In this document: positions 1-64,000 of the stretch, piece by piece
Layout: the number at the start of each line of letters is the position of its first letter
How positions within the stretch are numbered: position 1 is the stretch's first letter
Assembly (NCBI GenBank): GCA_964618505.1
Contig: CAZUBH010000003.1
Coordinates: 20,687 to 84,686 of the forward strand
Source of the DNA: an uncultured Thermoplasmatales archaeon
GTDB taxonomy: Archaea; Thermoplasmatota; E2; DHVEG-1
DNA: 64,000 nt
Direction of reading: 5' to 3'
The notes under the pieces: generated by a model
The model's database searches: none
Seen by the model: the letters and a program-made list of their open reading frames with translations, nothing else
What the model was told of the DNA's origin: nothing
Program-made: the position numbers and the translations under genes

Positions 1-528
1 GTTCATTATTAAAGGAAAAGCCTGAAAATCAGAAAGCCTAGATGCAAGTATTAATCCAAAACCAACAGCTGTACATGCAATCATTAGCATCATTACAATT
101 GTAAGAAGAAGACTCCAAATAGAAACGAATCTAACACCAATAAATAAACTCAATAAAACAACAAGAAATCCTTGAAACAATGCTGTTGTTGCACCGCCCA
201 ATGTTCTTCCAATTATAATAGATAACCTACTTACTGGCGCTACTAAAACCTCCTGAAGAAAACCAAATTGTTTATCCCATAAAACAGATATTCCAGCAAA
301 CATTGAAGAGAATAAAATTGCCATTCCAACTATAGCTGGAGCTAGAAACTCGATATAGTTACCGGTTAATCCAGGAATAATAGCTCTATTAAAACCTGCG
401 CCTAAAATGAATAAGAAAAACAAGGGTTGTACAATACTTGCAACAATTCTACTTTTCGCACGTAAAAATCTCTTTATTTGACGAAGCCACATTACATATA
501 CTGCTTGCATTTCAGCATTTAGTATCAT
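1..528 (-). CDS. ABC-2 type transporter permease; partial, C-terminal part lies beyond the window start
   Basis: Reverse-strand ATG at 526-528 sits immediately after the ATPase stop, with GGAGG 6 nt upstream. Hand translation gives a multi-TM hydrophobic protein (MILNAEMQAVYVMWLRQIKRFLRAKSRIVASIVQPLFF...) typical of ABC-2 permeases. It directly follows its ATPase partner. Confidence 0.7.
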   Translation of the reverse strand, partial: MILNAEMQAVYVMWLRQIKRFLRAKSRIVASIVQPLFFLFILGAGFNRAIIPGLTGNYIEFLAPAIVGMAILFSSMFAGISVLWDKQFGFLQEVLVAPVSRLSIIIGRTLGGATTALFQGFLVVLLSLFIGVRFVSIWSLLLTIVMMLMIACTAVGFGLILASRLSDFQAFPLIMN

Positions 529-1512
529 TTAATGTCCTCCTCTAAAATGCATCATCTGTTTCATAGCATTTTCAGCAGATTCATTTCTAATTGATCTACC
601 TGTAAAATGTAAAAATACGTCATCTAAAGTTGGCTTTCTAACACTTATCGAAGTAACTTTAATTCCTAGTTTTTGAGCTTTTTCAATTATTATTGGAATT
701 TTTTCTTCTCCCTTTTTAACACCAAAAGTTAGCTCATTATCCCGCATTTTTAAATTATCTACCCATGATTTTTGTTTTAAATAATCATATAATTTCTGCA
801 TATCAGAACAAGATAATGTTATCAAATCCTGGCCAACGTTATTTTTTAGATTTTCAACAGTATCTATAACTAATATCTTACCCTTATCAATTATTCCAAC
901 TCTGTCGCATAAGTGTTCTGCTTCTTCCATATAGTGTGTTGTTAAAAAAATAGTTGTTTTTTCTTGTTTATTCATTGATTTAATGTAATCCCAAATTGCC
1001 CTTCTTGTTTGGGCATCAAGACCTAGAGTTGGTTCATCAAGAAATAAAACTTTAGGAAAATGCATTAACCCCCTTGCAATTTCCAATCTTCTTTTCATAC
1101 CTCCAGAATAGTTTTTAACAAGAATGTCTTTTTTTTCTTCCAAATCAACAAGTTTTAATACCTCATTTATTCGAGAATCTCTTTTTTCTTTATCAATTGC
1201 ATAAATTCTTGCGTGAAAATCTAAATTTTCTCTACCAGTAAGTTCCGTATCTAGAGCAGGTTCTTGGAAAACTACACCTATGTTTCTTCTAACCTTTGAA
1301 CGATCTTTTTTTACATCATTACCCACAATTTCTGCTCTTCCTTTTGTAGGATTTAAAAGAGTAGTTAGCATTTTTATTGTTGTAGTTTTTCCTGCGCCAT
1401 TTGGACCTAAAAAACCGAAAATCTCTCCTTTTTCTACTGTAAATGATATTTCATTTACTGCTGTAAAATTATTAAATTTCTTTGTTAATTTTTCAGTTTT
1501 TATGATTTTCAA
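529..1512 (-). CDS. ABC transporter ATP-binding protein (ABC-2 / drug-exporter type)
   Basis: Walker A GPNGAGKTT, ABC signature LSGGMKRRLEIARGL, Walker B VLFLDEPT; 327 aa. Confidence 0.9.
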   Translation of the reverse strand: MKIIKTEKLTKKFNNFTAVNEISFTVEKGEIFGFLGPNGAGKTTTIKMLTTLLNPTKGRAEIVGNDVKKDRSKVRRNIGVVFQEPALDTELTGRENLDFHARIYAIDKEKRDSRINEVLKLVDLEEKKDILVKNYSGGMKRRLEIARGLMHFPKVLFLDEPTLGLDAQTRRAIWDYIKSMNKQEKTTIFLTTHYMEEAEHLCDRVGIIDKGKILVIDTVENLKNNVGQDLITLSCSDMQKLYDYLKQKSWVDNLKMRDNELTFGVKKGEEKIPIIIEKAQKLGIKVTSISVRKPTLDDVFLHFTGRSIRNESAENAMKQMMHFRGGH

Positions 1513-1555
1513 TTAGGTTTTCCCCAACGTCCTAATCTCAATTCTTTACAAAAAC

Positions 1556-2245
1556 CTATCCAATTTTTTCAACAATAGCAAAATAATTGTCTGGATATAT
1601 TTTGGAGCTGATTTTAATATCAGAAATATCTATGATTTTAAGCCCAGCTTGGTTGAGTTCATCAGCAAATTCATTGCGTTTATAAAGATGATAAAATCTA
1701 GGAACATTTAATTTATCTTGTTTCCAGTAAATGTCTATATCTCCACTTTTATTTTCTTCAACTATATTTCTAAATTTTTCTTGTTCTGCTGACCAGACAC
1801 TAATAAGTGCCTTTCCTCCAATTTTTAGAATTCTTTTTAATTCTTTCAATGAGCATATACGATTGTCTCTTCCTTTTATATTATGCAAAGCAGCAATGTA
1901 TATTGCAAAATCAAAATAATTTTCTTTTATAGGGATTGTAATTAAATTTGAATGAATTAATGTTGCATTTGAAATTTTATCTCTATTCAATTTTATTTTT
2001 ACAATATCGAGTAAGTTTTTAGATATATCAAATCCAAAAACCTCTTTACATAATTTAGCACAAAATAATAAATGCCTACCATTTCCACAACCAAGATCAG
2101 CAATTAAATCTGCACTAGAAAAATTTTCCATAAAATCTAATACTTTGCCCCAGGGTTTTTTTCTTGTTTTATCAAAACTTTCTGCAATCTTGTCCCATGT
2201 TTCTTCAGAAATTTTGAAATTATTATCTTTCATTTTAGCTACCAA
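1556..2245 (-). CDS. Class I SAM-dependent methyltransferase
   Basis: Motif I ADLGCGNGRH, 229 aa, Rossmann-type MTase layout. Confidence 0.75.
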   Translation of the reverse strand: MVAKMKDNNFKISEETWDKIAESFDKTRKKPWGKVLDFMENFSSADLIADLGCGNGRHLLFCAKLCKEVFGFDISKNLLDIVKIKLNRDKISNATLIHSNLITIPIKENYFDFAIYIAALHNIKGRDNRICSLKELKRILKIGGKALISVWSAEQEKFRNIVEENKSGDIDIYWKQDKLNVPRFYHLYKRNEFADELNQAGLKIIDISDIKISSKIYPDNYFAIVEKIG

Positions 2246-2349
2246 ATTAATAAATCATATTTATTTTTATTTGAAACGAATTGCTAGCAAAATTAATACA
2301 TAATAACAAGATACAGTTTTCTCGTTAATATCTTTCAGAAGGGAGTAAA

Positions 2350-3873
2350 ATGACTATTGTTTTAAAAGGATCTGGACTAACTATTGAAAAATTAGTAAAA
2401 GTTGCAAGATTTAATGAAAAGGTTCAACTTGACCCTAAAGCAGAAAAAAGAATAATAAAATGCAGAGAAGTACTTGAAAAAAAGATTGATTCAAAGGAAA
2501 TAATGTATGGAGTAAATACAGGAATTGGAGAATTTTCTGAAGTAGTTTTAAATGACAATCAAATCGAGCAATTCCAGAAATATTTGATATATAATCATGC
2601 AGCAGGAATTGGAGATCCTGCGCCTATTGAATATGTTAGAGGGGCAATGACTGCTAGAATTAATGTTCATTCACATGGCCAGTCAGGTGTTAGACTTGAA
2701 ATAACCAAAACGCTTGTTGAAATGCTAAATAAAGGTGTAACTCCTTATGTTTGTCAGAAAGGCTCAGTTGGTGCTTGTGGTGATCTTGCACCTATGTCTC
2801 AGATTGCACTTCTTATGATGGGTGAAGGCAAGGCATATTACAACGGCAAACTTTTAATTGGAAAAGAAGCAATGAAACAAGCAGGCATAAAAATTCCTGG
2901 ACTAAAAGCAAGAGATGGCCTTGCGCTAATTAATGGTTCAAATCTACTTACCTCAATGAGCGCGATCTTTTTATATGATGCAAACAACTGGTTAAAACAA
3001 GCAGAAATAGCAGCTGCAATGTCTCTTGAGGCATTAAAAGCAAACATGAAACCATATACGCCAAAACTTCACGAGGCAAGAGGTTTTTCTGGAGCAATTA
3101 GAAGTTCTAAATCTATTTGCAAGCTCATCAAAGGTGGAGATTTAAACGAGGGAAATATAAAATGTAAGGTTCAAGACGCCTATTCAATGAGATCAACTCC
3201 CCAAGTAATTGGTGCTGCACATGATGCACTTTCTTGGGCTAAATCTCAAGTTGAAACTGAGCTTAATGGCGTATGTGACAATCCAGTCTTTTTCCCTGAT
3301 GAAGATTTGCAATTATCGGGTGCAAATTTCCAAGGAACTCCAGTATCTCTACCAATGGATATGGCCGGTGCTGCAATAACAATGGTATCTGTTATGTCTG
3401 AAAGAAGAATGAATAGATTAAATAATCCTGCACTAAGTGTTGGTCTTCCTGCTTTTCTAACAAAAGGCGCTGGTATGTTCTCTGGTCTTATGCTTAGTCA
3501 GTATACTGCAGATAGTTTAATTGTTGAGCAAAGGATACTATCCAGTCCAGCATCAGTTCAGTCAATACCTGCGGCAGCAGATCAAGAAGATTTTGTTTCA
3601 ATGGGTATGAATACTGCAATTAAAAATTTCCAAATCCTTGATAATGCATATGGTATTCTAGGAATAGAATTTATGGCAGCAGCACAAGCACTTGATTTTA
3701 GAGATTACAACTTTGGAAAGGGAATAACAAAAGCAAAAGAAATTATCAGAAAGCATGTTGATTTTCTTGACGAGGATAGACCATTATATCCAGACCATAC
3801 AAAAATGAAAGAACTAGTAAAATCCTGTGAAATATTAAATGAGGTAGAAAAAGTAGTTGGAAGTTTAGAATAG
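2350..3873 (+). CDS. hutH: Histidine ammonia-lyase (HAL/PAL family)
   Basis: 507 aa; MIO-region motif GSVGACGDLAPMSQ (canonical GSVGASGDLAPLSH), whole-length HAL-like. Confidence 0.88.
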   Translation: MTIVLKGSGLTIEKLVKVARFNEKVQLDPKAEKRIIKCREVLEKKIDSKEIMYGVNTGIGEFSEVVLNDNQIEQFQKYLIYNHAAGIGDPAPIEYVRGAMTARINVHSHGQSGVRLEITKTLVEMLNKGVTPYVCQKGSVGACGDLAPMSQIALLMMGEGKAYYNGKLLIGKEAMKQAGIKIPGLKARDGLALINGSNLLTSMSAIFLYDANNWLKQAEIAAAMSLEALKANMKPYTPKLHEARGFSGAIRSSKSICKLIKGGDLNEGNIKCKVQDAYSMRSTPQVIGAAHDALSWAKSQVETELNGVCDNPVFFPDEDLQLSGANFQGTPVSLPMDMAGAAITMVSVMSERRMNRLNNPALSVGLPAFLTKGAGMFSGLMLSQYTADSLIVEQRILSSPASVQSIPAAADQEDFVSMGMNTAIKNFQILDNAYGILGIEFMAAAQALDFRDYNFGKGITKAKEIIRKHVDFLDEDRPLYPDHTKMKELVKSCEILNEVEKVVGSLE

Positions 3874-5526
3874 CTACTTTTGTATCAATGGGATATTTAA
3901 ATCAGATTTTTTAACAAGATCAATTGATTCTTTATATCCTGCATCAGCATGTCTTGCAACACCTATTCCTGGGTCTGTTGTAAACACTCTTTTTATTCTT
4001 TCATCGGTTTCTTTTGTACCATCACAAACTACAACCATTCCGGCATGAGTAGACAGTCCAATTCCAACGCCACCGCCATTATGTATCTGAATAGAATCTG
4101 CACCTGCTGAACAATTAATAAGAGCATTTAGAAGTGGCCAATCTGCTATGGCATCACTCCCATCGATCATCCCTTCAGTTTCTCGATATGGTGATGCAAC
4201 ACTTCCACTATCAAGATGATCTCTAGTAATTGCAACAGGTCCAATTTCCTTGTTTCTGACCATTTCATTCATTTTTAATGCAAATTTTGATCTTTCCCCG
4301 TATCCTAACCAACAAACTCTTGCAGGAAGCCCTTCCCAAGGCAAATTTTCTTCTGCAAGTTTAATCCAATTTGTAAGTACGCTGTCTTCTGGAAACATTT
4401 CAATTACAGCCTTATCTGTTTTTAAAATATCATCTGGATTTCCAGTAAGTGCAAGCCACCTAAAAGGCCCTCTTCCAACACAAAACATAGGTCGTATATA
4501 AGCAGGGACAAAACCCGGATAATCAAAAGCATTTGAAAGACCTGCTTTTAATGCTTGCCCTCTAAGATTGTTGCCATAGTCAAATGCAATAGCTCCATTT
4601 TTCTGAAAATCAACTATTGCCTTACAGTGATCTTTCATGCCCTTAAGAGATCTTTTCATATATTCTTTTGGTTTGCTTTTTTTAAGTTTAAATGCCTCAT
4701 TTAAATTGTTGCCAAAATAACCTGCAGGAACATATCCATTCAATTCATCATGAGCTGATGTTTGATCTGTTACAACATCAGGCTTAAATCCCTCCTTGAC
4801 TAGTTTTGGTAAAATATCCGCACAGTTACCTAAAACGCCTATGGACAATGCTTCTTTTTTGTCTCTGGCATCTTCTGCAAGCTTTACTGCTTCTTTGATA
4901 TCATAAACTTTTTTATCACAAAAACCAGCCTTGATTCTTCTGTCAATCCTTTTCTCATCACATTCAATAGCAATACATACTCCATGATTCATTGCAACAG
5001 AAAGTGGCTGTGCTCCACCCATTCCACCAAGGCCACCAGTAAGTACAATTTTTCCGGATAAATCGCTATTAAAATGTTTTTTTGCAAGTGCAGCAAATGT
5101 TTCGTAAGTTCCTTGTATAATTCCTTGGGTCCCAATATAACACCACGAGCCTGCGGTCATCTGTCCATACATTATTAGGCCTATTTTATCGTATTTTCTA
5201 AACTCTTCCCAGTTGCTCCATTTTGGAACTATATTTGAATTTGCCATAACAATTCTTGGCGAGTTTGACCATGTTTTAAAAACTGCAACAGGCTTTCCAG
5301 ATTGAATTAATAAAGTTTCATCATCTTTTAGTGTTTTTAAGCTCTTAACAATTGCGTCATAAGACTCCCAATTTCTTGCAGCCTTACCAGTTCCACCATA
5401 TATAATCAACTCATCAGGTATTTCTGCGTTTTCTAGGTTGTTTTCAAGCATTCTAAGAATGGCTTCTTGTCTCCAATTTTTACACCTTAGCTTATCGCCT
5501 TTTTGAACGGTTACTGTTTTTGCCAT
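3874..5526 (-). CDS. hutU: Urocanate hydratase (urocanase)
   Basis: 550 aa; NAD-binding GGLGGMGGAQPL motif and overall urocanase pattern; convergent with hutH and abutting it. Confidence 0.9.
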   Translation of the reverse strand: MAKTVTVQKGDKLRCKNWRQEAILRMLENNLENAEIPDELIIYGGTGKAARNWESYDAIVKSLKTLKDDETLLIQSGKPVAVFKTWSNSPRIVMANSNIVPKWSNWEEFRKYDKIGLIMYGQMTAGSWCYIGTQGIIQGTYETFAALAKKHFNSDLSGKIVLTGGLGGMGGAQPLSVAMNHGVCIAIECDEKRIDRRIKAGFCDKKVYDIKEAVKLAEDARDKKEALSIGVLGNCADILPKLVKEGFKPDVVTDQTSAHDELNGYVPAGYFGNNLNEAFKLKKSKPKEYMKRSLKGMKDHCKAIVDFQKNGAIAFDYGNNLRGQALKAGLSNAFDYPGFVPAYIRPMFCVGRGPFRWLALTGNPDDILKTDKAVIEMFPEDSVLTNWIKLAEENLPWEGLPARVCWLGYGERSKFALKMNEMVRNKEIGPVAITRDHLDSGSVASPYRETEGMIDGSDAIADWPLLNALINCSAGADSIQIHNGGGVGIGLSTHAGMVVVCDGTKETDERIKRVFTTDPGIGVARHADAGYKESIDLVKKSDLNIPLIQK

Positions 5527-5623
5527 AGTAATCTAGTATCGAATAAAAATCTACAATTAAAAATTTGTCATGTACGTGAAAAATTTTCATTATAGTTCAC
5601 ACTCAAAAAACCTGGTTTCAAAA

Positions 5624-5699
5624 GTGGAAGGCAGGCTGGCCTCACTAGGAGGGGATGGGATGCACTCTAACAAAACAACAACTACCAGCCCAATTCCTT
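5624..5699. other. GC-rich ~76-nt intergenic element with long-range stem (GGAAGG..GGCTGG / CCAGCC..CCTTCC) and internal CCTC-ACTAG-GAGG hairpin; possible structured RNA or terminator/leader
   Basis: Read directly: 5' GGAAGG-CA-GGCTGG pairs with CCAGCC-CAATT-CCTTCC 3'. It is a local GC island in a very AT-rich intergenic region between lsm and hutU. Confidence 0.25.
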
Positions 5700-5741
5700 C
5701 CAATATATAAATATCAAAACGATGTATATATGTTTTTCGCT

Positions 5742-5960
5742 TTAAATGAGAGAAATACTCACAACATTACTTCCGCGAAGGATAATTTTACCTAGTCTTC
5801 TTTTTGTTTCATCTCTTGTTGTTTCTTCTACTTCATCTAAAACTATGTTCATATACTCATCAAAACCAATGAGCTTTCCTTCAATTTTTCTTCCATCTTT
5901 TAGCAGAAGAAGTAATTTTTGATTTAAAGATTTCTCCAGAGTATCTAGTGGTAATGCCAT
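5742..5960 (-). CDS. Sm-like archaeal protein (LSm/SmAP)
   Basis: 72 aa; Sm1/Sm2-like KIEGKLIGFDEYMNIVLDEVEE...LGKIILRGSNVVSI. Confidence 0.8.
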   Translation of the reverse strand: MALPLDTLEKSLNQKLLLLLKDGRKIEGKLIGFDEYMNIVLDEVEETTRDETKRRLGKIILRGSNVVSISLI

Positions 5961-6001
5961 GAAAAGGGGTAAGAGTAATCCCTTATTAAAATTATTCCCT
6001 T

Positions 6002-7405
6002 TTAATCAGGATATCCGCCGATTAATAAACTAGGATCGCCAAATAATTCCCAAGTCTGGACACACTGGGCATCAATCCAAGAATCTCCAGTACCTGCTCC
6101 ATTCCAATCTACGGGATAAGTATCAATATACCAGCTTACTGCATTATTCCATACATCGCCTAGGGTTTCATGGCCATTTTGGCCATATTGTTTAAAAAAT
6201 TCAACTTCAAGTTCGTTTACCCCGCCCTGAAAAGTAGATTTATCTTCTTTTGTAAATCCAAGAGCAGTACAACCAAGAGTTGCTATTGAACCGCCACCTA
6301 TTTTTCTTGTTAGTCTCCAACCAAGACATTCATAAGTTGCTTCTCCATGATATCTTCTGGTTTTATTGAAAAATCTAAAAATAGAAACATCAAACTGAAG
6401 ATCATGGCATCCACTTAAAACGCACACTGGTAGTTTATCTTTATTCCAAAGTCTATGTATATTAAAATCTGAAAGACCTCTTACAAAACTTGTCCCATTT
6501 GGAGCATTATTGCCCCATGTTTTGGGACTTCCGTGTCCAACCAGATATAAAAATCCACAACCTTGTTTTAAAGCATTTATTAAATCTGAAGCAGTTGTAA
6601 ATGTTTCATCTGATGTATAATATCTAAATGCATTAAAATCAGTCATGTTTTCTATTGCTCTATCTCCGTAGTATTCGCCTTCAAATCCAGTCCAATTTGG
6701 ATTTGTTGTTTCAGGGTAAGTATCGCCTGCAAAAACTGCAAAGTTTTTAAACCAATCTTGACCATATGTACCTTTTTCATATTTTATAATCTTATTTACC
6801 ATTATTTTTACTTCAATATCATTTCTACAAGGAAGCCTGCCAATACTAACATCTGGTTTTAAATCTATATCGATATCCTCAGCACCTTCTCCAGCATACC
6901 ATTCTCCAAAAATTCCATCTTTATCGGAGTCCCAAGTTGAAAATTTTCCTTCTGAATCATAGATATCAGCATAATATAAATCACTTATTATTTCTGCTTC
7001 CCAATCATTTTCCATATGAATATATCTAACAGGTAAATGCCAAAAAGGAAGTTGGCCTTTCATCCCACCAATAAGAAGAACATATTCGGTTCCCCATTGT
7101 TCTATAGAGTTTTTAATAAAATATTTTATTTTTTCCTGCTCGTCTCGTCCCTGCCAGTACATTTGTTTGTATATTTCGCATAAAGTTACAAGTTTTGCGC
7201 TCATACCTATCTTATTTTTATGACAAACAAGTGGCTGTAAGCTTTTTGAAAAATCTTTAGGTGTTATAATTAATAATTTATAGATCTGATTTTCACCACT
7301 ATCTTGTTTGATATGTTTAAAATTTGTAAAAGTTGCATTTATTATTGGAACTAGTATCAATGATGCTATCACAAAAACAAATAATATTGATTTTAGAATC
7401 TTCAT
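6002..7405 (-). CDS. Secreted cysteine peptidase, C25 (gingipain)-like
   Basis: N-terminal signal/TM MKILKSILFVFVIASLILVPIINA. Candidate catalytic His in LYLVGHGSPKTWG and Cys in VCVLSGCHDL, matching gingipain-type HGS.../..C motifs. Confidence 0.5.
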   Translation of the reverse strand: MKILKSILFVFVIASLILVPIINATFTNFKHIKQDSGENQIYKLLIITPKDFSKSLQPLVCHKNKIGMSAKLVTLCEIYKQMYWQGRDEQEKIKYFIKNSIEQWGTEYVLLIGGMKGQLPFWHLPVRYIHMENDWEAEIISDLYYADIYDSEGKFSTWDSDKDGIFGEWYAGEGAEDIDIDLKPDVSIGRLPCRNDIEVKIMVNKIIKYEKGTYGQDWFKNFAVFAGDTYPETTNPNWTGFEGEYYGDRAIENMTDFNAFRYYTSDETFTTASDLINALKQGCGFLYLVGHGSPKTWGNNAPNGTSFVRGLSDFNIHRLWNKDKLPVCVLSGCHDLQFDVSIFRFFNKTRRYHGEATYECLGWRLTRKIGGGSIATLGCTALGFTKEDKSTFQGGVNELEVEFFKQYGQNGHETLGDVWNNAVSWYIDTYPVDWNGAGTGDSWIDAQCVQTWELFGDPSLLIGGYPD

Positions 7406-7519
7406 TTAGATTTCCCCAGAGTACAATTAATTTTAGGATTTATAAAGTTTTAGTAGAATATATTTATCTAACCTTAAATAACAAAGTTATTATATTCGAT
7501 TCTTTATCACGCGGCCCCA

Positions 7520-8245
7520 ATGGACCAAACCTGCGAATACTATTGTTACAAAAATAAAAGAAACACCTTAAAATATGATTTAGACAAAATTGAAAGAGTA
7601 GAAATTGTTTTTTTTGATATGGATGGTGTACTAACAGATTGTATAAGTTCTTGGAAATATGTTCATGATTATTTTAATACCTCAAACCATCGCTCTGTAG
7701 ACAAATATTTGAAAGGAGAAATAGACGATTTAGAATTCATAAAAAAAGATGTTTCTTTATGGAAAGAAAACGGAAAATTTACAAGCTATGAAAAGTTAAG
7801 CAAAATACTTTATGAAATACCTGTTATGAAAGGTGCAAAAGACCTTTTTTCTTTTTTAAAGAAAAATAAAATTAAAACAGCAATTGTGAGTGCTGGAATT
7901 GATATACTTGCAAAAAAAGTAGCAAAACATTTAGATATTGATTTTGTTTTTTCAAATGGCTTTGAGTTTGATGATAAGGGGATTTTAACTGGAGAAGGAG
8001 TCTTAAATGTCGAGCTCAGTTATAAGGATAAAAATATTGCTTATCTTGCAAATTCTTTAGACATAGAGCAAAAGAATTGTATTTCTGTGGGAAATTCTTG
8101 TTTTGATATACCAATGTTTGAAGCAAGTGGAATAGGAATAGCATTTAATCCTGAAGACGAATGCGTTAAAAAGGCAGCAGATATAATAATTGAAGAAAAA
8201 GATTTGGAAAAACTCATTTCTGCAATTGAAAAATTTGTTAAATAA
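7520..8245 (+). CDS. HAD-superfamily phosphatase (phosphoserine phosphatase-like)
   Basis: Motif I FFDMDGVL (DxDG) and C-terminal GNSCFDIPMFEASGIGIAFNP, which is SerB-like (GDGxND...AG.GIAF). The true start may lie nearer the DxDG motif. Confidence 0.7.
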   Translation: MDQTCEYYCYKNKRNTLKYDLDKIERVEIVFFDMDGVLTDCISSWKYVHDYFNTSNHRSVDKYLKGEIDDLEFIKKDVSLWKENGKFTSYEKLSKILYEIPVMKGAKDLFSFLKKNKIKTAIVSAGIDILAKKVAKHLDIDFVFSNGFEFDDKGILTGEGVLNVELSYKDKNIAYLANSLDIEQKNCISVGNSCFDIPMFEASGIGIAFNPEDECVKKAADIIIEEKDLEKLISAIEKFVK

Positions 8246-9517
8246 TTATTGGGGATTTACTAGTTTTCCCATAAATAAAATAGTATTAGTCTCTTTATGT
8301 TGGATTAAATATATGAAAGGATGATCGGCATTAAACATTGTTGCAGGTGCAGATTTTAAAACCATATGAACTGAAGTTGCACCGGCAGCTTCACTGCCCT
8401 GTTCGTTTACCTCAATAAATGCTTTATGTTTTATTTTTCCAACAAACAAATCCTTATCTCCAGTCATACCTGAAAAATCAGCATCACCAGAAAATGCAGC
8501 ATTCATTCCCATATTTTTTAAATGTTCTTTAAGATTATATTCATCTTCTAAGCTAAATCTAGGAATACTTACCTGAACGTTTGTTTCTGAAAGCATGTTG
8601 GACCAATCAATGAAATTTTCATAATTTAATTCATTTTCAAGATTTGAAATATTATTGTCTTTTGGAAGTATAAAAATCATTGATAATTCATCACCTTTAT
8701 ATGGCATTTCTAATATTTGTATGTCATTAGTTTCATAATAATTAAATTCAATCTCATTATTAGAAATACTCATCATTGGAGTATTTATTGTTTCATCTGT
8801 TGATATTTCAAATTCCGCATCTATTGTATCTTCTGGGTCAAACTGATATTTCCAAATTCCTTTAAAATAAATCGCGTTTGTTAGAATCAATTTTGTTAAA
8901 GGATCTATATCAGATGCCGACAAAAGATCTTTAATTAATCCTTTTGTGTTTTTTTCAACCCATTCATTGATAATGTTTGCTGATTGTTCTGAATTTTTAA
9001 AATCTACATTAGTTGCTTTACCCATATAATAATTATTTATAAAATTTAAATAATCATCAAGGAAGTTGTAATCCTTTTGAGTCCAAAGAGCATTTGCTGT
9101 ATTAAGAGTATATTCTTTATCTATATTTAATAGATTATAAATTCTTCCAAAGGAACAAAGAGACACTTCATCATTTTGTGGGAATTGAAGAATACTTTGC
9201 ATTTCTTCTGCAGTTTCGCCTTCTGCTCCTTCATATGTCATAGCTAGAGCTACAAATATGCTATATGGGGAAAAGAATATGTTTTCATTGTTTTCTATAG
9301 ACAGTTGATTATACATATTAAATGTGAAAATATTCATATAATCTGAAAGAGATGAAACACTTTCTTGAGTTGCATATGTATCAATAGCAAGTTTTTGAGC
9401 AGGAGCAGGCGTTGGATAAAAAATTACAGCCATGAGTGCAATAACAACTACAAATGCTGTCGATATTCCAATTATATTTTGCTTTTTCATACGAATCCTC
9501 ACTAATTTGTTATTCAC
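8246..9517 (-). CDS. Serpin (serine protease inhibitor) with N-terminal signal/anchor
   Basis: Classic serpin C-terminus FNADHPFIYLIQHKETNTILFMGKLVNP and hinge/RCL region GSEAAGATSV; 423 aa. Confidence 0.85.
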   Translation of the reverse strand: MNNKLVRIRMKKQNIIGISTAFVVVIALMAVIFYPTPAPAQKLAIDTYATQESVSSLSDYMNIFTFNMYNQLSIENNENIFFSPYSIFVALAMTYEGAEGETAEEMQSILQFPQNDEVSLCSFGRIYNLLNIDKEYTLNTANALWTQKDYNFLDDYLNFINNYYMGKATNVDFKNSEQSANIINEWVEKNTKGLIKDLLSASDIDPLTKLILTNAIYFKGIWKYQFDPEDTIDAEFEISTDETINTPMMSISNNEIEFNYYETNDIQILEMPYKGDELSMIFILPKDNNISNLENELNYENFIDWSNMLSETNVQVSIPRFSLEDEYNLKEHLKNMGMNAAFSGDADFSGMTGDKDLFVGKIKHKAFIEVNEQGSEAAGATSVHMVLKSAPATMFNADHPFIYLIQHKETNTILFMGKLVNPQ

Positions 9518-9608
9518 TTATGCATATATAAATGGTTAGAAAATGTTTGGTAAAAGCCAAACTGCGATACCTTTTAATGTGTCTTTTTGTATTTGGTGGT
9601 TTGAAATC

Positions 9609-10940
9609 ATGGTTTTAGACGGTCTGGGCAGTTCTTTAAGAAATACACTTAAAAAAATTGCAAATGCAACACATGTAGATTCAAAATTAATTAAAGAAGT
9701 AGTAAGAGACATACAAAGAGCGCTTTTGCAAGCTGATGTTAACGTAAAACTTGTTGTAGAGCTTTCTAAAAAAATAGAAAAACGAGCTTTAGAAGAAAAA
9801 CCTCCTTCTGGGATGAGCAATCGCGAGCACGTAATAAGAATTGTATATGGCGAGCTAGTAAATATTCTAGGCGATTCAAGAGAACTACCAATCAAAAAAC
9901 AGATAATAATGATGGTTGGTCTATATGGACAAGGTAAAACCACCAGTTGTGGAAAGTTAGCAAAATTTTTCAAAAAGAAAGGATTAAGACCTGTTCTAAT
10001 AGCTGGTGATGTACATAGACCTGCTGCTTATGATCAATTAAAGCAAATATCAGAGCAAGTTGAGGTTCCATTTTACGGCGATAAAAAAGCAAAAGATGCT
10101 GTTAAAGTCATAAAAGAAGGTCTTGATAAATTTAAAAGATCTTCGGACGTTATTATTGTTGATACTTCAGGTAGACATAAACTCGAAGATGAGCTAATAG
10201 ATGAAATGAAGAATATCTTTAAGGCAACAAAGCCTGATGAAAAACTGCTTGTTATGGATGCAGCTATGGGCCAGCAATCAGGACCTCAAGCAAAGGCATT
10301 TAACGATGCAATTGGAATAACAGGAATTGTACTTACTAAACTTGACGGTACTGCAAAAGGTGGAGGTGCACTTTCAGCAGCGTCCGAGCTTGGAGCCCCC
10401 ATTGTTTTTGTTGGAACAGGTGAACATCCGACAGATTTTGAAAAATTTGAGCCCCAGGGTTTTATTTCAAGACTTCTTGGAATGGGAGACATTAAATCAC
10501 TCCTAGAAAAAGCAGAAGAGTCAATGAAAGGAAAAGATGCTGAAAAAACTGCTAGAAGGTTGATGTCTGGAAAATTCAATCTAAATGATATGTATGAACA
10601 AATGGACATGATTTCTGGAATGGGGCCTCTTTCAAAAGTAGCTGAAATGCTTCCATTTGGTCAAAATGCAAAATTAAAGAAAATGGATATGGATGACACT
10701 CAAAATAAGCTTGCAAAATTTAGAGTTGTTTTAGATTCTATGACCAATGAAGAAAGAGAAAATCCAGATATTATTAAATCATCCAGAGTTAAAAGAATAG
10801 CAAGGGGCGCAGGTGTTGAAAACAAGGATGTCAAAGAAGTTCTAAAATATTATAATATGACAAAACGAATGATGAAAGGACTATCAGGAAATCGAAAAAT
10901 GCGTAAAAACTTAATGAGACAACTTGATTTTGGAAAATAA
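9609..10940 (+). CDS. srp54: Signal recognition particle protein SRP54
   Basis: N-domain start MVLDGLGSSLRNTLKK (archaeal SRP54 start pattern), G-domain GLYGQGKTTSCGKLA, DTSGR, TKLDG; M-domain Met-rich C-terminus. ORF-track start 9543 is judged to be an upstream extension. Confidence 0.9.
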   Translation: MVLDGLGSSLRNTLKKIANATHVDSKLIKEVVRDIQRALLQADVNVKLVVELSKKIEKRALEEKPPSGMSNREHVIRIVYGELVNILGDSRELPIKKQIIMMVGLYGQGKTTSCGKLAKFFKKKGLRPVLIAGDVHRPAAYDQLKQISEQVEVPFYGDKKAKDAVKVIKEGLDKFKRSSDVIIVDTSGRHKLEDELIDEMKNIFKATKPDEKLLVMDAAMGQQSGPQAKAFNDAIGITGIVLTKLDGTAKGGGALSAASELGAPIVFVGTGEHPTDFEKFEPQGFISRLLGMGDIKSLLEKAEESMKGKDAEKTARRLMSGKFNLNDMYEQMDMISGMGPLSKVAEMLPFGQNAKLKKMDMDDTQNKLAKFRVVLDSMTNEERENPDIIKSSRVKRIARGAGVENKDVKEVLKYYNMTKRMMKGLSGNRKMRKNLMRQLDFGK

Positions 10941-10941
10941 A

Positions 10942-12273
10942 ATGATTTTTAAAAATTATGACCAGTTAATTTTGAATGGAAAGAGTCAAGATTTGCAGAA
11001 GAAAAGAAAGGATATTCTTGAAATATTTTCTGCAGCACTTGAATCAGTAAATCCATATGTTGCTGTACAAAAACATTTACAAAATAATATGATTGTTTTT
11101 GATGAGAAAAAAATTTCTTTATCTGATTTTAAAAACATATATGTTATTGGATTTGGAAAGGCAAGTGTTGGAATGGCGCAAGCAATTTGCGATTTTATTA
11201 AAATAAAAAATGGCGCTATAGTTACAAACGATCCTAAAGCACATCTTTCAACAGAAAAGATTGAAATTACAGTTGGTGGTCATCCAATTCCAGATGAAGG
11301 AAGTATCCAAGGAGCGCAAAAAATACTGGAAATTGCAAAAGATTGTAAAAAAAACGATTTATTAATTGTTCTTGTATCTGGCGGCGGTTCTGCGCTTTTA
11401 TGCCATCCAAGAATAAGCCTTAAAGATTTACAAAAAACAACAGACCTTTTGCTAAAAAGTGGTGCAGATATAAATGAAATAAACACAATTAGAAAACATC
11501 TTTCTTTTGTAAAAGGAGGTCAACTCGTAAAAGATGTTAATTGTAAGGTCATATCATTCATAATATCTGATATTATGGGAGATCCTCTCGATTTTATTTC
11601 ATCAGGACCAACAGTTGCTGACTCAACGACATTTCAAGATGCGGAAAATATTTTGGTAAAATATAACCTATATGAAAAAATTCCAGAAAAAGTTGTGCAT
11701 GTTATAAACGAAGGGCTTAAAGGAGTTATAAAAGAAACTCCAAAAAAAGAAAATCCTATTTTTAAAAATGTTTTCAACTTTATAGTTGCAAATAATGAAA
11801 TAGCATGCAAAGCAGCAGAAGAGAAAGCAAAAGAAATTGGCTATAATTCTAAACTTTTAGCCACGAATCTATCAGGTGAAGCAAAAGAAGTGGGAAAAAA
11901 GCTTATTTTTGAATCAGATAAAATAAACAAAAAACCTTTAGCAATAATTACTGGTGGAGAAACAACTGTTACAATCACTGGAAATGGAAAAGGCGGAAGA
12001 AATCAAGAACTTGTTCTTGGTATATTAGAAGATATTTCTCAAAAAAATATTGTTTTTGGCTCATTTGCAACTGATGGAATAGATGGTAAATCTGATGCTG
12101 CTGGTTCAATTGCCGATCAAAATTCATTAAAAAGAGCTGAAGAGCATAATTTAAATCCTATAAAGTTTTTAGAAGAAAATAATTCGTATCAATTTTTTTA
12201 TGAATTAAAAGACCTCCTTTTTACAGGACCGACAGGCACAAACGTTATGGATATTCAGGTCTTAATCAAATAA
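10942..12273 (+). CDS. Glycerate 2-kinase (MOFRL family)
   Basis: GFGKASVGMA and LLIVLVSGGGSALL motifs typical of MOFRL/DUF4147 glycerate kinases; ATG at 10942 follows the srp54 stop directly (alternative ATG at 10924). Confidence 0.7.
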   Translation: MIFKNYDQLILNGKSQDLQKKRKDILEIFSAALESVNPYVAVQKHLQNNMIVFDEKKISLSDFKNIYVIGFGKASVGMAQAICDFIKIKNGAIVTNDPKAHLSTEKIEITVGGHPIPDEGSIQGAQKILEIAKDCKKNDLLIVLVSGGGSALLCHPRISLKDLQKTTDLLLKSGADINEINTIRKHLSFVKGGQLVKDVNCKVISFIISDIMGDPLDFISSGPTVADSTTFQDAENILVKYNLYEKIPEKVVHVINEGLKGVIKETPKKENPIFKNVFNFIVANNEIACKAAEEKAKEIGYNSKLLATNLSGEAKEVGKKLIFESDKINKKPLAIITGGETTVTITGNGKGGRNQELVLGILEDISQKNIVFGSFATDGIDGKSDAAGSIADQNSLKRAEEHNLNPIKFLEENNSYQFFYELKDLLFTGPTGTNVMDIQVLIK

Positions 12274-12342
12274 AAAATTTATATTCTTACTATAAATACC
12301 AAAATAATATAAAATATGATGAATATATAATAAAATCAGAAA

Positions 12343-12915
12343 ATGAAAAAGATAAATATTTATATTTCAATTATTGTATTCATTTTACTTGTTTTAACAT
12401 TTACACCTATTAAAAAATCCTTCTTAATTTCAAAAACAAACTTTAATGAAAATATAAAACCTGGAGATATCTTATTTTGTGAATGTAAAAATAAAGATTA
12501 TTCAATTTTTGGTTGGGATCATTGCAGTATTTACATAGGAAATAATGAATTTATAGAAGCTGTACCGGACAAAGGTGTTTGGATTACAAATTTTTCAGTT
12601 TATAGTACATGGGCTAAGAATTTTAGATTCGCATATGTAAAAGGAGTAAGTGAAAAACAAAGAAATGCGGCTGTAGATTTTGCAATGTCTCAACTAGACA
12701 AATCATACCAATACAAAAATTCATCTTTTTTTCATTTTATTGGATTAAGAAAGGATAATTCCTCGGAATCTAAAGAATGGTATTGTTCAGAGCTCGTTTG
12801 GGCAGCATATTATAACCAAGGAATTGATATAGACTTCAATAATTGGTTTTTTCCTAGAATGGTAAATCCTATTGATATTTCACTAGATATATTGGTTAGT
12901 ATGTACAAAATATAG
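12343..12915 (+). CDS. Membrane-anchored permuted papain-like (NlpC/P60 superfamily, YiiX/C92-like) putative amidase
   Basis: N-terminal TM; His-then-Cys order: WDHCSIYIG followed by YCSELVWAAY (the CSxLV motif typical of permuted papain-fold enzymes). Confidence 0.45.
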   Translation: MKKINIYISIIVFILLVLTFTPIKKSFLISKTNFNENIKPGDILFCECKNKDYSIFGWDHCSIYIGNNEFIEAVPDKGVWITNFSVYSTWAKNFRFAYVKGVSEKQRNAAVDFAMSQLDKSYQYKNSSFFHFIGLRKDNSSESKEWYCSELVWAAYYNQGIDIDFNNWFFPRMVNPIDISLDILVSMYKI

Positions 12916-13117
12916 ACATTAATCACAATATTTAATAAAACTAATAATAGATTTTTTTATATCATATACCAAGATAAACCTTATTTCAATCAAAATTACG
13001 TTCCAAAACTAATATATAAAGATTTGGAATAAAAATATTGACAACTATCGAACAATAAAGTATTTAAGTGTGTATATATAATATAAGGTTTATAAAATTA
13101 ATATAAGGAGATAAAAT

Positions 13118-16100
13118 ATGCGTCCAAAATATCCAGTTAGAGTACTGGCTATATTAGGAGTTATTCTACTAACTTTATCTTGTATAAGTTTTCCAAGTTC
13201 TGTTGCTGAAATAACTACTTATTCTGAAGACGGAGTTTGGATAAACACACTTTCAAATGAAAGTACAATTGATTTTGATAGTGACAAACTTATCATTTCC
13301 GATGGAGTTTTGCAATTTAATAAAACAGAAAGTGGAATATCATATGACTACAATGATTCAAACAATCACGAGGCCTTTGGGTATCAATTAAATTATTTGC
13401 AATTCGTTCTAATGAAACTTTTACCAATTCCAAGTTTAACATCACCAGATAGATTACTAGAAAACAAAGAGGAATTTAGTAAATTTTATGATTATCCAAG
13501 AATAAGATTTGATGACGATAAATTTGCTGAAACTCCAACAGATGGATTAAAAAATTATGCTGTTCAACATTTTAGATTTAAGCTTAATACAGATTATGAG
13601 TCTATTGGAAATCTAGATATATTGTGGAAAGGAGAAGCGCAAAACGATGAAAAAATTTTGATGCTCGTATATAAATATTGGCCTATGGCTGATAGACAAT
13701 TAGGATCTTGGCATCAAATAGATGAAACATCAGAAAATATGATGATAGGACAACTAAAAGATGATGAATCTTTAGATGCCTCTAAAGACCATGTTTCTGA
13801 TGACAATTATCTGGATGTAATTATTGTGGCGTATAGTTCGCTACTTGGATCATGCAAACTTTCAACAGATTATATTAAAGTGGTTTCAGAATCTGAAGAA
13901 GGTTACATTACAGGAACATCTATTGCTACAACTCATGACTCAATAAATCCAAAAGAAATCTCAGATACTTCTGAATTTTATTGGGATACTTTATCCTGGG
14001 AAGACTCTGAAAAATCCGATTCAAAGGTAAAATATCAAATATTAAGAAAAGGCGATGTAGCAACTAAGTGGATACCAGTTGAAGATGAATATTTGCCTGG
14101 AAACTCAGAAGGATTTACAGAGCCACCTGTTAATCTAAATTCAATTAATTCCGATCTTTACGATAAATTAAAAATCAGAATGAATCTAACTTCTGATAAC
14201 CCAAAATACACTCCAAAAGTTTTTGATTTAACACTTACTTGGCAAAATGATTTAAATAAATGGCAAGATAGTTTTGAATCAAGCGTTAGAATTGGAACGA
14301 AAAATAAAATTAAAGTAAATGATGGTCAAGTAATAATCAACCCAGTTAGTGGAGATTGGCCTACATTTGGTCAAAATGCAAGAAATATTAGAGCATCTGA
14401 TGGAAAAGGACCTGGCAGCAATGAACTGAAATGGTATGCTGAATTAAGCGAGCAAACTTCAGTAGTAAGCCCTGTTGTCTCTGGAGAATTTTTATATACC
14501 TTGCAAAAAGACTCTAAAAATCTATTCAAATATGATATTACTTCAGAACCTAATCCAGATTTTTTTACAATTGAATATCTAGAAAGTGTCGAACTTGGAA
14601 AAGTTTTGTATTCATCGCCAACTATTTATGGCGATTATTTAATTATTTCAACAGGAGCTACTTCATCAAGTGGCACATCAAATTATGTTTATTGCTTTGA
14701 AACAGACAATTTAGATAACTATAAGTGGAGATTCAAATACAATTCAGATACATGCTACTGGTCAAATCCTGTTGTAGAAAATGATATAGTTTACTTGTCT
14801 ACTTGGAACGGTGATATTCAGGCAGGGGATGGTAATAATAACTATAAATTATTTGCAATTGAAATTGACCAAGGACAAGGTTATGGTAATAACATAAATA
14901 ATGATGCGCTCTTATGGGAACAAAACCTTCCAGCAGATAGTTTTTCAACTCCTGCTGTGTATAATGATGTAGTATATGTAGGATGCCAAGAAGATAGTGA
15001 AAATAGTCTTTTTGCATTTGATGCAAATACTGGTGCCAATATATGGAATAAATCAATAGGTTCAATTGGTTTTGCATCTCCAGTAATATATGAAGAAAAC
15101 CTATTTATTGTAACAAGAAAAGCCTCTGGACTTGCTGCAACTGCTGAGGTTCTAGCAATAGATACAGTTGATGGTGGCTCATTATGGAATAAAACTATTA
15201 GTAGATCATTATCTACATTAAGATACACAAAATCTGATAATACACCTTCAATTTATAATGGTATTTTATATGTTTCGTCTCCAGATGGAACAATATATGC
15301 TTTAGATGTACTAGACGGAACTGAGAAATGGTCAACAAGTCTTTATGATGTTATTGATCTGCAAGGCGATATTGCAGGGGAACTGTTAACTTCATCAACT
15401 GCTTATGCTGATGGTAAAGTTTACGTAGGAACACCTGAAGGTAAATTTTATGCTCTTGATGCTGATGATGGAACAACAATATGGTCATTTAATGTAGCTT
15501 CATCATCAGAAACTGTTACAACATCTGCTGTTGTAACAAACGGATTTGCGTTTTTCGGAGATGAAAATGGTATATTGTATGCAATTGGTGATTACGTAGA
15601 ACCCGACAAAGAAATAGAAGGATATATGATTTCTGTTCCAATTAATCTCCCACAGAAAAAATGGTGGAATAAATTTTATGCACACTATAATGTAACTGAA
15701 GGTGAAAATAGTATCAATTTCAGCATTCTTGATGAAGATGGAGAATTTATTAGTAATATTCAAAATAAAACCAACATAAGTTTAAATGATATAGATCAAG
15801 ACAAAAAAAGAACTATAAGACTTAGAGCTGATTTTTATGCAAATAATTCTTCAGTAAACCCTGAACTTTTCAAATGGTATGTAACGTTTAAAGCTGATAA
15901 TAATGCTCCTGATTTTGTAGAGAATTCATTTACACCAAATCCAGAAGGATGGTCAAATGATCCTACCCCATTATGTTCAATTGATGTTTGGGATAATGGC
16001 ACAGGACTTGATATGAGTTCTGCAGAATACAAATTTAAATATAAAGAGAAAGACGGTGACGATACAAAAGAAAAAACTGGTAAATTAAATTATACTGGCG

Positions 16101-17314
16101 AAGATGGGAATAATTTTTCATATTTATCTGTTGATATATCTCAACTTGAAATTTCATCTGAAATTGACACTCTTATTGAAATATGGTTTAATATAACAGA
16201 TCTTGCAGATAATACAGCCACATTTCACAAAGCATTTAAACAAGACACAATAAAACCAACTTCAACAATATCAAATGATACAAACGGATCAGAGTTTAAA
16301 GTTGAACAAGTAAAAATAAATGTTACAGCTCAAGATCCAGGAGTTGAAGATGTTAATTCTAGTGGAATAGCATCCATTAAACTGTTTTATAGACATTCAA
16401 TATCTACAAGCTTTTCTGGCAGTTGGAAATCTTTCGGAGAAACTGCCATAAACGTAACCGAATACACTTGGAATTTTACAGCAGAAGAGGGCGGAGGCTA
16501 TTATGAGTTGATGACCCTTGCAACAGATGTAGCAGGAAATAATGAAAGCGATAAAGACGAAGGTGAAGTTAAATTTATAATGGACTCATTTGCACCGGAC
16601 AATCCTGATTATGATGATGAGATTTATTGGTTCAATGAAAGGCCTGAATTTTCATTTGATTTTGAAGATGATTTTAGACTTGATAAAATTGAGTATAGGC
16701 CAAGTTTTGAAACAATTTGGACAGTAATTGATGATAATATAGATGAAAGAGTATTTAGTGATAATTGGGAATTATCCGAAGAATTTTGGAATGAAATGCA
16801 AGAAGGAAATACTTATTACGTTTATTTCAGAATAACTGACTCTTTAGGCAATCAACTTCTAATTGAAAATACTGGTGATTCATTAAAACTAAGTAAAGAT
16901 GATTCAACACCCAATGTAAATATTAATGCACCCGGCTTAGACGTTGAATGGACATGGGAAGATAAATTTGAAATCGAAGCTTTTGTTGATGAGATTGGCA
17001 GTGGTCTTAAAAGCGTAGAATTGTACTATAGATATTCTAAAGATAATGATGATTGGAGCGAATGGGAAAAATATGGAGAAACTCTTACATCTACTCCTTT
17101 CAAATGGGATTTTGTAGCAGAAGAAGGTAATGGTTATTATGAATTTAAAATTATAGCAGAGGATGCTGCTGGAAATGTTGCAGAATCTGAAGTGTTTTCT
17201 ACAGGAATAAATTTACTTCCAATAGTACTTATCGCAGGATTTGTAGCGTTGATAATAGCACTGCTAGTAATATCTGTGATAATAATTTTAAAAATAAGAG
17301 TTAAGAAGAAATAA
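13118..17314 (+). CDS. Large cell-surface protein: signal peptide, PQQ-like beta-propeller repeats, repeated Ig-like domains, C-terminal TM anchor with basic tail
   Basis: 1398 aa. Repeats such as GKVYVGTPEGKFYALDADDGTTIWSF and GILYVSSPDGTIYALDVLDGTEKWS are PQQ/BamB-type. Duplicated EEGGGYYELMTLATDVAGNNES and EEGNGYYEFKIIAEDAAGNVAES modules. C-terminus LLPIVLIAGFVALIIALLVISVIIILKIRVKKK. Confidence 0.7.
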   Translation: MRPKYPVRVLAILGVILLTLSCISFPSSVAEITTYSEDGVWINTLSNESTIDFDSDKLIISDGVLQFNKTESGISYDYNDSNNHEAFGYQLNYLQFVLMKLLPIPSLTSPDRLLENKEEFSKFYDYPRIRFDDDKFAETPTDGLKNYAVQHFRFKLNTDYESIGNLDILWKGEAQNDEKILMLVYKYWPMADRQLGSWHQIDETSENMMIGQLKDDESLDASKDHVSDDNYLDVIIVAYSSLLGSCKLSTDYIKVVSESEEGYITGTSIATTHDSINPKEISDTSEFYWDTLSWEDSEKSDSKVKYQILRKGDVATKWIPVEDEYLPGNSEGFTEPPVNLNSINSDLYDKLKIRMNLTSDNPKYTPKVFDLTLTWQNDLNKWQDSFESSVRIGTKNKIKVNDGQVIINPVSGDWPTFGQNARNIRASDGKGPGSNELKWYAELSEQTSVVSPVVSGEFLYTLQKDSKNLFKYDITSEPNPDFFTIEYLESVELGKVLYSSPTIYGDYLIISTGATSSSGTSNYVYCFETDNLDNYKWRFKYNSDTCYWSNPVVENDIVYLSTWNGDIQAGDGNNNYKLFAIEIDQGQGYGNNINNDALLWEQNLPADSFSTPAVYNDVVYVGCQEDSENSLFAFDANTGANIWNKSIGSIGFASPVIYEENLFIVTRKASGLAATAEVLAIDTVDGGSLWNKTISRSLSTLRYTKSDNTPSIYNGILYVSSPDGTIYALDVLDGTEKWSTSLYDVIDLQGDIAGELLTSSTAYADGKVYVGTPEGKFYALDADDGTTIWSFNVASSSETVTTSAVVTNGFAFFGDENGILYAIGDYVEPDKEIEGYMISVPINLPQKKWWNKFYAHYNVTEGENSINFSILDEDGEFISNIQNKTNISLNDIDQDKKRTIRLRADFYANNSSVNPELFKWYVTFKADNNAPDFVENSFTPNPEGWSNDPTPLCSIDVWDNGTGLDMSSAEYKFKYKEKDGDDTKEKTGKLNYTGEDGNNFSYLSVDISQLEISSEIDTLIEIWFNITDLADNTATFHKAFKQDTIKPTSTISNDTNGSEFKVEQVKINVTAQDPGVEDVNSSGIASIKLFYRHSISTSFSGSWKSFGETAINVTEYTWNFTAEEGGGYYELMTLATDVAGNNESDKDEGEVKFIMDSFAPDNPDYDDEIYWFNERPEFSFDFEDDFRLDKIEYRPSFETIWTVIDDNIDERVFSDNWELSEEFWNEMQEGNTYYVYFRITDSLGNQLLIENTGDSLKLSKDDSTPNVNINAPGLDVEWTWEDKFEIEAFVDEIGSGLKSVELYYRYSKDNDDWSEWEKYGETLTSTPFKWDFVAEEGNGYYEFKIIAEDAAGNVAESEVFSTGINLLPIVLIAGFVALIIALLVISVIIILKIRVKKK

Positions 17315-17325
17315 TCTAACTCTTT

Positions 17326-20151
17326 TTATTCTATAAATATTGCTGGTCTTAAAGGAACTGAGTATCTTGTTTTATTTGCAGGATCGTAAATTTTTTCATC
17401 ATCAGAGCCAAATATCTCAATTTCACATGAAAAAATAGAATTGATATAATTTATAGCACTGTTCAAATAAGTTTTTTCGTCAAATTCAATCATATATTTT
17501 TCTTTATCTGAATCGCTTAGTTTTTTGATTTCTCCAGGCAACTTTCCTACAAATTGAGATACTTCTTTTGCTTTTGATTTAAGATTTGAATCTGCCATAG
17601 CTTCTTTCATTAAAATGCCAATGTTTAACTTGTTTTCTTCGGAAAGTTCAATTGATTTTCTATAAATTTCGTTTTTCCATTTTGGAGAAGTATAAATTAT
17701 AATTTTTTTAGGGGAAATTTTTGTAACTTTTAATATCTCATTTATGTCGTCAACAACCTTAGATAATAAATATTCTCCAATTTCGTCTTTTTTTGATATC
17801 TTTTTTAAGTCAAGCTTAGGATAATTTTCTTCTGAAACGAAATCTTTAAATTCAAATAACATGCCAATTTCTTCAGAAATATGTGGAGTAATAGGTAACA
17901 TTAATTTAATCCAGGCTTTTAGGAACTCTTCTATTACTTTTGGGTTTTCTCCATTTCTTTTTAGATACCATTGTATATCTTTAGCCATATCAAAATAGAT
18001 TTCATTTGCTGCAATTCTCAAATCAAAATTATCAAATGCATCAATAATTGATTTTATTCTTCTCTGAAGAGAGCTTATTAGCCAATTATCCAAATTTTTA
18101 TTTTCTTGACCATTTATTTTTTTGAGTTCAAATGCAGTATTATATATATTTGTAATTTTTTTCTTATATTTTGTTACTGCCTCTGCATCCCATTCAATAT
18201 CAACAAAAGGAGAGCCAACATGAGTATAATAAAGTCGCATAGCATCTACGCCATAAGTTGTAGCTGCTTCTAAAATAGGCTCTGCACCGCCTTTTGATTT
18301 GCTAATTTTTTCCTTTCCTTTTTGCGTTACCCACCAATGTACAAAAATGCCCTTTGCTCTTTTTTGCTCAGGCATTATTGCTACATGATTCATTAAATAA
18401 ACTGGAAAATGTACCGTTTTATGCTCTTTGCCTCCAAGATTAATATCTACTGGATACCAATAGTCAAATTCTGATTTTATATCCTCCCAAATATTGTCTT
18501 TGGGCTTTCCCTTGCCAAGAAATACATAGTCAAAAAATTCAACAGTCATATCTTCTTCTGAAATTTTATCTTCGTTTACAAATTTTGAAATTGTATAATA
18601 GGCAGGGTAAAGAGTAGAATCAGATATTGGTTCTATAACCCAACCTTTTTTGAAAGGAAATTCTGTGCCTAGCCAAGAACCCTTTCTAATTACTGCTCTA
18701 TCATCAAACCAGTCTAAAACTTTAGGTAATTCTGATTTATAATCTTCTGGATATATATTCATTTTTGAAACAAAATCTTTTGAGTTTTGTGTAAGCTTCT
18801 CATCACTGTATTTTATAAACCATTGATCTGGAATTTGTTTAATTACAACATTTGATTTACATCTACAGACGACTTGTTCAGAAAATTCTCTCATTATTGT
18901 AGCATGACCTTTTTTTATTAAATCATTTTTAACTGTATCTTTTATTTCAGAAATTTTTATGCCAGCATATTTGTCACATTTGCTGTTTAATTTGCCTGTA
19001 TGAAATTCTTTTTTGTAAATAATATCCGTTGCCTCGTCAAGTTTTGCTTCTTCAGTTTGAGATTTAATGCCTAATATATCGCATACTTCTTTTGCTGGAT
19101 TTTCTTTAAAATCTTTAACATCAATTATTGTAATTGGCTCAATATTTGATTTTGATTCAACAAGTGCAATCCAATCATAGGGTGCATGTGCTGGTACAGA
19201 CATTACAATTCCTGTTGCAACATTGGGGTCTGCAAAAACTCCAGAGAGTATGGGAATTTCTCTATTGGTCTCAGGTATTATACAAGTATTTCCGACTAAA
19301 TCTTTACCAGGTATTTTTTCATTTAGAGTCTTTATTTCACCAATTTGATAAGATAATTTTTCAATGCATTCTTTTGAGCAAATCCAAGTTTCCCCGTTTA
19401 CATTTACTTTTTCATAAGTAATATTAGGATTTACCCACATGTTTGTAACACCGAAAATGGTTTCAGGTCTTAGTGTTGCGGCAGGAAGTATTGTCCCATC
19501 TTTTAACTTGAATTTAATAACAGTGAATTCAAGTATTTCTGAAGATCCACCAGAAGATACATCAGTTTCTGACTTATCAACAGCAACAGGGCCACAATTG
19601 GGGCAAAAAGGTGCAAAATGTGGTTTTTGAATTAAAAGATTTAAATCATTTAATTTATGAAATTGCCATTCTATGAATTTATTATATCCTTTTGAAATGG
19701 TATTCATTATTCTTGAGTAATCGATTAAAAAACCAAATCTTTTCCAATAATATTCAACATATACTTTTGAAAAATATTTTACAACCTCGTAAGGATCTTT
19801 TAACTTTTCAATTAGTTCTTCAGAGCACCCATTTTGTTTTAAAAGTTTGATGGTGTATTTATCTTTTCTTTCAACTTTTTTTGCAAAACCTACTGAGGGA
19901 ATACCTGAAGCATGAAAACCAGCAGGAAATAAAACGTCATATCCCTGCATTTTTTTATATCTGGAAATTACATCACAATAAGTAAAACCTCTCATATGCC
20001 CGACATGCAGATAACCAGAAACTCCAGGGTATGCAAAATGTATGAAAAATTTCTTCTCTTTTGATTTTTGAGCTATATTGATTTTTGAATCAAACCATTT
20101 TTTTTGCCATTTTTTTTCAATTTCAACGTAATCGTAGTTTTTTTGGGACAT
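17326..20151 (-). CDS. leuS: Leucyl-tRNA synthetase (archaeal/eukaryotic type)
   Basis: 941 aa; HIGH-type HVGHMRGF and KMSKS-type KISKSKG, editing-domain insertion, archaeal-type architecture. Confidence 0.92.
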   Translation of the reverse strand: MSQKNYDYVEIEKKWQKKWFDSKINIAQKSKEKKFFIHFAYPGVSGYLHVGHMRGFTYCDVISRYKKMQGYDVLFPAGFHASGIPSVGFAKKVERKDKYTIKLLKQNGCSEELIEKLKDPYEVVKYFSKVYVEYYWKRFGFLIDYSRIMNTISKGYNKFIEWQFHKLNDLNLLIQKPHFAPFCPNCGPVAVDKSETDVSSGGSSEILEFTVIKFKLKDGTILPAATLRPETIFGVTNMWVNPNITYEKVNVNGETWICSKECIEKLSYQIGEIKTLNEKIPGKDLVGNTCIIPETNREIPILSGVFADPNVATGIVMSVPAHAPYDWIALVESKSNIEPITIIDVKDFKENPAKEVCDILGIKSQTEEAKLDEATDIIYKKEFHTGKLNSKCDKYAGIKISEIKDTVKNDLIKKGHATIMREFSEQVVCRCKSNVVIKQIPDQWFIKYSDEKLTQNSKDFVSKMNIYPEDYKSELPKVLDWFDDRAVIRKGSWLGTEFPFKKGWVIEPISDSTLYPAYYTISKFVNEDKISEEDMTVEFFDYVFLGKGKPKDNIWEDIKSEFDYWYPVDINLGGKEHKTVHFPVYLMNHVAIMPEQKRAKGIFVHWWVTQKGKEKISKSKGGAEPILEAATTYGVDAMRLYYTHVGSPFVDIEWDAEAVTKYKKKITNIYNTAFELKKINGQENKNLDNWLISSLQRRIKSIIDAFDNFDLRIAANEIYFDMAKDIQWYLKRNGENPKVIEEFLKAWIKLMLPITPHISEEIGMLFEFKDFVSEENYPKLDLKKISKKDEIGEYLLSKVVDDINEILKVTKISPKKIIIYTSPKWKNEIYRKSIELSEENKLNIGILMKEAMADSNLKSKAKEVSQFVGKLPGEIKKLSDSDKEKYMIEFDEKTYLNSAINYINSIFSCEIEIFGSDDEKIYDPANKTRYSVPLRPAIFIE

Positions 20152-20206
20152 ATTTGCTATCTTTTGGGAAATAAAAGATGATTTATATAACGTTTCTGTA
20201 AAAAGA

Positions 20207-20974
20207 TTATTTGATTTCTTTTTTTATAATATTTTCAAATCTTCTGGCAGATATGTAGTGATCGGAAAGCAATTTTTTATTATAAATTAAATTAAATGTC
20301 GAATATAATGAAGGGGCATTTTGTGCTTCTTTGGGCATTTTTAATTCTTTAATATTAAGTTTTAAATTGTGTTTTTTTGCAATATCACTAAGTTCTTTAA
20401 TAGAGCGGGCAACCCACGGACATTGATTTGAATAAAGTATATGTAAACCAGAATAATGTTCAAGTTCGCTTTTCCAATCTTTAAATTTTGGTTTTGCTCC
20501 GTCTTTAATAGTTTTAATCATAAGATTAAATGGTTTTTGTTCCTCAATTGATTCAAATTTATTTTTTAAAAAAATATCTTTGCTTGCCATAAAAGATCCC
20601 TCACTCGAGATTGTTGCAACACCCAATTTTCCTTGTTTTTCAGCATCTTTAATGCAGTCTTCAATTAAAAAAGAGCCATAACCTTTATTTTTTTGTTTAT
20701 TTGGAGAAATCCATATGCAATGAATAAATAGATAGTTTTTTGCTTCTACTGCCCTCCATGCAAATTCACCAGGCACATATTCAATAAAACCAATAGGTTT
20801 CTTTTCTTCTTTTAAGTATAGATGTTTTATTGTCATTCCTTCCGATAGCCTTTTTTTAAGCCAATCAAGTTTTATGAGGTGTCCTTCATTTTTTGGATTT
20901 AAAAAACAAGGACAACCATATGTTTGAATATTGTCTTTATCAACCTTTATTATCTCTATATTACTATTCATCAA
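20207..20974 (-). CDS. GNAT family N-acetyltransferase with extra C-terminal (YoaP-like?) domain
   Basis: Acetyl-CoA binding-like NKGYGSFLIEDCIKDAEKQG; extra ~100 aa C-terminal domain with QCPWVARS. Confidence 0.45.
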   Translation of the reverse strand: MMNSNIEIIKVDKDNIQTYGCPCFLNPKNEGHLIKLDWLKKRLSEGMTIKHLYLKEEKKPIGFIEYVPGEFAWRAVEAKNYLFIHCIWISPNKQKNKGYGSFLIEDCIKDAEKQGKLGVATISSEGSFMASKDIFLKNKFESIEEQKPFNLMIKTIKDGAKPKFKDWKSELEHYSGLHILYSNQCPWVARSIKELSDIAKKHNLKLNIKELKMPKEAQNAPSLYSTFNLIYNKKLLSDHYISARRFENIIKKEIK

Positions 20975-21212
20975 AAAATATTAGATTAAATTATCTTAAT
21001 AAAATTTATCTATATGAAAATTGTCAAATTGATATTTTGCTAAAAAATATTTAAATATAAAGAATCACAGAGTATAACATATACAATTCGGTGAGTTAAT
21101 TGAAGATAGTAAACGAAATTAAAGGTCAAAGAGAAGTTGATGATATAAAAATGACCATGAAAATATTTTTTTTAACAAAAAGAATTAAAAATCTTCACAA
21201 AAAGAAATAGTT

Positions 21213-21632
21213 TTAATCTCTAGAAGTTTCATTTAAGCATGTATTAAGAGCTCTCTTTATTAAATTGTTTGTTGCTCTTGAAATGTCAGTAGAAGTAATC
21301 ACACCCACTATTCTGTCCTGTTCTACAACTATTAATTTTTTAATTTGATGTTTTATCATTTTTTCGACGGCAGTTTCAAGGGATTCCATTGGACGTATTG
21401 TAATAATGTTTCTGTTCATTATTTCTGATATTGATGTTTCTTCTGGATTTTTCCGTGCAAGTATTGTCCCACCAATAATATCTCTTTTTGTAACAATGCC
21501 TTTATCCCCATCAATATCAATAGCAATAATGCTTCCAATCTTATTTTCCTTTAGAGAATATGCGGCATCATAAACAGTTTTATTTGAACTAATTGCAACT
21601 AAATTTTTTGCCATTACTTCTTTAACAAGCAT
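21213..21632 (-). CDS. Tandem CBS-domain protein
   Basis: Two CBS repeats (VKEVMAKNLVAIS..., ISEIMNRNIITIRP...); 139 aa. Confidence 0.8.
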   Translation of the reverse strand: MLVKEVMAKNLVAISSNKTVYDAAYSLKENKIGSIIAIDIDGDKGIVTKRDIIGGTILARKNPEETSISEIMNRNIITIRPMESLETAVEKMIKHQIKKLIVVEQDRIVGVITSTDISRATNNLIKRALNTCLNETSRD

Positions 21633-21737
21633 CTCAACACCGTCAAATTTAATTAAGTATATATAAAAACAATTTTTAGAATTTATGTTATATTTTATTC
21701 GAAAATTCTTTATATACCATTAACAAATTATAATTTA

Positions 21738-22802
21738 ATGAAAAAAGTTAAGATTTTGGGAGCTGGGCTTTCAGGATTAAGTGCTTCTATAAATCTTGCT
21801 AAAAATAATTGTGATGTTTTAATTTTTGAAAAAAGAAAAGATTGTGGGTGTAGATTTCATGGTGACTATGAAGGTATTGAAAATTGGTCATCTGAAGTCG
21901 ATGCTTTGGACGAGCTTAAGTTATTGGGGATTAAAAACAATTTTTACTATAAACCGTTTAAAAAAATGTATTTGACTGATGGTATTGATAAAGTTGAATT
22001 TGTATCAAAAAAACCGATATTTTATTTGATTAAGAGGGGAATAACAGAGGAATGTCTTGATCAATCACTAAAAAATCAGGCATTTAAATTAGGGGTTAAG
22101 ATAAAATTTGAATCAAATGTAAAGAACGCTGACATAATAGCAACTGGTCCTTCTAAGGATAAAATTACTGCTGTTGATAAAGGCATTATATTTGATACAG
22201 AAATGGATGATATTGCTGTTGCACTTGTCAATAAAAAAACTTCATTTAAAGGCTATTCTTATCTTTTGGTAAGCAAGGGCTATGGCAGAATTGGATCTGT
22301 AAGTATGTATCAATTTCAGAATATGAATAGATATTTTGAAAATACATATAGGGTTTTTAATAAATTATTTGATTTAGATATTAAAAATCAGAAAAAGTCA
22401 GGTGGAATAGGATCTTTTCGTTTAAACCCTAAATTATTTGAAAATAAAAGCATAGTTGTTGGGGAGGCAGCTGGTCTTCAGGATTTTTTATGGGGATTTG
22501 GTATGAGATATGCGTTTGTATCTGGATATCTTGCAGCAAAAAGCATTATTGAAAATGAATCCTACAAGAAATTAATTAAAAAAAATTTGTCAGATAGATT
22601 AAAAGCATCTATTGTAAATAGATACTATGCAGAAAGAATGGATGATTATGGACGATTTTTAATGAAAACCGGTAAAAGGCTAAAACAATATGAACATATT
22701 AAATTTTTACGAGATACATATAATTTTTCATTATTTTACAGAACAATATACCCAATTGCAAAAACTTCTTTAAAAATAAAATATAAAAAAAGAGCTGATT
22801 AA
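21738..22802 (+). CDS. FAD/NAD(P)-binding oxidoreductase (geranylgeranyl-reductase-like fold)
   Basis: N-terminal Rossmann KILGAGLSGLSASINLAK (GxGxxG) followed by E at ~+20; 354 aa. Confidence 0.5.
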   Translation: MKKVKILGAGLSGLSASINLAKNNCDVLIFEKRKDCGCRFHGDYEGIENWSSEVDALDELKLLGIKNNFYYKPFKKMYLTDGIDKVEFVSKKPIFYLIKRGITEECLDQSLKNQAFKLGVKIKFESNVKNADIIATGPSKDKITAVDKGIIFDTEMDDIAVALVNKKTSFKGYSYLLVSKGYGRIGSVSMYQFQNMNRYFENTYRVFNKLFDLDIKNQKKSGGIGSFRLNPKLFENKSIVVGEAAGLQDFLWGFGMRYAFVSGYLAAKSIIENESYKKLIKKNLSDRLKASIVNRYYAERMDDYGRFLMKTGKRLKQYEHIKFLRDTYNFSLFYRTIYPIAKTSLKIKYKKRAD

Positions 22803-22804
22803 AT

Positions 22805-23101
22805 TCAACAGGTGAGTTCTTCAACCTCTTTTTTACCTTTTTGCATTTCTTCAACTTGTTCTTTGTCAAATCTAAGCAGAAGTGTTTGAAATTCACCGAC
22901 ATGTTCTTTTTCTTCTTTTGCTACATCAAGTAAAACAGTTTTAATATGCTTATTTCTTGCAAGAGCAGCCATTTCTTCATATAAATTGATTGCGTCAAGT
23001 TCTGCAATAAGCGCTGCTCTCAGAATTTCTTTGTCAACATCATCTGGATTGATTTTATTAATATCAATTGGTATTTTTGATAACAAATAATTAACCTCCA
23101 A
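22805..23101 (-). CDS. Small ferritin-like protein resembling encapsulated ferritin (EncFtn / rubrerythrin-like)
   Basis: 98 aa; ELDAINLYEEMAAL...VAKEEKEHVGEFQTLLLRFDKE parallels the EncFtn E..Y...EEKEH pattern of di-iron ligands. Confidence 0.45.
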   Translation of the reverse strand: MEVNYLLSKIPIDINKINPDDVDKEILRAALIAELDAINLYEEMAALARNKHIKTVLLDVAKEEKEHVGEFQTLLLRFDKEQVEEMQKGKKEVEELTC

Positions 23102-23149
23102 ATCTTTAATGAATTTATCACTATTAAATTTTGATATTTATTAATTAAT

Positions 23150-24049
23150 TCATTTTTTAGCCTTAACGCAATAGTAACTAGGCCTCTCATAAAAAATTAA
23201 AAGTAATTCATAGACAAAAAATATGATAATTAAAAAAGGAACAAATAATGTAAATCTCAAAGATCTCTTCCAATTTTTTTTTATTTTTGATTTTATATTT
23301 GGAAATATTCTGAATACCAAAAATGCATATATGTGCGATTTTTTAACATTTCCTAAAGAAACTAAATCTCTTGTACTTATCTCTCTAAATTTATTCAATT
23401 CTAAATAATTTCTAAATCTATCAATTTCCACATAAAAATTTTTTATATCGTTTTCACTACATTTTAAATCTCTCAAATAATTATAAACATTTACAGTCAA
23501 CGAATTTATAACACGATTTTTTGGAAATGTGTCAATTATCAATAACTCACCTTTATTTTTTAAAATACGATTCATTTCCTTTAAGAACACATTTTTATTT
23601 GGTGAATAGCATGCTGATTCCAAAGCAAAAATTCTATCAAAGTAATCTTTTTCAAAGTTTGAATCCATATAAGATCTTTGGTAAAAATGCAAATTATCCA
23701 ATTTTTTCTGTTTTTTTAATTTATTTGCAATTTCTAATTCGCTTTTTGTAAGCATAATGCCAAAAAAGGTTGAATTTTCATATTTTTCAGAAAGATAAAC
23801 AGACGTCGACCCGATTCCACATCCTGCATCAAGAACTACATAACTATCTTCTTTTTCTAAATTAATCATTTTTTCAATAAAAAGTATCATGTTTTCCATT
23901 GCCTTTCTAATGGTTTTAATTCCTTTTTCATAAAAACCGTAATGATATCCTAATGTAACATCTTCATTTTCTCTTTTTATTTTTTTAGGATTTGACCATA
24001 TGTCTTCATAGTAGTTTTTTGTATCTTTTTCTATTTCAGATAATTTCAT
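23150..24049 (-). CDS. Class I SAM-dependent methyltransferase with C-terminal TM helix
   Basis: Motif I VLDAGCGIGSTS; C-terminal hydrophobic FTLFVPFLIIIFFVYELLLIF. Confidence 0.65.
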   Translation of the reverse strand: MKLSEIEKDTKNYYEDIWSNPKKIKRENEDVTLGYHYGFYEKGIKTIRKAMENMILFIEKMINLEKEDSYVVLDAGCGIGSTSVYLSEKYENSTFFGIMLTKSELEIANKLKKQKKLDNLHFYQRSYMDSNFEKDYFDRIFALESACYSPNKNVFLKEMNRILKNKGELLIIDTFPKNRVINSLTVNVYNYLRDLKCSENDIKNFYVEIDRFRNYLELNKFREISTRDLVSLGNVKKSHIYAFLVFRIFPNIKSKIKKNWKRSLRFTLFVPFLIIIFFVYELLLIFYERPSYYCVKAKK

Positions 24050-24195
24050 TATTATTGAATATTAGAACCATCTATTAAATAATTTAACTACTATACTTTG
24101 AATAAATTATAATCTGCATTTTTACACAAAAATTATATAAAGTAGTAAGGACATAATAATACATGTTAACATGTCATCAATTGTGAGGGATAAAT

Positions 24196-24285
24196 AATGA
24201 TATCTCAATGTTTGAACTGTTCAAAGGTTTATAGAACAAGCAGAAAAAAATGTCCAACATGCGGGTCTGAAATTAAGCGAATTTA
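24196..24285 (+). CDS. Mini zinc-ribbon protein (29 aa, CxxC-x13-CxxC)
   Basis: Hand-translated: MISQCLNCSKVYRTSRKKCPTCGSEIKRI; GAGGG Shine-Dalgarno-like 7 nt upstream; too short for the ORF track. Confidence 0.4.
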
Positions 24286-24294
24286 GGAGCAAAA

Positions 24295-24402
24295 ATGAAT
24301 TTAGAAATGAAAAAAGAATGTCCGAAATGCAGGCATACATTTCCTATGGATTTTACAATTTGTCCTAATTGTGGTAAGAAATATAGAAAATTACGTTGCT
24401 AA
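24295..24402 (+). CDS. Mini zinc-ribbon protein (35 aa, CxxC-x14-CxxC)
   Basis: Hand-translated: MNLEMKKECPKCRHTFPMDFTICPNCGKKYRKLRC; AGGAGC 5 nt upstream; tandem to the previous mini-ORF. Confidence 0.4.
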   Translation: MNLEMKKECPKCRHTFPMDFTICPNCGKKYRKLRC

Positions 24403-24406
24403 TTTT

Positions 24407-26278
24407 TTAAAATATATCTCTTTTTTCCCAGTTTTTAAGAATAATTTTTCGAATATCTTCTGAATTTTCTGATTCAATCCATTTTTTTATAAAATCTTTT
24501 ATTTCTGCAATTTGTGTAATCCAAACTAGAGAGTGATAATAAAAACTTTGTTGATCTGGCGAAGCAAGAATAACAAAAAAAGCATAAATTGGTTCAATTT
24601 CATTAGAAATCACTAGACCTTTTTTTGTTCTAATTAAAAGAATTTCAAATTTATCTCTACCAGGAATATTATGTGAAAAGATTGCTATACCAGGATGAAG
24701 CACCATATTTGAATCGTATTTTTTACTTTTTAATATATTATATAATTTTTCTTGCCCAATATCAAGTTTTTTGGAGAGAACCTTAGAAATTAATTTCGTA
24801 AATTTATCAGGATGAAGTAGTTTATCCAAGTCAATTATTTCACAATTTTTTATTATATCTCTAAAACGCTTTTCTTGGATATCATCTCTATCAACCAATA
24901 TTTCTCTTAATTCTTCATCAACAAGATAACCAGTTGATTTCACTCCCGTAATACGTTCAACAACATGAAGAAGTGAGTATTCTCTCCATATTTTATCTCG
25001 TGCAAAAAACCAGTACCAAAGAAACCCAGTAAAAATAAAACAACCAACAAAAATCAAAGGTGCAACACCCATCTGAATTATCAAAAAACTATAACCAACA
25101 ATACCGGCAATCTGTATCCATGGATAAACAGGTGAACGAAAGCTAGGACGATAATTTCTTATTTTGCTCTCCCTCATCATAATAAGGGATAAATTTACAA
25201 AAATAAATAATAAAAGTACAAGAGTTGACGCAGTTTTGACCAGACCTTCTAAGTCTAAAAAGACAATAAGAAATATCATAAAACCGGATGTGAACAATAA
25301 TGAAATGATTGGTGTACCATTTTTAGAAATTTTTGAAAAAATAGATGGTAACAGATGGTCTTTACTGAGAGCCATTGGATATCGTGATGAGGCTAGTAAT
25401 CCAGCGTTTGCTGTGGTTATGAAAGCAAGTACCGCAGCAATACCTAATATAATAAGTCCAATTTCTCCCATAAATACTTCTGCACCTTTTGAAATAGGCA
25501 TCAGTGTGTTGGTAAGTGTACTATGTTCCAATAGACCAATAGTAATGCTCACCACGCCAATATATAAAATAGAGACAATACCCCAAGCAAGAAAAATTCC
25601 TAAAGGCAAGTTTCGCTTTGGTTTACACACTTCTTCAGCAACACTACAAACTTTGGTTAGGCCCATAAATGAAACAAAAACAAAGCCTGTAGTCACAAAT
25701 ATTGATTCAATTCCATGAGTGGCGAATGGTTGGAATCGAGCTAAGTCAATATAAAATAAACCCCCTACAATGTAAAAAATGAGGATGCTAATAAGTCCAA
25801 ACACTAAAACAACCTGAGTTTTACCAGCGTGTTTTACGCCAAATAAGTTAATCACACTAAAGATAATACAGAACGAGACAGCAATTAGTTTGAGGCTCAT
25901 ATCGGTTAATCCAGGATTAAATAGCTGAACAAATGCTCCAATACCAATTAATGCAAATGCAGTTTTTGATGCTAAAGAAAACCAGGATGATAAACCGCCA
26001 ATTGTGCCAACGATAGGCCCCATACTACGGTCAATAAAGAAATAGTCTCCACCTGCCTTAGGCATCGCTGTGGCAAGTTCTGATGTTGAAAGCAAGGTTG
26101 GAATAATTAATAGACTAGCTATTAGATATGATATAATAACAGAAGATCCCGTTTTTGCATAAGCAAGGCCAGGTAATACAAACAAGCCAGAGCTGATCAT
26201 TGCACCTGATGCGATAGAAAAAATATCGATAAGGCCAAGTTCTTTTCTTAATCTACCCGCTTTTTCGCATACATCCAT
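24407..26278 (-). CDS. APC-superfamily amino-acid permease fused to a C-terminal PTS EIIA type-2-like regulatory domain
   Basis: ~12 predicted TM helices over ~430 aa, then a cytoplasmic domain with HPGIAIFSH (GIAIPH-like EIIA-2 motif). Confidence 0.75.
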   Translation of the reverse strand: MDVCEKAGRLRKELGLIDIFSIASGAMISSGLFVLPGLAYAKTGSSVIISYLIASLLIIPTLLSTSELATAMPKAGGDYFFIDRSMGPIVGTIGGLSSWFSLASKTAFALIGIGAFVQLFNPGLTDMSLKLIAVSFCIIFSVINLFGVKHAGKTQVVLVFGLISILIFYIVGGLFYIDLARFQPFATHGIESIFVTTGFVFVSFMGLTKVCSVAEEVCKPKRNLPLGIFLAWGIVSILYIGVVSITIGLLEHSTLTNTLMPISKGAEVFMGEIGLIILGIAAVLAFITTANAGLLASSRYPMALSKDHLLPSIFSKISKNGTPIISLLFTSGFMIFLIVFLDLEGLVKTASTLVLLLFIFVNLSLIMMRESKIRNYRPSFRSPVYPWIQIAGIVGYSFLIIQMGVAPLIFVGCFIFTGFLWYWFFARDKIWREYSLLHVVERITGVKSTGYLVDEELREILVDRDDIQEKRFRDIIKNCEIIDLDKLLHPDKFTKLISKVLSKKLDIGQEKLYNILKSKKYDSNMVLHPGIAIFSHNIPGRDKFEILLIRTKKGLVISNEIEPIYAFFVILASPDQQSFYYHSLVWITQIAEIKDFIKKWIESENSEDIRKIILKNWEKRDIF

Positions 26279-26328
26279 CCAGTAGGAATATATAAATATC
26301 TATTTTTAATGATTTTTGTTGTAATAAA

Positions 26329-26853
26329 TCAATTTTCTACATTTAGTTCTAAAAATTTATGAATTATATTTACAGCACTATCGATATTTGAATATTCTTT
26401 GATAATAAAATTAGGAATTTTTTCTTCAGATATTCCCTTGATCATAGTAGATAGTTTGTTTGGCCAATAATCTTTTTCATATAATGCAAGTATTGGTATT
26501 GGTTTTAGTCCAAGTCTAGGACGTAAATATGCATGGGCAATTTCAACTCCTGTTCCAAGACTTGGTGTAGAAACTTCAAAAACAGCTGCACAAATATTTC
26601 CTTCTATCCCTTCAATCATCTTGTTTCTAACATAAATCCTTCGATCATTTTCGTTTTTTGGTATTGGACCAATAGCTTTTTCGAGCTTTTTTATAGCTTC
26701 GTCATAGCTTTTTCCAGTAGTATGTTCTGTATAAACTTCAAATCCGTTTTCTTTTATTGTATTTATTATTTTTTCATGTATTTTTGCCCTTTCTTTCCTA
26801 TTTTTTGCACCTTGTATCGCAGCACCATAAAATACATTCATATTAATAATCAC
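26329..26853 (-). CDS. Nucleoside 2-deoxyribosyltransferase-like protein
   Basis: 174 aa; C-terminal STPSLGTGVEIAHAY resembles the NDT family D.GT.fE.G.A motif. Confidence 0.45.
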   Translation of the reverse strand: MIINMNVFYGAAIQGAKNRKERAKIHEKIINTIKENGFEVYTEHTTGKSYDEAIKKLEKAIGPIPKNENDRRIYVRNKMIEGIEGNICAAVFEVSTPSLGTGVEIAHAYLRPRLGLKPIPILALYEKDYWPNKLSTMIKGISEEKIPNFIIKEYSNIDSAVNIIHKFLELNVEN

Positions 26854-27120
26854 TTAATCATAAATTTTTTCAATTTCATTTAAAACCTTTTTACCCTTAT
26901 CAGTTAAAATAAATTTTCTCCAACTTATTTTTTCATCTATAGATTTTAAAATATTTTCTTTTTCTAATTCATTAATTGCTCTTGATATATTTTGTATGGA
27001 TCTATTATTTTCTTTTGCAATATCAGATGGATGAAGTATCTTTTCTTTTTTAAAAGCTTTGATTGCAATCAGACGTCTATCAACATCTATTACCCAAAGT
27101 GCACATTCTCTTATACTCAT
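26854..27120 (-). CDS. Winged-helix transcriptional regulator
   Basis: 88 aa; HTH-like LHPSDIAKENNRSIQNISRAINELEKENIL; 4-nt coupling with downstream gene. Confidence 0.55.
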   Translation of the reverse strand: MSIRECALWVIDVDRRLIAIKAFKKEKILHPSDIAKENNRSIQNISRAINELEKENILKSIDEKISWRKFILTDKGKKVLNEIEKIYD

Positions 27121-27736
27121 GAGTTTTCTCCATAATTTTTTTTATAAATAATCTGAAATCTAATAGAATATTCAATATTTAATATTTTCTAATAATTAAT
27201 CATAATTTTTCATAACTTAAGATACAAATCGAGCATAATAAACTTTAATAATAAATCATATATATTCATAATTACTAATATGGATATTATATCTTGGAAA
27301 ACTAAAAAATTAAGACTAATAACATCCATTTTGATAATTTCACTAACAATTTTCATATTTATTTTTAATATTATCATTCTCGGTGAGATAAGTAATGTAA
27401 TGATTGTGGCAAGTCTTATTTTGATAATCAAAATTATAGATTTTTTTTATTTGATATTCCAAAAATTAGGAAGAAATAATATTTTTAATTTTTTAATAAA
27501 TTTATATAATTATATAATAATAAATAAGAGAAAGCAAGAATAATAAATATAATTTAATTACCTAAAAAAATTTAATACTATTTGAATTTATACGCACAAC
27601 ATTAGGATTAGAGGTTGGTGATAATCACAATATTAAATAGCTATACACCAAATTAAATAAAGTTTAATTTGATTACAAAAAAATTTTATTATTATATTGG
27701 GTGCGATTTAAAAAATAAAATGAAAAGGTAAATATA

Positions 27737-28282
27737 ATGACTCAGAAGAGGAAGGTTCATAAAAGAGATGTATTTGTATTAGTTACAACTCTTTTTCTTT
27801 TCTGGATTTTATTAACTGTTAATTTTTCATTGAATTTTTTATTTTTTGGTTTTTTAATATCTCTTAGTATAGGTTTGATTGCGACTAGATTAACTCTTGC
27901 TTCTTTAGAAGGCAAAAGAAAAACATTGAAGCAATATTTTTTTGCTACCGAACATTTGTTTGGCTTATTTTTTTCTGCCATTTTTAGAATAACTATTGCA
28001 AATGTTGAACTTATTTATCAAGTTTTAACATTAAAAATAGAACCAAAAATAGTACGATTAAAAGTAAATTTAAGTTCTGATGCTGAATTAACTCTTATCT
28101 CTCATTTAATAACACTTACACCTGGGACTTTAGTTATTGATGTAGATGATTCCAATCAAAAAGGAGAATCTTTTTTATTTATACATTTCTCTTACTATCG
28201 TTCAGCAGAAGAAGATTCTGCTGTAAAAGTAGAAAATAGTATTGAAAGCTGGGATAAAATGATAGGAGCTCTGTTTAAATGA
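27737..28282 (+). CDS. mrpE: Mrp/Mbh antiporter subunit E (MnhE/MbhA-like)
   Basis: LTLISHLITLTPGTLVIDVD is the MnhE signature. Confidence 0.8.
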   Translation: MTQKRKVHKRDVFVLVTTLFLFWILLTVNFSLNFLFFGFLISLSIGLIATRLTLASLEGKRKTLKQYFFATEHLFGLFFSAIFRITIANVELIYQVLTLKIEPKIVRLKVNLSSDAELTLISHLITLTPGTLVIDVDDSNQKGESFLFIHFSYYRSAEEDSAVKVENSIESWDKMIGALFK

Positions 28283-28530
28283 TTGTTTTTATATATTTTT
28301 TGATAGGAGTTTCTATATTTTCGGCTTATAGATTAATTTTTGGCCCAACTATTCAAGATAGACTAGTATCATTAAATAGTATATCTGTAATTTTTATCAT
28401 AATCTTAGCTTTATATAGTTTTGAATCAAAAAATATATTTTTTCTCGATATTGCCATATCGTTTCTTCTTTTGGATTTTATTGGTATGATTGCCTATACT
28501 AAATATCTTGGACATGAGGAGGATAAATGA
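28279..28530 (+). CDS. mrpF: Mrp antiporter subunit F
   Basis: 83 aa, 3 TM, operon position after E with 4-nt overlap. Confidence 0.65.
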   Translation: MIVFIYFLIGVSIFSAYRLIFGPTIQDRLVSLNSISVIFIIILALYSFESKNIFFLDIAISFLLLDFIGMIAYTKYLGHEEDK

Positions 28531-28883
28531 TGAATTTTGTTGAAATAATATCGTATATATTTATATCCATTGGTTGCTTTATAATGGCAATCGCCTCTTT
28601 AGGATTGTATAGGTTCCCCGATGTTTATATGAGGCTTCATGCCAGTGCCAAAATAAATACTGGCGGAGCAATGAATATACTATTTGGTTTGATGTTAAGA
28701 TTTGGATTCCAATTGACAACTATTAAATTTTTTGTATTATTAATTTTAATTTTTATTTTAACTCCTGTAATATCGCATGCTATTGCTCGGTCTGCTCATA
28801 TTAAAGGGAAAACAGATTTAATTCCATTCCTAGCGCATTCTAAAGAAAAATTTGCTTTCAAAAATCCTTGGAGAAAAAAATGA
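28527..28883 (+). CDS. mrpG: Mrp antiporter subunit G
   Basis: 118 aa membrane protein, position F->G, overlapping starts. Confidence 0.65.
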   Translation: MMNFVEIISYIFISIGCFIMAIASLGLYRFPDVYMRLHASAKINTGGAMNILFGLMLRFGFQLTTIKFFVLLILIFILTPVISHAIARSAHIKGKTDLIPFLAHSKEKFAFKNPWRKK

Positions 28884-29110
28884 TATTAGAAATTTTTCTT
28901 GTTATTCTAGTTATTGCATCAATTTTTTTTGTAATAGCAAAAACTTTGCTAAAATCATTGATTTTTTTATCATTTAATACACTTATACTAGTCATTATAT
29001 TATTTTTACTTCAGGCGCCTGATGTAGCTATAACAATGGCAGTTGTAGGTACCGGAGCTACTACTATTCTTTATTTATCAGTTATAAAAAAATTAGGAGG
29101 ATTAAATTGA
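28868..29110 (+). CDS. MrpB-related small membrane subunit (DUF4040/MbhD-like)
   Basis: 80 aa, 3 TM, position equivalent to MbhD. Confidence 0.45.
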   Translation: MEKKMILEIFLVILVIASIFFVIAKTLLKSLIFLSFNTLILVIILFLLQAPDVAITMAVVGTGATTILYLSVIKKLGGLN

Positions 29111-29376
29111 AAAAAAATATTCTTTTTAATCTTTTTGTATTTTTAATACTTGGTTTTTTTGGATTTATAGTTATTTTTTCAACTCAGTTAAAGTATTCTA
29201 CAAATCTAAACACAATTATTTCTACATACTATGTTGAAAATATTTCTTTGACTGGCGCTTTAAACGCGGTTGTTGCAATTTTACTTGACTTTAGAGGCTA
29301 TGATACTTTGGGTGAGATCCTAGTTATTTTTGTTACAATTACTGGCATATCGCTTTTAATTGGGAGGAAAGCATGA
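29107..29376 (+). CDS. mrpB: Mrp antiporter subunit B domain (MnhB)
   Basis: NAVVAILLDFRGYDTLGE matches the MnhB signature. Confidence 0.65.
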   Translation: MKKNILFNLFVFLILGFFGFIVIFSTQLKYSTNLNTIISTYYVENISLTGALNAVVAILLDFRGYDTLGEILVIFVTITGISLLIGRKA

Positions 29377-29759
29377 CATCTAGGATTGTTAAAACGATTT
29401 CGAGGACCATTATTCCTTTTATTTTTCTATTTGGAGTATATATGATCCTCTTCGGACATATCTCGCCTGGAGGCGGTTTCCAAGGTGGAGTTATTGTGGC
29501 AATGGGAATAATACTGGCTATCGTTGCTTATGGAGAGGACATAATAGAAAGATATAGAACTGAAATATCGCTAATTGAAATACTTGGGGTTGCCTTTTTT
29601 ATTCTTGCAGGTGTGTTTGGGATATTAATCGGTAAATCCTTTTTTTCAAGCCTTAATGCAATATGGATTTTAAACGTTATAATTGGCGTGAAGGTCTGTT
29701 CTGGAATTGTGCTTTTTTTCATGCTTTTTATAAGATGGGAGTATATCGATAATGATTAA
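29373..29759 (+). CDS. MrpB-related membrane subunit (MbhF-like)
   Basis: GHISPGGGFQGG motif; 128 aa. Confidence 0.5.
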   Translation: MTSRIVKTISRTIIPFIFLFGVYMILFGHISPGGGFQGGVIVAMGIILAIVAYGEDIIERYRTEISLIEILGVAFFILAGVFGILIGKSFFSSLNAIWILNVIIGVKVCSGIVLFFMLFIRWEYIDND

Positions 29760-30075
29760 CGGAATAAATGTTGGCATAGTATTATTCCTAATCGGTCTTT
29801 ATGGCATAATTACAAATAAAAATCTAATAAAAATAATTATGTCTTTAGGGATATGTAGTAATGGTATTGTACTATTTTTTATATCAATTGGTTATGTTAA
29901 AAACGCTTTTCCTCCAATTATAGATGTCGCCACGATGAATGTTGTCGACCCTGTTCCGCAAGCATTAATGCTTACTATGATTGTAATAAATCTTTGTGAT
30001 ACAGCAATAGCTTTAGCAGTAATAGTATGGATTCATAAAAAATTTGGAACTGTGGATATTACGGAGATACTATGA
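29752..30075 (+). CDS. mrpC: Mrp antiporter subunit C (NuoK-like)
   Basis: 107 aa, 3 TM, NuoK/MnhC pattern. Confidence 0.75.
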   Translation: MINGINVGIVLFLIGLYGIITNKNLIKIIMSLGICSNGIVLFFISIGYVKNAFPPIIDVATMNVVDPVPQALMLTMIVINLCDTAIALAVIVWIHKKFGTVDITEIL

Positions 30076-31733
30076 TGGAACATATAACTATATTCATTTT
30101 GTTAACACCCTTAATCGCTGCGATTATTGTCGCAATCATGAATATATTGTCAAAAAAAGTTGTCATACAACAGATAATAACTGGTTTTAGTTTGATTGTA
30201 CCTTTTTATTTTTTATACGTCGTTTTTAAAACAGTTTCAAATGAAACTTTGTCATATGACATAGGAGGTTGGATTAAACCCTATGGCATCACTATGGTTA
30301 TCGATGAATTATCGTTCATTCTACTTTTTGTTACTGCAATACTTGGATTTTTGACATTTATCTATTCGCTAAAATATATTAAGAAAGAAAAGGGAAAATT
30401 TTATTTTTTCTTCTTGCTTTTAATGACAGGTTTGAATGGCATATTTTTATCAGGGGATATTTTTAATCTCTACATATTTTTTGATTTAACTATCATCTGT
30501 AGTTTTATCCTTATTACCTTTGGTGGAGATCGTTCATCATACAAAGGTTCAATCAAATATCTCATACTTGGAACGCTGGCCTCATTGTTTTTTTTACTAG
30601 CCATTGGTTTTATTTACGCTGAAACAGGTCTTTTAAACCTAGAATACCTTCAAAATAGTATTCCATTAATTAATATCCAGACACAAATCATAATTTTTAC
30701 TTTACTATTAGCTGCAATTGGCATAAAATCTGCGGTTATACCATTTCATACATGGCTTGTTGATGCACATTCAACAGCACCAATCCCAATCTCTGCATTG
30801 CTTTCAGGGATTATCGTTAAGGCGGGCGTGTATCTTTTCCTGAGGATCAGTTCATTTGGTTTTAATCTTTTAAATATAAAAGAAATTATCCTTGTTTTAG
30901 GAGCAGTAACCGCAGTAGGCGGGGTTTTCTATGCACTCATTCAATGGGATATAAAAAAAATTACTGCAAGTCATACGATTTCTCAAATAGGTATTGTTTT
31001 TATAGGTATTGGAGCGTTCTCAACTCTTGGTATAGCTGGGGGGTTACTACATCTAGTAAATCATGCCTTTTTCAAAGCATTGCTTTTTCTTTGTGCGGGA
31101 GCTATTATATACAAAACAGGCACTAAAGATATTCGGGAGCATAATATTGGCAGAAGTATGCCAATAACTCTTATCCTATACATTGTAGGAATACTAGCGA
31201 TTTCAGGTATAACTCCGTTTAATGGATCTGTTAGCAAACTAATTATTGAACAAGCAGTGAACAGCTATCCAATAATTTATTTCATGCTCATTATTACCGG
31301 GGTTGGGACAGTAGCAAGTTTTTTAAAAATAATATATTACTCATTTCTGAAAAACTCTGAAAAGGCGTCTAAAAATAAGAATTATGATGAAGCTCCGCTC
31401 TTCTTTCTTATACCAATGATTGCACTTGCCTTTTTATGTGTTTATATTGGCGTCATGCCGCATTTATGGTTAGATTCATTTATACTTCCTGCATCATATG
31501 CTCTTTCAAGCTTTACTGCGATTAATTTTTCTTTTTTTCAACCGATATATATTCTCAAAGAATGGATAATTGTTGCCGGCGGCGTTCTTGTTTTATTTCT
31601 TATTTTACGTGTTCCATCAAAAATTGATCTACTCAGAAACAAACTTTCAAAAATAGCTGTGAATCATTCTATCATATTTATGATTATAACGTTAATCATT
31701 ATTTTGTTAATGTTAGGTGCATTGAACAATTGA
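30072..31733 (+). CDS. mrpD: Mrp antiporter subunit D (NuoN/NuoL-like proton-pumping subunit)
   Basis: 553 aa; AAIGIKSAVIPFHTWLVDAHSTAPIPISALLSGIIVKAGVY is the conserved antiporter-subunit core. Confidence 0.8.
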   Translation: MMEHITIFILLTPLIAAIIVAIMNILSKKVVIQQIITGFSLIVPFYFLYVVFKTVSNETLSYDIGGWIKPYGITMVIDELSFILLFVTAILGFLTFIYSLKYIKKEKGKFYFFFLLLMTGLNGIFLSGDIFNLYIFFDLTIICSFILITFGGDRSSYKGSIKYLILGTLASLFFLLAIGFIYAETGLLNLEYLQNSIPLINIQTQIIIFTLLLAAIGIKSAVIPFHTWLVDAHSTAPIPISALLSGIIVKAGVYLFLRISSFGFNLLNIKEIILVLGAVTAVGGVFYALIQWDIKKITASHTISQIGIVFIGIGAFSTLGIAGGLLHLVNHAFFKALLFLCAGAIIYKTGTKDIREHNIGRSMPITLILYIVGILAISGITPFNGSVSKLIIEQAVNSYPIIYFMLIITGVGTVASFLKIIYYSFLKNSEKASKNKNYDEAPLFFLIPMIALAFLCVYIGVMPHLWLDSFILPASYALSSFTAINFSFFQPIYILKEWIIVAGGVLVLFLILRVPSKIDLLRNKLSKIAVNHSIIFMIITLIIILLMLGALNN

Positions 31734-31937
31734 TAGAACTAAAAAAAATTATTTTGATTATCATCCTAAAAAATGGACACATAAGAAATGAAATACTAAA
31801 AGATAAAAGTCTAAGTGAGAAGGCAGGTATAACAATCGAAGGCGATAATAAATGGCTTTCACTTATGAAAACTGCGATAAAACATAAGAACGCTAAAACA
31901 GAAGGGGTTTAGGATGCACCCCACTAAATTTTACACA

Positions 31938-32411
31938 CTAAATTTGCCATACCGATATTTTACAGTACCTTAACAGTACATCCGAACGCAAAAATCTACC
32001 AAAGAAATCATCAATCTTTGATTTTTTCTCCTTAGAAGAAGAACCATAACCACGTTTTGATTTGGGGTTTATCCTACGACTACGAGGTTTATTTTTACCA
32101 AAGAACTGTTTTTTCTCACTTTTTGATATGTCTGTATTAAAAACTTGACATGCCTTTGAGAGTTCATGGTAATTAAGAATCCTTGATGGATCATGTTGCA
32201 TCATCTCTTTTAATGCAAGCTTGTTTTTATCTTCAAGAAAATAAATAGATCTATTCTTGTATTGAGCTCGTTTTATAGAAGGAAATGTCTTCTGAAGAAA
32301 ACGAAGACGATTACCATTCTTACCCGTATAAACATATCCATCTTGGATAAGTTGTTTAAGAAGTTCAAGATTTTTACCATGAATATATGGTTTAGAAATT
32401 TTTCTTGACAT
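31938..32411 (-). CDS. Hypothetical basic protein (Lys/Arg-rich C-terminal half)
   Basis: 157 aa; no recognisable motif; its promoter and first 10 codons are duplicated at 37516-37560. Confidence 0.45.
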   Translation of the reverse strand: MSRKISKPYIHGKNLELLKQLIQDGYVYTGKNGNRLRFLQKTFPSIKRAQYKNRSIYFLEDKNKLALKEMMQHDPSRILNYHELSKACQVFNTDISKSEKKQFFGKNKPRSRRINPKSKRGYGSSSKEKKSKIDDFFGRFLRSDVLLRYCKISVWQI

Positions 32412-32428
32412 TATTTGATAGGTAAAAA
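32384..32428. repeat. Direct repeat copy A (~45 bp; partner at 37516-37560, 3 mismatches)
   Basis: tatatggtttagaaatttttcttgacattatttgataggtaaaaa versus tatatggttttgaaatttttcttgccattatttgaaaggtaaaaa; same orientation, 5.13 kb apart. Confidence 0.6.
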
Positions 32429-32463
32429 TATGATATAAAAAATCTGTGGTCAGGATTGTATTT

Positions 32464-32967
32464 TTATAAGAGTATAAACATTAAACCCATTATTATAAAT
32501 AAAATTCCACCTATTTTATTAATTAATTTCTTATTAATTCTTTTTGAAATAATTTTTCCAAAAAATATTGCAATTAATGAAAGTAATGTTAATGCAGTCA
32601 TTGCTCCAACAAAAACGAATATTCCATTATATTGAGTGGCAAAAATTGCAGAAGCAATCTGTGTTTTATCACCCCATTCAGTAAGCATTATTAAGAGAAA
32701 CGAGGCTATAAAGGGATTTCTTTGTTTCGTCTCTTTCTCTTCTTCACCATCTTTACTAATTAACATTAATATACCAACTATTAGGAAAACTATTGCTGAA
32801 ATTATTTTTAAAAAATTAAGTGGTATTATTGTTGTTATCCAAGTTCCAGCAAGAATTGCTACTCCATCTACTATTGCAAATGCAAGTATTGCCCCAATCA
32901 AAAGTTGTAAATGTTTTTTTGTTTTTGAAGACAAAAGTAATAATGAAATTTGTGTTTTATCTCCCAA
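32464..32967 (-). CDS. UPF0016 (GDT1/TMEM165) family putative cation:proton antiporter
   Basis: Two E-x-G-D-K-T motifs: MGDKTQIS and EWGDKTQIA; 167 aa, 6 TM. Confidence 0.75.
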   Translation of the reverse strand: MGDKTQISLLLLSSKTKKHLQLLIGAILAFAIVDGVAILAGTWITTIIPLNFLKIISAIVFLIVGILMLISKDGEEEKETKQRNPFIASFLLIMLTEWGDKTQIASAIFATQYNGIFVFVGAMTALTLLSLIAIFFGKIISKRINKKLINKIGGILFIIMGLMFILL

Positions 32968-33142
32968 TTCTGCAGCTGCAATAGTAATTAATGGAATTAT
33001 TAAATCTTCAATGATTTTATATCACCACTCAATATCTTTTATAAATATTAATGAGTCAGTAAAAAAACTATTGTTTTTATTAAAAATATGAGATTTGAAC
33101 TCATTTTTTCTGGTAAAATAATAAGTTATTCACTTGTAAAGA

Positions 33143-34498
33143 CTACCAGAGATTAATGCCCCAAAACCTGATAGCCATTATTATTCCAATAGCAATAATT
33201 ATTATTCCAAATATCCTCTGCATCCATTTACCAGCTGTTACATATTTATTCCCAAGTTTACCACGAGCACCACTTGTAATGGCACATAATGGTATTATTG
33301 GTATTCCATGGCCAAGACCAAATACAAACAGTAGTAGTCCACCCATAATAATTGATACTTTTTGAGATAAGGTTAGAATAAATACTGGCATCATCAAACT
33401 CATTGCGCAAGGCGCCCATCCTATCGAGAATAGTATTCCTAAGAAGAATGCTCCAAGATATATTGATTTTTTACTTAGTTTTAAAAAAATATTTTTTCCT
33501 TTCTCCGTTACTTGTAAATTATTATTACTTTTATGTTTAATTTTTATCATTTCTTTTATTGGTTTAAAAACGTTAATGCCAAGTATTATGAGAATTATTC
33601 CTGAAATTAGGTAAAACATGGTTGATATTTCTAAAAATATTCCTATCGAGGTTAGTATTAATCCAAATATGAAAAATACAAATGCCATTCCAAGTGTAAA
33701 TACAACTCCTATCCATAAACCTTGAATTGAGTATTTTTTCATATTTTCTTTTTCATCTTTTTTCTGCAGAGAACCAACATATGAAATCATAGCAATAAGA
33801 AGTGCAACTGAACAAGGAGATAATGCAGTTAAAATTCCAAGGGCAAAAATTCCGATAAACGTTATACCTTCGTTGTATTCTCCACCTTTAAACTCAGTCC
33901 ATTCACCTGTTTTTATCTGTTGAATATCTTGGTTTAATGATTCAGCTGTTTGAATGCCATCGATTTTTCCTTTACCAAGAGTATAAATGTTATAAACGCC
34001 GACAATGCTCTGATTAGTATCAATTAAAATAATTGTTGGATTTGAAAAAGCACCGTTATAAGTCCAATACTCTTGATACAGGCTGACATATTGAAATGGT
34101 TCATAATCTTCAACCCAATTCCAGCTTATATTTATCCCATAAGTATTTTCTGCGATACTTTTACCTGTGGTTGAATAAGGATTTTTACGTATATTTAAAG
34201 TAATGATTTTAACATCTTCATTTGTCTTTGAAAGTTTTTCTAATTCCTGAAGTTGGTCTATCATTTCCTCCTCGCATTCGATGCAAAGAGGAGTTTCTAA
34301 GCCCGTGATATGAATAAGAGTAACAGCACCCTTGTAATCACTTAATGAAAACTCTACACTGTTTTCATCAACTGCTGTAAAGTCAGGTGCAGGTTTAATA
34401 TCAAGTTGACCTGTATTAAATAATGATGGGAAAAAAGCAAGAACTAATAAAAAAACAATGAAAACACCGATGACAGCAGCTAATATTTTTTTCATCAT
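33143..34498 (-). CDS. Thioredoxin-like (TlpA/ResA-type) domain fused to CcdA/DsbD-type transmembrane thiol-disulfide transporter
   Basis: N-terminal anchor, CxxC as PLCIECEEE, then TM domain with the two CcdA cysteines (LSPCSVALL and GWAPCAMSL). Confidence 0.7.
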   Translation of the reverse strand: MMKKILAAVIGVFIVFLLVLAFFPSLFNTGQLDIKPAPDFTAVDENSVEFSLSDYKGAVTLIHITGLETPLCIECEEEMIDQLQELEKLSKTNEDVKIITLNIRKNPYSTTGKSIAENTYGINISWNWVEDYEPFQYVSLYQEYWTYNGAFSNPTIILIDTNQSIVGVYNIYTLGKGKIDGIQTAESLNQDIQQIKTGEWTEFKGGEYNEGITFIGIFALGILTALSPCSVALLIAMISYVGSLQKKDEKENMKKYSIQGLWIGVVFTLGMAFVFFIFGLILTSIGIFLEISTMFYLISGIILIILGINVFKPIKEMIKIKHKSNNNLQVTEKGKNIFLKLSKKSIYLGAFFLGILFSIGWAPCAMSLMMPVFILTLSQKVSIIMGGLLLFVFGLGHGIPIIPLCAITSGARGKLGNKYVTAGKWMQRIFGIIIIAIGIIMAIRFWGINLW

Positions 34499-34506
34499 TT
34501 ATCACT

Positions 34507-35130
34507 TCAAGTATTTATGTTATGATAATAAATCGCATCTTTAATCCAAGTTTCCATCACAGAATCCTCAACATCAAGCTCCCAACTATGCCAACCAATC
34601 TTAATTTCACCATCATCTTCTACATATGTAAAAACACCTGTGAGAGCAATATAACCTGGCTCTCCATTAGGATCATAATAATAAGCCTCACTTGACATTT
34701 GTTGAATATTCTGTGGAGCATTATATACAGCATCTATATCATGAAACTTTACATAATCACTATATTTCTCTGCAAGAGAAATAACAAGGTCTCCTTGTTC
34801 TTTACAACCAAGACACCCTGTTCTATGAACTACAAATAAAACAGGATTATCATCTATATACTCTGTAACCCAAGAATAATGTTGAATAGTTTGTCCATAA
34901 TAATCACTACCTTCTGGAAATTCTATCCAAAAATCATCCTCGTCTGTTCCAAGGCTATGAACAGGCGTATAGTTTTCTAACCAATTTGAATCATTTGAAC
35001 CATTATCAGAATTATTTTCTGTATTGTTATCTGAATTATTGCTGGTGCAACCACTTAGAAACAATATAAGAAAAACGCTGAATAAAATCAATATCGATAT
35101 TTTACTTTTCATAATTATTCTCCGTTTCAT
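34507..35130 (-). CDS. Lipoprotein with CxxC (thioredoxin-like?)
   Basis: Lipobox LSGCTSN; HRTGCLGCKEQ CxxC. Confidence 0.4.
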   Translation of the reverse strand: MKRRIIMKSKISILILFSVFLILFLSGCTSNNSDNNTENNSDNGSNDSNWLENYTPVHSLGTDEDDFWIEFPEGSDYYGQTIQHYSWVTEYIDDNPVLFVVHRTGCLGCKEQGDLVISLAEKYSDYVKFHDIDAVYNAPQNIQQMSSEAYYYDPNGEPGYIALTGVFTYVEDDGEIKIGWHSWELDVEDSVMETWIKDAIYYHNINT

Positions 35131-35518
35131 CCAAATTTAAGGTTTTATAAACAGCCTTTCGTATTAATTCCTCAGGGATTTCTTCATATGTCTTGTCATT
35201 ATATTGTATTGTTCTACAGTAAGTTTCATTTCCAGTTAAACAGGTGCAAGATGAGCAATAATTCTCTGAAACTTTTGCTCCAGAAAGAATGCTTTCAATA
35301 GTCTTGCCATTAATGAGTATAATATTTGACTGCTGGATTTCTTTCTCTGATAATTTTGTCTCAATGAACTTTATTTGAATCCCTTTTGTTTTCAGTTCTT
35401 TCTTTAAATCCGAGATTACTTGATTTAGAGATTTTCCTGTTTTTGAACATCTTAAGCAGGTGCCTTTATCTAAATCAAGATGTCTCCATTCAATATTTAG
35501 CATCTTCATATATACCAC
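35102..35518 (-). CDS. Cys-rich small protein (DUF2703-like?)
   Basis: GTCLRCSKTG and YCSSCTCLTGNETYC cysteine clusters; 138 aa. Confidence 0.35.
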   Translation of the reverse strand: MVYMKMLNIEWRHLDLDKGTCLRCSKTGKSLNQVISDLKKELKTKGIQIKFIETKLSEKEIQQSNIILINGKTIESILSGAKVSENYCSSCTCLTGNETYCRTIQYNDKTYEEIPEELIRKAVYKTLNLDETENNYEK

Positions 35519-35838
35519 TATTCAGGACAACATTTAACATTACTTTTCATCAACTCTTTATAATCAGAGAGAACATTATGCACCCAACAATCATCATTAC
35601 CTGCACTTTCACGAAATACAAGTGCCATAATATATGCAAGCTCTTTGAGTGTCGCACCTGCTTCAAGAGCACCTTTGAAATGTTTACGAACACAAGGAGC
35701 ACTGCGGCCTTTTATCGCAATTGCAAAGCAAATAAACTGATAAGTTTTTTCATCAATCAAAAGTTTCTGTTTATACAATTCATCAATTTTATCAAGTTCT
35801 TTTGCAAATTCTGGAAACCATTCCTCAAGTATTCTCAT
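35518..35838 (-). CDS. Carboxymuconolactone decarboxylase / AhpD-like family protein
   Basis: 106 aa; APCVRKH (CxxxH) core motif of the AhpD-like fold. Confidence 0.6.
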   Translation of the reverse strand: MRILEEWFPEFAKELDKIDELYKQKLLIDEKTYQFICFAIAIKGRSAPCVRKHFKGALEAGATLKELAYIMALVFRESAGNDDCWVHNVLSDYKELMKSNVKCCPE

Positions 35839-35853
35839 AAATTTATCATCTCC

Positions 35854-36084
35854 TTATTTCAACAATTTTTTAATCTCATCAGGACTTGGGACATGACCAA
35901 CGATTTTTACCTCACCGTCTACAACTACTGCGGGTGTCATTATTACACCACGATTAACAATCTCCTGAAGATCCTCAATTTTTACAACTTCAACGTCTTT
36001 ACCAAGTTTGTCAACAACCTGCTTAACAATTTTCTCAGTTGCCTTGCATTTCGGACAACCTGTGCCTAAAATCTCAATTTTCAT
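35854..36084 (-). CDS. Small thioredoxin-family protein (redox-active disulfide protein 2 type)
   Basis: 76 aa; GTGCPKCKAT CxxC at the N-terminus of a Trx fold. Confidence 0.75.
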   Translation of the reverse strand: MKIEILGTGCPKCKATEKIVKQVVDKLGKDVEVVKIEDLQEIVNRGVIMTPAVVVDGEVKIVGHVPSPDEIKKLLK

Positions 36085-36090
36085 TTTTTA

Positions 36091-37206
36091 CTAACCTCCT
36101 ATCATACCATAAATAAAACCAACAATTGTAGCAACAATTATCACCAAAGCAAAATATACAAATGCTTTTTTCTTACCCATAACCTTTGTAATAACAATCA
36201 TATTGGGAAGGCTCAACGAAGGCCCTGCAAGCAACAATGCAAGAGCAGGACCACCACCCATCAAACCAACATTATAGCCAAATAAATCACCAACTATAGC
36301 AACCTCTAAAAGAGTTGGCATATACAAGATAGCACCAATAACTGATGCAAAGAAACATGAAAAAATATCATTACCACCAATATAAGGAGCAACAGCAACT
36401 CCAACAGCATTAGCAGGATCTGCACCAGGTATAAAATATGCAGCAACACCACCAATAATACCAACGATAAAAACACCAATAAGCAGGATAGGAAATATTT
36501 TTTTTGTAAGATTCCAAGTTTCTCTACCCCACTCTTTAACCTCACTACGAGTATAATAAAAAATAAGAAGACCCGAAACCAACAGTGTTAACATATAAAC
36601 AATAGCAAGCTTTGGAACCCAAGGAATATAATTACTACTCGCAGCCCCAATAACAAGAATAAGAACAAGAGAAACAAAAAACAAAAGCGAAATCCAAAGA
36701 GGACGCTTACCGTCTTCTTCGCCGGTTTGACCAGCAAACATAGTATTATTTTCATTCTTTTTCTCTGTTTCTTCTTTTCTAAAGATAAACGCCATTAACA
36801 ATCCAATAACGACAGCCATAAGAACAGCAGAAATTGCTCTTGCAAGACCAATATCATAACCCAGAACCTGAGCGGTAAGAACAATTGCAAGAACATTAAT
36901 TGCAGGGCCTGAGAAAAGAAAAGCAGATGCTGGACCAATACCTGCACCACGTTTATAAATACCAGTAAACAGTGGAAGAACCGTGCAGCTACATACCGCA
37001 AGAATAGCACCAGAAACAGAAGCAACAGAATAAGAAATATATTTCTTTGTATGAGCGCCGAAATATTTCAAAATACCTTGTTTAGAAACAAAAACAGCAA
37101 TAGCACCTGCTATAAAAAAAGCAGGAACAAGACAAGTAAGAACATGTGCAGAGAGATAATCCATCAATGCTTCAATACCTGCTATAAAAATATCAATAGG
37201 TGTCAT
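36091..37206 (-). CDS. DUF318-type permease (commonly ArsR- and thioredoxin-linked)
   Basis: 371 aa polytopic; conserved gene neighbourhood ArsR-permease-small Trx. Confidence 0.65.
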   Translation of the reverse strand: MTPIDIFIAGIEALMDYLSAHVLTCLVPAFFIAGAIAVFVSKQGILKYFGAHTKKYISYSVASVSGAILAVCSCTVLPLFTGIYKRGAGIGPASAFLFSGPAINVLAIVLTAQVLGYDIGLARAISAVLMAVVIGLLMAFIFRKEETEKKNENNTMFAGQTGEEDGKRPLWISLLFFVSLVLILVIGAASSNYIPWVPKLAIVYMLTLLVSGLLIFYYTRSEVKEWGRETWNLTKKIFPILLIGVFIVGIIGGVAAYFIPGADPANAVGVAVAPYIGGNDIFSCFFASVIGAILYMPTLLEVAIVGDLFGYNVGLMGGGPALALLLAGPSLSLPNMIVITKVMGKKKAFVYFALVIIVATIVGFIYGMIGG

Positions 37207-37210
37207 AACT

Positions 37211-37468
37211 TCACTTCATTTTTTTAACTTGTTTAATTATCTTGAAAATATCATTATTAGATGCTTTTATCATGATTTTAGTTCCATCTTTGCGTTCATC
37301 AATAATCCCTGCATGTTTCATAACTTTCAGATGTTGAGAAACACAGGGTTGAGATTTTTTTGTATAGGGAATGATTTCACAAATGCATCTTTCGCCTTTT
37401 TCAATGCATTCTAAAATTTTTAGTCGAGTTGGATCGGCAAGTGCTTTGAAAACATTAACTTCATCCAT
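37211..37468 (-). CDS. ArsR/SmtB-family metalloregulator
   Basis: 85 aa; LADPTRLKILECIEKGERCICEI...VSQHLKVMKHAGII. Confidence 0.85.
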   Translation of the reverse strand: MDEVNVFKALADPTRLKILECIEKGERCICEIIPYTKKSQPCVSQHLKVMKHAGIIDERKDGTKIMIKASNNDIFKIIKQVKKMK

Positions 37469-37515
37469 ATTTAAATATAAGTAAATTCGAATATTTAAAT
37501 ATTATCATATTTACG

Positions 37516-37560
37516 TATATGGTTTTGAAATTTTTCTTGCCATTATTTGAAAGGTAAAAA
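37516..37560. repeat. Direct repeat copy B (~45 bp; partner at 32384-32428); carries a truncated copy (ATG + 10 codons, MARKISKPYT*) of the start of gene 31938..32411
   Basis: See copy A; on the minus strand it encodes MARKISKPYT* versus MSRKISKPYIHGK... at the intact gene. Confidence 0.6.
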
Positions 37561-37615
37561 AGTAGTATAAATAATTGATTAAGATTTTATATTGAAATCT
37601 ATTTAAGGTTTTACA

Positions 37616-39382
37616 ATGGGGTATAAGATTAATTATGATAAAGCTGAAGATGCTTATGATTTTATTAAGCAGGAATTGATTAAAAAAGGATACCATGTAA
37701 ATGGGTATAAAGAAATATCCTATGGAATACAATTTTATATTAAACTTGATAATGTAACTGAACTTCTTCGCATTTATTCCAGTAAAAAAGGAACTACTTT
37801 TGATGATTCACAAATTAAAAATATAAAAATTAAAAGTGATGTTTTATCAATATTTAATCTGACAGAAGATGATGAAACTTCCACAGAAAAAGAAGAGGTT
37901 TCATATGGAACTGTTTATTCTTTATGCGTTGGGATAAATAATTTCGTTGATAATAATTATGGTTCTTTAACTTATGCTGATAAAGATGCTGAAGAGCTTC
38001 ATCAATTACTTGTTGAAAAGTTTGGTGTGGGTGACGGTACTATAAAATTAGTCGATCAGGAGGCAAATTATAGAGATATTGTTAGCTCTATCGAAAATAT
38101 CAAAAAATTAGCAAAATTAGAAGATATAGTAATAATATTTTTTGCTACACATGGTGAATTTTTAAGACATAATGGATCTACTGATTTTTATTTAGTGTCT
38201 CATGATAGCGATCATAACAATCTGATACCAACTTCATTAGCTATGAGAACTCTTAAAAGTTTAGTATCAGAAATAAAATCTGAAAGAAAAGTGATTTTTT
38301 TAGACACATGTCATAGTGGTGGAATAACAAGACGAGACGGCAGAGATGTATCTTCAGATGTTAAAGAAGAGATTTTTAAAAATTTCTCCTCCGAAGATTT
38401 TGTGATTATTACATCTTGCCTTGAAAATGAATCATCACATGAGTCAAAAAAGTTTGAACATGGAGTTTTTACATATTATCTCTTGAGTGGTTTAACTGGT
38501 GCTGTTGAAATTAAAAATGATACAATTGATCTCTACACGTTATTTGTTTATATTAATAAATATGTAAAAGAATATGTGAAATCGGAACATAAGCGTAGTC
38601 AAACTCCAAGATTTTTCAGTAATCTAAAAGGACCTTTTGTTTTACCAAAATTAAAAGAATCAATTAAAAAAAGTTCAAATCTTAAACAATATATCAAGCC
38701 TGAACTTGATAATAAATCAGTTAAAGTAAAATTTGAAAATATTAATTGTATCGGTATTGATGAATCAGGTAAAGGAGATTATTTTGGACCATTAGTTATA
38801 GCAGGTGTATATGTTGATACTCAAGAAAAAGTCGAAAAATTAAAATCAATGGGTGTTAAAGATAGTAAAAAACTTAGTGATACAAGAATTAATGCATTAG
38901 CAAAAAGAATTATTCAAGATTTTGATAATGAAATAATAGTAATCTCTCCTTCCAAATATAATACTCTTTATGATAAGATGGCAAATATGAATGAAATACT
39001 TGCTTGGGGTCATTCTCAATCTTTAGAACAAATATTAATGAGAAATGAAGAATGTGAAATAGCAATTTCAGATCAATTTGCATGGAAAGAATTGTTGTTA
39101 AGTAAATTAAAAGAAAAAGGAAAACAAATCCAAGTAATACAAAGACCTAAAGCAGAGGAAAATCTTGTTGTTGCAGCTGCTTCAATTCTTGCAAGATCAA
39201 AGTATATTAACTATCTGGATAGGATGGGAAAAGATTTTAAACATAATTTTCCGAGAGGAGCAGGTCCTTTAGTTATTGATAGTGGAGTTAATTTTAAAAT
39301 AAAAGGTCTTGATTTAAATCAAGTAGCAAAAACAAGTTTTGGAACAACAAAAAAAATTAATGAATTATTTAATTCTAAGTAA
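37616..39382 (+). CDS. Three-part fusion protein: RNase HIII-like N-terminal domain + caspase-like (peptidase C14) His/Cys domain + RNase HIII catalytic domain
   Basis: The N-terminal ~90 aa (YIKLDNVTELLRIYSSKKGTTFDD) is reminiscent of the RNase HIII TBP-like N-domain. aa ~95-330 carry the caspase His (IIFFATHGEF) and Cys (VIFLDTCHSGG) dyad. aa ~375-588 start with GIDESGKGDYFGPLVIAGVYV, the RNase HIII-specific GKGDYFGP version of the RNase H2-family motif, and the rest aligns with the H2-fold catalytic core. Confidence 0.7.
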   Translation: MGYKINYDKAEDAYDFIKQELIKKGYHVNGYKEISYGIQFYIKLDNVTELLRIYSSKKGTTFDDSQIKNIKIKSDVLSIFNLTEDDETSTEKEEVSYGTVYSLCVGINNFVDNNYGSLTYADKDAEELHQLLVEKFGVGDGTIKLVDQEANYRDIVSSIENIKKLAKLEDIVIIFFATHGEFLRHNGSTDFYLVSHDSDHNNLIPTSLAMRTLKSLVSEIKSERKVIFLDTCHSGGITRRDGRDVSSDVKEEIFKNFSSEDFVIITSCLENESSHESKKFEHGVFTYYLLSGLTGAVEIKNDTIDLYTLFVYINKYVKEYVKSEHKRSQTPRFFSNLKGPFVLPKLKESIKKSSNLKQYIKPELDNKSVKVKFENINCIGIDESGKGDYFGPLVIAGVYVDTQEKVEKLKSMGVKDSKKLSDTRINALAKRIIQDFDNEIIVISPSKYNTLYDKMANMNEILAWGHSQSLEQILMRNEECEIAISDQFAWKELLLSKLKEKGKQIQVIQRPKAEENLVVAAASILARSKYINYLDRMGKDFKHNFPRGAGPLVIDSGVNFKIKGLDLNQVAKTSFGTTKKINELFNSK

Positions 39383-39856
39383 ATATAATAAGATCTCCTC
39401 TTTAATACCTTTAAACTTGATACCTTCTTTTTGAAATCCAATTCTTTCAAGTAATACTTGCATTCCTGTATTATTAATCCTTGTTGTAGCAAATATTTTT
39501 TTTGAAGGGGATATGTCTATCAATTTATTGATTAAATCATAGCAAACATTTCTTCTTCTAAAATGTTCTTTTGTATAGGCATAGCCAATTTCAAATATAT
39601 ATTCATTAACTTTATCAGGTATATTTGCTTTTTTAAAAACTGAATTTTTATAATTTATATCTGGATTTTTAAGAGCGGCTACCCCAGCAATTTCATTTTC
39701 GATATAATTAAAACCAAGTATCTCAGCACTCTTTATTCTTTTATTAAGAAAATATAGATTATCTTGGTTTCCTAATAATATCAAATTATAGAATGACTGA
39801 ATTTCATTTTTGCTACAATCTATAGGCTTTTTCGTTACTATCATTATTTTATGCAA
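39365..39856 (-). CDS. GNAT family N-acetyltransferase
   Basis: 163 aa; GVAALKN...IGYAYTKEHFRRRNVCYDLINKLID...GMQVLLERIGF; overlaps the 3' end of the fusion gene by 18 nt (convergent). Confidence 0.55.
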   Translation of the reverse strand: MHKIMIVTKKPIDCSKNEIQSFYNLILLGNQDNLYFLNKRIKSAEILGFNYIENEIAGVAALKNPDINYKNSVFKKANIPDKVNEYIFEIGYAYTKEHFRRRNVCYDLINKLIDISPSKKIFATTRINNTGMQVLLERIGFQKEGIKFKGIKEEILLYLLRIK

Positions 39857-39884
39857 CTTCCTGTTAATACATGAATTTACTTTT

Positions 39885-40031
39885 TCATATTTTTCTCAAT
39901 TTTTCAATTTCTTCTTCTAACTCTTTAACTCGCTTTTTTAATTGTTCATTCTCACGTCTCAAAAAAGATGCATCACTTTCGGCATGATCTCTTTGATTTT
40001 TTAACCAAAAAGGATATTGTCCATAAGACAT
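39885..40031 (-). CDS. Small coiled-coil protein (48 aa)
   Basis: Hand-translated MSYGQYPFWLKNQRDHAESDASFLRRENEQLKKRVKELEEEIEKLRKI; GGGAGAGG Shine-Dalgarno 6 nt upstream of the ATG. Confidence 0.3.
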   Translation of the reverse strand: MSYGQYPFWLKNQRDHAESDASFLRRENEQLKKRVKELEEEIEKLRKI

Positions 40032-40152
40032 TATTTACCTCTCCCATATGATTATATTTTTATAAATATAGAAACTAATCAGCTACTTATTTAAATATTT
40101 ACTCTGGATTTTTCTCCAATAAAAAAGGGGAATATTATTCCCCAAATTATGA

Positions 40153-40362
40153 TTATAACGGTGTATATACCTTTGATATTTTGCTTATTATTTTTACACC
40201 ACGATTTTTTGTTATTTGATATTGAACCTCATCTCCTGGGTTGAGATCATATTTTTTTAGAATATTTCCTTGGGTAGGTATTCCTGTGCAATATTCTCGA
40301 TCATCTGGATCTGTACATTCGACATATAGGCTTATTATTCCATCATGTATATTTTTATTCAT
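40153..40362 (-). CDS. Hypothetical small protein (possible OB-fold/TRAM-like)
   Basis: 69 aa, no clear motif; co-oriented and adjacent to the nuclease-like gene. Confidence 0.3.
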   Translation of the reverse strand: MNKNIHDGIISLYVECTDPDDREYCTGIPTQGNILKKYDLNPGDEVQYQITKNRGVKIISKISKVYTPL

Positions 40363-40380
40363 TTTTTATTTCACCAAAAA

Positions 40381-40785
40381 TCAATATTCAACTTTTTTAT
40401 TATCGTTTACAAAATATACATTGATTTTTAGTTTGTTAAGAGATGGTTTAATACGTTCAATAATTCGCCTATGTGCTCCGTCACCAGGAAAAGCAATACC
40501 AACTTTACAATCCTTATTTTTTTCAAGAGTTTGCATAGTCTTATATACTGCCATAGCAACATGGTTTTTCTTTTGTGCATGAGTAAATTCTTTTCCTTCC
40601 CGGTTGCTATGTTTAGAACTTGTTTGACCTTTCGCTTCAATGAAGAGTTTTATTCCGTTTTTTTCTGCAATGATGTCATATCCTTTTTGATAAGTATCAC
40701 ATTTTTCTATGATAGTATATTCATTATGTTCTAAATGTTCACAAACAGAATCTATAATGTCATTTTCAGTTAGCATTTGAATCAA
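40381..40785 (-). CDS. PD-(D/E)xK-fold nuclease-like protein (Hjc/restriction-endonuclease-like)
   Basis: 134 aa; GYDIIAEKNGIKLFIEAKG fits D-x(n)-E-x-K with spacing like Hjc-type resolvases and Mrr-like nucleases. Confidence 0.5.
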   Translation of the reverse strand: MIQMLTENDIIDSVCEHLEHNEYTIIEKCDTYQKGYDIIAEKNGIKLFIEAKGQTSSKHSNREGKEFTHAQKKNHVAMAVYKTMQTLEKNKDCKVGIAFPGDGAHRRIIERIKPSLNKLKINVYFVNDNKKVEY

Positions 40786-40839
40786 TGTTAGTTAAATCTA
40801 TATTGATAAACTTTATTTCTTTTTTATTAATTTCATCAT

Positions 40840-40959
40840 ATGTTGATTATTATGATTTGTAAAATCTGTGGAGTTAATGAAACAGATAATCCAGACGGTA
40901 TCTGTGATGACTGTAAATTTTCAATAATTGATAATGATGATATTCCTCCTACGTTTTGA
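40840..40959 (+). CDS. Mini zinc-ribbon protein (39 aa, CxxC-x11-CxxC)
   Basis: Hand-translated MLIIMICKICGVNETDNPDGICDDCKFSIIDNDDIPPTF; lies immediately upstream of the helicase gene. Confidence 0.35.
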   Translation: MLIIMICKICGVNETDNPDGICDDCKFSIIDNDDIPPTF

Positions 40960-41062
40960 AAACCTTTAAATCGTTTACTTCTATTCAACTGATTGATCTT
41001 TGGGGAGGAGCTAGAGATACTGTTTAGTTTTCTCTTTCAAAAAGGATTTGAGGTGAAATATA

Positions 41063-44000
41063 TTGGAATTATTTGAAGGACAAATTATATCGGCATCTTT
41101 TTTAAATGATAAAGCAGAAGTGAAAAAGTTTGAGCGTCGTGCTGGTTATTATGTTCTTGAAGTAATTCTTTGTGGTAACCGGACTTTTAAAACTTTAAGG
41201 ATTTCTGAGTCTCAATTAAATCAGATTAAGGTTGTAACTTCTGATGTGTTGTCTTTTTCTAAGAATAGTGAAGATTTTTTCTTTTGGGTTGAGGCTAATA
41301 TTCTTAGATTGGCTTATCAGTTTGATCCTTTGCTTGCTGTTAATGTTTCTCAAGTAGATCCTCTTCCACATCAAATTGAAGCAGTGTATTCATATATATT
41401 GCGTGATCCAAAGGTCAGATTTTTAATTGCTGATGATGCTGGTGCGGGTAAGACTATTATGGCTGGTCTTGCGATAAAGGAACTGCAATATAGGAATATG
41501 GCTAAGAATGTTCTTGTGGTTGCTCCGGGTCATCTTAAGTATCAGTGGCAGCGTGAGATGAAAACTAAGTTTGGTACTAATTTTACTCTTGTTAATCGTG
41601 CGTTGATGGATTCTCATTGGGGTGAAAATGTTTGGGAGAATCTTAATTTTTGTGTAACATCAATTGATTTTCTTAAACAGGATGATATTATTGATAAGTT
41701 AAATGCTTCTTCTTGGGATTTTGTGGTTGTTGATGAAGCTCATAAGATGTCTGCATATGGTTATTCTAGTAAGAAAGGTGTTAAAATTGATAAAACGGGT
41801 AGGTATAAGGTTGGTGAGATTCTTTCTAAAAGAGCTACTCATATGTTGTTTTTAACGGCGACTCCGCATCGTGGTGATGAAGAGAATTTCCGTTTGTTTC
41901 TTGATTTGCTTCGTCCAGGTTTTTTTTCTAAAACTGATTTGTTAAAGGAGTCTATTCAAAATGATGAAAATCCTCTTTTTATTCGTCGTCTTAAGGAAGA
42001 CATGAAGGATTTTAAGGGTAACCAGCTTTTTACTCCTCGCCATGTGAGTACTGTGAGTTTTCCATTAACTGCTGAAGAGGATCATTTGTATCGTGAGGTT
42101 ACTAATTATGTTAAGGAACATTTTGATAGGGCTAAAGAAAATCGTTCTATTACTTTTGCTATGATGATTCTTCAGAGACGTTTGACTTCAAGTACGTATG
42201 CGATTCTTCGTTCTTTAGAGAGGCGGAAAGCTCGTCTTGAAGAAATTTTAGAATTGCCTGATAAAATTAATCAGGATAAAGAGTATGAAAAGGTAAAAAA
42301 TATTTCTCAGGAAGATCTTGATGATATGGGTGAGGAGGATCGCTGGGCGATTGAAGAGAAACTTATGAATTTAACTCTTGCTTCTAATATTTCTGAGGTT
42401 GAAGCTGAGATTGAAAAAGTTGGTGAGCTTATTGAGCTTGCTAAAACGGTTCATTCTAAAGAAATTGAGAGTAAGCTTGTGAAACTTCGTGATGAGATTC
42501 TTTCTACAATTGGGGATAATAAACTTTTAATTTTTACTGAGTTTAGAGATACTGTTGATTATTTAGTTGAAAAACTTCAATCCTGGGGTTATAAGGTTAA
42601 TACTATTCATGGTAGTATGAATATGGATGCTCGTATTGAAGCTGAGCATCAGTTTAAAAATGATACGCAGATTTTGGTTGCTACTGAGGCTGCTGGTGAG
42701 GGTATTAATCTTCAGTTTTGTTCTCTTATGGTTAATTATGATATCCCTTGGAATCCTAATCGGCTTGAGCAGAGAATGGGTCGTATTCATCGTTATGGTC
42801 AGAAAAAAGAGGTTTTTATTTATAATATGGTAAGTAAAAATACTCGTGAAGGGCAGATTCTTGAGCGTTTGTTTCAGAAGCTTAACAGTATGCGTGATGC
42901 ACTTGGTTCTGATCGTGTTTTTGATGTTATCGGTGAAATAATTCCTGGTGAGAGTCTTGAGGATATTTTAAAAGATGCAATTACGGGTCAGCGTCGTATT
43001 GAGGAGATTTATCAGATTGTTGATGAGATTGATGCTGCTGAAGTTGAAAAGAAGATGGAAAATATTTTTATGACTAGTCTTGCAACTCGTCATATTGATT
43101 ACTCGGGTATTATGAATAGTATTCATGAGGCTGATGAGAATCGTTTGATGCCTGAGTATATTGAGGATTTTTTCCTTCGTGCGTTTTCTCGTTTTGGTGG
43201 TAAGTTTGAAAAACGAACTGATACGTATAGTATTAAATCTGTTCCTTATGAGCTTAGAAAATTCAATAAGGATTATGATTTTAAATCAAGTTATGGAAAA
43301 GTTGAGAAATCGTATTCAAAGATTACTTTTGATAAACAAAAAGCAAAGGATAATCCAGAATATGAATATGTTGCCCCAGGTCATCCTTTGCTTGAAGCAG
43401 TGAATCAAAAAGCAATTGAGGACCGTGGTCATGATGATGCTGTCGCTGTTTTTACTGATGAGACAAACTCTCTTGAGGGTGTTCTTTGGTTTATTGAAGG
43501 AGAGCTTTTAGATGGACAGGGGCAGGTTGCTGGTAAAAGAGTGTTTAGTGTTTTTCAAAATATAAAAGGAGAGTTTGAAAAGGTTAATCCTTCTATTATT
43601 TGGGATCTTGCCCCAGCTGATAATGTTGTTTTAACGGAGACTCAGAGGCGTATGTTTGGTAAGAAAAATGATGTTGAAGAATATGCGATTACTGAAATCA
43701 TGTTTCCATATAAAGAAGAAATTGAGAAACAACGGAAGAAGGAATCTGATATAAAAGAAAAATATGGTTTGCGTTCACTTGATTATTTGCTTCAGGAATC
43801 CAATGATAAACTTCTTCATTACCAGGAGCAGCTTGAAGAAGGAAAAGATATGAATATTGCTATTATTAATGAGGAGAAACGAAAAGAGGATTTTGAGGAG
43901 AAACATGGTGCTCTTGTAGAAGAGATAAAACTTGAGAAAGAAATAACTGTATCTGAACCAAAAATTCTTGGTTCTGCAGCTGTATTGCCACTTAGCAGAG

Positions 44001-44437
44001 CTAAACCTGAGGTTTCAAAAGAGCTTAGTGGTGGTGGAATGACTCGTGATGATGAAATCGAAGCAGTAGGGATGGAAGAAGCAAAGAAGTTTGAAAAGGA
44101 AAATGGTTGGAGTCCACAGGATGTTCATAAAGAAAATCTTGGTTTTGATATAAGATCAACAAGATATCGGGAAGATGGAACTTTTGAGGATATTCGTTAT
44201 ATTGAGGTAAAAGCTCGTGCGCAGGATGGTTCAATTAGAGTTTCTGCTAATGAATGGAAAAAGGCTAAACGTTTTCAGGATAAGTTTTGGTTGTATGTTG
44301 TAACTTTTGCAGGTACTGATAATCCTAAACTAGAGCGTTATAAAAATCCTGAAAAAACCTTCACAATTGATGAAGATATTTATGCAACTGGTTATATTAT
44401 CCCAAAGGAAAAAATCTTGAAGGCGGTGAGTGAGTGA
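41063..44437 (+). CDS. SNF2-family helicase fused to C-terminal DUF3883-type PD-(D/E)xK nuclease-like domain
   Basis: Motifs I LIADDAGAGKT, II VVDEAHKM, III LFLTATPHRG, VI QRMGRIHRYGQ. C-terminal GFDIRSTRYREDGTFEDIRYIEVKARAQDGSIRVSANEW...LYVVTF is the DUF3883 pattern. Apparent TTG start with GAGGTGA Shine-Dalgarno 8 nt upstream. Confidence 0.85.
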   Translation: MELFEGQIISASFLNDKAEVKKFERRAGYYVLEVILCGNRTFKTLRISESQLNQIKVVTSDVLSFSKNSEDFFFWVEANILRLAYQFDPLLAVNVSQVDPLPHQIEAVYSYILRDPKVRFLIADDAGAGKTIMAGLAIKELQYRNMAKNVLVVAPGHLKYQWQREMKTKFGTNFTLVNRALMDSHWGENVWENLNFCVTSIDFLKQDDIIDKLNASSWDFVVVDEAHKMSAYGYSSKKGVKIDKTGRYKVGEILSKRATHMLFLTATPHRGDEENFRLFLDLLRPGFFSKTDLLKESIQNDENPLFIRRLKEDMKDFKGNQLFTPRHVSTVSFPLTAEEDHLYREVTNYVKEHFDRAKENRSITFAMMILQRRLTSSTYAILRSLERRKARLEEILELPDKINQDKEYEKVKNISQEDLDDMGEEDRWAIEEKLMNLTLASNISEVEAEIEKVGELIELAKTVHSKEIESKLVKLRDEILSTIGDNKLLIFTEFRDTVDYLVEKLQSWGYKVNTIHGSMNMDARIEAEHQFKNDTQILVATEAAGEGINLQFCSLMVNYDIPWNPNRLEQRMGRIHRYGQKKEVFIYNMVSKNTREGQILERLFQKLNSMRDALGSDRVFDVIGEIIPGESLEDILKDAITGQRRIEEIYQIVDEIDAAEVEKKMENIFMTSLATRHIDYSGIMNSIHEADENRLMPEYIEDFFLRAFSRFGGKFEKRTDTYSIKSVPYELRKFNKDYDFKSSYGKVEKSYSKITFDKQKAKDNPEYEYVAPGHPLLEAVNQKAIEDRGHDDAVAVFTDETNSLEGVLWFIEGELLDGQGQVAGKRVFSVFQNIKGEFEKVNPSIIWDLAPADNVVLTETQRRMFGKKNDVEEYAITEIMFPYKEEIEKQRKKESDIKEKYGLRSLDYLLQESNDKLLHYQEQLEEGKDMNIAIINEEKRKEDFEEKHGALVEEIKLEKEITVSEPKILGSAAVLPLSRAKPEVSKELSGGGMTRDDEIEAVGMEEAKKFEKENGWSPQDVHKENLGFDIRSTRYREDGTFEDIRYIEVKARAQDGSIRVSANEWKKAKRFQDKFWLYVVTFAGTDNPKLERYKNPEKTFTIDEDIYATGYIIPKEKILKAVSE

Positions 44438-47172
44438 AGAAACGTTTTATTGAATGGGATTTACCACTTGCAGAAATATCGGAAGCATCTGCAAATGAAA
44501 AGAACATTAGACATGGTCATCCATCTACACTCCATGTTTGGTGGGCAAGAAGACCACTAGCATCAAGCAGAGTTACAAATTTTACAGCATTAATAGATGT
44601 ACCAGATGATAAAAGCAAAAGAAAACAAATTACTGAGTTAATCAAAAATATATCTTCTTGGGAATCTGTAAAAAATGGTAATGACAAAAATATCAAAAAA
44701 TCTCAAGAGATTATAAAAGAAAATTGGGGGGATAATAAACCAAAAGTTTTAGATCCTTTTTCAGGCGGAGGATCAATACCTTTAGAGGCATTAAGATTGG
44801 GGTGTGATACATATATTAATGATTATAATCCTGTTGCGGTTTTAATTGAAAAAGCGACTATTGAATGGCCTCATAAATTTGGATTTTTGATCCCCCATCC
44901 TGATAAAAGTTCCGGAATTGATGGCGAAGTAGAAAAAATAAATTTTTTAAGTTATATGGTTGAAAAATGGACAAATAAAATATTAAATCAAGTAAAACAT
45001 GAAATTGGAAATTTTTATCTAAGTAAAGATGATGGTTCTATACCTGTAGGTTATCTATGGGCTAGAACAATTCCTTGTCAAAATCCCAATTGTGGAATAG
45101 AAATTCCTCTCGTTCGTCAATTTTGGTTATCAAAAAAATCTAATAAAAAAATTGCTTATAAACCTATAATTAATAAATCAAATAAAACAATAGATTTTGA
45201 AATTTTAAAAGACAACATGGGTGATTTTAATCCAAGTGAAGGAACTATTTCCAGAGGAAATGCAATTTGTCCTTTTTGTGGACAGGTTACTGAAGTCAAA
45301 AAAGTAAGAAAATTAGCACAAAATGGAAAGATGGGTGAAAGACTAGTAGTAAATATATATCGTCATCATAATAAAGTTGGTAAAACGTATACAATTTCAA
45401 CTGATAAAGATTTTAAAATTTTCAAAGAAATTGAGAAACTTTTAAAGGATAAACAAGAAAATTGGAAATGGTTGGAAAAACCAGTTCCTGATGAAGAACT
45501 TCCTTTGATGAGCGGAGTTTTTAATGTTCCATTATATGGTATAGATAATTGGGGTAAATTGTTTAATCCTCGTCAGAAACTATCATTAATAACCTTTTTA
45601 GAAAAGATAAAATCATCTTATAAAGAAATTTTATCTGAATGCAAACAAATAAATATTGAAAAAAATGGGAAAAATCCTGAGGAAGCTGCAAAAGCGATAA
45701 TGGGCTTTTTAGGAATTGTACTTGACATGCACGCTGCATTTAATAATAGGAATGCAAGATGGGAAAATACATCGGAAGCAATAAAGCATCTTTTTGGAAG
45801 ACAAGCATTAGGGATGATGTGGGATTATGTTGAAGTTTCTCCATTTAGTGGTTCCTCTGGTACACCAACATCAGGATTAGAATATTATAAAAAAAATATT
45901 GAATTCACTTCAAATGATGCACTGACAGGCAGAATCTTTATGACTAACACATCTGCAACATCCTTGCCATATTCGAACGATTTTTTCGATGCAATATTTA
46001 CAGATCCACCTTATTATAATAATGTACCATATGCAGATTTATCTGATTTTTTTTATGTCTGGTTAAAAAGAAGTGTTGGTGATTTATTTCCTGAAATGTT
46101 TTCGACACCATTAGCACCAAAATCAAAGGAAATTTGTGAAATGGCAGGGTGGGATAGTAAGAGATATTCAAATAAAGACCAAGCATTTTTTGAAACTGAA
46201 TTATCCAACTCATTTAAAGAGATATATCGTGTATTAAAACCAGAAGGTATTGTTACAATTGTTTATGCGCATAAAACAACAAAGGGATGGGAAACTGTAT
46301 TAAATTCTTTAATAAACGCAGGTCTTGTAGTAACAGCATCATGGCCTATACATACAGAGATGAAAGTTCGTCTAAGAGCAGCTTCTTCGGCAGCATTAGC
46401 ATCATCTATTTATCTTGTTTGTAGAAAAAAAGGTAGAAAAAAAGTTGGTTTCTATAGTGAAATTCAACCATTAATTAAAGAAAAAGTAGAAACTAAACTT
46501 AAACAATTTTGGGATGAAGGGATAGTGGGCGGTGACTTTTTTATTTCTTCGATTGGACCAGGTATGGAGATATATAGTCAGTATGAAAAAATTGAAAAAT
46601 TTTCAGGTGAAAAAGTTACGACAGTTGAGTTATTAGATTACATTCGAACAGTTTCTACTGATTTTATTGTAGGAAAACTTTTAAAAGATGCATCATCAGC
46701 TATTATTGATAATGAATCAGAATTTTATTTAGCCTATCGCTGGACATACCAAGATAATACTGTAGAATATGATGATGCAAGAAAATTATCAAATGCAAGT
46801 GGTGTTAATCTTGAAAAACTTTGGAATACTAATAGTTTTGTTGAGAAGAGTGGTTCAAAAATTAGGATACTTGGTCCAAAGGAACGCAATAAATTTGAAT
46901 CTTCACAAAACATGGTTGATGTTATGCATAAATCCTTATTATTCTGGGAAAACGGTGATAGGGAAAATATTTCAAAATTATTAGCAGAAACCGGATATGG
47001 TAAAGACCCTGCTTTTAAACAATTTTGTCAAGCTATTGCAGAATCACTTCTCAATGGTAATAAAGAAAAACAATTATTAGAAGGATTTTTAATAGGTATT
47101 GATGCTTATACAAGAGGAAAAGCAAAAGCTCCAAAGGATCAAACAGATTTAAAACAATTTGGAGGGAGTTAA
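44434..47172 (+). CDS. DUF1156-type DNA methyltransferase (N6-adenine/N4-cytosine, DPPY class)
   Basis: WWARRPLASSR (DUF1156 hallmark), motif I LDPFSGGGSIPLEA, catalytic FTDPPYYNNVPY; GTG start overlaps the helicase TGA (GTGA). Confidence 0.8.
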   Translation: MKKRFIEWDLPLAEISEASANEKNIRHGHPSTLHVWWARRPLASSRVTNFTALIDVPDDKSKRKQITELIKNISSWESVKNGNDKNIKKSQEIIKENWGDNKPKVLDPFSGGGSIPLEALRLGCDTYINDYNPVAVLIEKATIEWPHKFGFLIPHPDKSSGIDGEVEKINFLSYMVEKWTNKILNQVKHEIGNFYLSKDDGSIPVGYLWARTIPCQNPNCGIEIPLVRQFWLSKKSNKKIAYKPIINKSNKTIDFEILKDNMGDFNPSEGTISRGNAICPFCGQVTEVKKVRKLAQNGKMGERLVVNIYRHHNKVGKTYTISTDKDFKIFKEIEKLLKDKQENWKWLEKPVPDEELPLMSGVFNVPLYGIDNWGKLFNPRQKLSLITFLEKIKSSYKEILSECKQINIEKNGKNPEEAAKAIMGFLGIVLDMHAAFNNRNARWENTSEAIKHLFGRQALGMMWDYVEVSPFSGSSGTPTSGLEYYKKNIEFTSNDALTGRIFMTNTSATSLPYSNDFFDAIFTDPPYYNNVPYADLSDFFYVWLKRSVGDLFPEMFSTPLAPKSKEICEMAGWDSKRYSNKDQAFFETELSNSFKEIYRVLKPEGIVTIVYAHKTTKGWETVLNSLINAGLVVTASWPIHTEMKVRLRAASSAALASSIYLVCRKKGRKKVGFYSEIQPLIKEKVETKLKQFWDEGIVGGDFFISSIGPGMEIYSQYEKIEKFSGEKVTTVELLDYIRTVSTDFIVGKLLKDASSAIIDNESEFYLAYRWTYQDNTVEYDDARKLSNASGVNLEKLWNTNSFVEKSGSKIRILGPKERNKFESSQNMVDVMHKSLLFWENGDRENISKLLAETGYGKDPAFKQFCQAIAESLLNGNKEKQLLEGFLIGIDAYTRGKAKAPKDQTDLKQFGGS

Positions 47173-47175
47173 AAT

Positions 47176-49845
47176 ATGACAACTTGGTATGATGTTGTAG
47201 AACCGCATGAAGATATTAAAAAAGGAGACTTTGATGAAGCAATATTTGCTGCAAAACTTGGAGATGTTGCTTTAGGAAAAGCAGTAGTTGATTATAACGA
47301 ACCATCACTTTTTTTCAAAAAAACCTATTTTACAGAGGGGATAAACAATCTTCTTTCAATGGTCTATAATAAACTTAAAAACGGTAAAGGATCATCCGTT
47401 GTTGAAATAAAAACTCCTTTTGGTGGTGGTAAAACACATGCGTTAATTGCAATTTATCATTATATCAAAAACGGCAATAAAGTAAGAAGCCAACTTCCTC
47501 AAAATTTAAAACCAATTGATGCAGATGTTGCAGTTATTGTTGGAACACAATTAAATCCCGTGGAAGGACATAATAGAGATGGAATAACAATAAACACCAT
47601 CTGGGGAGAAATAGTATATCAACTAGCTGGAAAAGACGGATATCAACGATTTGAAAAGAACGATAAAGATCGTATAGCACCGGGAAAAGAAAAACTCAGA
47701 GAATTTTTTGAACAATGCGGACCATTTGTAATTCTTTGTGATGAAGTATTACAATACATAACAAAAGCACGAGGAGTAAAATATCATGATACAAATCTTG
47801 CTTCACAAACATTTGCATTCCTACAAGAATTAACAGAAACAATATCATCATTGAATCATGGAATGCTTGTTGTAACTCTACCATCAAGCTATCTAGAAGA
47901 TTATACTGATAGAGAAGAAGAATCACTTGCAAAACTTGAAAAAGTCTTTGGAAGAATAGAATCAATAGAAACACCAGTTAAAGGAGAAGAAATATACTCA
48001 ATTATTCGAAGAAGACTATTTTCAACAATAATAAATGAAGAAGAAAAAAGTAATATTATCCTAAAATATTTTAAACATTATCAAAAACAAAAAGATGAAC
48101 TGCCTTCAAAAGCAAAAGAAGTTGATTACAAGAGAAAAATGGAACTATCTTATCCATTTCACCCTGAAGTAATAGATATACTCTATGAAAAATGGGGAAC
48201 CTTTTCATCATTTCAACGAACGAGAGGAGTATTAAGACTTCTTGCAAACGTAATAGAAGATTTATACAACAAAGAAACAAATATTGATATCATTCTACCC
48301 TCAGATATCAGACTTGATGCACCATCTGTACGACAAGAATTCATAAAACACATCGGAAGTGAATACGAAAGCATAATAGGCTCAGATATTTCAGGTCATG
48401 AAGCAAAAGCTTTACAACTAGATAAAGAAAACAAAGGATGGAAACATCTTGCAGAACGAATATCAACAGCAATATTTTTTTACTCATTTTCTGGAGACAA
48501 ATCAGAAAAAGGAGCAACACTAGAAAACATAAAATTCACAGTAATGCACACCGATACAATCACACCAATGATAACAGAAGTACTACAACGACTCAACAAA
48601 TCACTATGGTACATCAATGAAAGAGGAGAAATGTACCGATTTTCAAAAATACCAAATCTTAACAGAATGATACTTGACAAAAAAGAACTCTACAACGAAA
48701 CATATATAGACGAAATGATAAAGATCCTTCAAAAAGAAACAGGAAACGCGTTTCAAACCTTCCTATGGCCAAAAAAATCAGAAGACATACCAGATAACAA
48801 AGAAATAAAACTAGTAATACTCAGACCAGATGAAAAAGAAGACACACCACAAAAATGGCTAGAAAAGAAAGGAAACACTTTTAGAACATACAAAAACACA
48901 TTAATATTTGCATTAGCAGATCCAGCAGGATATGGAGCGTTCAAAGAAGAAATAAAAACATATCTTGCACTAAAAGAAATAGAACATGAAATAAAAACAG
49001 ACAAAGAAAGCGGCCTTACAGAAAAAACAGAAGAAGTAACCGAACGAATGAGAAGAATCAAAGACGATATATCATTTAACACTAGAAGAATGTATAACAT
49101 TCTAATAATCGGAAAAGAAAAAATATCCTTAGGCCAGCCAACAGTAGGAAAAGAAAGCCTATCTAACTGGTATAAAATAGAACTTGAATCAAGAGAAAAA
49201 ACAGCAACAAATCTACACTACAGATTTATTCTAAACAAATTCATGCAAGGAAAAGAAAAACTAGAAACAAAAATAATAATAGACCAATTCTACAAAGACC
49301 CAACATTTGTAATACCAACATCACAAGAAGTAATCAAGCGCTCAATACAACAAGGAATTGTAGAAGGAGCATTTGGATTAGGATACATACAAGATAACAA
49401 AATCGATAAAGACACAATAAAATATAAATCAAACATACCAACAAACTCAATATCCCTAGACGAAGGAGAAATCCTGATATCAAAAGAACTAGCAATAAAA
49501 CTACAACAAGAACAAACAGAAGAAGAACCAACACCACCTAATGAAGAAAAACCAAAAGGACCAGAATATCCCCAAGGAACAAGTGGTGGAGAAACACAAA
49601 TAAAAGAAGGAGAAAAAAGATACAAAAAAATCTCTTTGAGAATAGAGGACATCCCAGCATCAAAAATAGCAGATCTAAGCAGAGGCGTACTAATGCCAAT
49701 AAGTCGAGAAATAGGATCTTTTAAATTCAACATGGAAATTGAAATACAAAACGAAGAAGGGGTATCAGAAAAAACAATAAAAGACAAAGTAAAAGAAACC
49801 ATATCTCAAATAGGTGCAAAAATAACAAAGGATGAGTGTGAGTAA
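47176..49845 (+). CDS. DUF499-family P-loop ATPase (BrxC/PglY-like)
   Basis: 889 aa; P-loop TPFGGGKTHALIAIYHY; GGAGGG Shine-Dalgarno; 3 nt after the MTase stop. Confidence 0.7.
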   Translation: MTTWYDVVEPHEDIKKGDFDEAIFAAKLGDVALGKAVVDYNEPSLFFKKTYFTEGINNLLSMVYNKLKNGKGSSVVEIKTPFGGGKTHALIAIYHYIKNGNKVRSQLPQNLKPIDADVAVIVGTQLNPVEGHNRDGITINTIWGEIVYQLAGKDGYQRFEKNDKDRIAPGKEKLREFFEQCGPFVILCDEVLQYITKARGVKYHDTNLASQTFAFLQELTETISSLNHGMLVVTLPSSYLEDYTDREEESLAKLEKVFGRIESIETPVKGEEIYSIIRRRLFSTIINEEEKSNIILKYFKHYQKQKDELPSKAKEVDYKRKMELSYPFHPEVIDILYEKWGTFSSFQRTRGVLRLLANVIEDLYNKETNIDIILPSDIRLDAPSVRQEFIKHIGSEYESIIGSDISGHEAKALQLDKENKGWKHLAERISTAIFFYSFSGDKSEKGATLENIKFTVMHTDTITPMITEVLQRLNKSLWYINERGEMYRFSKIPNLNRMILDKKELYNETYIDEMIKILQKETGNAFQTFLWPKKSEDIPDNKEIKLVILRPDEKEDTPQKWLEKKGNTFRTYKNTLIFALADPAGYGAFKEEIKTYLALKEIEHEIKTDKESGLTEKTEEVTERMRRIKDDISFNTRRMYNILIIGKEKISLGQPTVGKESLSNWYKIELESREKTATNLHYRFILNKFMQGKEKLETKIIIDQFYKDPTFVIPTSQEVIKRSIQQGIVEGAFGLGYIQDNKIDKDTIKYKSNIPTNSISLDEGEILISKELAIKLQQEQTEEEPTPPNEEKPKGPEYPQGTSGGETQIKEGEKRYKKISLRIEDIPASKIADLSRGVLMPISREIGSFKFNMEIEIQNEEGVSEKTIKDKVKETISQIGAKITKDECE

Positions 49846-49847
49846 TA

Positions 49848-50975
49848 GTGGATAATACTGTTTCTCAACAAGAGATCAATTCCCTCATCTATAGAATGGA
49901 AAAACTCGAAAAGAAAAAGAATACAAAACGAAGAACAAGTGTGAAAGTAAACGGAAAAGAAATCCTTTTAAGAAAGGCGTATAAAGAACCAAAATTCCAT
50001 CATAAAACAGTACTAACCCATGATACTTGGAGATATGTTGATATTTTCCTGAAAGGGATGAGAAATAAAGAAGGAGATAAAGCAAGAAAATATTGGGAAC
50101 AAGCAAGGCAATTTTATATCGCTTCAAAACAATTAAAAGAATATGCTTCTCCTTTAACATTGTATTATTCTTATTTAAATGCTACAAAGGCGCTATTGTA
50201 TTCAAAGAAACATAGATTTGTCGACACATACCATGGGATTTCTAGTCTCGATAACGATGATTCGATCTCGATTTATAGTGAAAGAATACGATTATGTAAA
50301 GAAGGTGTCTTACCCGGGTTATGTGAGTATTATGGTGAAGATTCTTGCGAAAATATAGAATATTCTTTAAAATGGGTTCTTTACAATATACCTTATATAC
50401 ATCGTGCTTTCTCATTGACCTATTCGGGATCAAGTAATCTTTTCATACCAATTATGAATCCGATGTTTGTATATGATTCAAAGACTAAGGAAATATGGTT
50501 AGAATCTGAATTGGAACAAAAATACTCAAACAAAACCACTTTAAATATGCTAAAGAATTTTGAAATCGATGACTATTACAACAAGAACAATTATGTAATT
50601 AAGTCAAAAGAAAAACTAAAAGTAAATACATCATACTGTCTACAAAAAAAAGATATTGGAAAGTTTTTAACATTCTATCAGTGCATTAGAAAAAATGTTG
50701 ATTATATACATGGACCTAAAGATCTTTGGTACATTAAGAGGAGCCATATCTCAAATTCAATAAATCGTACTACAATGGTGTTAACACTTGCAGCTATGCA
50801 TAAGCTTAGTAGTTTAGCTAGATATCATCCCGAACGATTAGAAAAATATCTTTCAAAAAATACTCATTGGTTACTCTCAGAATTTATCCATATATCTCCA
50901 GATCAATTTATCGATCAGATTGCTTGTGAGATTACAGGATGTAATTTACAAATACCTGGCATTAAAATTGAATGA
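49848..50975 (+). CDS. Hypothetical protein, fourth gene of the helicase-MTase-ATPase operon
   Basis: 375 aa; GTG start 2 nt after the DUF499 stop; no motif recognised by eye (not PglZ-sized). Confidence 0.45.
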   Translation: MDNTVSQQEINSLIYRMEKLEKKKNTKRRTSVKVNGKEILLRKAYKEPKFHHKTVLTHDTWRYVDIFLKGMRNKEGDKARKYWEQARQFYIASKQLKEYASPLTLYYSYLNATKALLYSKKHRFVDTYHGISSLDNDDSISIYSERIRLCKEGVLPGLCEYYGEDSCENIEYSLKWVLYNIPYIHRAFSLTYSGSSNLFIPIMNPMFVYDSKTKEIWLESELEQKYSNKTTLNMLKNFEIDDYYNKNNYVIKSKEKLKVNTSYCLQKKDIGKFLTFYQCIRKNVDYIHGPKDLWYIKRSHISNSINRTTMVLTLAAMHKLSSLARYHPERLEKYLSKNTHWLLSEFIHISPDQFIDQIACEITGCNLQIPGIKIE

Positions 50976-51035
50976 AAACCTGTAAAAATATTAATAATGA
51001 GTCATGTATAAAATAGAATCATTTGAACCAAAAGG

Positions 51036-51164
51036 TTATTTCATATCTTTTTTTATTAGTTCTTCGATATAATCACTTATATCTTGATCTCTATCTATAC
51101 ATTTTTTCTTAACTGCTTTCCATAGTTCTGAATCAATTTTGATACTTGTTGTTTTTCTTACCAC
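51036..51164 (-). CDS. Possible ribbon-helix-helix (CopG-like) mini-protein, GTG start
   Basis: Hand-translated VVRKTTSIKIDSELWKAVKKKCIDRDQDISDYIEELIKKDMK; beta-strand + two helices pattern typical of RHH antitoxin-like proteins. Confidence 0.3.
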   Translation of the reverse strand: MVRKTTSIKIDSELWKAVKKKCIDRDQDISDYIEELIKKDMK

Positions 51165-51199
51165 ATTTTCTTCAAAGTATTATATCTTTATAATTTTAT

Positions 51200-52900
51200 C
51201 GCTTTATGTAAAGATACATTTATATATAGGTATTACATACTACTATAATACTGTAATACTATGAATGGGTTTTAAATGAAAACAACCAAACAAAGTATCT
51301 CCAAAACAGAAATTGAAAAGGAGATATACTGCACATTCGAACTATTCAACAAAGAAAAAAATATCAGCATAGCAGATTTCATAGAAAAACTCGATATCTC
51401 AACGATAAAACATCAAGACTATAGAAAAATAAAATTCTCATATGAATCACTCATAAGATTCATACTCTATCAAAAACTCAAAAAATTCAGATTCATAACA
51501 CAAACAAGACAACATCTTAAAATCCATCCGGAGGAAGGAATACAACTCGGTTTCAAAGAAATACCAAATAGAAGACAAATAGGATACTTCCAAAATCATA
51601 TACTTAACAAAGAAACAAAAGAATTACTTAATTTTATCATAAATAAAGTAGAAGAAATAACAGATAAGTTTGGAATAACACTTGATATAGTATCTCTAAA
51701 ACCAAAGAAGATAAAACCTACTAAGACCAGAAATCAATATTATATTAGAGATAAGAAAACCAGAGAGATCTGTCAACTTGTAAAAAAACGATTCTCACCT
51801 TTTATTGATTTCAAACTCAACTACAATAGCCTCTACAAGAAGAAGCAGTTCATTGATCTCATGATACACATGGGGATGACAAGGGATTTTGCTGAAAATG
51901 GTAGTAAAACATTCAAGGAAATCAAAGGGCAAAAAAGCCCAAACTCAGATACTCTCCTATATCATATTAAAAATCATAATGATTTAAAAGAAATACAAAA
52001 AATGTATCTCACCCTTTTTGAAATACTATGGGAAATGACAAAACAAACAAATGTTATTGATCTCAGAAAATCATATGATGTAGCAATTGATTATACTGAA
52101 TGGTATTTCTATGGAGATAGAAGCACTCCAATGGTTGTTGGCAAAAAACCTGAAAGAGGAACCAGTAAATGCTACAAGTTTGCAACCATCAACATAGTTG
52201 AATCAGGAAAAAGATTTACATTACTTGCATTACCTGTAGGCGCGTTCGATACAAAAGAAAAGATCTTGAAACAACTGTTTACCTATGCTTTGAAACGAAT
52301 TAGAATCAAACGAGTTTATGTTGATCGTGGATTTTTTGATTCAAAATCGATAAACACAATAAAACAGTTCAGACTAAAGTTTCTCATGCCTTGTACAGCA
52401 AACGCGAGAATAAAGAAAATCCTGGACATTATGCCTTCTCCGACAGTAATAAATGATTACGAAATGGAAAATACACTTTTTAATGTAGTAATAGTAGAAG
52501 ATGATGATGGAAACAAACGAGCATTTGCCACCAATGAACAATTCAACGAAAACGATGTAGATCTGGCAACAAGACTCTTTCTTCTTTATGGTAAAAGATG
52601 GGGTATAGAGACGAGTTATAAAGTCAAAAAACATTCATTTCTACCTAAGACAACCTCTAAGAATTATCTTATTAGAATATTCTACTTTTTATTTTCAGTA
52701 TTGTTGTATAATCTTTGGTTACTTGCGGATATTCTTATCTGGCTTGCTCTCTTTGGAGAAGTAAAACAAGACCATCTCATTACCTCAAAATACTTTGGAA
52801 CCATACTTTATACAATAGATCCTGGAGGAGGATAACATGATACTTCAAATCAAATCTTTATTACCTTTTTCGCCTTAATTTATAATAGATCTATATTCTA
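51200..52900 (+). mobile_element. IS element (IS4/ISH3-like); ends approximate, terminal inverted repeats not resolved by eye
   Basis: Single transposase ORF with TATA-like catttatatatagg ~50 nt upstream; same A-rich codon style as the adjacent DUF499 gene. Confidence 0.4.
51276..52835 (+). CDS. DDE transposase, IS4/ISH3-like family
   Basis: D in AIDYTEWYFYGD, D in RVYVDRGFFD, and E in the YGKRWGIETSYKVKK (Y-x2-R-x3-E-x6-K) motif. Confidence 0.8.
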   Translation: MKTTKQSISKTEIEKEIYCTFELFNKEKNISIADFIEKLDISTIKHQDYRKIKFSYESLIRFILYQKLKKFRFITQTRQHLKIHPEEGIQLGFKEIPNRRQIGYFQNHILNKETKELLNFIINKVEEITDKFGITLDIVSLKPKKIKPTKTRNQYYIRDKKTREICQLVKKRFSPFIDFKLNYNSLYKKKQFIDLMIHMGMTRDFAENGSKTFKEIKGQKSPNSDTLLYHIKNHNDLKEIQKMYLTLFEILWEMTKQTNVIDLRKSYDVAIDYTEWYFYGDRSTPMVVGKKPERGTSKCYKFATINIVESGKRFTLLALPVGAFDTKEKILKQLFTYALKRIRIKRVYVDRGFFDSKSINTIKQFRLKFLMPCTANARIKKILDIMPSPTVINDYEMENTLFNVVIVEDDDGNKRAFATNEQFNENDVDLATRLFLLYGKRWGIETSYKVKKHSFLPKTTSKNYLIRIFYFLFSVLLYNLWLLADILIWLALFGEVKQDHLITSKYFGTILYTIDPGGG

Positions 52901-53045
52901 TATTTTTAGTAAAAATTACCTTATTTTTCCTCTCAACAGATGAGAAATCTTGTTTTTCTCCATATCAAAACCTATTTATACACAGTTTCTTTCCTGAATT
53001 TCTCTTGTTTTTGATCACTTTCGGAACTACTGCTTAAGACGAAAT

Positions 53046-53053
53046 ATTTATAT
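53046..53053 (+). promoter_or_regulatory. Putative archaeal TATA box (tttatata) for the thermosome gene
   Basis: ~54 nt upstream of ATG 53107 with GGAGGT Shine-Dalgarno at 53093-53098. Confidence 0.35.
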
Positions 53054-53106
53054 AGAAGTGTTTGTATGCACGTTTTAAATTTAGATTAAAATGGAGGTAG
53101 AATTTT

Positions 53107-54768
53107 ATGATGGCCGGTGGTCAACAACCTATTATAATCTTAAAAGAAGGAACTAAACGAGAAAAAGGTAAAGGCGCACAATTTAACAATATAATGGCTG
53201 CAAGAGCAATATCTGATGCAGTCAAGTCAACACTTGGTCCAAAAGGAATGGACAAGATGTTGGTCGACTCTATGGGAGATGCAACAGTAACAAATGATGG
53301 TGCAACAATTTTAAAAGAAATTGACGTAGAGCATCCAGCAGCAAAAATGATTGTTGAAGTTGCAAAAGCACAAGATGAAGAATGTGGTGATGGAACAACC
53401 TCTGCAGTAATTCTCACAGGAGAATTATTAAAATATGCGGGAGAACTTCTAGAACAAAACATTCATCCAACTGTAATAACACATGGTTACAAACTTGCTT
53501 CAGAAAAAGCAATTGAAACATTGAATCAAATGGCAATGCCATTAAAAACATCTGATAAAAAAACACTAAAAAACATTGCAATAACTTCAATGTCAAGTAA
53601 AGGCGCAAGCGCTGCAAAAGAAATACTTGCTGATGTTGTTGTCGATGCAGTAACAAGCGTTGCAGAAAAAGATGGAACAAAAACATATGTAGATATGGAT
53701 AACATCCAAATCCAAAAGAAACATGGTGGCAGCATTTCAGATACAAATATAATCAAAGGAATAATCCTTGATAAAGAACGAGTACATGAAGGAATGCCAA
53801 AACATGTAAAAAACGCAAAAATCGCTCTTGTAAATGCTGCTCTTGAAGTAAGAAAAACTGAAGTAGATGCAAGAATCCAAATAAATGATCCAACTCAACT
53901 TCAAGCATTTTTAGATGAAGAAGAAGGAATGCTTAAAAAAATGGTAGAAAAAGTCAAAAAGAGTGGCGCAAACGTACTTGTCTGTCAAAAAGGAATTGAT
54001 GACTTAGCACAACACTATCTTGCAAAACATGGAATTTACTCAGTAAGAAGAGCAAAGAAATCTGATATGGAAAAGCTTTCAAAAGCAACTGGTGCAAATG
54101 TTGTAGCAAATCTAGATGACTTAACATCAAAAGATTTAGGTATTGCTGGAAATGTAGAAGAAAGAAAAATCGGTGAAGATAAGATGACATTCGTAACAGA
54201 TTGCAGAAATCCAAAGGCAGTATCAATACTTATCAGAGGAAGTACAGAACATGTTGTTGATGAGCTTGATAGAGGTCTTCACGATGCTTTATTTGTTACC
54301 AAAGTGGCACTTGAAGATGGAAAAATGACACCTGGTGGTGGTGCAGCAGCAACAAAAGTTTCAATGGCTCTTAGAGAATATGCAACATCTGTTGGTGGAA
54401 GAGAACAAATGGCAATTGAAGCATTTGCAGATGCAATTGAAGTTGTTCCAAAAACGCTTGCAGAAAATGCTGGAATGGACCCAATTGATATGATGCTTGA
54501 AATGAGAAGACTTCACAAGAAAGGAAACAAATACGCTGGAATTGACGTAACAGGCGGAAAAGTTGGAGACATGCTTAAATCCAATGTAATAGAACCACTC
54601 AGAGTCAGCGTAAATGAAGTTCAAGCAGCAACTGAAGCCGCAACAATGATTCTTAGAATCGATGATGTAATCGCCTCTAAAAGTGGAGGCGGTGGCGGAA
54701 TGCCTGCTGGTGCTGGAGGCATGGGCGGCATGCCACCAGGCGGAATGCCTGGCATGGGTGACTACTAA
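53107..54768 (+). CDS. ths: Thermosome subunit (group II chaperonin)
   Basis: 553 aa; ATP-binding GDGTTS, and C-terminal GGMPGMGDY tail typical of thermosomes. Confidence 0.95.
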
Positions 54769-54804
54769 AACAATCATCCTCTCTTTTTTTATTTTTAAGA
54801 TATC

Positions 54805-55326
54805 ATGACCACTAAAAAACCTAGTGATAAAAAGAAAACTGATGCTAAAAATTTAGAAAAGAAGATAAAAGAGATGGAAGAAGAAATTAATAAAATAAAA
54901 GAAGAACTCAAGATTAAAAATGATAAATATTTGAGAAGTTGTGCAGACTTTCAGAATTATAAAAATAGAATAGAAAAAGAATATGAATTTAATAAAACAG
55001 ATGTAGTAAGAAAATATCTGGAAGAATTGTTTGAAATTTATGAACTATTGAAAAAAGCAATTGAAGACAAAAAACCGCAAGAAGGACTAAATCTTATTAT
55101 ACAAAATATGAACAATTTCTTCGAAAAAGAAGAAATAAAATGTATTGAAACTATCGGTAGGGAATTTGACCATAACCTTCATCATGCGGTTACAACCATA
55201 GAAAAAAAAGATTGTAAAGAAAATGAAATTGTTGATGAAATTAAAAAAGGATATAAAATGAAAAATAAAGTAATAAAACCTGCTCAAGTAGTAGTTGCAA
55301 AAAAAAGTGAAAATAAGGAGGTGTGA
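54805..55326 (+). CDS. grpE: Nucleotide exchange factor GrpE
   Basis: 173 aa; coiled-coil N-terminus, [14 protein letters not shown]-terminal VVVAKK beta-domain. Confidence 0.8.
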
Positions 55327-55330
55327 TTAT

Positions 55331-57178
55331 ATGGGAAAAATTATTGGAATAGATCTAGGAACTACAAATTCTGAAGTAGCATTTATGGAAGGTGGAAAGC
55401 CAACCATAATAAAAAGTGCTGAAGGGCAAACATATTTTCCATCTGTAGTAGCATTTACAAAAGATGGTGAAAAACTTGTTGGAGAAGCTGCAAAAAGACA
55501 AGCTGTGACAAATCCCGAAGGAACTATTCAGAGAGTAAAAAGAAAAATGGGTAAGGATGAAAAAATAAAACTTCATGGTAAACAATATACACCTCAACAA
55601 ATATCGGCTTTTATTTTACAAAAGATAAAAAAAGATGCTGAAGACTATATTGGCGAAAAGATAACAGATGCGGTAATTACTGTTCCTGCCTATTTTAACG
55701 ATGACCAGCGTCAGGCAACAAAAGATGCGGGAAAAATTGCTGGGCTTAATGTTAAACGTATCTTAAATGAACCAACAGCAGCATCTCTTGCTTACGGACT
55801 TGATAAAGAAGGCGACCACAAAATAGCAGTATATGATTTTGGTGGAGGAACCTTTGATATTACACTTATGGAAGTAGGCGATGGAGTATTTGAGGTTCTT
55901 TCAACAAATGGAGATACAGAGCTTGGTGGTTCAGATATTGATCAAGCAGTATTAGATTATATTGTAGAACAGTTCAAAAAAGAAAATAAATTTGATCTAA
56001 AAAAAGATGCGAAAACTTTACAGCGCATCTTAGAAGCTGCTGAAACAGCTAAAAAGGAATTATCATCAACACTACAAACCGAAATTAACTTACCATACAT
56101 AACTGTAGTTGATAATGAACCTAAACACTTAGAAATGAAGCTTACAAGGGCACAATTTGAAAAGATAATCTCTCCAATTGTTGACAAGACAGAAAAACCA
56201 TGCAAACAGGCACTTTCTGATGCTAAGTTGAAACCTTCAGATATAGATCACATCGTACTTGTTGGTGGTACAACTAGAATTCCTCTGGTTCAAAAGAAAG
56301 TAGAAGAAATATTTGGTAGCAAGCCAAAAAGAGATGTTGATCCAATGGAATGTGTTGCAATTGGTGCTGCAATACAAGCGGGGGTTCTATCTGGAGATAT
56401 AGATAAAGATATTGTACTGTTAGATGTAACGCCTTTAACGCTAAGTATTGAAACACTTGGTGGAGTTGCAACGCCTCTTATTGATAGAAATACAACAGTC
56501 CCTACAAAGAAAAGTAAAACCTTTTCAACTGCAGCTGACAATCAAACTAGCGTAGATATTAATGTATTACAGGGAGAAAGGCCGATGGCTGTTGATAATA
56601 AAAGTCTTGGAAGATTTCATTTAGATGGGATTTTACCAGCGCCCCGAGGAATACCCCAGATAGAAGTATCATTTGATATTGATGCAGATGGAATTCTCAA
56701 TGTTTCTGCAAAAGATTTAGGAACTGGTAAAGAACAATCTATCAGAATTACAGGCTCAACAAAACTAACAGATGACGAAATAGAAAAAATGAAAAAAGAT
56801 GCTGAAGAACATGCAGAAGAAGACAAGAAAAGAAAGGAAAAAATAGAAGTTAGAAACAATGCAGATGCACTAGTAAATAGTACAGAAAAAACCTTAGAAG
56901 AGCTTAAAGATAAGATTTCAGAAAAAGATAAAAAAGAAATTGAAGCTAAATTAAAAGAGCTTAGAGAAGCACTTACTGGAGAAGATATTGGTAAAATCAA
57001 GGAAAAAACTGACGGCTTAACAAAAGCCTTTCAAAAGATTTCTCAAGAAATCTATCAAAAAGCTGCTCAACAAGCACAACAAAATCAACAGGCAGCAGGA
57101 AATACTGATCAAAAACCAAAAGACGACACAATAAATGCAGATTACAAAGTAAAAGACGAAAAAGATAAAAAAGATTAA
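55331..57178 (+). CDS. dnaK: Chaperone DnaK (Hsp70)
   Basis: [14 protein letters not shown] start with AGGAGGTG Shine-Dalgarno; DFGGGTFD; [11 protein letters not shown]; ORF-track start 55295 rejected in favour of ATG 55331. Confidence 0.95.
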
Positions 57179-57627
57179 ATTAAATCTTTTATCTTTTCCT
57201 TATCATCATTTTTTTCATTTGGTCTTATTATCATAACAGAACAAGGGGCTCTTTTTAATACCTCTTCTGATACGCTTCCTAATAAAAATCTATTAAATCC
57301 AGTTCTACCGTGACTTGCCATAACAATTAAATCTTCATCATCAGTATAATTAACAATTTCATCTGCTGGAACTCCTCTTTTTAGCTCTGTAGAAACATTC
57401 ACACCTTTTTGCTCAGCTATTTGTTTAACTTGATCTAAATTTTTTATTTTTGTTTCGTTAAGTTTATTTTCTAAAAGAGTTGAAAGAACGTATTGCTGAG
57501 CCTCATTTATAGAAATAAGTGTAACATCAACATTTAATAATTTAGCAAAATATGCACCTTGCTCGGTCGCAATTTTAGACGCTTCAGTGTCATCAATTGG
57601 AACAACAACTCTTTTTATTTTTTTCAT
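57175..57627 (-). CDS. Universal stress protein (UspA family)
   Basis: 150 aa; [37 protein letters not shown]. Confidence 0.85.
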
Positions 57628-58197
57628 AACAATCAGTTTTATCTTATTAACCTAGCATTTCTGCTAGTATGTATTCCCTTCCTCAATAAGTAAAATAAAT
57701 TATCCATTTAAAAATGTATGTGAAAAATTGTCAAAAAAATGAATTTTTAAAAATGGATAATATCTGTAAAGAACCTCGATAACACTTGTACAACAACTCC
57801 TTTTAAACAAAACCTACAAAATAGAATTGAGGAGTGAAAAAAAAATGTTGATTGTTGGTCAAGTATCGTCCCCTGAAGAAGCTGCTGATATAGAATTTAT
57901 TGCAAAATCATTTGTTGTAGCAAACAGAGCAAAAGTTCTTGCAGGTAGAATATAAAGAGGTGTTTTAAACGATAAATAAAAACTCTAAAATTTGGATTTG
58001 GGTTCAAAATTGTAAAATATACAAAGCAGTTTATGACCCTTGTGAAAAAATTTTAACCATATATAATCATAATGATATTATAGTACTTGTAAGAAAAAAA
58101 ATTAGCAAAGAAGATATAAAACAAATAGAAAAAATATTTATTGGTAAAAATGCAAAAAGATTAGATGGAAACAATAGCTCATTTACTTATTTATAAT

Positions 58198-58617
58198 CTA
58201 ATCTACAATTCTATACTTGACCCATGAATCTATAAATCTTTTTGAAAGTTGTGGACCTGCTTTTGATATATCTGTTGCCGTTACAATACCAATTATTGAA
58301 TCATTAAAAAAGACAGGTAGTTTTTTTATTTGATTTTTATCCATTAGCTCAACAGCGTCTTCAACTTTTTTAAGTGCGTGTATTTTTACTATATCTTTTG
58401 ACATTATCTCTTTTACTTTAGTATTTTGTGCATCTTTATTCTCACAAACTGCTCTTTCGATTATATCTCTTTCAGTTAAAATTCCAACACAAATTTCATC
58501 TTTCATTATGAGAAGTGATCCAACCTTTTTATCTCTGTAGATCAAACAAGCTTGAAACACTGTATCCTCAGGAGAAACAGATACGATATCTTTTGACATT
58601 ATTTCTTTAACAAGCAT
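58198..58617 (-). CDS. Tandem CBS-domain protein (paralog of 21213..21632)
   Basis: MLVKEIMSKDIVSV...; same length (139 aa) and N-terminus as the other CBS protein. Confidence 0.8.
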   Translation of the reverse strand: MLVKEIMSKDIVSVSPEDTVFQACLIYRDKKVGSLLIMKDEICVGILTERDIIERAVCENKDAQNTKVKEIMSKDIVKIHALKKVEDAVELMDKNQIKKLPVFFNDSIIGIVTATDISKAGPQLSKRFIDSWVKYRIVD

Positions 58618-58727
58618 TTTTGATCAAACAATGTAATTAATTTTAAATAATATAATTTTTCATAATAGAAAGGCCCTGATTAAACAGAATCCAAGACTTC
58701 ATATTGCATTAAGTTATTACCAACTTT

Positions 58728-59237
58728 GTGAAAATAAAACCTAGATCAGAATTACTAAATGATCTCATAAGGGATTCGAAGAAAAAATCTGAAGGTTGGA
58801 AAGCAGCATTTTACAAAGATAGTAATCTTCTCTCTAATGATTACTATATATTAAATCCAAATGTTGGAGTTTATCTTATTAAAGAATACCAAAAAAATCC
58901 TTTTAGAATTGAAGGAATTGGATCTAAAATTGCACGAAAGGTAGACGAAGATGTTGAAGAAAGCATTATAAAAAATTCTGGGGACTTTGGTATTGTACAA
59001 GGAGATATTAACAAGATCGTAAAAAACATAAAAAAAGGCGTCCATCCTCAAACAATTCTTGAGCAAGGAATAAAAGGAAAAGATATGGGAATAAAAGTCC
59101 CACTAAAAGGCAAAGCTTCTAGTTCAAAAAATACTATTGATAAACTTAACAATTCGTATTCTAAACAAAAAAAGAAAATAGATATGAAATTTAGTAAAAA
59201 AGCTTCTGATGAAGGTTTATATAGTTCATATGATTAG
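58728..59237 (+). CDS. Hypothetical protein
   Basis: 169 aa, Lys-rich, no recognised motif. Confidence 0.35.
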   Translation: MKIKPRSELLNDLIRDSKKKSEGWKAAFYKDSNLLSNDYYILNPNVGVYLIKEYQKNPFRIEGIGSKIARKVDEDVEESIIKNSGDFGIVQGDINKIVKNIKKGVHPQTILEQGIKGKDMGIKVPLKGKASSSKNTIDKLNNSYSKQKKKIDMKFSKKASDEGLYSSYD

Positions 59238-59239
59238 TT

Positions 59240-60556
59240 TTACTTCAAATACTCTTTAACTTTTTTATCTGCATCCTTTCTTTTTTTATCAAGGCTTTCT
59301 AACATATTTTTTGTTAGTTCAGAAGCATATTTTTTACAACTTCCGCACATTTGCTTACCTGTCTTACATGACAAGAATATATCATGAAGTTCCTTATCAT
59401 CCTCAATCAAATGATATAAAAACAATTCATAAACGACACATTGGTCCGGATTTCCTCCATGTTTTTTCTGTTCTTCAAGTGTAACAGCCCCTCCTGTTTT
59501 TGCATGCATAATTTTCTTTTTAGCATCTTCTGTCGAATCAGTTAAAAAAATTGCACTTTCAGGTTTTGATGAAGACATCTTATCACCTGTAAGACCTGTC
59601 ATAAATCTGTGAAAAGTTGCGGAAGGTGAAAAAAACCCATAACCTCCAAAGTTTAATTCAGATTCTGCAAGTGTATTGTTTATCTTTGAGATATCCTGTT
59701 TTTTTGCATCATTAATATAAATCGCTTTATATTCATCGATTCTTTTTAAAGTTTTAAATCCTAATTTTTTAAGTATTTTTTCGGCATTATCCAGAAGTTC
59801 TTTGACATTGTCGTCAACTTTAACAAATACGCCTATTTTATTATCTTTTGTCTCAGTTACGTTATAAAGCCTATGAGATTGGGCTATATCTCTACTAAGT
59901 CTAATATGAGGATCTTGATCAACTCCTACCGGAACTAAAACAGGTCTAACTCCTCCATACTCTTGAAGTTGGACATGTAATATGTCTCCGGTTTGAACCA
60001 TTGGAGACATTATATGAGACATATTTGTAGAACCATTAAATCCATAGGTTGCTACCATTTGAGACCAATTTACTTTTTTGCCTAAAAGATAACCCATATC
60101 TTTTACATCTTGATTTTTTGATTGAAAATAAATATGACAATTATTTGGTTTCAAACCAAGTGCAATGTAGTTTTTTATATATTCATTTACAGCAAGTTTT
60201 TCTGTTTCTTTTAAAGAATAACCTCTTGTTGCATAGGATTCAATATCTGCTATAGCAATGTGTATATCTGCTCCAATGCTTTGATAATAAATTACCTGAT
60301 CTATGACCATTTTATGTCCAAGATGCATTCTACCTGAAGGCATTAATCCTGTGAGAATTGCCCAAGGTTTTCTTTCTAAAACGGCATCTCTAATTGATTC
60401 AAAACCCCTATGGCCAAATACAATCCCTCTTCTAAGTAGTTTATGCGGATGAGGTAAATCTTTGTAAAGATCATCTGAAAATTCTTGAATACCAAATTCA
60501 TCTCTTAGTCTTGAATAATCCTGATATGTTGTAGAGCTCCATGGATCTATTTTCAT
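59240..60556 (-). CDS. trpS: Tryptophanyl-tRNA synthetase (archaeal/eukaryotic type)
   Basis: HIGH-like MHLGHKMV, KMSKS-like KMSSSKPESAIFLTD, and C-terminal pattern GGNPDQCVVYELFLYHLIEDDKEL matching eukaryote-type TrpRS. Confidence 0.88.
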   Translation of the reverse strand: MKIDPWSSTTYQDYSRLRDEFGIQEFSDDLYKDLPHPHKLLRRGIVFGHRGFESIRDAVLERKPWAILTGLMPSGRMHLGHKMVIDQVIYYQSIGADIHIAIADIESYATRGYSLKETEKLAVNEYIKNYIALGLKPNNCHIYFQSKNQDVKDMGYLLGKKVNWSQMVATYGFNGSTNMSHIMSPMVQTGDILHVQLQEYGGVRPVLVPVGVDQDPHIRLSRDIAQSHRLYNVTETKDNKIGVFVKVDDNVKELLDNAEKILKKLGFKTLKRIDEYKAIYINDAKKQDISKINNTLAESELNFGGYGFFSPSATFHRFMTGLTGDKMSSSKPESAIFLTDSTEDAKKKIMHAKTGGAVTLEEQKKHGGNPDQCVVYELFLYHLIEDDKELHDIFLSCKTGKQMCGSCKKYASELTKNMLESLDKKRKDADKKVKEYLK

Positions 60557-60627
60557 TTATATCAATTTCAAAATCTGATACTATTTCAAAAACTTACCGA
60601 AAGAAAATAAAAAAAGAAAAAATATGT

Positions 60628-63600
60628 TTATTTGTTTTTCTTTTTAAGAAAGATTATTGCACCAATGACTAATAAAGAAAGCAGTGCAACTATTCCTACT
60701 ATCATTGCTATTTGCATTATAGGCGATACCGGCTCTCTGGCATTTGGATAACTATCTACGCCAAATGGCATGTGTCCATCAACAAAGAATTCTTCGTCTG
60801 ATCTCAAATTCAAAGAAGCTACTTCAGAGGCTTTCCAATTATTCTTATCACTGAATTCTGTACTTGGCACCCAAACTCTCAAATCTGGATCGCCATATAA
60901 ACAAACATTCTCTGCTAAGTCCCACCACCATTGTGGAGGTTCTGAGATATATAATATACCTACTTTGCTTATTCCTTCAGTATAAATCTCGCCTATTGTT
61001 TTACCCATTGCTATGCCTCTTGGTACACCGTTTTGCCATACATCTGAATACCATGAGGTAGCCCATGGATCCATAATCTGAAATACTGAGCCATGCCTCA
61101 TCATTGTTAAATGCAAATATTTTCCTGCGGGAAGACATGCGACACTAGACACTCCTGCAGAGTGAATATTACCTATTGCATCATCCACCTGGGTACCATT
61201 ATACCATGAAGTTCCAAATCTTCCCAGTAGAACTGTGATAATGACTCCATCATAGTAATCCTCGTTATCTTGAAGCCAATCTGGAGTAAACCATCTTATA
61301 ATAGGAAGGCTGGCAAGATTTCCAATAATGTCTCTTATGGGTCTTTTAGCAAGAGAATAATCAAGTGCGGTAGTAATAAATCTCATACCATTTGGATCGG
61401 GATTTCCAAATATTGATGGCAAAATTCCATGTATATCCATTGTCATTGTGTCAGGTTCATCAGTAGAACCAAGATTCCATTCATATCCTCTCCAAGGATT
61501 TGTTTCTTTATTATAGCCAGCAAGTGGTATTGCAGGATAGGCAGCTCCTGGGTTTGGATTGTCTCCTTCTACATCCCAAAACATAAGCATACCTCCATCG
61601 TGAGGACCGCCGTGAGTATTTATCAACCAAAGTAGAACGCCTTGATTCAAATTATACATATTTGCGTCAAAGTTAGTTGAATAAACAGGGTCAAATCCAC
61701 CTTGTTTAATATAAAACGGTTGTACTTCAGAACCACTCATATCGGCTAAAAATCCACCTTCTTGACCATTAACTGCAACCATAACACCGTCATCAATTGG
61801 CTCCAGTGATTGAGTTACACCTGGAATATCTCCATCGGCACATTTGTATGTAAATCCCCAATACTTGCTTGCTCTACTGTTAAATTTATGATCGTAGCAT
61901 ATTAATGTATCTAGGACAGGATATTGGAACGTCTCTTCTTCAGAAGGTTTTGTTATTTTTAAACCAAGAGTTCCTCTCCATGGGAACCTTCTCATGCTAC
62001 TACTTCCGTTAATAAGTTGGTAGCCTGACGGATTTTTCAAAGCAGGATTTTGAAAAACTAGTTGTGGATAAAACACATTTTTTGATATCCAAACTGAAAG
62101 ATCGGTTGGTGATCCTATAAATCTTCCAGGCTTTCCTTTTCCGACAAAAACCCTATCCCAAGGAAGGCCAATATCATATTGTCCTCCAACAGTAATTATA
62201 GTTTCTAATCCTTCTTTATCAAAATCATGATATTTAAGAAAATCATAAATTCTGGAACCTGTTAAATACATTTCAGATACTGTAGGAAGCTTTGAATATC
62301 CATTAGAGTGTCTTTGCCAAAGTTCATTATGCCATACAACAGAAGATGAAAGTTCAGGATGATTGTCAATAATTAATAAAGGACTGCCATGATGTGCTGC
62401 AATGTATGCAGCAGGACCCACAGCTAATGCGCCTGGCCATTCGCCAGCTACTTCTAATTCTGCAACATGCCAGTAACTATATGGGTCTACAGTTGAAAAT
62501 ATGACATCATTTCTACCAGTCATATTACGTATTTCTGAATAAGCATTATCATAATCTGAAATATAATCTATACTTGAAATTTCTTTGATCTTGTTTTTTG
62601 TATCTTTATTAAGATTCTTTCCAAGATCAACAATACAAATATTTTTCACCCCTAATTTGTAAAGTGCGTCTGAAGTGCAACTTGGAAGCTCTGAACTTTT
62701 TGTATACAAAAGAGGTGCATTCAACAAAGATGCAAGAATGGCTCCTTCACTTGCTGAAGCAAGTCCATCGCCTTCTTCCCTTGTCATGTTGTATTCCCAA
62801 GAATAAGTTAATTCAAAATCAACTGGTGAATTGATTTCCCCAAGAGCAAATACACAAATTTGATATTTTTCTCCAGGAAGACATTCTCCAAGTCTATCTA
62901 CTTTCATATCTGTCTCTGTTCCATCAGGCAATGGTATACCTGCACCTTCTCCATGCGATCCTTCAGCTGAGTGACAATTAGTAGAAACTCCATGCTCTCT
63001 TGTAGAAAGAACTTCTTCACCACTCGGACCTATGAGTGAAAAACCTAGATCAATGTTGGGGTCATCCCAGGATAGTTTAAAATTTGCATTTCTTGCACCA
63101 TAATCAGGAACATCTGGAACATCAATAGTAACTCCTGGCAGCATCTCAATATCTATCTGATACATTACCTGTCTCATGTTTTTGAGTATGTCAATTATAC
63201 GTCCAAATCTACCAAATCCAAGAGTAAGTAGATTTCTATGAACTTGAGGTTCAAGTGTTAAGTCCTTAATTTCGTCATCTTTATCATCCAAAAACGAGCT
63301 AGGACTAATAGACTTAGTTGGAACATCTGTTAAGGCGACACTCCAATCTCCACTTTTATAGACATAAACTGAAGTTTTATCAATGTCCATTCCGCCTTGC
63401 GCATTCCATGCACTTGTGATTCCTGCCATCATCCAGTTTCCATCTTTTTCACAATATATTTGCAAATCTCTGTCGCCGGCCGGAACTGACATATTAATGA
63501 TTCCTTCAAAACCTGGAACTCCAAAATCAAAATAGAAGCTTGGATACCATGATCTAACTTTAAGAAGTTTATAACCTTCGGGTACTGAAAACTCATTGTA

Positions 63601-63918
63601 AGTTGGATATACTTCATTAGTTTTGGGTACTTCAAAGTGCTCAGTTAAAATTCCATCTTTATTAGATAAGGTTCCAGTAGTTTTATTTGTAACCATATAT
63701 TCGGGTTTTTCTTGTTTTTCTTCAATAACCGCTACTACTGCATCTTTTGAATAAGACCAATCATCAAGAGCGATTTGTGATGCAATACTGTATGGGTCCT
63801 GCCCTTCAATTAGGGAATAATTTTTTGCCCGCCAATCATTCTTTAAGTCATTTTTCCCTAGATTTATCAGAGTCATTTGATCTAAATAACCATTACAGTA
63901 TGACATCCAATCTTCCAT
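60628..63918 (-). CDS. Large secreted/cell-surface protein with C-terminal TM anchor and basic tail
   Basis: 1096 aa; C-terminus IMQIAMIVGIVALLSLLVIGAIIFLKKKNK; protease-like features not resolved by eye. Confidence 0.55.
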   Translation of the reverse strand: MEDWMSYCNGYLDQMTLINLGKNDLKNDWRAKNYSLIEGQDPYSIASQIALDDWSYSKDAVVAVIEEKQEKPEYMVTNKTTGTLSNKDGILTEHFEVPKTNEVYPTYNEFSVPEGYKLLKVRSWYPSFYFDFGVPGFEGIINMSVPAGDRDLQIYCEKDGNWMMAGITSAWNAQGGMDIDKTSVYVYKSGDWSVALTDVPTKSISPSSFLDDKDDEIKDLTLEPQVHRNLLTLGFGRFGRIIDILKNMRQVMYQIDIEMLPGVTIDVPDVPDYGARNANFKLSWDDPNIDLGFSLIGPSGEEVLSTREHGVSTNCHSAEGSHGEGAGIPLPDGTETDMKVDRLGECLPGEKYQICVFALGEINSPVDFELTYSWEYNMTREEGDGLASASEGAILASLLNAPLLYTKSSELPSCTSDALYKLGVKNICIVDLGKNLNKDTKNKIKEISSIDYISDYDNAYSEIRNMTGRNDVIFSTVDPYSYWHVAELEVAGEWPGALAVGPAAYIAAHHGSPLLIIDNHPELSSSVVWHNELWQRHSNGYSKLPTVSEMYLTGSRIYDFLKYHDFDKEGLETIITVGGQYDIGLPWDRVFVGKGKPGRFIGSPTDLSVWISKNVFYPQLVFQNPALKNPSGYQLINGSSSMRRFPWRGTLGLKITKPSEEETFQYPVLDTLICYDHKFNSRASKYWGFTYKCADGDIPGVTQSLEPIDDGVMVAVNGQEGGFLADMSGSEVQPFYIKQGGFDPVYSTNFDANMYNLNQGVLLWLINTHGGPHDGGMLMFWDVEGDNPNPGAAYPAIPLAGYNKETNPWRGYEWNLGSTDEPDTMTMDIHGILPSIFGNPDPNGMRFITTALDYSLAKRPIRDIIGNLASLPIIRWFTPDWLQDNEDYYDGVIITVLLGRFGTSWYNGTQVDDAIGNIHSAGVSSVACLPAGKYLHLTMMRHGSVFQIMDPWATSWYSDVWQNGVPRGIAMGKTIGEIYTEGISKVGILYISEPPQWWWDLAENVCLYGDPDLRVWVPSTEFSDKNNWKASEVASLNLRSDEEFFVDGHMPFGVDSYPNAREPVSPIMQIAMIVGIVALLSLLVIGAIIFLKKKNK

Positions 63919-64000
63919 AAAATAATCAATTCCTTGATAAGCATTTAATGATCTTTCTTTATCTTCGTCGCTTAAATGCTCGTCTTGATAGTAAAGTAAA

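What the first reader, a model, noticed from the sequence alone, without database searches (positions are those of the whole stretch)
32384..37560. 5.1-kb ArsR/thiol-redox cassette bracketed by ~45-bp direct repeats, one of which duplicates the promoter and first 10 codons of a flanking gene
Seen: tatatggtttagaaatttttcttgacattatttgataggtaaaaa (32384-32428) and tatatggttttgaaatttttcttgccattatttgaaaggtaaaaa (37516-37560) are direct repeats with 3 mismatches. Copy A overlaps the ATG and upstream region of gene 31938..32411 (MSRKISKPYIHGK...). Copy B encodes only MARKISKPYT* and then stops. This is the footprint expected from site-specific integration (attL/attR with a duplicated target spanning a gene start) or a duplication-mediated insertion. 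All eight enclosed genes are co-oriented: arsR, DUF318 permease, small Trx, AhpD-like, Cys-rich protein, CxxC lipoprotein, Trx-CcdA fusion and GDT1. No integrase remains inside.
Basis: seen in the sequence. Interest (0 to 1): 0.6.

Follow-up and report, generated by a model that had tools for sequence, protein, structure and literature searches.

The report
Cassette insertion duplicating a gene start
Two gene cassettes (an ArsR-controlled thiol-redox operon and a GDT1 transporter gene) sit inside the start of a conserved archaeal gene whose promoter and first ten codons were duplicated when they arrived. It is a real but old, integrase-less insertion scar, notable because relatives carry the same cassettes bracketed by tRNA-end repeats at different tRNA genes.

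Summary
The repeat is real and longer than reported: 60 nt (32384-32443 and 37516-37575), 52/60 identical, found nowhere else in the window. On the minus strand each copy is an archaeal TATA box, 28 nt, an ATG and nine codons of a conserved 157-aa Thermoplasmatota gene ("p157"). Copy A starts the intact gene. Copy B is a 10-codon stub.

The enclosed DNA is two units, not one: the arsR...Redoxin/DsbD operon and a separate GDT1 gene. A tRNA-T-arm-like repeat unit (33089-33138) separates them. In relatives the operon has the same conserved promoter/operator. It lies at different sites, often bracketed by direct repeats of the 3' end of tRNA-Met, tRNA-Leu or tRNA-Thr, in co-oriented arrays with no integrase nearby. 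Five p157 orthologues lack the cassette.

Best reading (confidence 0.5): an old recombinational insertion into the p157 start by DNA carrying its own copy of that start, with the geometry of dusA-type islands. No integrase, exact empty site or att-type insert ends were found, and the copies differ by 13%. A relative (L018) with a different p157 remnant keeps a duplication-plus-deletion origin alive. Interest is moderate.

The parts
31938..32411 (-). p157: intact 157-aa gene of a conserved, uncharacterised Thermoplasmatota family. It probably has a winged-helix DNA-binding domain followed by a basic tail.
   Evidence: ORF. 125 homologues at 50-92% identity, named Thermoplasmat* where a name is given. 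No Pfam or PHROG hit; longer homologues add N-terminal HTH domains. In the AF2 model residues 10-75 have pLDDT about 90 with an H-E-H-E-E-H order, but PDB fold matches to wHTH repressors are only weak.
31905..31965 (-). 'Z': conserved roughly 60-nt 3' end and flank of p157 (...AAATTTAGTGTGTAAAATTTAGTGGGGTGCAT).
   Evidence: It aligns with the 3' flanks of p157 in L009 and L097, and with the sequence immediately upstream of the arsR leader in L018, including a 19/19 identical run.
32384..32443 (-). Repeat copy A: functional core promoter (TATA about 32434-32441), ATG (32409-32411) and codons 1-10 of p157.
   Evidence: The promoter and N-terminus are conserved in orthologues L005, L006 and L009.
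32464..32967 (-). GDT1-family transporter gene. In relative L017 it is a single-gene cassette bounded by att-like units.
   Evidence: Pfam GDT1, E = 1e-37. L017 3059-3732 matches window 33139-32462 at 84%. L017 GDT1 (3230-3727) lies between att-like units at 3059-3110 and 3784-3834.
33089..33138 (-). att-like repeat unit (ACAAGTGAA...TTTTACCAGAAAAAATGAGTTCAAATCTC). It has a tRNA T-arm-like core and marks the distal end of the arsR operon cassette.
   Evidence: It is the only match in the window to the unit pattern and to the nhmmer profile (E = 1e-9). It is homologous to units after DsbD in L017, L015, L020 and L011. Homology to L017 switches cassettes exactly here.
33143..37468 (-). arsR operon: ArsR 37211-37468, ArsP_1 permease 36091-37206, thioredoxin 35854-36084, AhpD/CMD-like 35518-35838, DUF2703 35102-35518, CxxC lipoprotein 34507-35130, Redoxin-DsbD/CcdA fusion 33143-34498.
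   Evidence: Pfam. The same gene order occurs in about 80 related loci, with AhpD and DUF2703 optional. It is mosaic: arsR/ArsP and lipoprotein/DsbD are closest to L011, while Trx/AhpD/DUF2703 are closest to L029.
37469..37512 (-). Native arsR promoter/operator leader. It includes the palindrome AATATTTAAATATT (37490-37503) at -35..-22 from the ATG. This is inferred to be the TATA box for a leaderless mRNA and probably the ArsR operator.
   Evidence: The 44 nt upstream of arsR are conserved in all relatives examined, including ones whose DsbD protein is only 65-70% identical. Nucleotide homology of the cassette to L011, L013, L018 and L029 starts at 37511. The promoter and operator roles are inference.
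37516..37575 (-). Repeat copy B: stranded p157 core promoter plus ATG plus a 10-codon stub (mini-ORF 37511-37543, MARKISKPYT*). It points into the arsR leader.
   Evidence: It keeps the TATA box, the spacing and the ATG, and keeps ATGGCA (Ala2) as the close orthologues do. No other truncated copy exists in any related locus.
37616..39382 (+). Caspase (Peptidase_C14)-RNase HII/HIII fusion gene, divergent from copy B (72 nt between the two ATGs). It is the first gene of a variable defence island.
   Evidence: Pfam, PADLOC caspase. Distribution is patchy and the nearest homologue (75%) has other neighbours. p157 orthologues usually have a divergent, variable gene 47-80 nt upstream.

Best explanation
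This is an old insertion scar. A DNA segment carrying two cassettes recombined into the very start of the resident p157 gene. The cassettes are the ArsR-regulated thiol-redox operon, with its own promoter/operator and its att-like end unit, and a GDT1 gene.

Inferred steps:
- The incoming DNA carried, at its GDT1-side end, its own copy of the p157 core promoter and first codons. It probably came from a donor in which the cassettes already lay just upstream of p157, as they do in relative L018.
- Recombination across that homologous patch placed the cassettes after codon 10. This could have been Campbell-type integration of a circle or homology-anchored integration of a linear piece. The enzyme could have been the host recombination system or an integrase acting in trans.
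- The patch copy next to the gene body (copy A) now drives p157.
- The original start (copy B) was stranded next to its old divergent neighbour, the caspase-RNase H gene. It now points into the arsR leader.
- The operon still uses its own conserved TATA/palindrome. Copy B may add read-through transcription and a 10-codon leaderless peptide, or it may be inert.

Shown: the repeat, the two-unit content, the conserved arsR promoter, the different positions and bracketing repeats of these cassettes in relatives, and the absence of the cassette at p157 in five orthologous loci. The inferred steps above are not shown.
For: 1. Repeat anatomy: the repeat is a 60-nt, gap-free duplicate of exactly the core promoter plus 10 codons.
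2. Outer edge: the repeat's outer edge coincides with the point where conservation among p157 orthologues begins, at the TATA box. That is expected if the two copies come from two different genomic contexts.
3. Copy B in its native setting: copy B with the divergent caspase-RNase H gene 72 nt away looks like a normal p157 start. Orthologues L006, L009 and L097 each have a different divergent gene 47-80 nt upstream.
4. Native position of p157: L009 shares the downstream flank of p157 with the window, so the intact gene is in its native position.
5. Absence in orthologues: five orthologous p157 loci lack the cassette.
6. The enclosed units are discrete and relocatable in relatives:
- The operon is bracketed by 13-23-nt direct repeats of the 3' end of tRNA-Met (L013), tRNA-Leu (L062, L067, L011), tRNA-Thr (L068, L045) and one further tRNA-3'-end-like sequence (L041).
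- Homology between loci stops at these repeats.
- L017 and the window differ by two whole modules exactly at att-like units.
- All profile hits with E below 1e-3 in related loci are co-oriented with the cassette.
7. Native promoter: the arsR leader is conserved in all relatives, and homology starts 5 nt from copy B. Copy B is therefore a junction remnant, not the operon's native promoter.
8. Age: copy A and copy B are each other's nearest relatives (8/60 mismatches, against 11-14/60 to orthologues). The event is lineage-specific but old.
9. Precedent: islands in the 5' end of dusA replace the 5' end with an island-borne copy, leaving a remnant 5' end and imperfect direct repeats (PMC4482086).
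Against: - No integrase was found in the window or beside the arrays in relatives.
- No exact empty site was found.
- No excised or cassette-free variant was found among contigs of the same population.
- The insert ends are not att-like. The 100-130 nt that normally separate the upstream att repeat from the arsR leader are missing, and GDT1 lacks its downstream unit. The event therefore did not use the recombination sites that bracket these cassettes elsewhere.
- L018 carries a p157 3'-flank remnant (Z) upstream of arsR and an intact p157 downstream. This suggests an ancestor with two whole p157 copies rather than a 60-bp patch.
- A sliding comparison of p157 with its orthologues shows no donor/recipient mosaic.
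- The interior of the insert rests on one assembly.
Confidence: 0.5

Rival explanations
1. Duplication followed by deletions. An ancestor had two complete p157 units flanking the operon: [P-p157-Z][arsR operon...][P-p157-Z]. It arose by tandem segmental duplication or by integration of a circle carrying a whole p157 gene. The redundant upstream copy then decayed differently in different lineages. The window kept the promoter plus 10 codons, and L018 kept only the 3' flank Z.
For: L018 has about 60 nt homologous to the p157 3' flank, including a 19/19 identical run, directly upstream of its arsR leader. It also has an intact p157 start 12 nt after the DsbD stop. The window and L018 share the arsR-leader variant ATGATAATA and the same left limit of cassette homology, about -47. 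p157-family genes neighbour the operon in three different arrangements: the window, L018 and L029/L030.
Against: The model needs at least two further deletions. One of them would have to end within about 5 nt of the arsR leader. The right-hand junctions differ (DsbD+12 in L018, GDT1+20 in the window), so they are independent events. The p157 of L018 is more distant (71% aa) than orthologues that lack the arrangement (86-92%). No locus with two full copies was seen.
Confidence: 0.2
2. Swap on the island side. The operon and GDT1 already lay upstream of p157. The incoming DNA was the defence-island side. A fragment from a related strain carried the caspase-RNase H gene plus the divergent p157 promoter and 10 codons of its own p157. 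It was joined illegitimately just upstream of the arsR leader while its other end recombined homologously further away. The two repeat copies would then be alleles from two lineages.
For: The region upstream of p157 is hypervariable: there are five different neighbours in five orthologues. To the right of copy B lies a defence island, comprising the caspase fusion, HmaABC and an IS. The 69-aa gene in that island is 92% identical to L006, whereas p157 is 85%. Divergence between the copies (8/60) is of the order seen between orthologues (11-14/60). The operon-p157 adjacency exists independently in L018.
Against: The copies are still closer to each other than to any orthologue. No donor arrangement with the caspase gene next to intact p157 was found. 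Nothing shows which side arrived last.
Confidence: 0.12
3. Selected promoter duplication. Whatever its origin, copy B is kept because it works as a second, p157-type promoter for the arsR operon, possibly with a short leader peptide. This would couple the operon to p157 regulation.
For: After 13% divergence copy B still has the TATA box, unchanged spacing, the ATG and an open 10-codon frame with no indels. It points into the operon 75 nt upstream of the native start. The promoter core TTTATACTACTTTTT is identical in the distant p157-like gene that sits next to arsR in L029.
Against: The operon has its own promoter/operator, conserved in all relatives examined, and none of them has such a stub. 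Sixty nucleotides are too few to test for constraint. There are no expression data.
Confidence: 0.1
4. Assembly collapse. The population has two operon copies or two strains. One is next to GDT1-p157 and the other next to the stub and the caspase gene. The assembler joined them through the conserved operon interior.
For: Logan assemblies from at least five runs stop at 33248/33232 and at 37078, and none spans the interior. The interior proteins are on record only from one NCBI contig. The interior is mosaic.
Against: One flank ends in the 3' end of DsbD and the other in arsR plus the 5' end of ArsP. These are the two ends of one operon that is contiguous in about 80 relatives. Shared 31-mers with co-occurring relatives of this conserved operon explain the breaks without a second copy (inference). 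Each junction, and so the duplicated start itself, is independently confirmed.
Confidence: 0.08

Closest known systems
dusA-specific genomic islands and prophages (integration into the 5' end of a protein-coding gene; PMC4482086)
   Same: The insert sits in the 5' end of a conserved gene. The functional 5' end next to the gene body is a second copy. The other copy is left as a remnant at the far end of the insert. The flanking direct repeats are imperfect, and promoter elements are present on both sides.
   Different: dusA islands encode a dedicated tyrosine integrase and have 21-bp semiconserved att sites; excision has been shown by PCR. Here there is no integrase, the repeat is 60 nt and includes the whole core promoter, the host is an archaeon, and excision has not been shown.
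CIMEs and tandem accretion at att sites (cis-mobilizable elements; PMC5704250, citing Pavlovic et al. 2004)
   Same: The relatives' operon and neighbouring modules keep flanking att-type repeats but have no integration genes. They sit in tandem behind a tRNA gene (L011, L017, L069).
   Different: CIMEs are described as decayed ICEs or IMEs of Firmicutes, many kilobases long. Here the modules are 0.4-4.7 kb, the same operon is bracketed by repeats of at least three different tRNAs, and no integrase-bearing partner was seen. In the window itself only one att-like unit survives, and the outer repeats are gene-start copies, not att sites.
Archaeal elements integrated in tRNA genes and 'gene capture' (for example PYG1 with 44-bp repeats; PMC9897764)
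   Same: Relatives show one complete tRNA plus a partial 3' copy at the other end of the inserted DNA.
   Different: The reported elements are about 9-23 kb of viral or plasmid DNA with integrases. Here the units are operon-sized or single-gene, carry chromosomal-type cargo and have no integrase. The window has no tRNA gene at all.
Integrons, including the archaeal integrons of PMC9668308
   Same: Relatives show co-oriented arrays of small promoter-poor cassettes separated by a recurring recombination-site-like unit.
   Different: No IntI or attI was found. The unit has no attC-like imperfect hairpin; RNAalifold finds only a 3-bp T-arm stem. It instead mimics a tRNA 3' half, and the arrays start at tRNA genes. 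I did not run an attC model.
Homology-facilitated illegitimate recombination, or Campbell-type integration through a short homologous patch (own knowledge, not checked in the library)
   Same: One homologous anchor plus one illegitimate or pre-formed junction yields an insert flanked by a duplicated anchor with no transposase or integrase footprint.
   Different: The concept comes from experiments in naturally transformable bacteria. Nothing here shows which enzyme acted.

Membership tests
Site-specifically integrated element (tyrosine-integrase type, attL/attR) | Direct repeats at both ends of the inserted DNA | tested here: met
   60-nt repeat, 52/60 identical, unique in the window.
Site-specifically integrated element (tyrosine-integrase type, attL/attR) | Integrase gene in or next to the element | tested here: not met
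   The eight enclosed genes have non-mobility families or no family. All window ORFs of 229-467 aa outside the insert that were scanned or carry precomputed Pfam annotation belong to other families. Several longer ORFs were not scanned. The rest of the 157-kb contig could not be read.
Site-specifically integrated element (tyrosine-integrase type, attL/attR) | Uninterrupted target (empty site) in relatives | tested here: inconclusive
   Five p157 orthologues lack the cassette, but each has a different upstream neighbour. The nearest homologue of the caspase fusion is not next to p157. No population variant without the insert was found.
Site-specifically integrated element (tyrosine-integrase type, attL/attR) | Excision or circular form | not testable with these tools
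   This needs reads or PCR across a restored junction.
Transposon with target-site duplication | Short target duplication (2-15 bp), terminal inverted repeats and a transposase | tested here: not met
   The repeat is 60 nt. No inverted repeat pairs the two insert ends. There is no transposase inside. The only DDE gene in the window is 14 kb away.
tRNA-anchored att-bounded cassette, as seen in relatives L011, L013, L017, L062, L067, L068 | Unit followed by an att-like repeat (arm plus T-arm-like core), co-oriented | tested here: met
   This holds for the arsR operon: unit at 33089-33138, E = 1e-9, same strand. It does not hold for GDT1, which has 20 nt to the copy A TATA and no unit.
tRNA-anchored att-bounded cassette, as seen in relatives L011, L013, L017, L062, L067, L068 | Matching repeat or intact tRNA upstream of the unit | tested here: not met
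   The window has no tRNA gene and no second att-like unit. Copy B abuts the arsR leader at -47, where relatives have 100-130 nt followed by the tRNA end.
Integron | IntI integrase, attI, and attC sites with a conserved imperfect hairpin | tested here: not met
   No integrase was found. The units show no conserved hairpin beyond a 3-bp T-arm stem. An attC covariance model was not run.
Composite transposon (IS-flanked), as in L029 | Two copies of one IS flanking the cargo | tested here: not met
   L029 has two direct copies of the 519-aa DDE gene around the p157-like gene plus operon. The window has a single copy at 51276-52835, outside the repeat-bounded segment.
ArsR/SmtB-regulated operon (function of the cargo) | ArsR-family HTH repressor gene first in the operon, with a palindromic operator at the promoter | tested here: met
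   HTH_5, E = 1e-16. The 14-nt perfect palindrome at -35..-22 is conserved in all relatives examined. Binding and the inducer could not be tested.

The most novel reading that the evidence does not exclude
The window's cassettes may belong to an undescribed, integron-like gene-cassette system of sediment Thermoplasmatota (Thermoprofundales-like). In this reading, operon-sized and single-gene cassettes without integrases sit in co-oriented arrays behind tRNA genes. About 50-nt recombination units separate them, each made of an ACAGGAGAAA arm, a small palindrome and a tRNA T-arm mimic. Cassettes are exchanged at those units and between different tRNAs (Leu, Met, Thr) by a recombinase encoded elsewhere. 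The p157 gene-start duplication in the window would then be an off-site capture of two such cassettes.
Probability: 0.3. Interest if true: 0.75.

Novelty: new variant of a known kind. Interest (0 to 1): 0.5.

Why it matters
The window gives a clean example, in an uncultured archaeon, of a conserved gene surviving an insertion into its own start because the incoming DNA brought a spare promoter and first codons. This geometry has so far been documented for integrase-bearing islands in bacterial dusA.

Following the cargo into relatives gives a more useful result. A stress-response operon that looks like ordinary chromosomal housekeeping is in fact a discrete, relocatable unit. It is bracketed by repeats of tRNA 3' ends at several different tRNAs and sits in arrays of small integrase-less modules. 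If that holds up, it offers a testable route for how sediment archaea shuffle operon-sized functions without viruses or plasmids being visible. It also offers a sequence signature, the att-like unit, for finding such cassettes in metagenomes.

Tried and rejected
- Chance or generic promoter motif: rejected. Shuffles gave 0 matches, and the sequence occurs only at p157 starts in 97 loci.
- Compositional island: rejected. The GC profile shows no discontinuity beyond normal coding and non-coding variation.
- Plasmid or virus origin: not supported. There was no megablast hit in PLSDB. p157, the DsbD fusion and the att-unit pattern are all absent from IMG/VR.
- Exact-pattern scan of metagenome contigs for the gene-start 28-mer: nothing found. 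The pattern was too strict, because L006 differs in it.
- A remnant of the p157 3' end near the thermosome gene (52955-53034): rejected. This 80-nt element is the right end of an IS4-like element, which abuts p157 in L006, L010 and L029. It is neither a tRNA nor an Rfam family.
- Copy B as the operon's native promoter: rejected, because of the conserved arsR leader.
- The att-like unit as a structured RNA: no support. RNAalifold gives 3 base pairs.
- Transposon: no terminal inverted repeats at the insert ends or at the IS.
- Donor/recipient mosaic inside p157: no signal.
- p157 as a recombinase: no support. It looks like a winged helix with only weak fold matches; the HTH_7 and TnsD hits in long homologues are generic or sub-threshold.
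- Empty site through homologues of the caspase-RNase H fusion: not found.
- Integrase beside tRNA-anchored arrays in relatives: not found. The neighbours are PFK, IDH, GTP cyclohydrolase, Fic and methyltransferase genes, among others.
- Look-ups of interior cassette proteins in independent assemblies: none on record.

Full report
**1. The observation**

The repeat runs further than reported, to 60 nt: 32384-32443 and 37516-37575. It is 52/60 identical with no gaps, and the start-to-start spacing is 5132 bp. It is the strongest two-copy direct repeat in the 64-kb window. With three mismatches allowed the 45-mer matches only these two places, and none of 100 dinucleotide shuffles produced a match.

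On the minus strand each copy is a typical archaeal leaderless-gene start: TTTATA, 28 nt from the TATA start to the ATG, then nine more codons. Copy A opens the 157-aa ORF 31938..32411, here called p157. Copy B reads MARKISKPYT and stops. The eight genes between the copies are all on the minus strand, and Pfam supports the family assignments. GC content does not set the segment apart.

**2. Is it an assembly artefact?**

Independent Logan assemblies of several sequencing runs reproduce both junctions at 100% identity. Contigs L001, L002 and L004 run from the Mrp antiporter genes through p157, copy A, GDT1 and the att-like unit into the 3' end of the DsbD-fusion gene, and stop at 33248 or 33232. 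Contigs L007, L008 and L096 run from the defence island through the caspase-RNase H gene, copy B and arsR into the 5' end of ArsP, and stop at 37078 or 37442. The duplicated gene start is therefore real.

No independent contig spans 33248-37078. The interior proteins are on record only from one NCBI contig of 157,516 nt. The operon is contiguous in about 80 relatives, and the two flanks end in its two ends, so one operon joining them is by far the simplest reading. I keep an 8% rival for assembly collapse.

**3. The flanking gene**

p157 has 125 homologues at 50-92% identity, named Thermoplasmata or Thermoplasmatales archaea where a name is given. It has no Pfam or PHROG family. Longer homologues add N-terminal HTH domains. 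An AlphaFold model is confident for residues 10-75 and looks like a winged helix, but matches to solved structures are weak (E of 0.14 or higher; ArsR/SmtB-type repressors, AspA, MecI).

Its promoter and N-terminus are conserved in orthologues. Conservation begins exactly at the TATA box, which is also the outer edge of the repeat. Five orthologous loci (L005, L006, L009, L097, L010) have five different upstream neighbours and no cassette. In three of them the neighbour is a divergent, unrelated gene 47-80 nt away.

Copy B and the caspase-RNase H gene, whose ATGs are 72 nt apart and divergent, have just that look. L009 shares the window's downstream flank, so the intact p157 is at its native position. 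The DNA to the right of copy B is a defence island. It holds the caspase-RNase H fusion, a complete HmaABC system and an IS4-like transposase gene.

**4. The cargo**

The Redoxin-DsbD fusion has hundreds of homologues at 66-93% identity. In 80 metagenomic loci and three others, the order arsR-ArsP-Trx-(AhpD)-(DUF2703)-lipoprotein-DsbD recurs.

The 44 nt before arsR, including the perfect palindrome AATATTTAAATATT at -35 to -22, are conserved in every relative examined, even ones with 65% protein identity. Nucleotide homology of the window to L011, L013, L018 and L029 starts at 37511, five nucleotides from copy B. The operon therefore has its own promoter. I infer that this is a TATA box for a leaderless mRNA overlapped by the ArsR operator. 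Copy B is a junction remnant rather than the native promoter.

The window's operon is mosaic. ArsR/ArsP (95% and 94%) and lipoprotein/DsbD (83% and 93%) are closest to L011. Trx/AhpD/DUF2703 (89%, 91% and 83%) are closest to L029, whose DsbD is only 71% identical.

**5. The cargo is a relocatable unit in relatives**

The operon lies in different genomic contexts in L011, L013, L016, L019, L022 and others, and homology between loci is confined to the operon. Where a tRNA gene lies just upstream, its last 13-19 nt are repeated 50-75 nt after the DsbD stop:
- tRNA-Met in L013;
- tRNA-Leu(CAA) in L062 and L067;
- tRNA-Thr(GGT) in L068.

L045, L041 and L011 have matching partial tRNA ends on both sides. 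These are GC-rich strings in roughly 30% GC DNA, at consistent positions. L045 and L068 are homologous exactly from repeat to repeat.

In the Leu-type loci the distal repeat is part of a unit of about 50 nt, with consensus ACAGGAGAAA-N-TTTTACCGGTAAAAC-CGAGTTCAAATCTCG. An nhmmer profile of it finds 40 hits in 24 loci. Every hit with E below 1e-3 is on the cassette strand.

L011 has four further tRNA-Leu-end copies after the tRNA-Leu gene, at about 6690, 7620, 11447 and 15440. They delimit four small modules, one of which is the operon. L017 has four units in 2.2 kb, and GDT1 is a single-gene module between two of them. L017 and L015 are 95.5% identical up to the unit core and unrelated beyond it.

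No integrase lies in or beside these arrays. The neighbours are housekeeping genes, and the modules carry Fic, methyltransferase, PBP and DUF389 genes, among others. The unit has no conserved secondary structure beyond a 3-bp T-arm stem.

**6. What the window retains of this**

Exactly one such unit is present, at 33089-33138 on the cassette strand, directly after the DsbD stop. Comparison with L017 is telling. L017 1-1717 aligns to window 34807-33090, and L017 3059-3732 aligns to window 33139-32462. The window's single unit is therefore the point where L017 carries two extra modules.

The '5.1-kb cassette' is thus two array-type cassettes, the arsR operon and GDT1. The outer ends of the segment are not att-like:
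- The 100-130 nt that relatives have between the upstream tRNA end and the arsR leader are missing.
- GDT1 is followed after 20 nt by the copy A TATA box instead of a unit.
- The window has no tRNA gene.
- No inverted repeats pair the ends of the segment.
- No integrase was found among the window's ORFs.

**7. How the duplication arose**

The structure [promoter + 10 codons] - [leader-operon-unit-GDT1] - [promoter + whole gene] is what results when DNA carrying the cassettes plus its own copy of the p157 start recombines with the resident p157 start. [quoted passage not shown]

A donor of that kind is plausible. In L018 the operon ends 12 nt before the TATA box of a p157 gene. The coincidence of the repeat's outer edge with the limit of orthologue conservation fits two copies that come from two contexts.

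The copies are each other's nearest relatives (8/60 differences, against 11-14/60 to orthologues), and each has its own derived changes. Copy B keeps ATGGCA like the close orthologues, while copy A has ATGTCA. The event is therefore lineage-specific but old, not a recent integration. I commit to this reading at 0.5. The enzyme is unknown; it could have been host homologous recombination across the patch or an integrase acting in trans.

**8. The main rival**

L018 also has, immediately upstream of its arsR leader, about 60 nt homologous to the 3' flank of p157 ('Z'), including a 19/19 run shared with the window's own p157 flank. The window and L018 share the leader variant ATGATAATA and the same left limit of cassette homology.

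This suggests an ancestor with two whole p157 units around the operon, whose upstream copy decayed to different remnants. It needs more steps, and one deletion would have to end almost exactly at the leader. The right-hand junctions of the two loci are independent. The L018 p157 is more distant than orthologues that lack the arrangement. I give this rival 0.2.

The remaining rivals are:
- a swap on the defence-island side (0.12);
- retention of copy B as a working second promoter (0.1), which concerns present function rather than origin;
- assembly collapse (0.08).

**9. Present-day working (inference)**

p157 is transcribed from copy A. The operon is transcribed from its own TATA/palindrome under ArsR autorepression. 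Copy B, if active, would start a transcript at about 37543, allow translation of a 10-residue peptide and read through the operator into arsR.

From the families present, the cargo is a membrane thiol-disulfide relay with a permease, under a metal- or redox-sensing repressor. The relay comprises the DsbD/CcdA-Redoxin fusion, a secreted CxxC lipoprotein, a small thioredoxin, AhpD-like and DUF2703 proteins.

**10. Comparison with what is known, and novelty**

Integration into tRNA genes with partial tRNA repeats is standard in archaea, but for 9-23-kb integrase-bearing elements (PMC9897764). Integrase-less units that keep their att sites and accrete in tandem are known as CIMEs in Firmicutes (PMC5704250). 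Integrons have been reported in archaea, with IntI and attC (PMC9668308).

The window's feature is a new variant of a known kind: a gene-5'-end duplication around captured cassettes, without an integrase, in an archaeon. The arrays in relatives might be more than that (novel case, probability 0.3), but they lie outside the window, and a mobilising enzyme has not been identified.

Noticed in passing
L011 5852-15461; L017 1669-3834; L069 1761-4979; L013, L062, L067, L068 around arsR: In relatives, small integrase-less modules of 0.4-4.7 kb lie in co-oriented arrays behind tRNA genes. Repeats of the tRNA 3' end separate them, or a roughly 50-nt unit (ACAGGAGAAA arm, small palindrome, T-arm-like core). 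The modules include the arsR operon, GDT1, Fic, a methyltransferase, PBP and DUF389. The same operon is bracketed by ends of tRNA-Met, tRNA-Leu or tRNA-Thr in different lineages.
   Followed up: partly
window 51276-53034: An IS4-like element: a 519-aa DDE_Tnp_1 transposase gene (51276-52835) plus a conserved right end (52955-53034) just upstream of the thermosome promoter. That right end abuts the 3' end of p157 in L006, L010 and L029. In L029 two direct copies of the IS flank a p157-like gene plus the arsR operon, like a composite transposon. No terminal inverted repeats were found.
   Followed up: partly
window 41063-50975: A complete Hma defence system: HmaA SNF2 helicase 41063-44437, HmaB DUF1156 methylase 44434-47172, HmaC DUF499 ATPase 47176-49845. 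A YaaC-like gene follows at 49848-50975.
   Followed up: yes
window 37616-39382: A 588-aa fusion of a caspase-like Peptidase_C14 domain with RNase HII/HIII. Full-length homologues are few and patchy (75% in a JGI contig, 60% in a Nanoarchaeota MAG) and sit in changing neighbourhoods. It looks like a defence-type gene. Its function was not examined.
   Followed up: partly
window 31905-31965; L018 455-527: The roughly 60-nt 3' flank of p157 ('Z', with two AAATTTAGTG-like motifs) is conserved after p157 in L009 and L097. It reappears directly upstream of the arsR leader in L018. Its role is unknown.
   Followed up: partly
window 35100-36084: The Trx-AhpD-DUF2703 stretch of the operon is closest to a distant lineage (L029: 89%, 91% and 83% aa). 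The genes on both sides are closest to L011. The operon is therefore an internal recombinant. AhpD and DUF2703 are absent from the nearest relatives.
   Followed up: partly
window 33232-33248 and 37078: Logan assemblies of at least five runs all break at these two points inside the operon. The interior proteins are absent from those assemblies. This probably reflects k-mers shared with co-occurring relatives of this conserved operon, but strain polymorphism was not excluded.
   Followed up: partly
L029 2648-3228 (also L030): A distant p157-family gene (HMM E = 2e-30, about 32% identity) lies divergently next to arsR. Its core promoter TTTATACTACTTTTT is identical to that of copy B. p157-family genes thus neighbour this operon in three different arrangements, which hints at a functional link.
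   Followed up: partly
window 1-64000: ARAGORN and Rfam found no tRNA gene and no Rfam family in 64 kb, although the window carries housekeeping genes (SRP54, an aminoacyl-tRNA synthetase, thermosome, Hsp70/GrpE).
   Followed up: no
window 6002-9517: A Peptidase_C25 (gingipain-like) gene (6002-7405) and a serpin gene (8246-9517) lie close together, separated by a HAD hydrolase gene.
   Followed up: no

What the first reader, a model, noticed from the sequence alone, without database searches (positions are those of the whole stretch)
37616..39382. Single ORF fusing an RNase HIII (N-domain + catalytic domain) with an inserted caspase-like C14 protease domain
Seen directly: a caspase His/Cys dyad (FFATHGEF ... 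LDTCHSGG) sits in the middle of the ORF. The C-terminal third begins with GIDESGKGDYFGPLVIAGV, the RNase HIII-specific form (GKGDYFGP) of the RNase H2-family active-site motif. The first ~90 aa resemble the TBP-like N-domain of RNase HIII, so the protease appears inserted between the two halves of an RNase HIII. Established: RNase HIII is essentially bacterial and rare in archaea. Prokaryotic caspase/CHAT proteases act as effector or signalling modules in immune systems such as type III-E CRISPR and CBASS/Avs-like systems. Inference: this is a nucleic-acid (RNA:DNA hybrid)-recognising module coupled to a protease, a possible single-protein sensor-effector. It sits at the entry of a defence island, directly downstream of the repeat-flanked cassette, next to a GNAT and a small nuclease-like protein.
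Basis: partly seen in the sequence, partly recalled or inferred. Interest (0 to 1): 0.85.

Follow-up and report, generated by a model that had tools for sequence, protein, structure and literature searches.

The report
Caspase protease spliced into RNase HIII
An archaeal gene encodes a complete RNA:DNA-hybrid-cutting enzyme (RNase HIII) with an apparently active caspase-like protease spliced into the linker between its two domains; this rare, undescribed design may couple detection of RNA:DNA hybrids to protein cleavage, possibly in antiviral defence.

Summary
ORF 37616-39382 (+), 588 aa, has three folded modules. Residues 1-83 are a TBP-like N-domain homologous to the N-termini of standard RNase HIII proteins. 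Residues ~97-345 are a peptidase C14 domain (dyad H179/C232). Residues 374-588 are an RNase HIII catalytic domain, which scores above NCBIfam's rnhC cut-off (D382, E383, D486, E514).

All these residues are invariant in 19 full-length homologues (44-75% identity) from independent assemblies, so this is not an assembly artefact. The caspase sits exactly in the interdomain linker.

The family is very rare: about 22 clusters among 5.8 billion proteins, 2 of 185,579 reference genomes, and none on viral contigs. It occurs in DPANN-like archaea. Databases call it only "ribonuclease HIII", and I found no paper describing it.

The closest RNase HIII relatives are bacterial. Some carry an RnlA-type HEPN RNase where this protein has the caspase, and others carry a Lon protease.

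No partner gene is conserved. Five of ten loci lie within 6 kb of restriction-modification or defence genes (here a complete Hma system), and one lies among housekeeping genes.

The best reading is a stand-alone accessory enzyme that links hybrid recognition to proteolysis. That function is inferred, not shown.

The parts
37616..39382 (+). Whole ORF: 588-aa N-domain, caspase and RNase HIII fusion (stop codon included)
37616..37864 (+). aa 1-83: TBP-like (beta-alpha-beta4-alpha) N-domain of RNase HIII/RnlA type, the predicted RNA:DNA hybrid-binding module
37865..37903 (+). aa 84-96: acidic, disordered linker 1
   Evidence: pLDDT below 50 for aa 84-95; the region is variable in alignment A1
37904..38650 (+). 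aa 97-345: peptidase C14 (metacaspase/orthocaspase-like) domain. Contains H179 (38150-38152), C232 (38309-38311), acidic pocket candidates D124, D230 and E276, and the conserved basic residue R/K239
   Evidence: Pfam PF00656 at 80 bits. Foldseek hits MALT1, GSU0716 and metacaspases. The profile aligns to AtMC4, Yca1 and GSU0716. Residue invariance is shown.
38651..38734 (+). aa 346-373: Lys-rich linker 2, partly shared with the pre-catalytic linker of long bacterial RNase HIIIs
   Evidence: pLDDT below 50 for aa 349-360. The BLASTP block aa 336-581 aligns to P0023 residues 415-658. The rnhC profile match starts at aa 355.
38735..39379 (+). aa 374-588: RNase HIII catalytic domain. Contains D382/E383 (38759-38764), D486 (39071-39073), E514 (39155-39157) and the DSK motif D416/K418
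   Evidence: TIGR00716 scores 177.7 bits against a cut-off of 161.2. PDB sequence hits 4py5 and 2d0a. Foldseek hits 2d0a at E 1.6e-17. Residue invariance is shown.
37516..37575 (.). Second copy of a 60-nt direct repeat (first copy 32384-32443, 87% identical), 40 nt upstream of the start codon. It marks the end of the 5.1-kb ArsR/permease/thioredoxin cassette

Best explanation
This is a stand-alone accessory enzyme of DPANN-like archaea, of the conflict or defence type.

How it is built: a bacterial-type RNase HIII supplies the outer frame, meaning the TBP-like hybrid-binding N-domain plus the DEDE catalytic domain. A catalytically competent metacaspase-like protease is spliced into the interdomain linker. 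Bacterial relatives carry an RnlA-type HEPN RNase at that same position.

Shown computationally:
- There are three folded modules.
- Both active sites are under purifying selection.
- The insertion lies in the linker.
- The family is rare and patchily distributed.
- No partner gene is conserved.
- The gene often lies next to restriction-modification or defence genes.

Inferred:
- The N-domain and catalytic domain bind RNA:DNA hybrids, such as viral or plasmid replication and transcription intermediates or R-loops, and the catalytic domain cleaves the RNA strand.
- Hybrid binding switches on the protease. This could happen by clamping the two flanking domains around the caspase. It could also happen by loading several molecules side by side on one hybrid, giving proximity-induced activation as in other caspases.
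- The protease, predicted to cut after Arg/Lys, then cleaves itself (candidate site R239-R240) and/or host or invader proteins. The result would be growth arrest or blocked replication.
- RNase H activity would in turn destroy the activating hybrid, which would limit the response.
For: - Architecture and active sites.
- Both enzymes are conserved. H179, C232, D382, E383, D486 and E514 are invariant in 19 sequences at 44-75% identity.
- The gene is accessory rather than core. Only 2 close loci were found in 185,579 species-representative genomes. The exhaustive search of 1.84 billion representatives lists only two full-length fusions (P0006, P0020) plus four fragments. RNase HIII is foreign to most archaea (PMC3597702). 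The nearest relatives are Firmicutes-type bacterial proteins.
- Relatives are built as modular effectors. The same N-domain and catalytic frame carries an RnlA-DBD/HEPN module with an invariant Rx4H motif, a Lon_C protease or a Swt1-like HEPN. [quoted passage not shown]
- Context. The window has a complete Hma system, YaaC and a transposase 1.7 kb downstream. L005 looks operonic with a type III RM and a Cas4-like nuclease. L001 has a type IIG RM, a Cas4-like nuclease and an integrase. L003 has an IS240 transposase plus a C5-MTase/NgoPII/Vsr set. L091 has type I RM genes.
- The best NCBIfam caspase match is the conflict-system 'EACC1-associated' type, although it is below cut-off.
Against: - There is no experimental data. 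Neither the coupling between hybrid binding and protease activity nor any anti-virus effect has been shown.
- Context is not uniformly defence-like. L006 lies among DNA ligase, SRP54, eIF-6, KsgA and Hjc. L004, L007, L089 and L090 are uninformative.
- No partner or substrate gene is conserved.
- PADLOC gives only a weak generic caspase hit.
- I could not check whether the host genomes also carry a separate RNase HII. None was found in the ~64 kb window or in ~150 kb of homologue loci, so a housekeeping role for the RNase part is not excluded.
- The enrichment near RM genes was not tested against a background rate.
Confidence: 0.5

Rival explanations
1. The protein is a housekeeping RNase HIII. 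It would be the cell's enzyme for removing R-loops and primers, and the inserted caspase would serve regulation. Examples are autoprocessing or turnover, or a link between replication or R-loop stress and a proteolytic stress or cell-death response, as proposed for some orthocaspases and metacaspases.
For: - The RNase HIII part passes the rnhC equivalog cut-off with all catalytic residues intact.
- The gene is single, with no partner, like ordinary rnhC.
- One locus lies among replication and translation genes, including DNA ligase and Hjc.
- No second RNase H2-family gene was seen in the DNA available.
- The window's flanks are ordinary chromosome: LeuRS, TrpRS, thermosome and DnaK.
Against: - Distribution is extremely sparse for a core gene: 2 of 185,579 reference genomes and only a handful of representatives at 50% identity.
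- Archaea normally use RNase HII, and RNase HIII is rare and probably horizontally acquired in them (PMC3597702; own knowledge).
- The nearest relatives are bacterial, and many are fused to toxin-type HEPN or protease modules.
- Half the loci sit beside RM systems or mobile elements.
- One copy (L009) is split by a frameshift. If real, this suggests the gene is dispensable.
Confidence: 0.25
2. The protein is a 'two-headed' effector or toxin without allosteric coupling. The RNase HIII and the caspase would act independently, each damaging a different class of target. They would be kept in check by an unidentified, non-conserved antitoxin or by expression control, in the manner of RnlA-RnlB.
For: - Anantharaman et al. 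describe two-headed RNases and RnlA fusions to RNase H or TBP-like domains (PMC3710099).
- The caspase occupies the slot that the RnlA-type HEPN toxin domain occupies in relatives.
- Small, variable ORFs flank the gene in several loci.
- An orthocaspase is reported to cleave the antitoxin of a toxin-antitoxin system (PMC7935541, from its title and abstract as listed).
Against: - No recurrent small neighbour was found that could be an antitoxin.
- RNase HIII by itself is not known to be toxic (own knowledge).
- Retention of the hybrid-binding N-domain in all members suggests that substrate recognition matters to the whole protein.
Confidence: 0.15
3. The ORF is an artefact or a decaying gene: a chimeric assembly joining a caspase gene to an rnhC gene, or a fusion with an inactive domain.
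For: One relative (L009) is split into two frames.
Against: - An identical ORF occurs in an independent assembly.
- Nineteen colinear full-length homologues come from four data sources, and all catalytic residues are invariant.
- The model is confident and has three domains.
Confidence: 0.01

Closest known systems
Bacterial RNase HIII (rnhC; Bst-RNase HIII 2d0a, Thermovibrio RNase H3 4py5, Aquifex 3vn5)
   Same: Both have the TBP-like N-domain and the RNase H2-family catalytic domain with the DEDE site, the GKG motif and the DSK motif. The protein scores above the rnhC equivalog cut-off. It is 50% identical to a 329-aa RNase HIII across the catalytic domain.
   Different: A ~250-aa caspase domain and two linkers replace the usual ~40-aa interdomain linker. 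The N-domain belongs to a subtype that PF11858 does not detect. The host is an archaeon. Activity is untested.
Long 'RnlA-like' RNase HIII proteins of bacteria (e.g. Halanaerocella petrolearia JCM16358_08340, P0023, 660 aa), and RnlA/LsoA toxins themselves
   Different: Their middle module is DUF3378 (a second TBP-like domain) plus an RnlA-DBD/HEPN RNase with Rx4H. Here the middle module is a C14 protease. No RnlB-like antitoxin was seen. As far as I could find, these long forms are themselves uncharacterised.
Prokaryotic caspase-like immune effectors: SAVED-CHAT and the type III CRISPR protease cascade, type III-E Craspase (Csx29), caspase-like effectors of STAND/Avs and EACC1 systems, and gasdermin-activating proteases
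   Same: A nucleic-acid or signal-sensing module is coupled to a His/Cys caspase-fold protease. The best NCBIfam caspase match is the EACC1-associated type. The comparison with these systems rests on my own knowledge.
   Different: The would-be sensor here is an active RNase HIII in the same polypeptide. There is no CRISPR, cyclic-oligonucleotide, STAND NTPase or gasdermin partner nearby. The CHAT and EACC1-caspase models are below their cut-offs. No substrate gene is known.
Orthocaspases and metacaspases (MaOC1, AtMC4, Yca1, GSU0716)
   Same: The fold, the HG...DxCHSGG dyad context and conserved acidic residues (D124, D230, E276) all predict cleavage after Arg/Lys. A conserved basic residue follows the catalytic Cys and resembles a p20/p10 autoprocessing site.
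   Different: The domain is embedded inside another enzyme rather than being N-terminal or stand-alone. It shares only 25-35% identity with any caspase outside the family.
Lon_C protease-RNase HIII fusions (P0172, P0174, P0191 and others, ~780 aa)
   Same: A protease domain lies upstream of an RNase HIII catalytic domain in one polypeptide.
   Different: The protease is a serine protease of family S16, not a caspase. These proteins lack the N-domain subtype found here. They are also uncharacterised.

Membership tests
RNase HIII (rnhC, TIGR00716) | Whole-protein score above the curated equivalog cut-off | tested here: met
   177.7 bits against a cut-off of 161.2; aa 355-575 match profile positions 58-282 of 284
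RNase HIII (rnhC, TIGR00716) | RNase H2-family fold with the four acidic catalytic residues (D-E-D-E) | tested here: met
   Foldseek hits 2d0a at E 1.6e-17. D382, E383, D486 and E514 are invariant in 19 sequences and align to the Bst RNase HIII motifs.
RNase HIII (rnhC, TIGR00716) | N-terminal TBP-like substrate-binding domain | tested here: met
RNase HIII (rnhC, TIGR00716) | Two-domain architecture with a short linker (~300 aa protein) | tested here: not met
   The protein is 588 aa, and ~290 aa including a caspase domain lie between the two blocks
RNase HIII (rnhC, TIGR00716) | [quoted passage not shown] | not testable with these tools
   Needs an enzyme assay
Peptidase C14 (caspase/metacaspase/orthocaspase) | Pfam PF00656 above the gathering threshold, and a caspase-hemoglobinase fold | tested here: met
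   80 bits against a threshold of 21.4. Foldseek hits MALT1, GSU0716 and metacaspases 4 and 9 at E 1e-8 to 1e-11.
Peptidase C14 (caspase/metacaspase/orthocaspase) | Catalytic His-Cys dyad | tested here: met
   H179 (ATHGEF) and C232 (DTCHSGG) are invariant in 19 sequences
Peptidase C14 (caspase/metacaspase/orthocaspase) | Acidic S1 pocket giving Arg/Lys specificity (metacaspase/paracaspase/orthocaspase type) | tested here: inconclusive
   D124 aligns with the metacaspase 'ND' Asp, and D230 with the Asp of DSCHSGG. D124, D230 and E276 are invariant. Assigning them to the pocket rests on my own knowledge of the MALT1, TbMCA2 and AtMC4 structures.
EACC1-associated caspase (NF047832) | Score above the cut-off, and an EACC1 partner | tested here: not met
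   97.1 bits against a cut-off of 140. No recurrent neighbour was found.
CHAT protease (PF12770) | Score above the gathering threshold | tested here: not met
   17.8 bits against a threshold of 24
RnlA/LsoA (RNase LS) toxin | HEPN 'DBD' domain with Rx4-6H, and an RnlB-type antitoxin | tested here: not met
   There is no RnlA_toxin or RnlA-DBD Pfam hit in the window protein. A caspase occupies that slot. Only the TBP-like N-domain resembles RnlA. No conserved small neighbour was found.
Hma defence system (PADLOC HmaA/B/C) | Being a component of the conserved HmaABC gene set | tested here: not met
   HmaA, HmaB and HmaC are all present downstream at 41063-49845. The fusion gene is separated from them by three opposite-strand ORFs. 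Its homologues in nine other loci have no Hma genes.

The most novel reading that the evidence does not exclude
RNA:DNA hybrids would act as the direct activating scaffold for a caspase. Several RNase HIII-caspase molecules would load on an invader-derived hybrid, and their protease domains would be activated by proximity or by the N-domain and catalytic domain clamping around them. The built-in RNase H would then erase the signal, acting as a timer. More broadly, the RNase HIII frame (TBP-like domain plus catalytic domain) would be a general, previously unrecognised hybrid-sensing platform that has been fitted several times with different effectors: an RnlA-type HEPN RNase, a caspase and a Lon protease.
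Probability: 0.2. Interest if true: 0.85.

Novelty: new variant of a known kind. Interest (0 to 1): 0.65.

Why it matters
Caspase-like proteases are emerging as effectors of prokaryotic immunity. In the known cases they are switched on by CRISPR complexes, cyclic oligonucleotides or STAND NTPases. A protease embedded inside an enzyme that specifically recognises RNA:DNA hybrids would be a new and very compact way to link a nucleic-acid danger signal to proteolysis, and it would be easy to test with one purified protein.

The same RNase HIII frame also carries an RnlA-type HEPN RNase, or in other proteins a Lon protease. This suggests a wider, unnoticed class of hybrid-directed effectors. It may also bear on why RnlA-type toxins keep TBP-like domains.

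It is also one of few leads to single-gene defence candidates in DPANN archaea. If the gene turns out to be housekeeping, it would still be an unusual example of domain insertion into a core nucleic-acid enzyme.

Tried and rejected
- Pfam on aa 1-98 alone found no PF11858 or any other hit.
- The profile of the long RnlA-like RNase HIIIs did not reach RnlA in the PDB sequence search. It gave only RNase HII/HIII hits and a weak TBP hit.
- Literature searches for RNase HIII or H3 with caspase, anti-phage, or the Pfam names found nothing relevant. The Aravind 2022 review that describes TOTE systems is not held in the library.
- The viral-contig scan found no fusion, only RNase H domains.
Counts from them are therefore lower bounds.
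- A search for a conserved neighbour found only a Cas4-like PD-(D/E)xK nuclease shared by L001 and L005.
- A search for a second RNase H2-family gene in the window and in the homologue loci found none. This covers too little of each genome to decide anything.
- I rejected an assembly chimera, membership of the Hma system, and CHAT or EACC1-caspase membership.
Full report
**1. Observation**

The window holds a single uninterrupted ORF at 37616-39382 (+) of 588 aa. Profile searches assign aa 103-341 to Peptidase_C14 (E 2.7e-22) and aa 379-575 to RNase_HII PF01351 (E 1.9e-29).

NCBIfam's ribonuclease HIII equivalog model (TIGR00716) scores 177.7 bits, above its curated cut-off of 161.2. It matches aa 355-575 to profile positions 58-282. 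The closest solved sequences are Thermovibrio RNase H3 (4py5) and Bacillus stearothermophilus RNase HIII (2d0a).

An AlphaFold2 model built on 19 homologues is confident (pLDDT 86.9, pTM 0.75). It shows three folded modules separated by two disordered linkers, aa 84-95 and 349-360. Foldseek against the PDB returns RNase HIII and HII structures for the C-terminal module. For the middle module it returns the MALT1 paracaspase, GSU0716 and plant metacaspases.

**2. The N-terminal domain**

This was the weakest part of the original observation. Pfam finds nothing in aa 1-98, not even PF11858. A profile-profile comparison with PF11858-type N-domains is not significant.

However, an HMM of aa 1-88 built from the family hits the extreme N-termini of dozens of ordinary-length (~325 aa) RNase HIII proteins at E ~1e-24. 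It also hits the N-termini of longer RNase HIIIs. The shared signature is I-x-YG-[IL]-QF ... [IL]-R-[IV]-[YF]-x-S-KKG ... D-x-SQ-x-K.

So the segment is a genuine RNase HIII/RnlA-type TBP-like domain, of a subtype that Pfam's model misses.

**3. Insertion point**

BLASTP against a 329-aa RNase HIII (P0024) gives two colinear blocks: aa 12-82 to 9-78, and aa 374-581 to 121-328 at 50% identity. P0024's 90% cluster contains a protein labelled Firmicutes/Bacillota.

The ~40-aa linker of the ordinary enzyme is replaced here by ~290 aa containing the caspase. Against the 660-aa Halanaerocella petrolearia protein P0023, the C-terminal block extends back into the pre-catalytic linker (aa 336-581, 53% identity).

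**4. A real, conserved, but very rare family**

The word-indexed search of 5.8 billion proteins found 21 further clusters with the same architecture. Most are 575-599 aa; three are shorter fragments of 368-441 aa. They are 44-75% identical to the query and come from NCBI, JGI, ENA and Logan. Where they are named at all, they are called only 'ribonuclease HIII', one of them from a Nanoarchaeota/Woesearchaeota MAG.

In an alignment of 19 full-length members, several residues are invariant:
- the caspase dyad H179 and C232
- the RNase HIII acidic tetrad D382, E383, D486 and E514
- D416 and K418 of the DSK motif
- three acidic residues, D124, D230 and E276

The three acidic residues align with the positions that form the basic-specific S1 pocket in metacaspases and paracaspases (the pocket assignment is from my own knowledge).

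A basic residue (R/K239) is conserved seven residues after the catalytic Cys, in a low-confidence loop. It is a candidate autoprocessing site (inference).

An identical ORF is present in an independent Logan assembly. An assembly chimera is therefore excluded.

Other distribution results:
- The exhaustive HMMER search of 1.84 billion 50%-identity representatives lists only two full-length fusions (P0006, P0020) and four fragments.
- A scan of one genome per species (185,579 species) with the caspase segment found only two close loci. One is a Woesearchaeota MAG. The other is a contig binned as Methanosarcinales, where the gene is split by a frameshift.
- The next-best caspases are bacterial, at most 35% identical. 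The one I examined (L010) lacks an RNase HIII domain.
- Nothing similar is on viral contigs.

**5. Host and surroundings**

The window is archaeal chromosome. It holds a thermosome, archaeal-type LeuRS, TrpRS and SRP54, plus GrpE and DnaK. Homologue loci carry TBP, eIF-6, prefoldin, Hjc and a thermosome. GC content is 31-40% across these loci.

Upstream of the gene lies a 5.1-kb ArsR/ArsP-permease/thioredoxin/DsbD cassette bracketed by a 60-nt direct repeat.

Downstream lie, in order:
- a GNAT acetyltransferase, convergent with the fusion gene and overlapping it by 18 nt
- a 69-aa ORF
- a small protein with weak NOV_C/UPF0102 hits
- a complete Hma system: HmaA 690 bits, HmaB 453 bits, HmaC 497 bits
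- a YaaC-like protein
- a DDE transposase

So the 'defence island' statement is correct for this window.

Across ten loci no neighbour is conserved. The only recurrence is a Cas4-like PD-(D/E)xK nuclease, 67% identical between L001 and L005.

Five loci have restriction-modification or defence genes within about 6 kb:
- the window, with the Hma system
- L001, with a type IIG enzyme and an integrase
- L003, with a transposase plus a C5-MTase/NgoPII/Vsr set
- L005, where the gene follows a type III MTase, a type III REase, a 76-aa ORF and a Cas4-like nuclease on one strand, with 1-nt gaps
- L091, with type I RM genes

One locus (L006) lies among DNA ligase, SRP54, eIF-6, KsgA and Hjc. Four loci are uninformative.

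**6. Relatives with other inserts**

All other unusually long RNase HIIIs in the hit list (~590-690 aa) form one cluster through their N-terminal ~400 aa. Their layout is: the same N-domain, then DUF3378 (a second TBP-like domain), then an RnlA-DBD (HEPN) module, then the RNase HIII catalytic domain. An R-x4-H motif is invariant in them.

Further variants are:
- an RNase HIII catalytic domain preceded by a Lon_C serine protease (~780 aa)
- an RNase HIII followed by a Swt1-like HEPN domain
- an RNase HIII followed by TPR repeats

Anantharaman et al. [quoted passage not shown] The caspase family is thus one rare member of a broader pattern, in which the RNase HIII frame carries an effector module. 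Here the effector is a protease rather than an RNase.

**7. Mechanism**

Shown computationally: the architecture, the intact active sites, the conservation of all three modules, the stand-alone gene organisation, the sparse distribution, the bacterial affinity of the RNase HIII parts, and the partial association with RM and mobile genes.

[quoted passage not shown] Caspase-fold proteases are commonly activated by proximity or oligomerisation and by autoprocessing.

Inferred: hybrid binding by the two outer domains gates the inserted protease, either by clamping or by co-loading several molecules on one hybrid. The protease cuts after Arg/Lys, in itself and/or in cellular or invader proteins. 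RNase H activity removes the activator.

I give about 0.5 to the general reading (an accessory, conflict-type enzyme that links hybrids to proteolysis). I give about 0.2 to the specific scaffold-and-timer mechanism.

The main rival, at 0.25, is a housekeeping RNase HIII with a regulatory caspase.

**8. Comparison and novelty**

The protein meets the sequence, fold and active-site criteria of both RNase HIII and peptidase C14. It fails the two-domain architecture criterion of RNase HIII. It also fails the thresholds for CHAT and EACC1-associated caspases.

It is not an RnlA toxin because it has no HEPN domain. It is not part of the Hma system either.

Full-text searches found no paper that combines RNase HIII or H3 with caspases or with anti-phage defence, other than PMC3710099. 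Databases name the protein only 'ribonuclease HIII'.

I classify it as a new variant of known kinds: a new domain architecture, and a possible new trigger for a caspase-like effector. It is of moderately high interest. That interest is tempered by its rarity, its uncultured hosts and the lack of any functional evidence.

Noticed in passing
window 32384-32443 and 37516-37575: A 60-nt direct repeat (87% identical) brackets a 5.1-kb cassette: ArsR HTH, ArsP permease, thioredoxin-like proteins and a DsbD-like membrane protein. The second copy keeps what looks like the start of a gene like ORF 31938-32411(-). This suggests an insertion with duplication of the target, or an att-like site.
   Followed up: partly
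window 41063-52835: A complete Hma candidate defence system: HmaA (SNF2 helicase with a C-terminal NOV_C domain), HmaB (DUF1156 adenine methylase) and HmaC (DUF499 ATPase). It is followed by a YaaC-like protein (49848-50975) and a DDE transposase (51276-52835), and then by housekeeping genes for the thermosome, GrpE and DnaK.
   Followed up: partly
window 40381-40785 (-): A 134-aa protein with weak hits to UPF0102 and NOV_C (both below Pfam cut-offs). HmaA next door has a strong NOV_C domain at its C-terminus. This could be a detached nuclease module of the island.
   Followed up: no
proteins P0023, P0025, P0027, P0029, P0035, P0050, P0064, P0066 and others: This is a sizeable bacterial family of 590-690-aa RNase HIIIs. 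Their layout is a TBP-like N-domain, then DUF3378, then an RnlA-DBD/HEPN module (invariant Rx4H), then the RNase HIII catalytic domain. They are effectively RnlA-RNase HIII hybrids and appear uncharacterised. One is from the cultured species Halanaerocella petrolearia.
   Followed up: partly
proteins P0172, P0174, P0191, P0197, P0213, P0268, P0272: P0172 (785 aa) and P0197 (617 aa) have a Lon_C (S16) protease domain upstream of an RNase HIII catalytic domain. This is a second, independent protease-RNase HIII combination. The other five are ~760-790-aa proteins with the catalytic domain at the same position. I did not scan them against Pfam, so I only presume they share this architecture.
   Followed up: partly
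proteins P0075, P0084, P0093, P0100, P0113; P0057; P0079, P0096; P0082: Other RNase HIII fusions seen in the hit list: a C-terminal Swt1-like HEPN domain, C-terminal TPR repeats, an N-terminal FolD (methylene-THF dehydrogenase/cyclohydrolase), and an N-terminal HIT domain.
   Followed up: no
L005 4180-12678: A type III methyltransferase, a type III restriction enzyme, a 76-aa ORF, a Cas4-like PD-(D/E)xK nuclease, the caspase-RNase HIII gene and an unannotated 312-aa ORF all lie on one strand, with 1-nt gaps or a 4-nt overlap. They look like one operon. The Cas4-like nuclease recurs (67% identity) 3.2 kb upstream of the gene in L001.
   Followed up: partly
L009 7701-9516: In the contig binned as 'Methanosarcinales', the homologue is split into two frames: the N-domain and caspase at 7701-8870, and the RNase HIII part at 8845-9513. 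This is either a sequencing error or a pseudogene. The taxonomic label of this 16.5-kb contig may also be a binning error.
   Followed up: no
window 38318-38335 (aa 235-240): The loop just after the catalytic Cys has low model confidence. It carries a basic residue (R/K239, usually RR) in all 19 homologues. It is a candidate p20/p10-type autoprocessing site.
   Followed up: partly
window 39365-39382: The 3' end of the fusion ORF overlaps by 18 nt the 3' end of the convergent GNAT acetyltransferase gene (39365-39856, minus strand). The same arrangement is seen in the independent Logan contig L088. The GNAT gene is not found next to other family members.
   Followed up: partly
window 60628-63918 (-) and 13118-17314 (+): A 1096-aa ORF has no NCBIfam match at E <= 1e-10. 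A 1398-aa ORF has only PQQ/beta-propeller-repeat matches. Both are large proteins of unknown function in this archaeon.
   Followed up: no
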